Positions 1 to 23,259 of a stretch of DNA of 23,259 nucleotides are shown in pieces (the stretch's first letter is position 1; each line of letters opens with the position of its first letter). The stretch is from positions 62,001 to 85,259 of the IMG/VR virus record IMGVR_UViG_3300025009_000009; one strand, 5' to 3'. This stretch comes from an uncultured virus (IMG/VR IMGVR_UViG_3300025009_000009) (lineage: Duplodnaviria > Heunggongvirae > Uroviricota > Caudoviricetes). A program made the position numbers and the translations under genes. A model generated the notes under the pieces. The model saw only the letters and a program-made list of their open reading frames with translations. It had not been told where the DNA came from and made no database searches.

Positions 1-287
1 GAACATCTTCTTATATAGTTAGAGGAAAAGGAAACGTAGAATCGTTCATGAGTTGTTCACATGGTGCTGGTAGAAAACTTAGTAGAACAAAAGCTAGAAA
101 TGAATTAAATTTAGAAAATGAACAAAAGATTTTAAACGATAAAGGTATTATACATTCAATAAGAAATCAAGAAGATTTAGATGAAGCTAGTAATGCATAT
201 AAAGATATTGATATAGTAATGGAAGAACAAAAAGATTTGGTTGATATTTTAATAAAACTAGAACCTATGGGTGTAATCAAAGGATAA
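1..287 (+). CDS. rtcB: RtcB-family RNA ligase, C-terminal part (5' truncated by the window)
   Basis: Frame open from nt 3 (TSSYIVRGKGNVESFM), then SCSHGAGRKLSR and LDEASNAYKDIDIVM...L.P...IKG, the typical RtcB C-terminal motifs. Confidence 0.9.
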   Translation, partial: TSSYIVRGKGNVESFMSCSHGAGRKLSRTKARNELNLENEQKILNDKGIIHSIRNQEDLDEASNAYKDIDIVMEEQKDLVDILIKLEPMGVIKG

Positions 288-290
288 AAA

Positions 291-485
291 ATGAAACAAC
301 AAGTAACACAAAATTCTAATGGTATTGGATTTATAGGACTACTAACTATTGTATTTATTACGCTAAAACTATGTGGAGTCATAGCTTGGAGTTGGTGGTG
401 GGTATTAAGTCCTATATTGTTATCAACAGGAATAGCTATTATTATACTTATTGTAATGTTCTTAATATTAATGTTAGCTAAATAA
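291..485 (+). CDS. Small two-TM membrane protein of a common phage family (GIGFIGLLTIVFITLKLxGVIxWSWWWVLSP)
   Basis: Two hydrophobic segments and a WSWWWV motif; AAGGA upstream. Confidence 0.75.
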   Translation: MKQQVTQNSNGIGFIGLLTIVFITLKLCGVIAWSWWWVLSPILLSTGIAIIILIVMFLILMLAK

Positions 486-495
486 GGAATATACT

Positions 496-828
496 ATGAA
501 TGAAAAGAAAGAAATTAAAATAGAAGATTTAAGAATAGGTCAAGAAGTTTGGTATCTTGATATAATATATAAAGTTATGGGGTTGTATGGAAGAACTAAC
601 TCTATAACTATTTCAAATGGTTGTAATACATATTATGTTAAACCTTATGTGTTATCTTTAACTCCACCAAAGAAGAAGATAAAGAAAACTAAAACTTTAT
701 GGTTTAACATATATCCAGAGGATATAATATGTTTACATTCATCACAAGAATTCGCTAAAAGCGTTTCAAGTAATTGCTTAATAGCGACAATATCACAAAC
801 AATTGAATGGGAAGAAGATGAAAAATAA
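496..828 (+). CDS. Hypothetical phage protein with KKKIKKT...IEWEE C-terminal module
   Basis: ORF with AAGGA SD; tail resembles that of 21923..22276. Confidence 0.65.
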   Translation: MNEKKEIKIEDLRIGQEVWYLDIIYKVMGLYGRTNSITISNGCNTYYVKPYVLSLTPPKKKIKKTKTLWFNIYPEDIICLHSSQEFAKSVSSNCLIATISQTIEWEEDEK

Positions 829-1045
829 AGAAAAGTTTAACTGTGATAAATGTAAGAAAGCTACACAAGAACTATATGTATTAAATAATAACAATAGTTT
901 AGTTGCTACTACCGATCCAAGAGATACTTGGATCTGCTACAAATGTGGAGCTGAACATATTAAAGACTTTGAGAAAAGCGTAGGAGCTGCTAGATGCTTT
1001 CTAGAAGCCTTAGGTTACATTCAAAGAGAAGATCAAGAAGAATAA
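818..1045 (+). CDS. Hypothetical protein with two CxxC pairs (zinc ribbon-like)
   Basis: CDKC...CYKC; start moved from 803 to the ATG at 818, which overlaps the previous gene's end. Confidence 0.6.
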   Translation: MKNKEKFNCDKCKKATQELYVLNNNNSLVATTDPRDTWICYKCGAEHIKDFEKSVGAARCFLEALGYIQREDQEE

Positions 1046-1102
1046 TAACATATTAACTAAGAACGCTGAATAAGCCTATTTCTGTGATCCTAGGAGCCTA
1101 TT

Positions 1103-1570
1103 TTGAAAATATATCGATATAGCCTAAAAAAGATACCTCGTTCAATACTTGCTGAATTGATTATGATGGATGATCAATTTGAATATGCTAGATGGGATAT
1201 AGATACATGGCATAGCTTAGGTATGGATTTTTATTTAAATCAAGATAAATACGATTTATTTTTAATAGAGAATTGGTATGGTTTTGTTATTGGTTATGCT
1301 TTCTTTAGAAAAGATCCAGAAAGCTATCATCTCATGAAAATGGCTATCGTATCCAAAGATCAGTCTAAAGGGTTAGGAACTAAGCTTTTTGAGTATGTTA
1401 AAAACTATTACAAAGGAAAGCATGAAACTTATAATATAACATTGGAAGTGAAAGAAGACAATGTCAAGGGTATTGGTTTATATAAAAAGACAGGATTTGA
1501 AGAATTGCAAAAACTTGAGAACTATTATGCTGAAAACATACATGGTATCAAAATGATACTAAAAGTTTAA
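1103..1570 (+). CDS. GNAT-family N-acetyltransferase, RimI-like
   Basis: Acetyl-CoA motif QSKGLGTKL, then LEVKEDNVKGIGLYKKTGF...NYY; AGGAG upstream of a TTG start. Confidence 0.85.
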   Translation: MKIYRYSLKKIPRSILAELIMMDDQFEYARWDIDTWHSLGMDFYLNQDKYDLFLIENWYGFVIGYAFFRKDPESYHLMKMAIVSKDQSKGLGTKLFEYVKNYYKGKHETYNITLEVKEDNVKGIGLYKKTGFEELQKLENYYAENIHGIKMILKV

Positions 1571-1755
1571 TTTCGTAATACTCAATAATTGGTTGCGTCT
1601 TTTTCCAATTATCTCTCCTAAGCCTCGATTCACTATCGTTCATTGTTCGGCTACTCCATCCAACGCTAAGCATCAAATAAACAGAGTTAGTCCTAATTAT
1701 GCATTGCATTAATAAAAGCTAAGTTAAAAATATTTTTTGGCTATGTAATTTACAC

Positions 1756-1784
1756 TTGACAACCTTCGGCTAATATTATATACT
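1756..1784 (+). promoter_or_regulatory. Sigma70-type promoter TTGACA-17-TATACT
   Basis: TTGACA 1756-1761 and TATACT 1779-1784, upstream of the GAGGT SD and ATG 1814. Confidence 0.75.
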
Positions 1785-1813
1785 AATCAATATACTAAAC
1801 AAAGAGGTGCTAC

Positions 1814-2188
1814 ATGACTCTAACACAATTTGAAGAATTTATGGACTATCTAGATAAGAACGATGAAGCTATGCCTACATCTATGTTATTGAAAGAACAA
1901 GAAATTATAAGTCTAAAAATAGATATGCTTACTCAAAACTACAATTCTTGGGCTGGACTTGTAAACATAACAAACAGTGAGATACTCTTTGTAAATACAA
2001 CAATTTACAATAACGAGATACATAACACATATGATCAGGGTAACAATATGATGTTTACACCACATAAGCAAATACCAGACAGATTCTTAGAATATCCAAA
2101 CCAACAAAGACCGACTGAATATAAACATAAGTGTAGCTGTAACAGCTTAGATTTATTTCGTTTTGGTTGTCGATGTGGTGGAAAATAA
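1814..2188 (+). CDS. Hypothetical protein with C-terminal CxC...LFRFGCxCGG motif
   Basis: ORF with SD and upstream promoter; Cys-rich tail. Confidence 0.7.
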   Translation: MTLTQFEEFMDYLDKNDEAMPTSMLLKEQEIISLKIDMLTQNYNSWAGLVNITNSEILFVNTTIYNNEIHNTYDQGNNMMFTPHKQIPDRFLEYPNQQRPTEYKHKCSCNSLDLFRFGCRCGGK

Positions 2189-2225
2189 CCGTATGTAACA
2201 AGGTCTTACGACCAAAGGAAGATTT

Positions 2226-2426
2226 ATGTTATTAATTTTATTTATATCTACTATTAGTAATATGATTATGTTGAATGAAGTTATTGAGTTAAAGCAAGCA
2301 AATCCAATATATTACGATTGCTATTACTCAGGTCAACTTAGATACTGTGAAATATCTGAAATAATCCAAGAATCAGTTACAAACGAAGTTGATCCAATAG
2401 AACAGCTAGAAAGGATTGTAAAATGA
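2226..2426 (+). CDS. Hypothetical protein with hydrophobic N-terminus
   Basis: AAGGA SD; ATGA overlap with the next ORF. Confidence 0.55.
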   Translation: MLLILFISTISNMIMLNEVIELKQANPIYYDCYYSGQLRYCEISEIIQESVTNEVDPIEQLERIVK

Positions 2427-2599
2427 AGATATATAAAATAACAATGGTGAATAGCCAAACTTTTTTATATGATAGTGATATTGATGAGATAGCTGAAGTT
2501 GCTTGGTATTTCAATACCTTAATAGCTAGAAACCATATATTCTTGAACTGTAATGGTAAGATCATTAACTTAAAGAACATTAGTCATATTGATGTATAG
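2423..2599 (+). CDS. Small hypothetical protein, 58 aa (MKIYKITMVNSQTFLYD...), not in the ORF track
   Basis: Translated by hand; ATGA-coupled to the previous ORF; AAGGA upstream. Confidence 0.55.
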   Translation: MKIYKITMVNSQTFLYDSDIDEIAEVAWYFNTLIARNHIFLNCNGKIINLKNISHIDV

Positions 2600-2645
2600 G
2601 ATTTCGTTTCTATTATATTTAAAGATGACTGTGAAGGATTAAAAA

Positions 2646-2879
2646 ATGAGAAAGTATAAATTCTTAGATAAGTTATGGAATAGAAAGACTAGAAATTATC
2701 ATCTAATAGTACAAATCCCTGGATATTGTTATGGAAACAAGGAAGAAGATGTATTATATTTTTACTATACAGTACCATTCAAAGGTAATGGTAGAATGAT
2801 TGGTCGAACTCAGATACAATGGTCAGAATTAGAAATAGATACACTTTTTAAAAAAGTACCCAAATTTCCTTGGGAGTAA
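2646..2879 (+). CDS. Hypothetical protein ending KKVPKFPWE
   Basis: AAGGA SD; resembles the N-terminal part of 16558..16881. Confidence 0.6.
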   Translation: MRKYKFLDKLWNRKTRNYHLIVQIPGYCYGNKEEDVLYFYYTVPFKGNGRMIGRTQIQWSELEIDTLFKKVPKFPWE

Positions 2880-2911
2880 TTAGTTTATTAATAATTTAAC
2901 TTGGAGCTAAC

Positions 2912-3109
2912 ATGAAATTGAAAAGAACTGTTTACAAATCGAAAAACAAAGAAGCTTACTATGTTCTTAGTACTCTTAATGATGTTATAGTTGAAAGAGT
3001 CGACTTTGATACTTTGGAGAAAGTCATAACATATCTTGATGAAACCGAAAAACAGTTAAAAAATGAAGGATACTCGCTAGAGAGAGAAAACGATAATATG
3101 ATGCAATGA
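2912..3109 (+). CDS. Hypothetical protein
   Basis: GGAG SD upstream. Confidence 0.6.
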   Translation: MKLKRTVYKSKNKEAYYVLSTLNDVIVERVDFDTLEKVITYLDETEKQLKNEGYSLERENDNMMQ

Positions 3110-3170
3110 ATAAAGGAGAAATCCTTAACGATGTTCATTCACGAAGTTCATGAGTGATCAGGAGTGATAT

Positions 3171-3416
3171 ATGAAATTTTATGCTATAAAAGATATTGGT
3201 GATAATTTTTTAGCTAAAGAGTATTGTGAAGGATGTAAGTATTCAACAATGACACAAGAAGGTGCTTGTTTATATGAAACATCACACCAACTACATACGA
3301 TACTAAACAACGAAAATATGATGTTACTAATTTTTGAATCTAAAGAAAAAGCAGATAAATACATTAAAGATACTGGATACATTTGTTATCATTCAATTTG
3401 TTTAGATGATATTTAG
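3171..3416 (+). CDS. Hypothetical protein
   Basis: AGGAG SD upstream. Confidence 0.6.
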   Translation: MKFYAIKDIGDNFLAKEYCEGCKYSTMTQEGACLYETSHQLHTILNNENMMLLIFESKEKADKYIKDTGYICYHSICLDDI

Positions 3417-3532
3417 TTTATGATGCATTGCTTTAATAATATAGAGGTAAAATTTTTACAGAAGTCTAGATCTACATTTACTCATCCCATTTCACACATA
3501 CCCTCCCCTTAGTCTAACCATACCATACTTAT

Positions 3533-3601
3533 TGCAAGATCTATACCAATACATATTCTTTGTTTATTGGTATGAGTATTGCAATTGCATATAGTATGCC
3601 A
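3533..3601. promoter_or_regulatory. Cluster of three sigma54 (RpoN)-type -24/-12 sites
   Basis: TGG-N10-GCA at 3533-3548 (-, TGGTATAGATCTTGCA), 3568-3583 (+, TGGTATGAGTATTGCA) and 3586-3601 (-, TGGCATACTATATGCA). Confidence 0.6.
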
Positions 3602-3854
3602 AACCAATATCACAACTAAGTGTTTTAGTAATGGTACACACTTATATTAACTGGGTACTTATACTAAGTTAAGCTGTTATATACAACACCATAGTGATAT
3701 CGATAGATGTTATATAAAACATCATAACAATAACATCGTCTTAGTAACATTTTATTGTTAATAACATATCTGTTAATATCTATCAAAGTAATTTATGTTC
3801 ATGAGTGTTAAGCCATACTAATTTTAGTATAACTTGAGATTATACGGTTATTAG

Positions 3855-3879
3855 TATCTTTCACTTCGTTCAAGAAGTG
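3855..3879 (-). repeat. GA/GNA hairpin element; exact 25-nt inverted copy of 12958..12982
   Basis: Reverse complement reads CACTTCTTGAACGAAGTGAAAGATA. Confidence 0.85.
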
Positions 3880-4697
3880 TATTACTTATAAGAGATATAA
3901 GATAAACTATTAGCAACTAAACTTGTATAGTTGTCACTTAACAACAATATCTACGTGTTGTTTATTGACAACAGTATTATTATTTTTAATGGTAAGTATA
4001 AGATAAAGATTGATCAACTAGACAAGTATAGTAGTATTAGTATTACTTATAAGAAGATACTAGATGTAGTAGATAAACTAATAGAGCTAACTTTGGGTAT
4101 AGTATGGGCTTGTATGTTTAGTGATGCATGAGATTACAGAGAGATAACGTGAGAAGTTAATGATTACAGGTAGATAGAAATTATACTATTAATACTATTA
4201 CCATATATATTCGATAGTTTACATCATTTAATCTGTTCTCGGTATAATTTATTTATTGTAATAAAACCATACCATACAATTTAGTCTGATGTCCCTAGAG
4301 AACGTTAGCTAACATACCGTAATTAATTTTAACAATTAATCACGTGTTACGATGTACTCATTTCGCTATCGTTTCACTACGCTGCATTCGTGTTAACATG
4401 CTTAACGCAGATAACTTAGTTAACAGATTGTTTAGTTTTGTATAATATACTAATTTGTATATCTATACAGATACTTGATAAATCGATTTAACACACTGTT
4501 TCAGACACTATTCAATAATTACTAGATGTTAGCCGAAAATCATAAAACATAGCCCGAAAAAATAATTCAATTTTAGAATTATATCAGTGAGTTATCATAT
4601 AAAAAAGTTAGCTAAGATCTTTTTGATCGTTCTGCTACATAACTGTATTACTTTATGTTCCATAAATATTATTGACAACTTAGCTGTTTTGATGTGG

Positions 4698-4726
4698 TTG
4701 ACTTTTTGATGCGGTTGTGTTAAGAT
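4698..4726 (+). promoter_or_regulatory. Sigma70-type promoter TTGACT-17-(TGn)TAAGAT, overlapped by a direct repeat
   Basis: TTGACT 4698-4703, TG 4718-4719, TAAGAT 4721-4726; TTTGATGYGGTTG occurs twice. Confidence 0.65.
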
Positions 4727-4732
4727 TTTTAT

Positions 4733-4951
4733 ATGAACAACGAAAAAATAAAAAAGGTAAATAATATGAAGTTTGAATTCTTAAGAACTAAGTATCTTAT
4801 GTTAGTAGCTAAGTTAACTTATATCAAGATGACCTATGATCTTGAGGATAAGGACACTATCTACATGATAGAAAAATTTGAAAATCTTATCAATTGTTTC
4901 AAGAAGATAATAGCACGTAGAGACCAACAAAGAATATTTATTAAAGATTGA
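4733..4951 (+). CDS. Hypothetical protein (start may be 4766)
   Basis: First ORF after the promoter; AAGGT precedes ATG 4766. Confidence 0.6.
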   Translation: MNNEKIKKVNNMKFEFLRTKYLMLVAKLTYIKMTYDLEDKDTIYMIEKFENLINCFKKIIARRDQQRIFIKD

Positions 4952-5052
4952 GGTGATACGATGAAAAACGATAACTTTGTGTTTATTTTAACATTCAGTG
5001 TGTTTATGGTTATATTAGTAACTAATTTAATATAAAATCGTTCAGGAGTGAT

Positions 5053-5265
5053 ATGAAGTTATTACTTAACGGTATTGAGATTGTTAGAGCTATAAGTATT
5101 AAAGAGTTAAAGAGTAGAGTTAACAAGTTAAAAGTAATTCAAGTTAACAACGTTCTTAATTTAGTTAGTATTATATTTGAAACTAATAACGGTATAATGG
5201 AGTACATTATTATCTGTAATTCTAATAAGTCTAGTCGATTTGTTTATAAAGTATTAAAGGACTAA
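5053..5265 (+). CDS. Hypothetical protein
   Basis: AGGAG SD upstream. Confidence 0.6.
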   Translation: MKLLLNGIEIVRAISIKELKSRVNKLKVIQVNNVLNLVSIIFETNNGIMEYIIICNSNKSSRFVYKVLKD

Positions 5266-5268
5266 TAT

Positions 5269-5311
5269 TACTGAACGTACATTCCTGAATGGAATGAAGA
5301 ATAATGAGGTA
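5269..5311 (+). repeat. Nested GA/GNA hairpin element
   Basis: TACT-GA-AC-GTA-[CAT-TCCT-GA-AT-GGA-AT-GA-AGAA-TA]-AT-GA-GGTA; near copy of 6578..6620. Confidence 0.8.
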
Positions 5312-5314
5312 TAT

Positions 5315-5494
5315 ATGGATAAAATTTATAACTATGAGATATCAGGAATAGACACTAAGGATTATCCAGATTTTTGTGATGCATATGTTAGTTATGCAGA
5401 ACATGAGGATGGTACACCACTAACAGATGAAGAGCTTGATGAAGTCAATGAGAGTGGTATGGTATATGAACTTGTTATCAACTATTTATTTTAA
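5315..5494 (+). CDS. Small acidic phage protein (GIDTKDYPDFCDAYVSYA...PLTDEELD)
   Basis: Motif I recognise from phage hypothetical proteins; start moved to the ATG after GAGGT. Confidence 0.75.
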   Translation: MDKIYNYEISGIDTKDYPDFCDAYVSYAEHEDGTPLTDEELDEVNESGMVYELVINYLF

Positions 5495-5507
5495 CTAAGG
5501 ATGGTAT

Positions 5508-5678
5508 ATGGATATTAAATATAAGATAGTTTATGAAGATAGCGGTTATAATGGTTTATACTTCTTTTTTATTTACTTTAAACGTGGGTCAATTACTAAT
5601 TGGGTTATAGCATCTTCACATTCGTTTAAAACCAAAGAAGAAGCTCAACACCATATAAATACCGTTTTAAAAGCTTAA
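5508..5678 (+). CDS. Small hypothetical protein, 56 aa, not in the ORF track
   Basis: Translated by hand (MDIKYKIVYED...FKTKEEAQHHI); AAGGA upstream. Confidence 0.55.
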   Translation: MDIKYKIVYEDSGYNGLYFFFIYFKRGSITNWVIASSHSFKTKEEAQHHINTVLKA

Positions 5679-5756
5679 CTCGTTTTTAGGCTATGTTTTG
5701 TGATAATTAGAGGCATATAAGAGATTGACCTTAACTGTTTAACAAAGGATAAAATT

Positions 5757-5909
5757 ATGGACCGATATTTAATAAATTATATAGATTGTTTTAACTGTAT
5801 GCATACAACTAAGGATAGTTACACTCATAAAGAAATGATAGATATGTTAGATATACTAAGTAACTTTAAATCTATCTTAGTTGTAAATGTAAATAAGATA
5901 ACTGAATAA
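5757..5909 (+). CDS. Small hypothetical protein, 50 aa, not in the ORF track
   Basis: Translated by hand (MDRYLINYIDCFNCMH...); AAGGA upstream. Confidence 0.5.
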   Translation: MDRYLINYIDCFNCMHTTKDSYTHKEMIDMLDILSNFKSILVVNVNKITE

Positions 5910-5928
5910 TAACATTGAGAGGTAATAT

Positions 5929-5947
5929 TACCGAACGGAGTAAGGTA
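5929..5947 (+). repeat. GA/GNA hairpin element
   Basis: TACC-GA-AC-GGA-GT-AA-GGTA immediately before ATG 5951. Confidence 0.7.
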
Positions 5948-5950
5948 TAT

Positions 5951-6094
5951 ATGTATAAAATAGAATGTATTTATAAGTGTGGTAACTATATGTTTGTGAG
6001 TAACTTAAGTCAAGATAGACTTGACTTCTTTTTGGATAACTTAGTTTTAGATAGAAATGTTTTAAAGGTTATTGTTAGCCGAGAGGAGATATAA
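5951..6094 (+). CDS. Small hypothetical protein, 47 aa, not in the ORF track
   Basis: Translated by hand (MYKIECIYKCGNYMFVSNLS...); TAAGGT SD. Confidence 0.5.
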   Translation: MYKIECIYKCGNYMFVSNLSQDRLDFFLDNLVLDRNVLKVIVSREEI

Positions 6095-6204
6095 TATCAA
6101 ACAAAGTGAGGTATAATATGTTACCACATATAATATTTATAATTGGTTTAATAGGAATATTAGTAGCTGCATATATAACTTTTAATCATAAATAGGAGAT
6201 TTTT

Positions 6205-6525
6205 ATGAACAATCAATCATATACTGAATATTACAATGAGTTACAACGTGAAGAAAAAAGAAAAAACACTAGAGATATAATCAAAGATATAGTACAATTT
6301 AATCGATATGAGAACAAAGACGTTGTTATAATAGGTAGTTTTAAATTAAATGAAGTCTATGAAGACTTAACCGATCAACTATTAAAGTTGTGTGTTATCG
6401 ATCGTTTCAAAGAAATACATTTAAAAAGCTATAACAAAGATTATAAATATAAAGAATTTGTTAAGTTAGTTGGTAATAAAAGAAAATTACATAAAATGTA
6501 TAAACAGATTTTAGGTATTGAATAG
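6205..6525 (+). CDS. Hypothetical protein
   Basis: AGGAG SD upstream. Confidence 0.65.
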   Translation: MNNQSYTEYYNELQREEKRKNTRDIIKDIVQFNRYENKDVVIIGSFKLNEVYEDLTDQLLKLCVIDRFKEIHLKSYNKDYKYKEFVKLVGNKRKLHKMYKQILGIE

Positions 6526-6534
6526 TGATATCAT

Positions 6535-6620
6535 TACTGAATGTAATGAAGTATATTAAAAGATATTGAGGTATCATTACCGAACGTACATTCCTGAATG
6601 GAATGAAGGATAGTGGGGTA
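6535..6620 (+). repeat. Tandem GA/GNA hairpin elements: one simple (6535-6553) and one nested (6578-6620)
   Basis: TACT-GA-AT-GTA-AT-GA-AGTA and TACC-GA-AC-GTA-[CAT-TCCT-GA-AT-GGA-AT-GA-AGGA-TA]-GT-GG-GGTA. Confidence 0.85.
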
Positions 6621-6623
6621 TAT

Positions 6624-6950
6624 ATGAACAAATTTGATGGTATAATTAAAAAGCATGGTATTGAAAACTTAGTTATATCCAAAAAGCAATTAAAAGAAGG
6701 TGATACTATATTAATAAGTACATATAACAAAATAATGGAAACTAAGGTTATAAGTTTATTAAATAATATATGCGGTTATGAAAATTATATAATTGTAGAT
6801 AACGATAGTTATTTAGATCTATCAAATACCTTAGTTATTAAGGTTAACAAAGAGATAAAAGAAAAAAATAGATGTTCTTGTGGGGCTAAGTATACTAGTA
6901 ATCCTAATTATCACTTAAGTTATTGTGATTGTTTTAAAAGTAATTATTAA
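6624..6950 (+). CDS. Hypothetical protein with C-terminal CSCGA...H...C metal-binding motif
   Basis: Start moved to the ATG after GGGGT; RCSCGAKYTSNPNYHLSYCDC. Confidence 0.65.
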   Translation: MNKFDGIIKKHGIENLVISKKQLKEGDTILISTYNKIMETKVISLLNNICGYENYIIVDNDSYLDLSNTLVIKVNKEIKEKNRCSCGAKYTSNPNYHLSYCDCFKSNY

Positions 6951-6989
6951 TAAAGAAGAGATATAATAACGTTTAAATAGGAGATGTTT

Positions 6990-7772
6990 ATGAATGAAAA
7001 TACAATAGTGTGTCCTACAAATGCAACAACTAGTTATAATGTTACCGAAAAGTATAAGTTTCAATCTACTAAGGATATTATTAGTTTTTTTGAGTCTCAA
7101 GGGTTTATGTTAGCTAATAAAAAGATCTGTAAGGTTAGAAATAGATCTAAACAAGGCTTTCAAAAACATATGTTACGGTTTAATCATGAGGCGTTAAGGA
7201 TTGATGATCAAAACACGTTACAAGTCTTAGTTAAGAATAGTCATGATGGATCAAGCTCTCTTCAAATTAATCTAGGTATATATAGGCTTGTATGTTCAAA
7301 TGGTATGGTTATAGGTAGAGAATTTGTTGGTTATAATTTAAAACATATAGGTCATAACTTCTATATTAAATTAGAAGAATCTTTAAAAGAATTGATAGTA
7401 GCTGCACCTAAATACAAAGAAATGATTATAAGAATGCAGAATGTTAACTTAACCAATGATCAAAAAGACGAAATTATAAAAAAAGCGGTTAACTTGAGGC
7501 TACAAAGCATTGAAAATGTGGATAACGTTGACGTTAGTCGTTCTTTTAGTCCTATTAGAATAGAAGATAATACCAATGACTTATATACTGTACTTAATTT
7601 GGTACAAGAGAGAGTTATTAGAGGCGGTATAAAATATACAACAAAGACTGTAAATGAAAATAACGTTGTTGAGATTAAAAATCATTCAACTAAAAAAATT
7701 AATAGTATTGATAAAGATTTGGAGTTAAATAAGAATTTGTTTGATATAGTATCTTCTTATTTAGTAGCTTAA
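6990..7772 (+). CDS. DUF932/DUF945-family protein
   Basis: GFQKHMLRF, NSHDGSSSLQINLGIYRLVCSNG, DLYTVLNLVQERVIRGG, LNKNLF; AGGAG spacing favours ATG 6990 over 6984. Confidence 0.85.
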   Translation: MNENTIVCPTNATTSYNVTEKYKFQSTKDIISFFESQGFMLANKKICKVRNRSKQGFQKHMLRFNHEALRIDDQNTLQVLVKNSHDGSSSLQINLGIYRLVCSNGMVIGREFVGYNLKHIGHNFYIKLEESLKELIVAAPKYKEMIIRMQNVNLTNDQKDEIIKKAVNLRLQSIENVDNVDVSRSFSPIRIEDNTNDLYTVLNLVQERVIRGGIKYTTKTVNENNVVEIKNHSTKKINSIDKDLELNKNLFDIVSSYLVA

Positions 7773-7784
7773 TGAGGTATATGT

Positions 7785-8462
7785 ATGACACAATATGAAA
7801 AAGACTTAGCTGCTGTTAAACAAAATGGTTATGCTTTGAAATATGTTGAACATCAAACTCCCGAATTATGTTTAGCTGCTGTTAATCAATATGGTTATGC
7901 TTTACAATTTGTTAAGCATCAAACAGAAGAAATATGTTTAGCTGCTGTTAAACAAAATGGTTATGCTTTGAAATATGTTAAACATCAGACAGAAGAAATA
8001 TATTTAGCTGCTGTTAAAGAGAATGGTATGGCTTTACAATTTGTTAAACATCAAACAGAAGAAATATGTTTAGCTGCTGTTAAACAAGACGGTTATGCTT
8101 TGAAATATGTTAAACATCAAACAGAAGAAATTTGTTTAGCTGCTGTTAAACAAGACGGTTATACTTTGGAATATGTTAACCATCAAACAGAAGAATTATG
8201 TTTAGCTGCTGTTAAACAAAATGGTTATGTTATACAATATGTTGAATATCAAACAGAAGAAATATGTTTAGCTGCGGTTATAGAGAATGGTTATGCTTTA
8301 TGTTGGGTTAAACATCAAACAGAAGAATTGTGTTTAATTGCAGTCAATCAAGACGTTCGTGCATTGTATTATGTTAAGTCTGAAATTAAAACTAAAGAGT
8401 TTATGTTACGTTGCCTTGAAAATAATATAGCTTGTATAAAATATATGGAGATAGAATGCTAA
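7785..8462 (+). CDS. DUF4116-like 22-aa repeat protein, copy A (8 full repeats plus cap)
   Basis: Tandem KQNGYALKYVKHQTEEICLAAV-type repeats. Confidence 0.85.
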   Translation: MTQYEKDLAAVKQNGYALKYVEHQTPELCLAAVNQYGYALQFVKHQTEEICLAAVKQNGYALKYVKHQTEEIYLAAVKENGMALQFVKHQTEEICLAAVKQDGYALKYVKHQTEEICLAAVKQDGYTLEYVNHQTEELCLAAVKQNGYVIQYVEYQTEEICLAAVIENGYALCWVKHQTEELCLIAVNQDVRALYYVKSEIKTKEFMLRCLENNIACIKYMEIEC

Positions 8463-8713
8463 TTAGAAAATATAAAAATAGAAAAATGTATTGTTCTGAA
8501 TTGAATAGATGTTTAAAACTAAATGATATTAGTAAGTTAGTTAAAAAAGATATTACTTTACAAGTATTAGATTATAATGACGTTGATGTTACAAACGAAA
8601 TATTAAAGATGATACTAGTTAACTGTAATATACCAATACAACAACTAATAGAACTTATAAACCAATACTATGAGGTGAAAGATGATAAAAACGAAGGAAC
8701 AAGCGATAACTAG
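8456..8713 (+). CDS. PhaR/PhbF-type (PHA accumulation regulator) DNA-binding domain protein
   Basis: LIRKYKNRKMY...LNDISKLVK...LQVLD...DVTNEIL fits the IKKYxNRRLY...DIT..VL pattern; start at ATG 8456 after GGAG. Confidence 0.7.
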   Translation: MLIRKYKNRKMYCSELNRCLKLNDISKLVKKDITLQVLDYNDVDVTNEILKMILVNCNIPIQQLIELINQYYEVKDDKNEGTSDN

Positions 8714-8828
8714 AATTCGATATTTAGATGATCTATATTTTGAGACTGAAAAGGATAAACAAGGATTGATATTACTAGAAATATATGTTATATTACATAG
8801 ATTAGCAACAAACTATTATGGAGAATAG
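8682..8828 (+). CDS. Small hypothetical protein, 48 aa, not in the ORF track
   Basis: GAGGTG SD; MIKTKEQAITRIRYLDDLYFE...; fills the gap before 8832. Confidence 0.55.
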   Translation: MIKTKEQAITRIRYLDDLYFETEKDKQGLILLEIYVILHRLATNYYGE

Positions 8829-8831
8829 AAA

Positions 8832-9542
8832 ATGAGTAATTACAAACAAATAGTTAACTTATCAGAATCAATCAACAAAGAAGAAATTAATTATTGGATT
8901 GATCACAATCTTAATAATTATTTAAAAACTAGTCTAGAAAATGTTAGTGAAATAGAGCATATAATTGACTTCTTTTTATCAAAAAAAGAAAAAATCAGAC
9001 TTCATAAAATGAGCTATCAAGTAGCCGTTGAACTATCAAAACAATGGATTGAAAAACTAAATAAAAAGTCTGGTGAAATTATAGAAACAGAAGAAGATAC
9101 TGAATTGTTATTTAAATTTAAAAACGGTTTTAGAGTGGTTAAATTAGTGTCTGAATCAAGTTATAAAAGAGAAGGCTTATTAATGAGTCATTGTGTAGCA
9201 AGTTACTACGCCAAATCGAATATTGAGATTGTTAGTTTAAGAGATGTAAACAATAAACCGCATTGTACAATTGAATTTCAAAAGACTAACAACGTTATTA
9301 ATCAAATAAAAGGTAAGGGAAACGGTAGTATACATCCTAAGTATATTAAAGCTGTAATTAAAATTCTTAAGAAGTTTAACGTTGAAATTCGAGAGAGTGA
9401 ATTGAAAAACTTAGGTTATATTAATTTAAATGAAAAACAATGGTTATACTTAGAAGAAAATTTTGAAAATCTAAAGTGGATTATGTTTAATAATACTAAA
9501 TTTTTATATACTAATTTAAAATATAAAAGAATTCATAAATAA
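8832..9542 (+). CDS. PcfJ-like domain protein
   Basis: EGLLMSHCVASY, SLRD..NKPHCTIE, INQIKGKGN. Confidence 0.75.
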   Translation: MSNYKQIVNLSESINKEEINYWIDHNLNNYLKTSLENVSEIEHIIDFFLSKKEKIRLHKMSYQVAVELSKQWIEKLNKKSGEIIETEEDTELLFKFKNGFRVVKLVSESSYKREGLLMSHCVASYYAKSNIEIVSLRDVNNKPHCTIEFQKTNNVINQIKGKGNGSIHPKYIKAVIKILKKFNVEIRESELKNLGYINLNEKQWLYLEENFENLKWIMFNNTKFLYTNLKYKRIHK

Positions 9543-9599
9543 CAGCCTTTTTATTAAAAAAGTGGTTATAATTTGAATTATGTTTACTATGAGGTATAT

Positions 9600-10211
9600 A
9601 TGAAAGAAAAAAAGAAATTTAGTTTAGTTGAAAATAATATCAAAGTAGATGCTTTAATATGGAATTTACCAGCTATTATTACATGTAAAGCAAACTTAGA
9701 ATGTCATAAGTATTGTTATTGCAAAAAAGATAAACGTTTTCCAAGTGTTGAGGTTAGCCGAACTAATAATTTACAATTCAGTAAGTCAACAGACTTTGTA
9801 AATGAACTAACTAACGCTATTAAAAGTAATAAAAAGCATTCAACGGTTAGACTTCACGCGTCGGGTGATTTTTATAGTGTTCAATACATAAGTGATTGGT
9901 ATAAAATAATAAGTAATTGTCCAGAAGTAACTTTTTATGCTTACACAAAACGTGATGATCTATTTACTAAAGAGATATTAGCCGAAAAGCCTAACAACTT
10001 AACTTTGATATTTAGCGTTGATGGTTTATTTGAGACAATTCAAGACATACCAAATATCGATGTTCCACAAGGTTATAACAAGATAGCATTTGTAACAAAA
10101 AATGATACAAATTGTGTTGCTCAAAAAGACGATGATAAAAAATGTATTAGTGGTTGTAAGAAATGCTTGAAGTCATGTAAAGAAAATATTATTGTATTTA
10201 AAAAACATTAA
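9600..10211 (+). CDS. Gp88-family (radical SAM-like Fe-S) phage protein
   Basis: NLPAIITC...CHKYCYC, VRLHASGDFYS, FYAYTK, C-terminal CxxCxxC; start moved to the ATG after GAGGT. Confidence 0.8.
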   Translation: MKEKKKFSLVENNIKVDALIWNLPAIITCKANLECHKYCYCKKDKRFPSVEVSRTNNLQFSKSTDFVNELTNAIKSNKKHSTVRLHASGDFYSVQYISDWYKIISNCPEVTFYAYTKRDDLFTKEILAEKPNNLTLIFSVDGLFETIQDIPNIDVPQGYNKIAFVTKNDTNCVAQKDDDKKCISGCKKCLKSCKENIIVFKKH

Positions 10212-10228
10212 TTTTTGGAGATATAGAA

Positions 10229-10417
10229 ATGACTAAATATAAATTTACAGATCTTTCACCAGAGGCTAAATTAAATGCAATGTTAGATTATATTAGTGGT
10301 TGGCAACAAACACATAATGACGATCCTTTCGATTTAACGGATGCAGAAAGTGCTTGTCTCGATCTTAATGATGAATTATTTTATAACGAAAAAGGAGAAT
10401 TACTAGATGAATATTAA
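10229..10417 (+). CDS. Small acidic hypothetical protein (YKFTDLSPEAK...FYNEKGE)
   Basis: GGAG SD upstream. Confidence 0.65.
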   Translation: MTKYKFTDLSPEAKLNAMLDYISGWQQTHNDDPFDLTDAESACLDLNDELFYNEKGELLDEY

Positions 10418-10549
10418 AACACTAACTGAAGCTATTATCTTAACATTAATATTACTAATACCTATTATCTATATTACTTATATTAGTTATGAGTACATGA
10501 ACACTATAAGTAATTTTAGTTATAGTATATTTTTAAATTAGGTGTAAAC

Positions 10550-10705
10550 ATGCAAAACTTAAAACAAAATAAAATAGTCTTACTAATATTGTTGATATTT
10601 TGTGGTATCTTAGGTATATTACCAAAGAATAATGATCTTGGTGATATTATAAATAAGGCGATAGAAAACGTAAGAAATGATTTACAAGGTGTTAAACATG
10701 AATGA
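10550..10705 (+). CDS. Small membrane-anchored protein, 51 aa, not in the ORF track
   Basis: MQNLKQNKIVLLILLIFCGILGILP...; AGGTG upstream. Confidence 0.5.
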   Translation: MQNLKQNKIVLLILLIFCGILGILPKNNDLGDIINKAIENVRNDLQGVKHE

Positions 10706-10858
10706 AATAATAGATAAAATGATAGACATACAAGAGAACATGTTGATAATCGAAGAGTCTTTACTTTATAATAGTGATAAAAATTTACAGTTAAAACTAA
10801 ATGAATTGTATAATCAATGGTTAAATTATAAAAACTTACTAACAAAATAGAGGTGTTT

Positions 10859-11575
10859 ATGGGACAATATCATATTATTTATAACATAGATAAAAAAGAA
10901 TTCATAGATGCGCGTAGCTTTGATAGTGGTTTAAAATTGTTTGAGTATCCGTTTTATGGTGTTATGATGTTTGCTTTTAATTTGTTGTTAAGCAATTCTA
11001 ACGGTCGTGGTGGTGGTGACTTATACGTAAAGCATGATTATGATAAAAAAACATATAAGAGAATAGAAACAGAAGAAACAAAGTTAAAAGAAGCTATTTT
11101 ATCTCAAGTGTCCAGTAGATGGTCTGGTGATAGAATAGTTGTACAAGGTGATTATGTTAACGAAAACGATAAAGCTTATATAAATGATGTTGATATAGAA
11201 AACAATTATACCAATATTTCTAAATTAGTTTTAAATGTTCTAACGTTAGATGATTATTTACGTGAAAAAATACCAAGTGGTTATTCATGGAAATATTTAG
11301 CTAACAAAAAGGATAACAAATATAATAACGCTTTAGAATTAATAAAAGATACTAAAGGTAGAATGTTTAGGATTAAGTTTATTAAAAAAAGTGGTGAAAT
11401 AAGAGAGTTAACTGTTAGAAATGGAGTTACTAAACATATTAAAGGTGTTGAAAGAAAGAAAAATGATAACAATTTAGTGTTATATGATATGAATAATAAA
11501 AGTTACAAGACTATTATTAAAGATAATATTGTTAGTATAAAATTTAATGGTGTTATTTATAATTTCGATAGATAA
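10859..11575 (+). CDS. Two-domain protein: conserved hypothetical N-domain plus C-terminal WYL/SH3-like beta-barrel
   Basis: N: MGQYH...DKKEFI...GLKLFE...GRGGGD...RWSGDRIVVQGDY. C: GRMFRIKFIKKSGEIREL...LYDMNNKSYKTI. Confidence 0.65.
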   Translation: MGQYHIIYNIDKKEFIDARSFDSGLKLFEYPFYGVMMFAFNLLLSNSNGRGGGDLYVKHDYDKKTYKRIETEETKLKEAILSQVSSRWSGDRIVVQGDYVNENDKAYINDVDIENNYTNISKLVLNVLTLDDYLREKIPSGYSWKYLANKKDNKYNNALELIKDTKGRMFRIKFIKKSGEIRELTVRNGVTKHIKGVERKKNDNNLVLYDMNNKSYKTIIKDNIVSIKFNGVIYNFDR

Positions 11576-11586
11576 TAATATAGTAT

Positions 11587-11625
11587 TATCAAATGTACAT
11601 TCTTGAACGAAGTAAAGGAAAGTTA
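11587..11625 (+). repeat. Degenerate nested GA/GNA hairpin element upstream of repeat gene B
   Basis: TATC-AA-AT-GTA-[CAT-TCTT-GA-AC-GAA-GT-AA-AGGA-AA]-GT-TA. Confidence 0.65.
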
Positions 11626-11627
11626 AA

Positions 11628-12167
11628 ATGACACAATATGAAAACGACTTAGCTTGGATTAAAGACAATGGTTGTAATTTACGTTATATTTACAATCAGA
11701 CCGATGAGATTTGTTTAGCTGTTGTTAAACAAAACGGTAGAGCTTTGGAATATGTTAAACATCAGACAGAAGAAATATGTTTAGCTGCTGTTAAAGAGAA
11801 TGGTATGGCTTTACAATTTGTTAAACATCAAACAGAAGAAATATGTTTAGCTGCTGTTAAGCAAAATGGTTATGCTTTACTATATGTTAAGCATCAAACT
11901 GATGAATTATGTTTAGCTGCTGTCAATCAAAATGGTTATGCTTTGAAATATGTTGAATATCAAACACCAGAATTATGCTTAGTTGCTGTTACTAATTATG
12001 GTAATGCTTTGAAATATGTTAAGCATCAAACTGACGAATTATGCTTAGTTGCGATTAAAAAATATGAATGGTGTTTGTGTTATGTTAAACCAGAGATTAA
12101 AACTAAAGATTTTTTATTACGATGTTTAGAAATTAATATAGCTTGTATAAAATATATGGAGATATAG
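11628..12167 (+). CDS. DUF4116-like 22-aa repeat protein, copy B (6 full repeats plus cap)
   Basis: Same repeat unit and caps as copy A. Confidence 0.85.
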   Translation: MTQYENDLAWIKDNGCNLRYIYNQTDEICLAVVKQNGRALEYVKHQTEEICLAAVKENGMALQFVKHQTEEICLAAVKQNGYALLYVKHQTDELCLAAVNQNGYALKYVEYQTPELCLVAVTNYGNALKYVKHQTDELCLVAIKKYEWCLCYVKPEIKTKDFLLRCLEINIACIKYMEI

Positions 12168-12169
12168 AA

Positions 12170-12454
12170 ATGAATAATATAATAGATTTTCCTAAAATAA
12201 AACAATTACAAGAGGAACTAAATAAATTACTAGAAAGCAATCCAGAAAGAAGGGAATATCAAGAGTGGTTAAATAAACAACTAGATAAATATGGTGATGG
12301 TTCTACTCCAGAAAGTAGACATAATAGAATGTTATTTTTTAATGAATTACTAAAGGATAAAATAAGATCTTTAAACAAAGCTTTGTTAGATTGTAAAGTA
12401 GATTTAGAAAAGATTAAGACTAAAATAAAGGATATAGAAAATGATAGTAAATAA
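12170..12454 (+). CDS. Hypothetical coiled-coil protein (MNNIIDFP...)
   Basis: Start moved to ATG 12170 after GGAG at the end of copy B. Confidence 0.65.
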   Translation: MNNIIDFPKIKQLQEELNKLLESNPERREYQEWLNKQLDKYGDGSTPESRHNRMLFFNELLKDKIRSLNKALLDCKVDLEKIKTKIKDIENDSK

Positions 12455-12707
12455 AAGGTATCACAGTCCTTTGTTATATAAAGTAAATAAACGAAACAAC
12501 TATCAAGTCTGGTGTGCTATAGTTGAAGATAATATATTAAAGATTATGTCATACGAACAATCGTATAATAGATTTAATAAACGTAACTATATAAAAGAAT
12601 ATGATAACAAAGAAACTGCTATTAATGATTTGAATAAACGTTATGAAGAAAAAAGAAAGAAAGGATTCAGAAATTGGAACGAAATAAACAAAGATATATC
12701 AACTTAG
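12441..12707 (+). CDS. WGR-like domain protein
   Basis: LYKVNKRNNYQVWCAIVE...KEYDNKETAINDLNKRYEEKRKKGF resembles WGR domains, though the W-G-R residues are not evident. Confidence 0.5.
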   Translation: MIVNKRYHSPLLYKVNKRNNYQVWCAIVEDNILKIMSYEQSYNRFNKRNYIKEYDNKETAINDLNKRYEEKRKKGFRNWNEINKDIST

Positions 12708-12946
12708 GTTGGTTTATATTACAAAGTAAATATTGTTATTACTTAGAAGTTAAGTTTAAACATTTAAATGATACAGAATATGATAAAATAGAGGATGAAT
12801 ATAAACAGTTAGCTAAAGATCTAGGGTTACCAATAAGTGCTTGTGATATGGTCGGTTTTGATTTAAATAGGGCAAGTTGTAGATTGGTTAAAGATAAACT
12901 AGAGCAAACAAAGAGTGTTGACTTTGGTTTATTAAATGAAGTATAA
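12674..12946 (+). CDS. Stand-alone NAD-dependent DNA ligase domain Ia-like protein
   Basis: KYCYY...LNDTEYDKIE resembles LigA YY...ISDxEYD; no ligase catalytic core; start uncertain. Confidence 0.5.
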   Translation: MERNKQRYINLGWFILQSKYCYYLEVKFKHLNDTEYDKIEDEYKQLAKDLGLPISACDMVGFDLNRASCRLVKDKLEQTKSVDFGLLNEV

Positions 12947-12947
12947 T

Positions 12948-12990
12948 TACTAAATATCACTTCTTGAACGAAGTGAAAGATAATTAGGTA
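12948..12990 (+). repeat. Nested GA/GNA hairpin element
   Basis: Inner TCTT-GA-AC-GAA-GT-GA-AAGA (12962-12980) inside a degenerate TACT...GGTA outer element. Confidence 0.8.
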
Positions 12991-13066
12991 TAGTATGATT
13001 TGGATTATATTTATTTGTTCAATATTATTTTTTATGTGGTTAATAGGATAAAAAAATGAGGCGTAT

Positions 13067-13606
13067 ATGACACAATATGAAAACGACTTAGCTTGGATTA
13101 AAGACAATGGTTGTAATTTACGTTATATTTACAATCAGACCGATGAGATTTGTTTAGCTGTTGTTAAACAAAACGGTAGAGCTTTGGAATATGTTAAACA
13201 TCAGACAGAAGAAATATGTTTAGCTGCTGTTAAAGAGAATGGTACGGCTTTACAATTTGTTAAACATCAAACAGAAGAAATATGTTTAGCTGCGGTTATA
13301 GAGAATGGTTATGCTATATGTTGGGTTAAACATCAAACAGAAGAATTGTGTTTAATTGCTGTTAAAAAATATAGTGATGTTTTGCGTTTTGTTAAACATC
13401 AAACAGAAGAAATTTGTTTAGCTGCTGTTAAACAAGACGGTTATGCTTTGGAATATGTTAAACATCAAACTGATGAAATATGTTTAGCTGCTGTTAATCA
13501 ATATGGTAATGCTTTGAAATATGTTAAACCAGAGATTAAAACGGAAGAATTTTTATTACGATGTTTAGAAACTAATATAGCTTGTATAAAATATATGGAG
13601 ATATAG
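13067..13606 (+). CDS. DUF4116-like 22-aa repeat protein, copy C (6 full repeats plus cap)
   Basis: 5' end nearly identical to B; 3' end identical to D. Confidence 0.85.
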   Translation: MTQYENDLAWIKDNGCNLRYIYNQTDEICLAVVKQNGRALEYVKHQTEEICLAAVKENGTALQFVKHQTEEICLAAVIENGYAICWVKHQTEELCLIAVKKYSDVLRFVKHQTEEICLAAVKQDGYALEYVKHQTDEICLAAVNQYGNALKYVKPEIKTEEFLLRCLETNIACIKYMEI

Positions 13607-13608
13607 AA

Positions 13609-14658
13609 ATGAAGATATCTTGGAGTAGAATAGAGAAGTATTTAACTTGTCCTAAATACTATTATTACTATTACATTTGTGGTTATAGAGACACAACAAT
13701 TAGTTCAGCTTTATTCTTTGGTACTAGTTTGGGTACAACTTGGCAACAAATACTTTTAACTAAAAAAGAACAGCTAACAGAAGAAGAAAAAAAGATAATC
13801 AACATTAATCCGTATATCTTTTTTGATAATTTATATAAAACAGTTAAGATAAATGATAACATTTACGATTTAGAAGATTGTATGTATGCTCGGTATTTTA
13901 AAAGTGATTTTGATAGTGATATACTAAATACTGAGGATAATGAACGAATAACAACATATAAACAAAAGAATAACATAGAAGAAAGTTTATCTTTTGATAT
14001 ATTGTATCCTAAATATGAAACTTATTCAACTAATGAAAAAGAAACAAAGTTTATTAACTTCCTATTTTGGGTGTCAACAAGACGTAAAGCTTATATGTTA
14101 ATCGATATTTATATAAAAGAAGTATTACCTTTGGTTCATAAAGTACATAGAATTGAAGGTAAAATATCTATAGAAAATACTAATGGTGATGTTCTTGAAG
14201 GATTTCTAGACGTTGATGCAGACTTTGAATATCCTAAAGATAATGTACAAAGAGTAATATTAGACCATAAAACTAGTAGTGTTAAATATAGTTCTAATGC
14301 TATTTTAACAAAGCAACAGCTTGCTTTATATAGCTATTCTGAAGGAATTGAGACACAAGGGTATATAATTGGATTAAAAAAGATAAAGAAACCTAAAATT
14401 GGTACAAATAAAGGTAAATTACAAGCAGAAATACAAATATTAGTTGATAAAATATCAGAAGAAAGACAAGAAGAAGTTATAAAAGAAGCAGATTCTGTCT
14501 TACAAAAGATAAAGAAACAAGAGTTTGAAAAGGATTATAGTAAAGGTTGTTTAGTATTTGGTAAATCTTGTTGTTATAAACCTTTATGTCATAAAGGATG
14601 TAATCCTGATTATTTGTATATAAAAAAAGGTGAGAATATAAGCAAAAAATGGGAGTAA
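13609..14658 (+). CDS. PD-(D/E)XK nuclease, Cas4/RecB-like exonuclease
   Basis: ISWSRI..YLTCP, GFLD...ILDHKT, QQLALY and C-terminal Cys cluster; start at ATG 13609. Confidence 0.85.
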   Translation: MKISWSRIEKYLTCPKYYYYYYICGYRDTTISSALFFGTSLGTTWQQILLTKKEQLTEEEKKIININPYIFFDNLYKTVKINDNIYDLEDCMYARYFKSDFDSDILNTEDNERITTYKQKNNIEESLSFDILYPKYETYSTNEKETKFINFLFWVSTRRKAYMLIDIYIKEVLPLVHKVHRIEGKISIENTNGDVLEGFLDVDADFEYPKDNVQRVILDHKTSSVKYSSNAILTKQQLALYSYSEGIETQGYIIGLKKIKKPKIGTNKGKLQAEIQILVDKISEERQEEVIKEADSVLQKIKKQEFEKDYSKGCLVFGKSCCYKPLCHKGCNPDYLYIKKGENISKKWE

Positions 14659-14735
14659 TTACCGAATGTAAATGGTGTATTATTACCGAATGTAATGAAT
14701 TATCGTGAATGATTAGAATTAAATATGGTGAGGTA
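14658..14735 (+). repeat. Two degenerate or interrupted GA/GNA hairpin elements upstream of repeat gene D
   Basis: ATTACCGAATGTAA at 14658-14671 and 14682-14695; GT-GA-GGTA arm ends at 14735. Confidence 0.65.
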
Positions 14736-14740
14736 TATGT

Positions 14741-15676
14741 ATGACACAATATGAAAAAGATTTAGCTGCTGTTAAAGAAAATGGTAGAGCTTTGAAATAT
14801 ATTGAACATCAAACACCAGAATTATGTTTAACTGCTGTTAATCAAAATGGTTATGCTTTGAAATATGTTGAATATCAAACAGAAGAAATATGTTTAGCCG
14901 CTGTTAAGGAAAATAGTTATGCTTTGAAATATGTTAAACATCAGACTCCAGAACTTTGTATGATTGCTGTTAAAGAAGACGGTCTTACTTTATGTTTTGT
15001 TAAACAACAAACAGAAGAAATATGTTTAGCTGCTGTTAAACAGAATGGTTATGCTTTGGACTATGTTAAACATCAGACAGAAGAAATATACTTAGCCGCT
15101 GTTAAGCAAAATGGTTATGCTTTACAATTGGTTAAACAACAAACTGATGAAATATGTTTAGCTGCTGTTAATCAATATGGTTATGCTTTACAATTGGTTA
15201 AACAACAAACTGATGAAATATGTTTAGCTGCTGTTAAACAAAATGGTTATGCTTTGAAATATGTTAAACATCAGACTCCAGAACTTTGTATGATTGCTGT
15301 TAAAGAAGACGGTCTTACTTTATGTTTTGTTAAACAACAAACAGAAGAAATATATTTAGCTGCTGTTAAAGAGAATGGTATGGCTTTACAATTTGTTAAA
15401 CATCAAACAGAAGAAATATGTTTAGCTGCTGTTAAACAAGACGGTTATGCTTTGAAATATGTTAAACATCAAACAGAAGAAATTTGTTTAGCTGCTGTTA
15501 AACAAGACGGTTATGCTTTGGAATATGTTAAACATCAAACTGATGAAATATGTTTAGCTGCTGTTAATCAATATGGTAATGCTTTGAAATATGTTAAACC
15601 AGAGATTAAAACGGAAGAATTTTTATTACGATGTTTAGAAACTAATATAGCTTGTATAAAATATATGGAGATATAG
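14741..15676 (+). CDS. DUF4116-like 22-aa repeat protein, copy D (12 full repeats plus cap)
   Basis: Same repeat unit and caps; internal duplication of the PELCMIAVKEDGLTLCF block. Confidence 0.85.
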   Translation: MTQYEKDLAAVKENGRALKYIEHQTPELCLTAVNQNGYALKYVEYQTEEICLAAVKENSYALKYVKHQTPELCMIAVKEDGLTLCFVKQQTEEICLAAVKQNGYALDYVKHQTEEIYLAAVKQNGYALQLVKQQTDEICLAAVNQYGYALQLVKQQTDEICLAAVKQNGYALKYVKHQTPELCMIAVKEDGLTLCFVKQQTEEIYLAAVKENGMALQFVKHQTEEICLAAVKQDGYALKYVKHQTEEICLAAVKQDGYALEYVKHQTDEICLAAVNQYGNALKYVKPEIKTEEFLLRCLETNIACIKYMEI

Positions 15677-15677
15677 T

Positions 15678-15995
15678 ATGCGTTATATTATAGTTTTTAT
15701 TATATTTATAATACTAATATCATTAGATACATCACAATCTAATTTAAAAAATCAATCTTGTTATCTAGGTTATGTTGTTAAACTAGAAAAACAAGAAAAG
15801 AAGTATATACTAAATATAAAACTTAATAACGAAATCCAAGTATTAACCATTAATGAAAATAGTGATGTAAAATTCATTGATTTATTACAAAATGTTACAG
15901 GTAAAAATGTTTTAATTGGTATAAAATATATGTATACTAATAATGAATATAGTGATAAACTTGAAAATGTTAAAATAATAAGGAGCAAGATATGA
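15678..15995 (+). CDS. Hypothetical protein with N-terminal signal or TM segment
   Basis: MRYIIVFIIFIILISL; GGAG SD inside the end of copy D. Confidence 0.65.
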   Translation: MRYIIVFIIFIILISLDTSQSNLKNQSCYLGYVVKLEKQEKKYILNIKLNNEIQVLTINENSDVKFIDLLQNVTGKNVLIGIKYMYTNNEYSDKLENVKIIRSKI

Positions 15996-16558
15996 GAAAC
16001 TTTCCATTAGAAAAGGATAAAATAGATAAAAACCAAATATGGACTATTAGTTCAAATGGAACACCAATGTATGTTTGTATTGGTAATGTTGATTCGTTTA
16101 ATCTTTTATATAACTTACCTCAAAATCTTTTAGATGAACTACTAGAATATGGTTGGTGTAATCAATATAATAGATTTCATTTTGAAACGTATAACTTTAA
16201 ATTAAATGATACAATAAAAGATACTAATACAAATACCCAATATGAAATATCCGATGTTACTATGAACATATGTAATAATATATTTGTTGCTAAATTATGG
16301 GATATAGACAATTTTAAGAGTATAGAAATGTCTTTAGGTGATTTAGAATATAATATAAGTAGTCAAGAATATGAAATTATAGAAAAGGAAGAAGATTTAG
16401 TATCTAAAGAAATTGATGATTTTTTTTCTGGTGTTGATGAAAAAAAGGAATTACCTTGTTCTATATATAATAAAGATTGTGAGATAGTAACTTCATATAT
16501 GCCTGTATCTGGTAAATCCTTTAAAATGTGTAGAACCCATAAGAAGGAGGTATTTTAA
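15992..16558 (+). CDS. Hypothetical protein with C-terminal Cys/His motif
   Basis: AGGAG SD; ATGA coupling to the previous ORF. Confidence 0.65.
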   Translation: MRNFPLEKDKIDKNQIWTISSNGTPMYVCIGNVDSFNLLYNLPQNLLDELLEYGWCNQYNRFHFETYNFKLNDTIKDTNTNTQYEISDVTMNICNNIFVAKLWDIDNFKSIEMSLGDLEYNISSQEYEIIEKEEDLVSKEIDDFFSGVDEKKELPCSIYNKDCEIVTSYMPVSGKSFKMCRTHKKEVF

Positions 16559-16881
16559 TGGAAAAATTTAAAATTGGTGATAAATTTAAATATAGAGATG
16601 ATATATATTTCCAAATTATAAACATAGGTGTGTATGATAATGGTGATCCTAGATATAAACTTGAATGTTATGAACGTCAGTTAATATCGATAGACCATTG
16701 TGGTGATGAATGTTTATTGGTGTGTAAAAAAATTGTTAACTTTCCTTGGGAAAATGAGACTTGTAAAGAAATTAAAAATGAATGTGAACATCTTTGGTTT
16801 GAAACTATATCACCATTTTCGGGTATAAAATGGAAAGATTGTAGTAAATGTGGTATGAAGTGGGAAGATTATCAAAAATAA
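16558..16881 (+). CDS. Hypothetical protein with C-terminal CxHxW...CxxCG zinc ribbon
   Basis: AGGAGG SD; CEHLW...DCSKCG. Confidence 0.7.
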   Translation: MEKFKIGDKFKYRDDIYFQIINIGVYDNGDPRYKLECYERQLISIDHCGDECLLVCKKIVNFPWENETCKEIKNECEHLWFETISPFSGIKWKDCSKCGMKWEDYQK

Positions 16882-16897
16882 TATATGAGGGTATAAT

Positions 16898-17233
16898 ATG
16901 TATTTCTTAAAATTAGTAATGTCTTTTCTTTCATTTATTATATTATGTGTTATAATTACGAGTGTTTATATTTATCTTGAAGAAAGTAAAAAAACTAATT
17001 TATGTAAAATACTTGAAAAAGAATTTAATATAATATACAATGTATATGAATATAATAATATGTTTTGTAAACAAACAATATGTATAAGTCCATATCTTTA
17101 TAGAAAAGATTATTTTAATAATTTACAAGAGATAACTTTATCAGATACAACATTAGAATGTACCAAAAATATTTATGAAAAATTAAGAATTCAAAAAGAA
17201 TATGAAAGTTATAAAATGGAGGTAAAACAATGA
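16898..17233 (+). CDS. Hypothetical membrane-anchored protein
   Basis: N-terminal TM segment; GAGGG SD. Confidence 0.6.
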   Translation: MYFLKLVMSFLSFIILCVIITSVYIYLEESKKTNLCKILEKEFNIIYNVYEYNNMFCKQTICISPYLYRKDYFNNLQEITLSDTTLECTKNIYEKLRIQKEYESYKMEVKQ

Positions 17234-17667
17234 AAATTTTCGAACTAGCTAAAGAATTAGGTTTAAAAGGTCATGAGTTACTTAACTTGATCAAAGAAAA
17301 CGACTATGGTTATACAGCAATTACACAGACTTTAGATGTTGATGATGAAAATAAGTTTAGAAATGAATTTAAAGATGTTAAAAAAGAAGTAACAATTGAA
17401 GAAATAAAAGAAGAAGTAGATCCTGAGATAAAAGAACATGATAAAATTGAGATGGTTGGTATTTATTATGATTATAAAAGAAAGAAATATATACCAATAA
17501 CAATGATTATATTACCAGAACAGTTTGAAACATTAAACGTTGTTAAAAATGGAGAATATAATACCATTTACAATGCTAAAAGTAAAATGGGAGAACTATC
17601 AACAAAGGCTAAGTTTTTTAATCCTAGTACATTAGAAAGACTTATAGATAAAAGGAGATTAAAATGA
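17230..17667 (+). CDS. Protein with N-terminal translation initiation factor IF2_N-like domain
   Basis: MKIFELAKELGLKGHELLNLIKE...TLD matches the IF2 N-terminal pattern (RVYELAKELG.S.KELL..L); no GTPase domain. Confidence 0.7.
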   Translation: MKIFELAKELGLKGHELLNLIKENDYGYTAITQTLDVDDENKFRNEFKDVKKEVTIEEIKEEVDPEIKEHDKIEMVGIYYDYKRKKYIPITMIILPEQFETLNVVKNGEYNTIYNAKSKMGELSTKAKFFNPSTLERLIDKRRLK

Positions 17668-17999
17668 TATTATTAAAAGAAGTATTTGATAAATTACCAG
17701 AAAAGGTGAGGAAGTTAATAACTGAAGAAAATGAAAAATATTGGGTAAATAGAAAAGGTAATATAAATCCATATATTACTAATATGGGATATTATCATGA
17801 ATATCTTGGTTATAATGTATATTATGAGTTTTGTAAAAATATTGAAACATTAGAAGATGTTAAATTAATAACTCAAATTGATATACCTAAATTATTAAAA
17901 TTAGAAAAAGAGAATGAAGAACTATACAAATTAAAAAAAGAATATGATAATCTAAAGAAAAGTATAGAAGTTATAAAAGATCAATTTAATAAAGGATAA
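17664..17999 (+). CDS. Hypothetical protein with C-terminal coiled coil
   Basis: AGGAG SD; ATGA coupling. Confidence 0.65.
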   Translation: MILLKEVFDKLPEKVRKLITEENEKYWVNRKGNINPYITNMGYYHEYLGYNVYYEFCKNIETLEDVKLITQIDIPKLLKLEKENEELYKLKKEYDNLKKSIEVIKDQFNKG

Positions 18000-18094
18000 T
18001 TGAAATGATTAAGGAAATATTCACATACGTTTGGGTTAGTATATTTGTTATTTCGTTGATAATATTAATGTTAAATCTTAACTAAGGAGTATAA

Positions 18095-18673
18095 ATGACA
18101 GAAAAAGAAATTTATGAAAAACTATCATCACCTTTTCCATCAGAAGCTTTTCAGGTAGATTCTAGTAGAGGATTTGATTTATCTAGTTTAAAAGCTCAGT
18201 ATATAGTTGAGCGTCTTAACGAAGTGCTTGGTATTGGTGGTTGGGATTTAGTTGGTGCTTATGAAAGAATTAAAGATGATATAATCTTTCAAGGTAAATT
18301 GTTCATAAGAATTGATGATAAAACTTATGAACATGATGGGGTTGGACATTGTGGACCTAAGAAAAACGTTGGTGATCAATATAAATCTGCTAAAACTGAT
18401 TGTCTTAGTAAAACAGCAAGTTGGTTTGGTGTTGGTAATGAATGTTTTAAAGGTTTAGTTGATCCTAAAACGATTAAGAAAGGAAATAATGTAACAAATT
18501 ACACTCAAACAACAAAACCGAGTGTAAATAATTACAAAACAGAAGAAAAAAAGGAGGAAAAACAAGAAGAAATACCAACTTTCAGCAAGAAAAAGAAACA
18601 AATGGAAGAAAAAACAGTAGAAACTGTTAAAAATGAAGAAAATACAGCAGTAAAAAGTACAAGTAAATGGTGA
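18095..18673 (+). CDS. Rad52/22-family (Sak-like) single-strand annealing protein
   Basis: LSSPFP, YIVERLNEVLGIGGW, YKSAKTDCLSKTASWFGVG; low-complexity charged tail. Confidence 0.85.
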   Translation: MTEKEIYEKLSSPFPSEAFQVDSSRGFDLSSLKAQYIVERLNEVLGIGGWDLVGAYERIKDDIIFQGKLFIRIDDKTYEHDGVGHCGPKKNVGDQYKSAKTDCLSKTASWFGVGNECFKGLVDPKTIKKGNNVTNYTQTTKPSVNNYKTEEKKEEKQEEIPTFSKKKKQMEEKTVETVKNEENTAVKSTSKW

Positions 18674-18831
18674 TAATATATGTTTAAACAAATCTTAATT
18701 GATGATATTTTATATTTAATTAATAGTAATGATGAATTAGTAACATATTGGGGTATTAATGGTGTTGGTCAAATACATATAGATCGAATATTTCCAATTT
18801 TAATTATAAATTTATTAACTAAGGAGAATTT

Positions 18832-19128
18832 ATGGCTAGATATTTAAATGTTGGTTCTATTACTAGAAGAAAAGGTAAAGAAGGCGGTGAAGTGTTACAA
18901 TTTGAGTTAGACAATGTATCGTTATCTGAATTTATTGATTTGATAAAGGAACACGGTAAACGTTATTTAGGTGATATGAATAAAGAAGATATTAAAGCTG
19001 GACAAGAGTTGAAATGGGATGATCCTAAGAGAATACCAAGATTAACTTTTGGCGTCTTTGAACCAAAGACGACTAACGAAAATGTTCGTAAATTCGTAAT
19101 GTTTAATATTTCGAAAAAAGTTGACTAA
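18832..19128 (+). CDS. Hypothetical protein (its position suggests an ssDNA-binding or replication accessory role)
   Basis: AAGGAG SD; lies between the annealase and the primase-helicase; function inferred from position only. Confidence 0.55.
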   Translation: MARYLNVGSITRRKGKEGGEVLQFELDNVSLSEFIDLIKEHGKRYLGDMNKEDIKAGQELKWDDPKRIPRLTFGVFEPKTTNENVRKFVMFNISKKVD

Positions 19129-19150
19129 ATAGGGTATCATATGTTATAAA
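19121..19150 (+). promoter_or_regulatory. Candidate sigma70 promoter TTGACT-18-(TGn)TATAAA for the primase-helicase
   Basis: TTGACT 19121-19126, TG 19142-19143, TATAAA 19145-19150. Confidence 0.45.
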
Positions 19151-19186
19151 TAGGGTAGTGAAGAAATATCATTACCCTATTTTTTT
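19148..19186 (+). terminator. Rho-independent terminator
   Basis: AAATAGGGTAGTGA / TCATTACCCTATTT stem running into a T tract. Confidence 0.75.
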
Positions 19187-19205
19187 GTAACCAATGAGGT
19201 TTTAA

Positions 19206-21239
19206 ATGGAAAAATTGTATTATAGATTGTGTAAAGGTATGAATTCGAAAGGTAAACTCTATGCTATAGAAGACAATATGTATAACCATATTGATGATTA
19301 TGAAAAGGATTGGTACTTTTCAACATATTTATATACCGAAGAACAAAGAAGAGAAATAGAAACTGAAATAGAAGAAGTTGATAAACAAGGTAACAAATAT
19401 ACAACAATTAGGGGTGTATCTGGTATTACTGATGTTAAAACAAATAAGATGTGTTTTGACTTCGATAGTCATGATAACCTCGAATTAGCTCGTAAAGACA
19501 CTTTAAAGCTAGTTGACAAACTTATTGGTGAAGGTATACCTAAGAAGGATATACAGCTCTGTTATAGCGGTTCTAAAGGCTTTGGTGTCATTATAGAGAC
19601 AGACACATACTTTACTCCAGAAGAGATTAAACGCACAGCATCATTCTTGACTACGGATTCTGAAACTTTTGATAGTAAAATGTATAACGCTAGTAGGATT
19701 TTTAGATGTCCACTAACGAAACATCCAGTAAGTGGGTTGTATAAGTATCCTTTAACTTATACCGAATTGAAAGATAAACATGCTAATGAAATAAAGGAAT
19801 TAGCTAAAAGTAATGATATAGATCCTTTAGATTACCAAGACTATTTTGATGTTGTACAATTACCAGAAAAGATAGTACATTTAAAGAATATTAAACCTAA
19901 AGTTAGTGTTAGTGAAGTTGATAGATTAGAAATGGTAACGAAACTAGATGATATTAACTTTTCAGAAAGACCTAGTTTTTTAACACCAGCAAAATATATG
20001 TTACATTTAGGTCACTTTCAAGAAGGTCAAAGAAGTCATTCAGCTATGATACTATGTTCAACATATAAAAAAGCTGGATTTAGTAAAACAGATTCTTATA
20101 GATTGCTTAAAAGTGTAATGGAGAGACAATCAGAAATTAATAACGTTGATAGATTTCCAGATGAAGAATTGTGGAATAACGTAGTTTCTGTTGTATATGG
20201 TAGTAACTGGAACGGTGGTACTTATAATAGTGATACTAGTGATTTGTTAGTTAAAACTAATTTATTACTTCCTGAATATTTAAGAGATACTAATAAAGGT
20301 AGTGGATTGGTTGACAATGATTATATTTTTGGTCAATTTAAAAAATTCATGGATGAGATTGATAAAAATACACTAAGATTTGGTATTAAAGATTTAGATA
20401 ATAAGGTTAAATTACTAACAGGTACAACAGTTGGTGTTTTGGGTATACCATCATCAGGTAAAACCGCTTTAGGTATGAGTTTGTTGGCTAATAATTCTAA
20501 AGTTGGTGAACAATCTATATTTTATAGCTTAGATATGTCAATAAACATTATAGCTTATAGACAAGTTCAAGCTATAACTGGTTGGGATGATGATATGATT
20601 AAAAATACATATAAAACAAATCCTAAACTATTCTTTGATAAATACAACGAATCTAAAGAAACTTTATTTAAAAACGTTACTTATTGTTTTAGACATGGAA
20701 CAACACCAGCGGATATTCGCTCTGATATAGTTAATTATGAACAAAATACAGGAAAGAAGGTGAGGTTGGTGTTAATTGATTATCTTGAAAATGTTCAAAG
20801 TGGTTATACAGACCCAACTATAGGTTCTGGAGTTGTTGCACAAAGTTTATCAAATATTGCAGCAGAACTAAACGTTTTGATTGTTATATTACTTCAAACA
20901 CAAAAAAATATACAACCAACAGAAGAAATAACATCAATGCGAAGCATTAAAGGGGCTTCAATAATTGAACAATCTCTTAGTGTTGCGATAGGTATAAGTC
21001 GTTTAGGACACTCATCAACTTATTCAGACTATGATACTAGTATGCAAGTTAATGTTATTAAGAATAGATTTGGTTCTCAATCTAGAGTTGATGTTGGGTG
21101 GTCTGGTAATTATGCTAAAATTAGAGATCTTACACAAGAAGATAGGAAGAATATTTCTGAAATTATTAGATTGAAGAAAGAAGATGCTGAAGAAAGAGAA
21201 GAAGAAAGAAGACAAAATAGAGGAAACGGTTGGGGTTAA
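19206..21239 (+). CDS. AEP-type primase-polymerase fused to DnaB-like SF4 helicase
   Basis: N: CFDFDS, YSGSKGF, RIFRCPLTKH. C: Walker A GIPSSGKT, SLDM, VLIDYL, IKGASIIEQ, KNRFG. Confidence 0.9.
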   Translation: MEKLYYRLCKGMNSKGKLYAIEDNMYNHIDDYEKDWYFSTYLYTEEQRREIETEIEEVDKQGNKYTTIRGVSGITDVKTNKMCFDFDSHDNLELARKDTLKLVDKLIGEGIPKKDIQLCYSGSKGFGVIIETDTYFTPEEIKRTASFLTTDSETFDSKMYNASRIFRCPLTKHPVSGLYKYPLTYTELKDKHANEIKELAKSNDIDPLDYQDYFDVVQLPEKIVHLKNIKPKVSVSEVDRLEMVTKLDDINFSERPSFLTPAKYMLHLGHFQEGQRSHSAMILCSTYKKAGFSKTDSYRLLKSVMERQSEINNVDRFPDEELWNNVVSVVYGSNWNGGTYNSDTSDLLVKTNLLLPEYLRDTNKGSGLVDNDYIFGQFKKFMDEIDKNTLRFGIKDLDNKVKLLTGTTVGVLGIPSSGKTALGMSLLANNSKVGEQSIFYSLDMSINIIAYRQVQAITGWDDDMIKNTYKTNPKLFFDKYNESKETLFKNVTYCFRHGTTPADIRSDIVNYEQNTGKKVRLVLIDYLENVQSGYTDPTIGSGVVAQSLSNIAAELNVLIVILLQTQKNIQPTEEITSMRSIKGASIIEQSLSVAIGISRLGHSSTYSDYDTSMQVNVIKNRFGSQSRVDVGWSGNYAKIRDLTQEDRKNISEIIRLKKEDAEEREEERRQNRGNGWG

Positions 21240-21271
21240 AATATATAATTTTTTAAAAAAGGGATTAATTA

Positions 21272-21799
21272 ATGAAAAAATCATGTAAAATTGCTATAAC
21301 ATGGGATTGTAATCTAGATTGTTCTTATTGTTGTAATAAGTTAGATGCTGTACAAAATAAGTTTCAAAATTCAACTTTAGATGAAATACTTGTTCAAAAT
21401 TATGAAAATATATCAATTACTGGTGGAGAAATAGGTATATGTCCAGAAAAACTTAACAATTATCTTGAGATTTTAGGAAAAACAAAATCGAAATTATGGT
21501 TATATACTAACGGTAGATTAATGCCACAAATGTTAATTAGACCTGAAAGAATTAATGGTATTAATATTAGCTGTCATAATAGTATATCACACAGTTTGTT
21601 ATGTGTGAATCAATGGGAAAAATATAAGGATATAAATATTAGATTACATATACAAGATGAAAAATATGATGACTATCTTATTAGTATGCAAAAATTAATA
21701 GAGTTATATATTCCTAAACAAAATATTAAATTGTGGACGTTAGATAAATGTTTTGACAATATTGAAGAAGATTGGTATTATATATCAGGAGTTAATTAA
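21272..21799 (+). CDS. Radical SAM protein
   Basis: CNLDCSYC (CxxxCxxC), ITGGE, YTNG. Confidence 0.85.
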   Translation: MKKSCKIAITWDCNLDCSYCCNKLDAVQNKFQNSTLDEILVQNYENISITGGEIGICPEKLNNYLEILGKTKSKLWLYTNGRLMPQMLIRPERINGINISCHNSISHSLLCVNQWEKYKDINIRLHIQDEKYDDYLISMQKLIELYIPKQNIKLWTLDKCFDNIEEDWYYISGVN

Positions 21800-21902
21800 A
21801 AATGATTTTACTTATATGTTTACTAATAATATTTTATGTAATTTTATTTATTGGGATTATATCTTATAAAGGTAAGAACTATATTAAAAAAACAATAAAA
21901 TA

Positions 21903-21920
21903 ATCGAACGGAGGTGAGAT
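21903..21920 (+). repeat. GA hairpin element with 4-nt loop
   Basis: ATC-GA-AC-GGAG-GT-GA-GAT before ATG 21923. Confidence 0.6.
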
Positions 21921-21922
21921 AT

Positions 21923-22276
21923 ATGACGTTAAAAGAGTGTATAGAAAAAGGATTTAAGAAATTTACTAGACCTAATTATAAAAAATATAATGTATATTGT
22001 TTCTTTGATTCAGATAATGCATTACAATACATGGATAGAGATTGGGTAGGATTTGATACTAATTATATAGTATTTAAAGATGATTTAATTGCTGATGATT
22101 GGGAAAAATATAAAGTAAAAGTTAAAAAAGAAAGATACATTTATTTACATAAATATGATATGATGAAAGAATTTAGAGTGGATTATAGACTATTTCTATC
22201 AATAGAAGATGCTGAAGAAATTAGAACATCCATGGCTGGAAAAATATTAAAAATAGAATGGGAAGAGGAGGAATAA
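21923..22276 (+). CDS. Hypothetical protein; N-domain resembles DUF2829/Tad2-like
   Basis: MTLKECIEKG.KKFTR...DDLIADDWE; C-terminal IEWEE module. Confidence 0.5.
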   Translation: MTLKECIEKGFKKFTRPNYKKYNVYCFFDSDNALQYMDRDWVGFDTNYIVFKDDLIADDWEKYKVKVKKERYIYLHKYDMMKEFRVDYRLFLSIEDAEEIRTSMAGKILKIEWEEEE

Positions 22277-22569
22277 TGAGCTATACTGAACATTTAGCAA
22301 GACAATTAGTTGAAGAAGCTATGAAAACAGAACAATCGTTAATCTTAGAACAGTTAACTGATTTAGTTTCTAGAAATTTGTTAGTTATAGAATCAACACA
22401 GCCAGTTATAATTCAAGATTGTTGTAGTAATAAATTAACAATACAAAAGAAAATAAAGTTGACTTTAAAAGATAAAGAATATATACTAAAACTAGAAGAA
22501 GAGAATAAAGAATTAAGATCTATAATTAAAAACTTAACTATAAGTTTAACTAATTATAAAGATATTTAA
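22276..22569 (+). CDS. Hypothetical protein with coiled-coil tail
   Basis: GGAGG SD; start moved to ATG 22276. Confidence 0.65.
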   Translation: MSYTEHLARQLVEEAMKTEQSLILEQLTDLVSRNLLVIESTQPVIIQDCCSNKLTIQKKIKLTLKDKEYILKLEEENKELRSIIKNLTISLTNYKDI

Positions 22570-22583
22570 CAAAAGGAATCAAA

Positions 22584-22862
22584 ATGAATAGTAAACTACT
22601 TACACATTTTTTAAACAAAACAGTATTTGTAACATTTCAACATGGTTCTAAAGTATTTGGTGAAGAAGATTTTGCTATAGAAGGCATCATTGTTGATATA
22701 GACAATGAGTTTATCTATATTAAATCAACAACAGTTAACGATAGAATTGCAGCATTTAAGATAAGTTTAATTGAGAGTATACAGGATGCTGAAGGAACTG
22801 AAGATATTGAAGAAGATTATGATAAATTTGAAAGTAATAATGGTGGTAATATACTGAATTGA
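22584..22862 (+). CDS. Sm/LSm/Hfq-like fold protein with acidic tail
   Basis: FLNKTVFVTF..G...IEGIIVDIDNEFIYI...FKISLIESI fits the Sm1/Sm2 pattern. Confidence 0.55.
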   Translation: MNSKLLTHFLNKTVFVTFQHGSKVFGEEDFAIEGIIVDIDNEFIYIKSTTVNDRIAAFKISLIESIQDAEGTEDIEEDYDKFESNNGGNILN

Positions 22863-22870
22863 GGTGTTAT

Positions 22871-22889
22871 TGCTGAAAGAATTGAGGTA
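22871..22889 (+). repeat. GA/GNA hairpin element upstream of repeat gene E
   Basis: TGCT-GA-AA-GAA-TT-GA-GGTA; the AA/TT inner stem is a compensatory variant. Confidence 0.65.
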
Positions 22890-22894
22890 TATGT

Positions 22895-23259
22895 ATGACA
22901 GAATATGAAAAAGATTTAGCTATGGTTAAACGAGATAGTTATGCTTTGGAATACGTTAAACATCAAACTTATGAATTATGTTTAGCTGTGGTTATAGAGA
23001 ATGGTTATGCTTTGAAATATGTTGAACATCAAACTCCCGAATTATGTTTAGCTGCTGTTAATCAATATGGTTATGCTTTACAATTTGTTAAGCATCAAAC
23101 AGAAGAAATATGTTTAGCTGCTGTTAAACAAAATGGTTATGCTTTGAAATATGTTAAACATCAGACAGAAGAAATATATTTAGCTGCTGTTAAAGAGAAT
23201 GGTATGGCTTTACAATTTGTTAAACATCAAACAGAAGAAATATGTTTAGCTGCTGTTAA
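22895..23259 (+). CDS. DUF4116-like 22-aa repeat protein, copy E (3' truncated by the window; not in the ORF track)
   Basis: MTEYEKDLAMVKRDSYALEYVKHQTYELCLAVVIENGYALKYV...; GAGGT SD; 23000-23259 identical to 7824-8083. Confidence 0.85.
   Translation, partial: MTEYEKDLAMVKRDSYALEYVKHQTYELCLAVVIENGYALKYVEHQTPELCLAAVNQYGYALQFVKHQTEEICLAAVKQNGYALKYVKHQTEEIYLAAVKENGMALQFVKHQTEEICLAAV

What the first reader, a model, noticed from the sequence alone, without database searches (positions are those of the whole stretch)
13067..13606. The repeat genes are recent mosaics of each other (ongoing gene conversion or shuffling)
Seen: C 13067-13293 matches B 11628-11854 (227 nt, one mismatch, M/T). C's IENGYA[I/L]CW unit matches A from about 8271 with one mismatch. 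C 13391-13606 equals D 15461-15676 (216 nt). E 23000-23259 equals A 7824-8083 (260 nt). The IYLAAVKENGMALQF...KQDGY block is shared by A and D. D carries an internal duplication of PELCMIAVKEDGLTLCF. Synonymous markers (ACT-CCC, CAG-ACA, GCG-GTT) travel with the blocks. Inference: in-register 66-bp exchange between loci, plausibly driven by the Rad52/Sak annealase and exonuclease encoded in this window.
Basis: partly seen in the sequence, partly recalled or inferred. Interest (0 to 1): 0.75.

Follow-up and report, generated by a model that had tools for sequence, protein, structure and literature searches.

The report
Recombining DUF4116 repeat genes in phage
Six scattered copies of a helical-repeat gene in an uncultured groundwater phage have recently copied stretches of about 100 to 260 bases into one another, a clear but fairly ordinary case of recombination inside a gene family whose function is unknown.

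Summary
Gene C (13067-13606) is B-like at the head, A-like in the middle and D-like at the tail.

The window is the last 23 kb of an 85-kb tailed-phage contig. The contig closes into an 84,999-bp circle through the 260-nt A/E block. This completes gene E, and a sixth gene, F, lies outside the window.

The genes encode DUF4116 proteins built from 22-aa (66-nt) units. Units differ by 20.5% on average. Seven shared blocks totalling 1,179 nt carry only 2 differences, far beyond shuffle controls.

Misassembly is unlikely:
- Three other virus contigs are identical over every stretch compared.
- Contigs assembled from a public run show two shared blocks at about twice single-copy depth.

The best reading is recent ectopic homologous recombination (gene conversion) between paralogs, always in the 66-nt phase. 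"Ongoing" is not shown, because no variants were seen. The role of the phage's Rad52-like annealase and PD-(D/E)XK nuclease is plausible but untested.

This scan has already noted recombining or expanded DUF4116 families on other DNA, so this is a new member of a known kind.

The parts
7785..8462 (+). Gene A: DUF4116 protein, 225 aa = 21-aa head + 8 units of 22 aa + 28-aa cap. Shares blocks with F, E, D and C along most of its length.
   Evidence: Pfam PF13475 E 1.5e-50; unit parsing; 69% covered by exact matches of 40 nt or more to other copies
11628..12167 (+). Gene B: DUF4116 protein, 179 aa, 6 units. Its first 227 nt equal C's with 1 mismatch.
   Evidence: PF13475 E 7.1e-33
13067..13606 (+). 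Gene C (the finding): DUF4116 protein, 179 aa, 6 units. A mosaic of B-like head (1-227), A-like middle (200-293) and D-like tail (324-540).
   Evidence: PF13475 E 2e-31; 94% of the gene covered by exact matches of 40 nt or more to B, A and D; AlphaFold2 model pLDDT 95.5, two helices per unit
14741..15676 (+). Gene D: DUF4116 protein, 311 aa, 12 units. Has an internal 108-nt duplication (D3 = D8). Its 3' third is made of an A-like block followed by a C-like block.
   Evidence: PF13475 E 4.5e-72
22895..23259 (+). Gene E, first 365 of 474 nt. The rest lies at contig bases 261-369 across the circular junction. 157 aa, 5 units.
   Evidence: 260-nt overlap of contig ends; an independently assembled contig runs through this junction with 0 mismatches (L034); PF13475 E 1.8e-22
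7824..8083 (+). 260-nt block identical to E 23000-23259 (A units 1-3 = E units 2-4). It is also the overlap of the contig's two ends.
13390..13606 (+). 217-nt block identical to D 15460-15676 (C5, C6 and cap = D11, D12 and cap). It ends exactly at the stop codon.
13067..13293 (+). 227-nt block equal to B 11628-11854 with 1 mismatch at 13245. It starts exactly at the ATG.
   Evidence: Assembled contig of run X1 covering 11628-11809 has depth 487.8 against about 242 for single-copy flanks
13266..13359 (+). 94-nt block equal to A 8248-8341 with 1 mismatch (13316).
15341..15514 (+). 174-nt block identical to A 7989-8162. It overlaps the C/D block by 55 nt, where A, C and D are all identical (a likely exchange zone).
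14916..15023 (+). 108-nt block repeated at 15246-15353 inside gene D, five units apart.
13609..14658 (+). PD-(D/E)XK nuclease between C and D, with four cysteines invariant across its homologues (C14, C314, C321, C327). Candidate resection nuclease.
   Evidence: PF12705 E 5.8e-12; invariant columns; phrog_69 exonuclease E 4.9e-7
18095..18673 (+). Rad52/Sak-like single-strand annealing protein (candidate).
   Evidence: PF04098 at 19.7 bits, just under the 20.3 cut-off; 26 of 32 aligned family members, the window's protein included, match PF04098 at E up to 0.01, best E 5e-10

Best explanation
The phage carries a family of six complete, separately translated genes (A-E in the window, F elsewhere). 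Each encodes an alpha-solenoid of 22-aa DUF4116 units between a conserved 21-aa head and a 26-28-aa cap.

The units are old: they differ by about 20% at the DNA level, as much within a gene as between genes. Laid over this are very young tracts of 94-260 nt that are identical or nearly so between genes 1.4 to 15 kb apart, plus one repeated inside D.

These tracts are the product of ectopic homologous recombination without crossover (gene conversion or template switching) between paralogs:
1. A broken or replicating strand from one copy anneals to another copy at one of the many short identical stretches that recur every 66 nt.
2. It copies up to a few units.
3. It resolves back, always in phase but often at a different unit index. 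Both unit content and unit number therefore change.

Shown: the tracts, their phase, the abrupt borders, the conflicting head and cap relationships, and the retention of the single-copy genes in between.

Inferred: the non-reciprocal mechanism, and that the phage's own Rad52-like annealase, PD-(D/E)XK nuclease and RuvC-like resolvase carry it out. The proteins' function is unknown. From the fold and the pattern of variable positions they are most likely binding scaffolds made during the replication phase.
For: Blocks and borders:
- Exact blocks of 260, 217, 178, 174, 108 and 99 nt, all at phase 0.
- Seven pairwise blocks totalling 1,179 nt carry 2 differences (0.17%; 95% upper bound 0.53%), against 20.5% between units in general.
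- Abrupt switches: B/C 1/195 vs 63/264 (Fisher p 7e-16); C/D 0/213 vs 60/264 (p 1e-17); A/E 0/198 vs 29/129 (p 2e-13).
- Heads group B=C and A~F; caps group C=D.
- Shuffle controls never reached the observed runs.
- Mean unit distance within genes is 13.75, between genes 13.51 of 66 nt, so the units are well mixed among genes.

Substrate for recombination:
- 229 exact shared runs of 23 nt or more and 136 of 27 nt or more. All 136 of the latter are at offset 0 mod 66.
- The minimal pairing segment quoted for Red-beta is 23-27 bp, with tolerance to about 17% divergence (PMC3945230, section 14).
- Block overlaps (55 nt shared by A, C and D; 95 nt shared by A, D and E) are the kind of common identity in which exchanges resolve.
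- Similarity stops at the ATG and the stop codon, and the flanks are unrelated. The genes between copies are unique, so no crossover product is seen.

The sequence is real:
- Three other IMG/VR contigs are identical over window 9609-18655 and over the A, B and E loci. Each contig, the window's own included, ends inside a shared block: G000 and G002 overlap by the 260-nt A/E block, G001 by 62 nt inside the B/C block, and G003's ends fall 6 nt apart inside the A/E block.
- In run X1, the assembled contig for the B/C head has depth 487.8 and the one for the E/F block 423.4, against 223-255 for single-copy pieces.

Recombination genes present: a Rad52-like protein, a PD-(D/E)XK nuclease, a second exonuclease, and a RuvC-like resolvase directly after F.
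Against: - No population variant of any mosaic was found. The four virus contigs (the window's own and three others) agree wherever compared, so current activity is not demonstrated.
- All read-level data available here were assembled contigs, not raw reads. They cannot prove which head is joined to which tail across exact repeats of 174-260 nt.
- Donor and recipient cannot be told apart, and reciprocity cannot be tested.
- The units occur in a common order in several genes (A1-A5, E2-E4, D10-D12, C5-C6). Recent partial duplications of one A-like gene would also give this.
- The window's own Rad52-like protein falls just below Pfam's cut-off, and no solved structure matched by sequence.
- The four assemblies may come from related samples and one pipeline, so they may not be fully independent.
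Confidence: 0.8

Rival explanations
1. Assembly artefact. The shared blocks arise because a short-read metagenome assembler collapsed similar repeats or walked through the wrong copy, so the mosaics do not exist in any one molecule.
For: The record is a metagenome contig. All four contigs (the window's own and three others) end inside DUF4116 shared blocks, so the assemblers did struggle there. Exact repeats of 174-260 nt exceed usual k-mer sizes. Only contig-level public data could be laid.
Against: - Three other contigs give the same sequence with 0 mismatches over all stretches compared. One breaks in B yet runs straight through the E junction.
- A different assembly of run X1 yields a separate piece for the B/C head at depth 487.8 and for the E/F block at 423.4, against 223-255 for flanks. 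This fits true two-copy sequence. No alternative letters were reported inside the B/C head block.
- A wrong walk through an exact repeat swaps what lies on either side; it does not create the shared block. Swapping at the A/E block would split the genome into two circles.
Confidence: 0.04
2. Birth-and-death without exchange. Each young block is what remains of a recent duplication, in which a new gene was seeded at a new locus from part of an A-like master gene. There was no copying between genes that already existed.
For: - Shared units keep one common order across genes.
- Identity reaches exactly to the ATG (B/C) or to the stop codon (C/D).
- A is a hub whose length is almost tiled by blocks shared with F, E, D and C.
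- Distant relatives of the phage lack the family (0 of 2 records), so the expansion is lineage-specific.
Against: - C has three different nearest relatives along 540 nt (B, A, D). Its head and cap disagree: head 0 differences from B and 15 from D; cap 0 from D and 4 from B.
- The parts of B and C, or of C and D, outside the blocks are 23-24% apart. The genes are therefore old and only the blocks are young.
- Building such a gene from pieces of three paralogs is itself inter-paralog recombination.
Confidence: 0.12
3. Identity kept by selection on the nucleotide sequence itself (for example an RNA structure or regulatory site inside the blocks), not by recent copying.
For: None found. Considered only because the blocks have no synonymous differences at all.
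Against: The same amino-acid units are spelled with different synonymous codons elsewhere in the family (overall pS 0.30). Blocks start and end at arbitrary positions of the unit and cover different units in different gene pairs.
Confidence: 0.02

Closest known systems
Relaxed homologous recombination by phage Rad52-like recombinases (De Paepe et al. 2014, PMC3945230; abstract and section 14 read)
   Same: Homology-driven exchange that needs only short identical stretches and tolerates diverged DNA. The phage encodes a Rad52-like protein and nucleases. Exchange borders lie in shared identity.
   Different: That work concerns exchange between different phage or prophage genomes of E. coli temperate phages. 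Here the partners are paralogs within one genome of an uncultured phage with no integrase hit among the 90 ORFs scanned. Nothing has been measured.
Concerted evolution and segmental gene conversion in multigene families. This includes the recombining DUF4116 tandem array noted earlier in this scan (e1-1093211) and bacterial antigenic-variation cassettes such as Neisseria pilE/pilS and Borrelia vlsE (recalled, not checked here).
   Same: In-frame tracts copied between paralogs, abrupt borders, conflicting relationships along the gene, and conserved gene ends.
   Different: All six copies here are full genes with start codon, ribosome-binding site, head and cap. There is no single expression site with silent cassettes. 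The copies are dispersed among unrelated phage genes rather than in a tandem array.
DUF4116 (PF13475) repeat proteins in other phages: PHROGs 5925, 17056 and 31839 (unknown function), Pseudoalteromonas phage vB_PtuP_Slicky01 (3 genes), Bacillus phage vB_BspM_AgentSmith (matches in 4 open frames), and the groundwater jumbo-phage family noted earlier in this scan (e1-5404455)
   Same: Same Pfam family, the same 22-aa period, and several copies per phage genome.
   Different: In Slicky01 the longest exact run shared by its three genes is 64 nt, against 260 nt here. Only 7 of 50,697 phage records matched. Head and cap sequences differ between phages.
Diversity-generating retroelements of phages
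   Same: A phage-borne way of varying a binding protein.
   Different: No reverse transcriptase in the genome. Variation comes in copied blocks, not as adenine-specific changes. The two mismatches inside the blocks are T/C and A/T.
Lineage-specific expansions of solenoid repeat proteins (ankyrin, MORN, FNIP) in giant viruses (recalled, not checked here)
   Same: A virus-encoded multigene family of short helical repeats of unknown targets. DUF4116 itself occurs in a Marseillevirus record (P0128).
   Different: Those are viruses of eukaryotes with far larger families. This is an 85-kb tailed phage.

Membership tests
Pfam DUF4116 (PF13475) repeat proteins | Match to the family model above its curated cut-off (24.9 bits) | tested here: met
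   A 168.9, B 112.3, C 107.7, D 237.8 and E 79.1 bits. 34 matches in the genome, in frames at six places.
Pfam DUF4116 (PF13475) repeat proteins | Alpha-solenoid fold, as predicted for the family (PMC8078820, passages read) | tested here: met
   AlphaFold2 model of C: pLDDT 95.5, pTM 0.87, a 10-residue and a 6-residue helix per 22-aa unit. Only generic likeness to solved helical repeats: Foldseek best E 0.08; VIA-align best Z 6.2.
Ectopic gene conversion between paralogs | Tracts of near-identity with abrupt borders inside otherwise diverged genes | tested here: met
   2 differences in 1,179 nt of blocks vs 20.5% background. Fisher p from 2e-13 to 1e-17 at three borders. Exceeds 500 of 500 shuffles of both kinds for the longest run.
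Ectopic gene conversion between paralogs | Different parts of a gene have different closest relatives | tested here: met
   C: head = B, middle = A, tail = D. Head and cap distance tables disagree.
Ectopic gene conversion between paralogs | Non-crossover outcome: DNA between the copies is kept | tested here: met
   Unique genes lie between all copies and the flanks are unrelated.
Ectopic gene conversion between paralogs | Non-reciprocal transfer with an identifiable donor | not testable with these tools
   Needs an outgroup strain or an experiment. No diverged relative with the family was found.
Ectopic gene conversion between paralogs | Ongoing: variants segregating in the population | tested here: inconclusive
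   Three other contigs are identical where compared. One low-depth contig in run X16 reads as a 66-nt step back in gene A but could be a mislaid paralog. Raw reads were not available.
Rad52/Sak-type single-strand annealing protein (window 18095-18673) | Match to Pfam Rad52_Rad22 (PF04098) above the cut-off | tested here: inconclusive
   Own protein 19.7 bits vs cut-off 20.3, E 8.7e-4. 26 of 32 aligned members of its family, the window's protein included, match PF04098 at E up to 0.01, best E 5e-10, and 2 match Mgm101p. No PDB sequence match.
Rad52/Sak-type single-strand annealing protein (window 18095-18673) | Annealing activity and a role in the exchanges | not testable with these tools
   Requires biochemistry or genetics.
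Diversity-generating retroelement | Reverse transcriptase gene | tested here: not met
   PF00078: 0 matches in the 85-kb record, while 3 control genomes matched.
Antigenic-variation cassette system (one expression site plus silent copies) | Silent, truncated donor cassettes without their own start | tested here: not met
   All six copies have ATG, upstream ribosome-binding sequence, head, cap and stop.

The most novel reading that the evidence does not exclude
The six genes may form a self-diversifying repertoire. The phage's own annealase and nuclease machinery would keep reshuffling 22-aa modules among expressed replication-phase genes. The surface positions of these modules (17, 20, 21, 5) vary most and show more non-synonymous than synonymous change. 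The reshuffling would generate new binding surfaces against host targets or defences, making it a recombination-based counterpart of diversity-generating retroelements in a phage with no lysogeny genes found.
Probability: 0.12. Interest if true: 0.7.

Novelty: new member of a known kind. Interest (0 to 1): 0.4.

Why it matters
DUF4116 is a large family with no known function: 1,209 proteins of similar length at E up to 0.001 in one search, and only 4 papers in the library mention it.

This phage offers a compact natural experiment. It has six copies, a clean record of which 66-nt modules were exchanged, and a candidate recombination toolkit in the same genome. If the exchanges prove frequent, the system would show how a phage without a reverse transcriptase diversifies a binding-protein family. 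It would also give a handle on what DUF4116 proteins bind.

It also carries a practical warning. The repeats break short-read assemblies, and they hide the fact that this contig is a complete circle.

Tried and rejected
- Megablast of the whole window against 50,697 phage records: no match.
- Relatives by the nuclease and by the primase-helicase in IMG/VR: only three contigs, all 100% identical.
- A profile of nuclease homologues found two distant phages (27-30% identity). Neither has DUF4116, 0 of 2. No informative strain comparison was therefore possible.
- Metagenome contigs searched with the nuclease: none.
- Loose ends at 9339, 9370 and 16422 shared by runs X16-X18 looked like a variant strain. 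The 30-letter consensus found nothing in IMG/VR. In the metagenome contigs it found one 2.7-kb contig (L055) with no blastn similarity to this genome. The lead was dropped.
- Run X16 has one contig (depth 5.6) that steps back 66 nt at 7871->7806, with C>T at 7805. It also has T instead of A at 13316, which would make C's unit equal to A's. Either could be a real unit-number or sequence variant, or a contig of another paralog laid at the wrong copy. This stays unresolved, because only one laying call was allowed.
- Several bins of X16-X18 had no cover. Nothing is read from that.
- Other letters at 13456-13499 in X1 come from one contig at single-copy depth that also joins to 14760. It is read as another paralog's sequence, not as variation.
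- PDB sequence searches with the Rad52-like protein and with its family profile: nothing.
- Fold searches with the model of C: only generic helical-repeat likeness to designed armadillo, ankyrin and PPR proteins.
- The repeated 63-nt intergenic motif (5267, 6576, 12946) and the shared TGAGGTATATGT before A, D and E turned out to be general translation-start and promoter-like sequence of this phage, not a DUF4116-specific flank.
- Literature: 'DUF4116' gave 4 papers, none on phages or function (passages of PMC8078820 read). A search on gene conversion, paralogs, phage genome and repeat proteins listed 15 of 70 papers, none describing this (listing only).
- pN/pS above 1 at codons 5, 10, 16, 17, 18, 20 and 21 is a crude count in a recombining, AT-rich family. 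It is treated as a hint only.

Full report
**What the window is**

The window is bases 62001-85259 of an 85,259-base virus record with 27% G+C. The first and last 260 bases of that record are identical. The genome therefore closes into a circle of 84,999 bp, although the source classes it as linear.

A PHROGs scan covered 90 of the 131 ORFs that my own simple caller found. It hit:
- terminase large subunit, portal, head maturation protease and tail proteins on the minus strand;
- DNA polymerase, primase-helicase, exonucleases, dUTPase, dNMP kinase, RtcB ligase and a RuvC-like resolvase on the plus strand.

No integrase and no reverse transcriptase was hit. This is a tailed phage.

Public runs labelled groundwater or soil metagenome hold it. 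Of 20 rows listed, 16 hold half or more of the sampled words, spread over up to 11 coded studies, one of which may be the source.

**The gene family**

Tandem Repeats Finder and the repeat tool show 66-nt arrays at five places in the window. The five ORFs match Pfam DUF4116 with E from 1.8e-22 to 4.5e-72.

A search of the whole record adds a sixth gene, F, at contig 13745-14089. It also shows that gene E continues over the circular junction into contig bases 261-369.

Each protein has three parts:
- a 21-aa head (MTQYEKDLAAVKQNGYALKYV-like);
- 3, 5, 6, 6, 8 or 12 units of 22 aa (consensus KHQTEEICLAAVKQNGYALKYV);
- a 26-28-aa cap (KPEIKTEEFLLRCLE.NIACIKYMEI).

All six lie on the plus strand, in the replication and nucleotide-metabolism part of the genome. 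They sit between unrelated genes. Similarity begins at the ATG, preceded only by a ribosome-binding stretch that other genes of this phage also use. It ends at the stop codon, which abuts or overlaps the next gene's start.

**The observation**

All three long identities hold as written. An all-against-all search gives these exact blocks:

| Pair | Length | Note |
|---|---|---|
| A/E | 260 nt | |
| C/D | 217 nt | |
| B/C | 178 nt + 1 mismatch + 48 nt | |
| A/D | 174 nt | |
| D/D | 108 nt | internal to D |
| E/F | 99 nt | |
| A/C | 94 nt | 1 mismatch |

Gene C, the finding's interval, is 94% covered by exact matches of 40 nt or more: to B (1-178), A (200-293) and D (324-540). The E/A block ends at the window's last base only because the contig was cut there. 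It is the very repeat on which the assembler opened the circle.

**Is it more than chance?**

The 40 internal units differ on average at 13.6 of 66 positions (20.5%). The figure is the same within genes (13.75) as between genes (13.51).

Seven pairwise blocks totalling 1,179 nt carry 2 differences (0.17%; 95% upper bound 0.53%).

Identity switches abruptly at the block borders:
- B vs C: 1/195, then 63/264, then 4/81 in the cap.
- C vs D: 60/264, then 0/213.
- A vs E: 18/63, then 0/198, then 11/66.
- Fisher p ranges from 2e-13 to 1e-17.

Shuffle controls fell well short. Shuffling alignment columns among units gave a longest in-register run of 43 nt on average, maximum 61. Shuffling whole units gave 100 on average, maximum 183 (500 shuffles each). 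Six gene pairs have runs of 99 nt or more, against at most 3 in any shuffle.

**Is it an assembly artefact?**

Three other IMG/VR contigs (85,057, 85,256 and 84,982 nt) are identical to the window over 9609-18655. They are also identical over the A, B and E loci and the contig ends that I fetched, with 0 mismatches in every stretch compared. One of them is broken inside gene B, with a 62-nt overlap, but runs straight through the E junction. That confirms my circular join.

All four contigs (the window's own and three others) end inside shared blocks. The assemblers evidently met true repeats there.

A different assembly of public run X1, laid on 7000-16500, gives single-copy pieces at depth 223-255. 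It gives a separate 182-nt piece for the B/C head at 487.8, and a piece at 423.4 that I identified as the E/F shared block laid on D. This is what two real copies give.

A wrong walk through an exact repeat would swap the sequences on either side. It would not create the shared block.

Limits: all runs were available only as contigs, which drop rare variants and cannot link across 174-260-nt repeats. The four assemblies may also share a pipeline and related samples.

**Mechanism**

The borders, the conflict between head and cap relationships (C's head equals B's, C's cap equals D's) and the intact unique genes between copies point to non-crossover homologous recombination between paralogs, that is, gene conversion or template switching.

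The family offers a dense substrate. There are 229 exact shared runs of 23 nt or more and 136 of 27 nt or more. All 136 of the latter lie at offset 0 mod 66. Exchange can hardly occur out of phase.

Most blocks join different unit indices: A1=E2, A4=D10, C5=D11, A7=C3, E5=F3. Exchanges therefore also change unit number, which ranges from 3 to 12.

Block overlaps mark plausible resolution zones: 55 nt common to A, C and D, and 95 nt common to A, D and E.

- A PD-(D/E)XK nuclease with four invariant cysteines sits between C and D.
- A Rad52-like protein scores just under Pfam's cut-off, and in its family 26 of 32 aligned members (the window's protein included) match Rad52_Rad22 at E up to 0.01.
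- A RuvC-like resolvase follows F directly.

Such annealases recombine diverged DNA through short identities. For Red-beta the minimal pairing segment is 23-27 bp, with tolerance to about 17% divergence. This is established for E. coli phages (PMC3945230, abstract and section 14). Their role here is inference. Host RecA, or replication slippage between copies, would leave the same traces.

**'Ongoing' is not shown**

No variant mosaic was found. Two weak leads in run X16 could not be resolved. An apparent variant strain suggested by shared loose ends proved to be an unrelated contig.

**What the proteins are**

AlphaFold2 models C as a regular alpha-solenoid with one 10-residue and one 6-residue helix per unit (pLDDT 95.5). 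This agrees with the solenoid predicted for the family in PMC8078820.

Solved structures give only generic helical-repeat likeness.

Within the unit, Q3, T4, E6 and V22 never vary. Positions 17 and 20 vary most, with 8 residue types each. Codons 5, 10, 16-18, 20 and 21 show more non-synonymous than synonymous difference in a crude count. This fits a binding scaffold with a variable face, but no partner is known.

**How common is this?**

DUF4116 is widespread: 1,209 proteins at E up to 0.001 among 1,681 candidates, including a Marseillevirus and a Romboutsia record. It is rare in cultured phages, matching 7 of 50,697 records, two of which are the same phage.

Pseudoalteromonas phage Slicky01 has three such genes, and Bacillus phage AgentSmith has matches in four open frames. 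In Slicky01 the longest shared exact run is 64 nt, so the young blocks are a feature of this phage, not of the family.

Two distant relatives of this phage lack the family.

Earlier notes of this scan describe a recombining DUF4116 tandem array in a digester bacterium (e1-1093211) and a 16-copy family in a groundwater jumbo phage (e1-5404455). I did not test those.

**Verdict**

The mosaic and gene-conversion reading is well supported. 'Ongoing' and the named enzymes remain untested.

The process is a known one, acting in a family and host type where it has not been described in print, as far as two literature searches show. Interest is moderate.

Noticed in passing
window 23000-23259 and contig bases 1-260: The record's two ends are an exact 260-nt overlap, so the genome is a closed 84,999-bp circle (or circularly permuted), although the source classes it as linear. 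The break sits on the A/E repeat.
   Followed up: yes
contig G000:C1:13745-14089 (outside the window): Sixth DUF4116 gene, F (114 aa, 3 units). It shares 99 nt with E and 53 nt with A. Its stop overlaps the start (ATGA) of a RuvC-like Holliday-junction resolvase gene at 14086-14583.
   Followed up: partly
window 5267-5329, 6576-6638, 12946-13008; partial copy before B at about 11585-11627: A recurring intergenic motif (ATTACYGAACGTACATTCCTGAATGRAATGAAG... ending in GAGGTATATATG). It looks like a promoter plus ribosome-binding site shared by several plus-strand genes. It was not tested.
   Followed up: partly
window 13609-14658: The PD-(D/E)XK nuclease has one N-terminal and three C-terminal cysteines that are invariant in 11 homologues. 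From recall, this pattern is typical of Cas4/AddB-type iron-sulfur nucleases. The nearest non-self homologue is only 63% identical.
   Followed up: partly
window 19206-21239: A 677-aa fused primase and DnaB-like helicase.
   Followed up: no
window 6984-7772, 8832-9542, 9573-10211: DUF932, PcfJ-like and GP88-family proteins. These are usually seen on plasmids, conjugative elements and phages. Here they sit around gene A.
   Followed up: no
window 21272-21799: A small (175 aa) radical-SAM-like protein with a CxxxCxxC motif near its N-terminus. It has only weak family matches.
   Followed up: no
contig 61109-62287 (ends at window 287): An RtcB-type RNA ligase gene (phrog_1075, E 1.4e-118) straddles the window start.
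   Followed up: no
contig 9861-10523, 37782-38411, 41968-42633, 47805-48128: Four HNH, endonuclease VII or LAGLIDADG-type endonuclease genes are scattered through the genome, three of them inside the structural module. They are possible homing elements.
   Followed up: no
window 7806-7871 in run X16: One low-depth contig (5.6) reads as a 66-nt step back in gene A. This could be an extra-unit variant or a mislaid paralog.
   Followed up: partly
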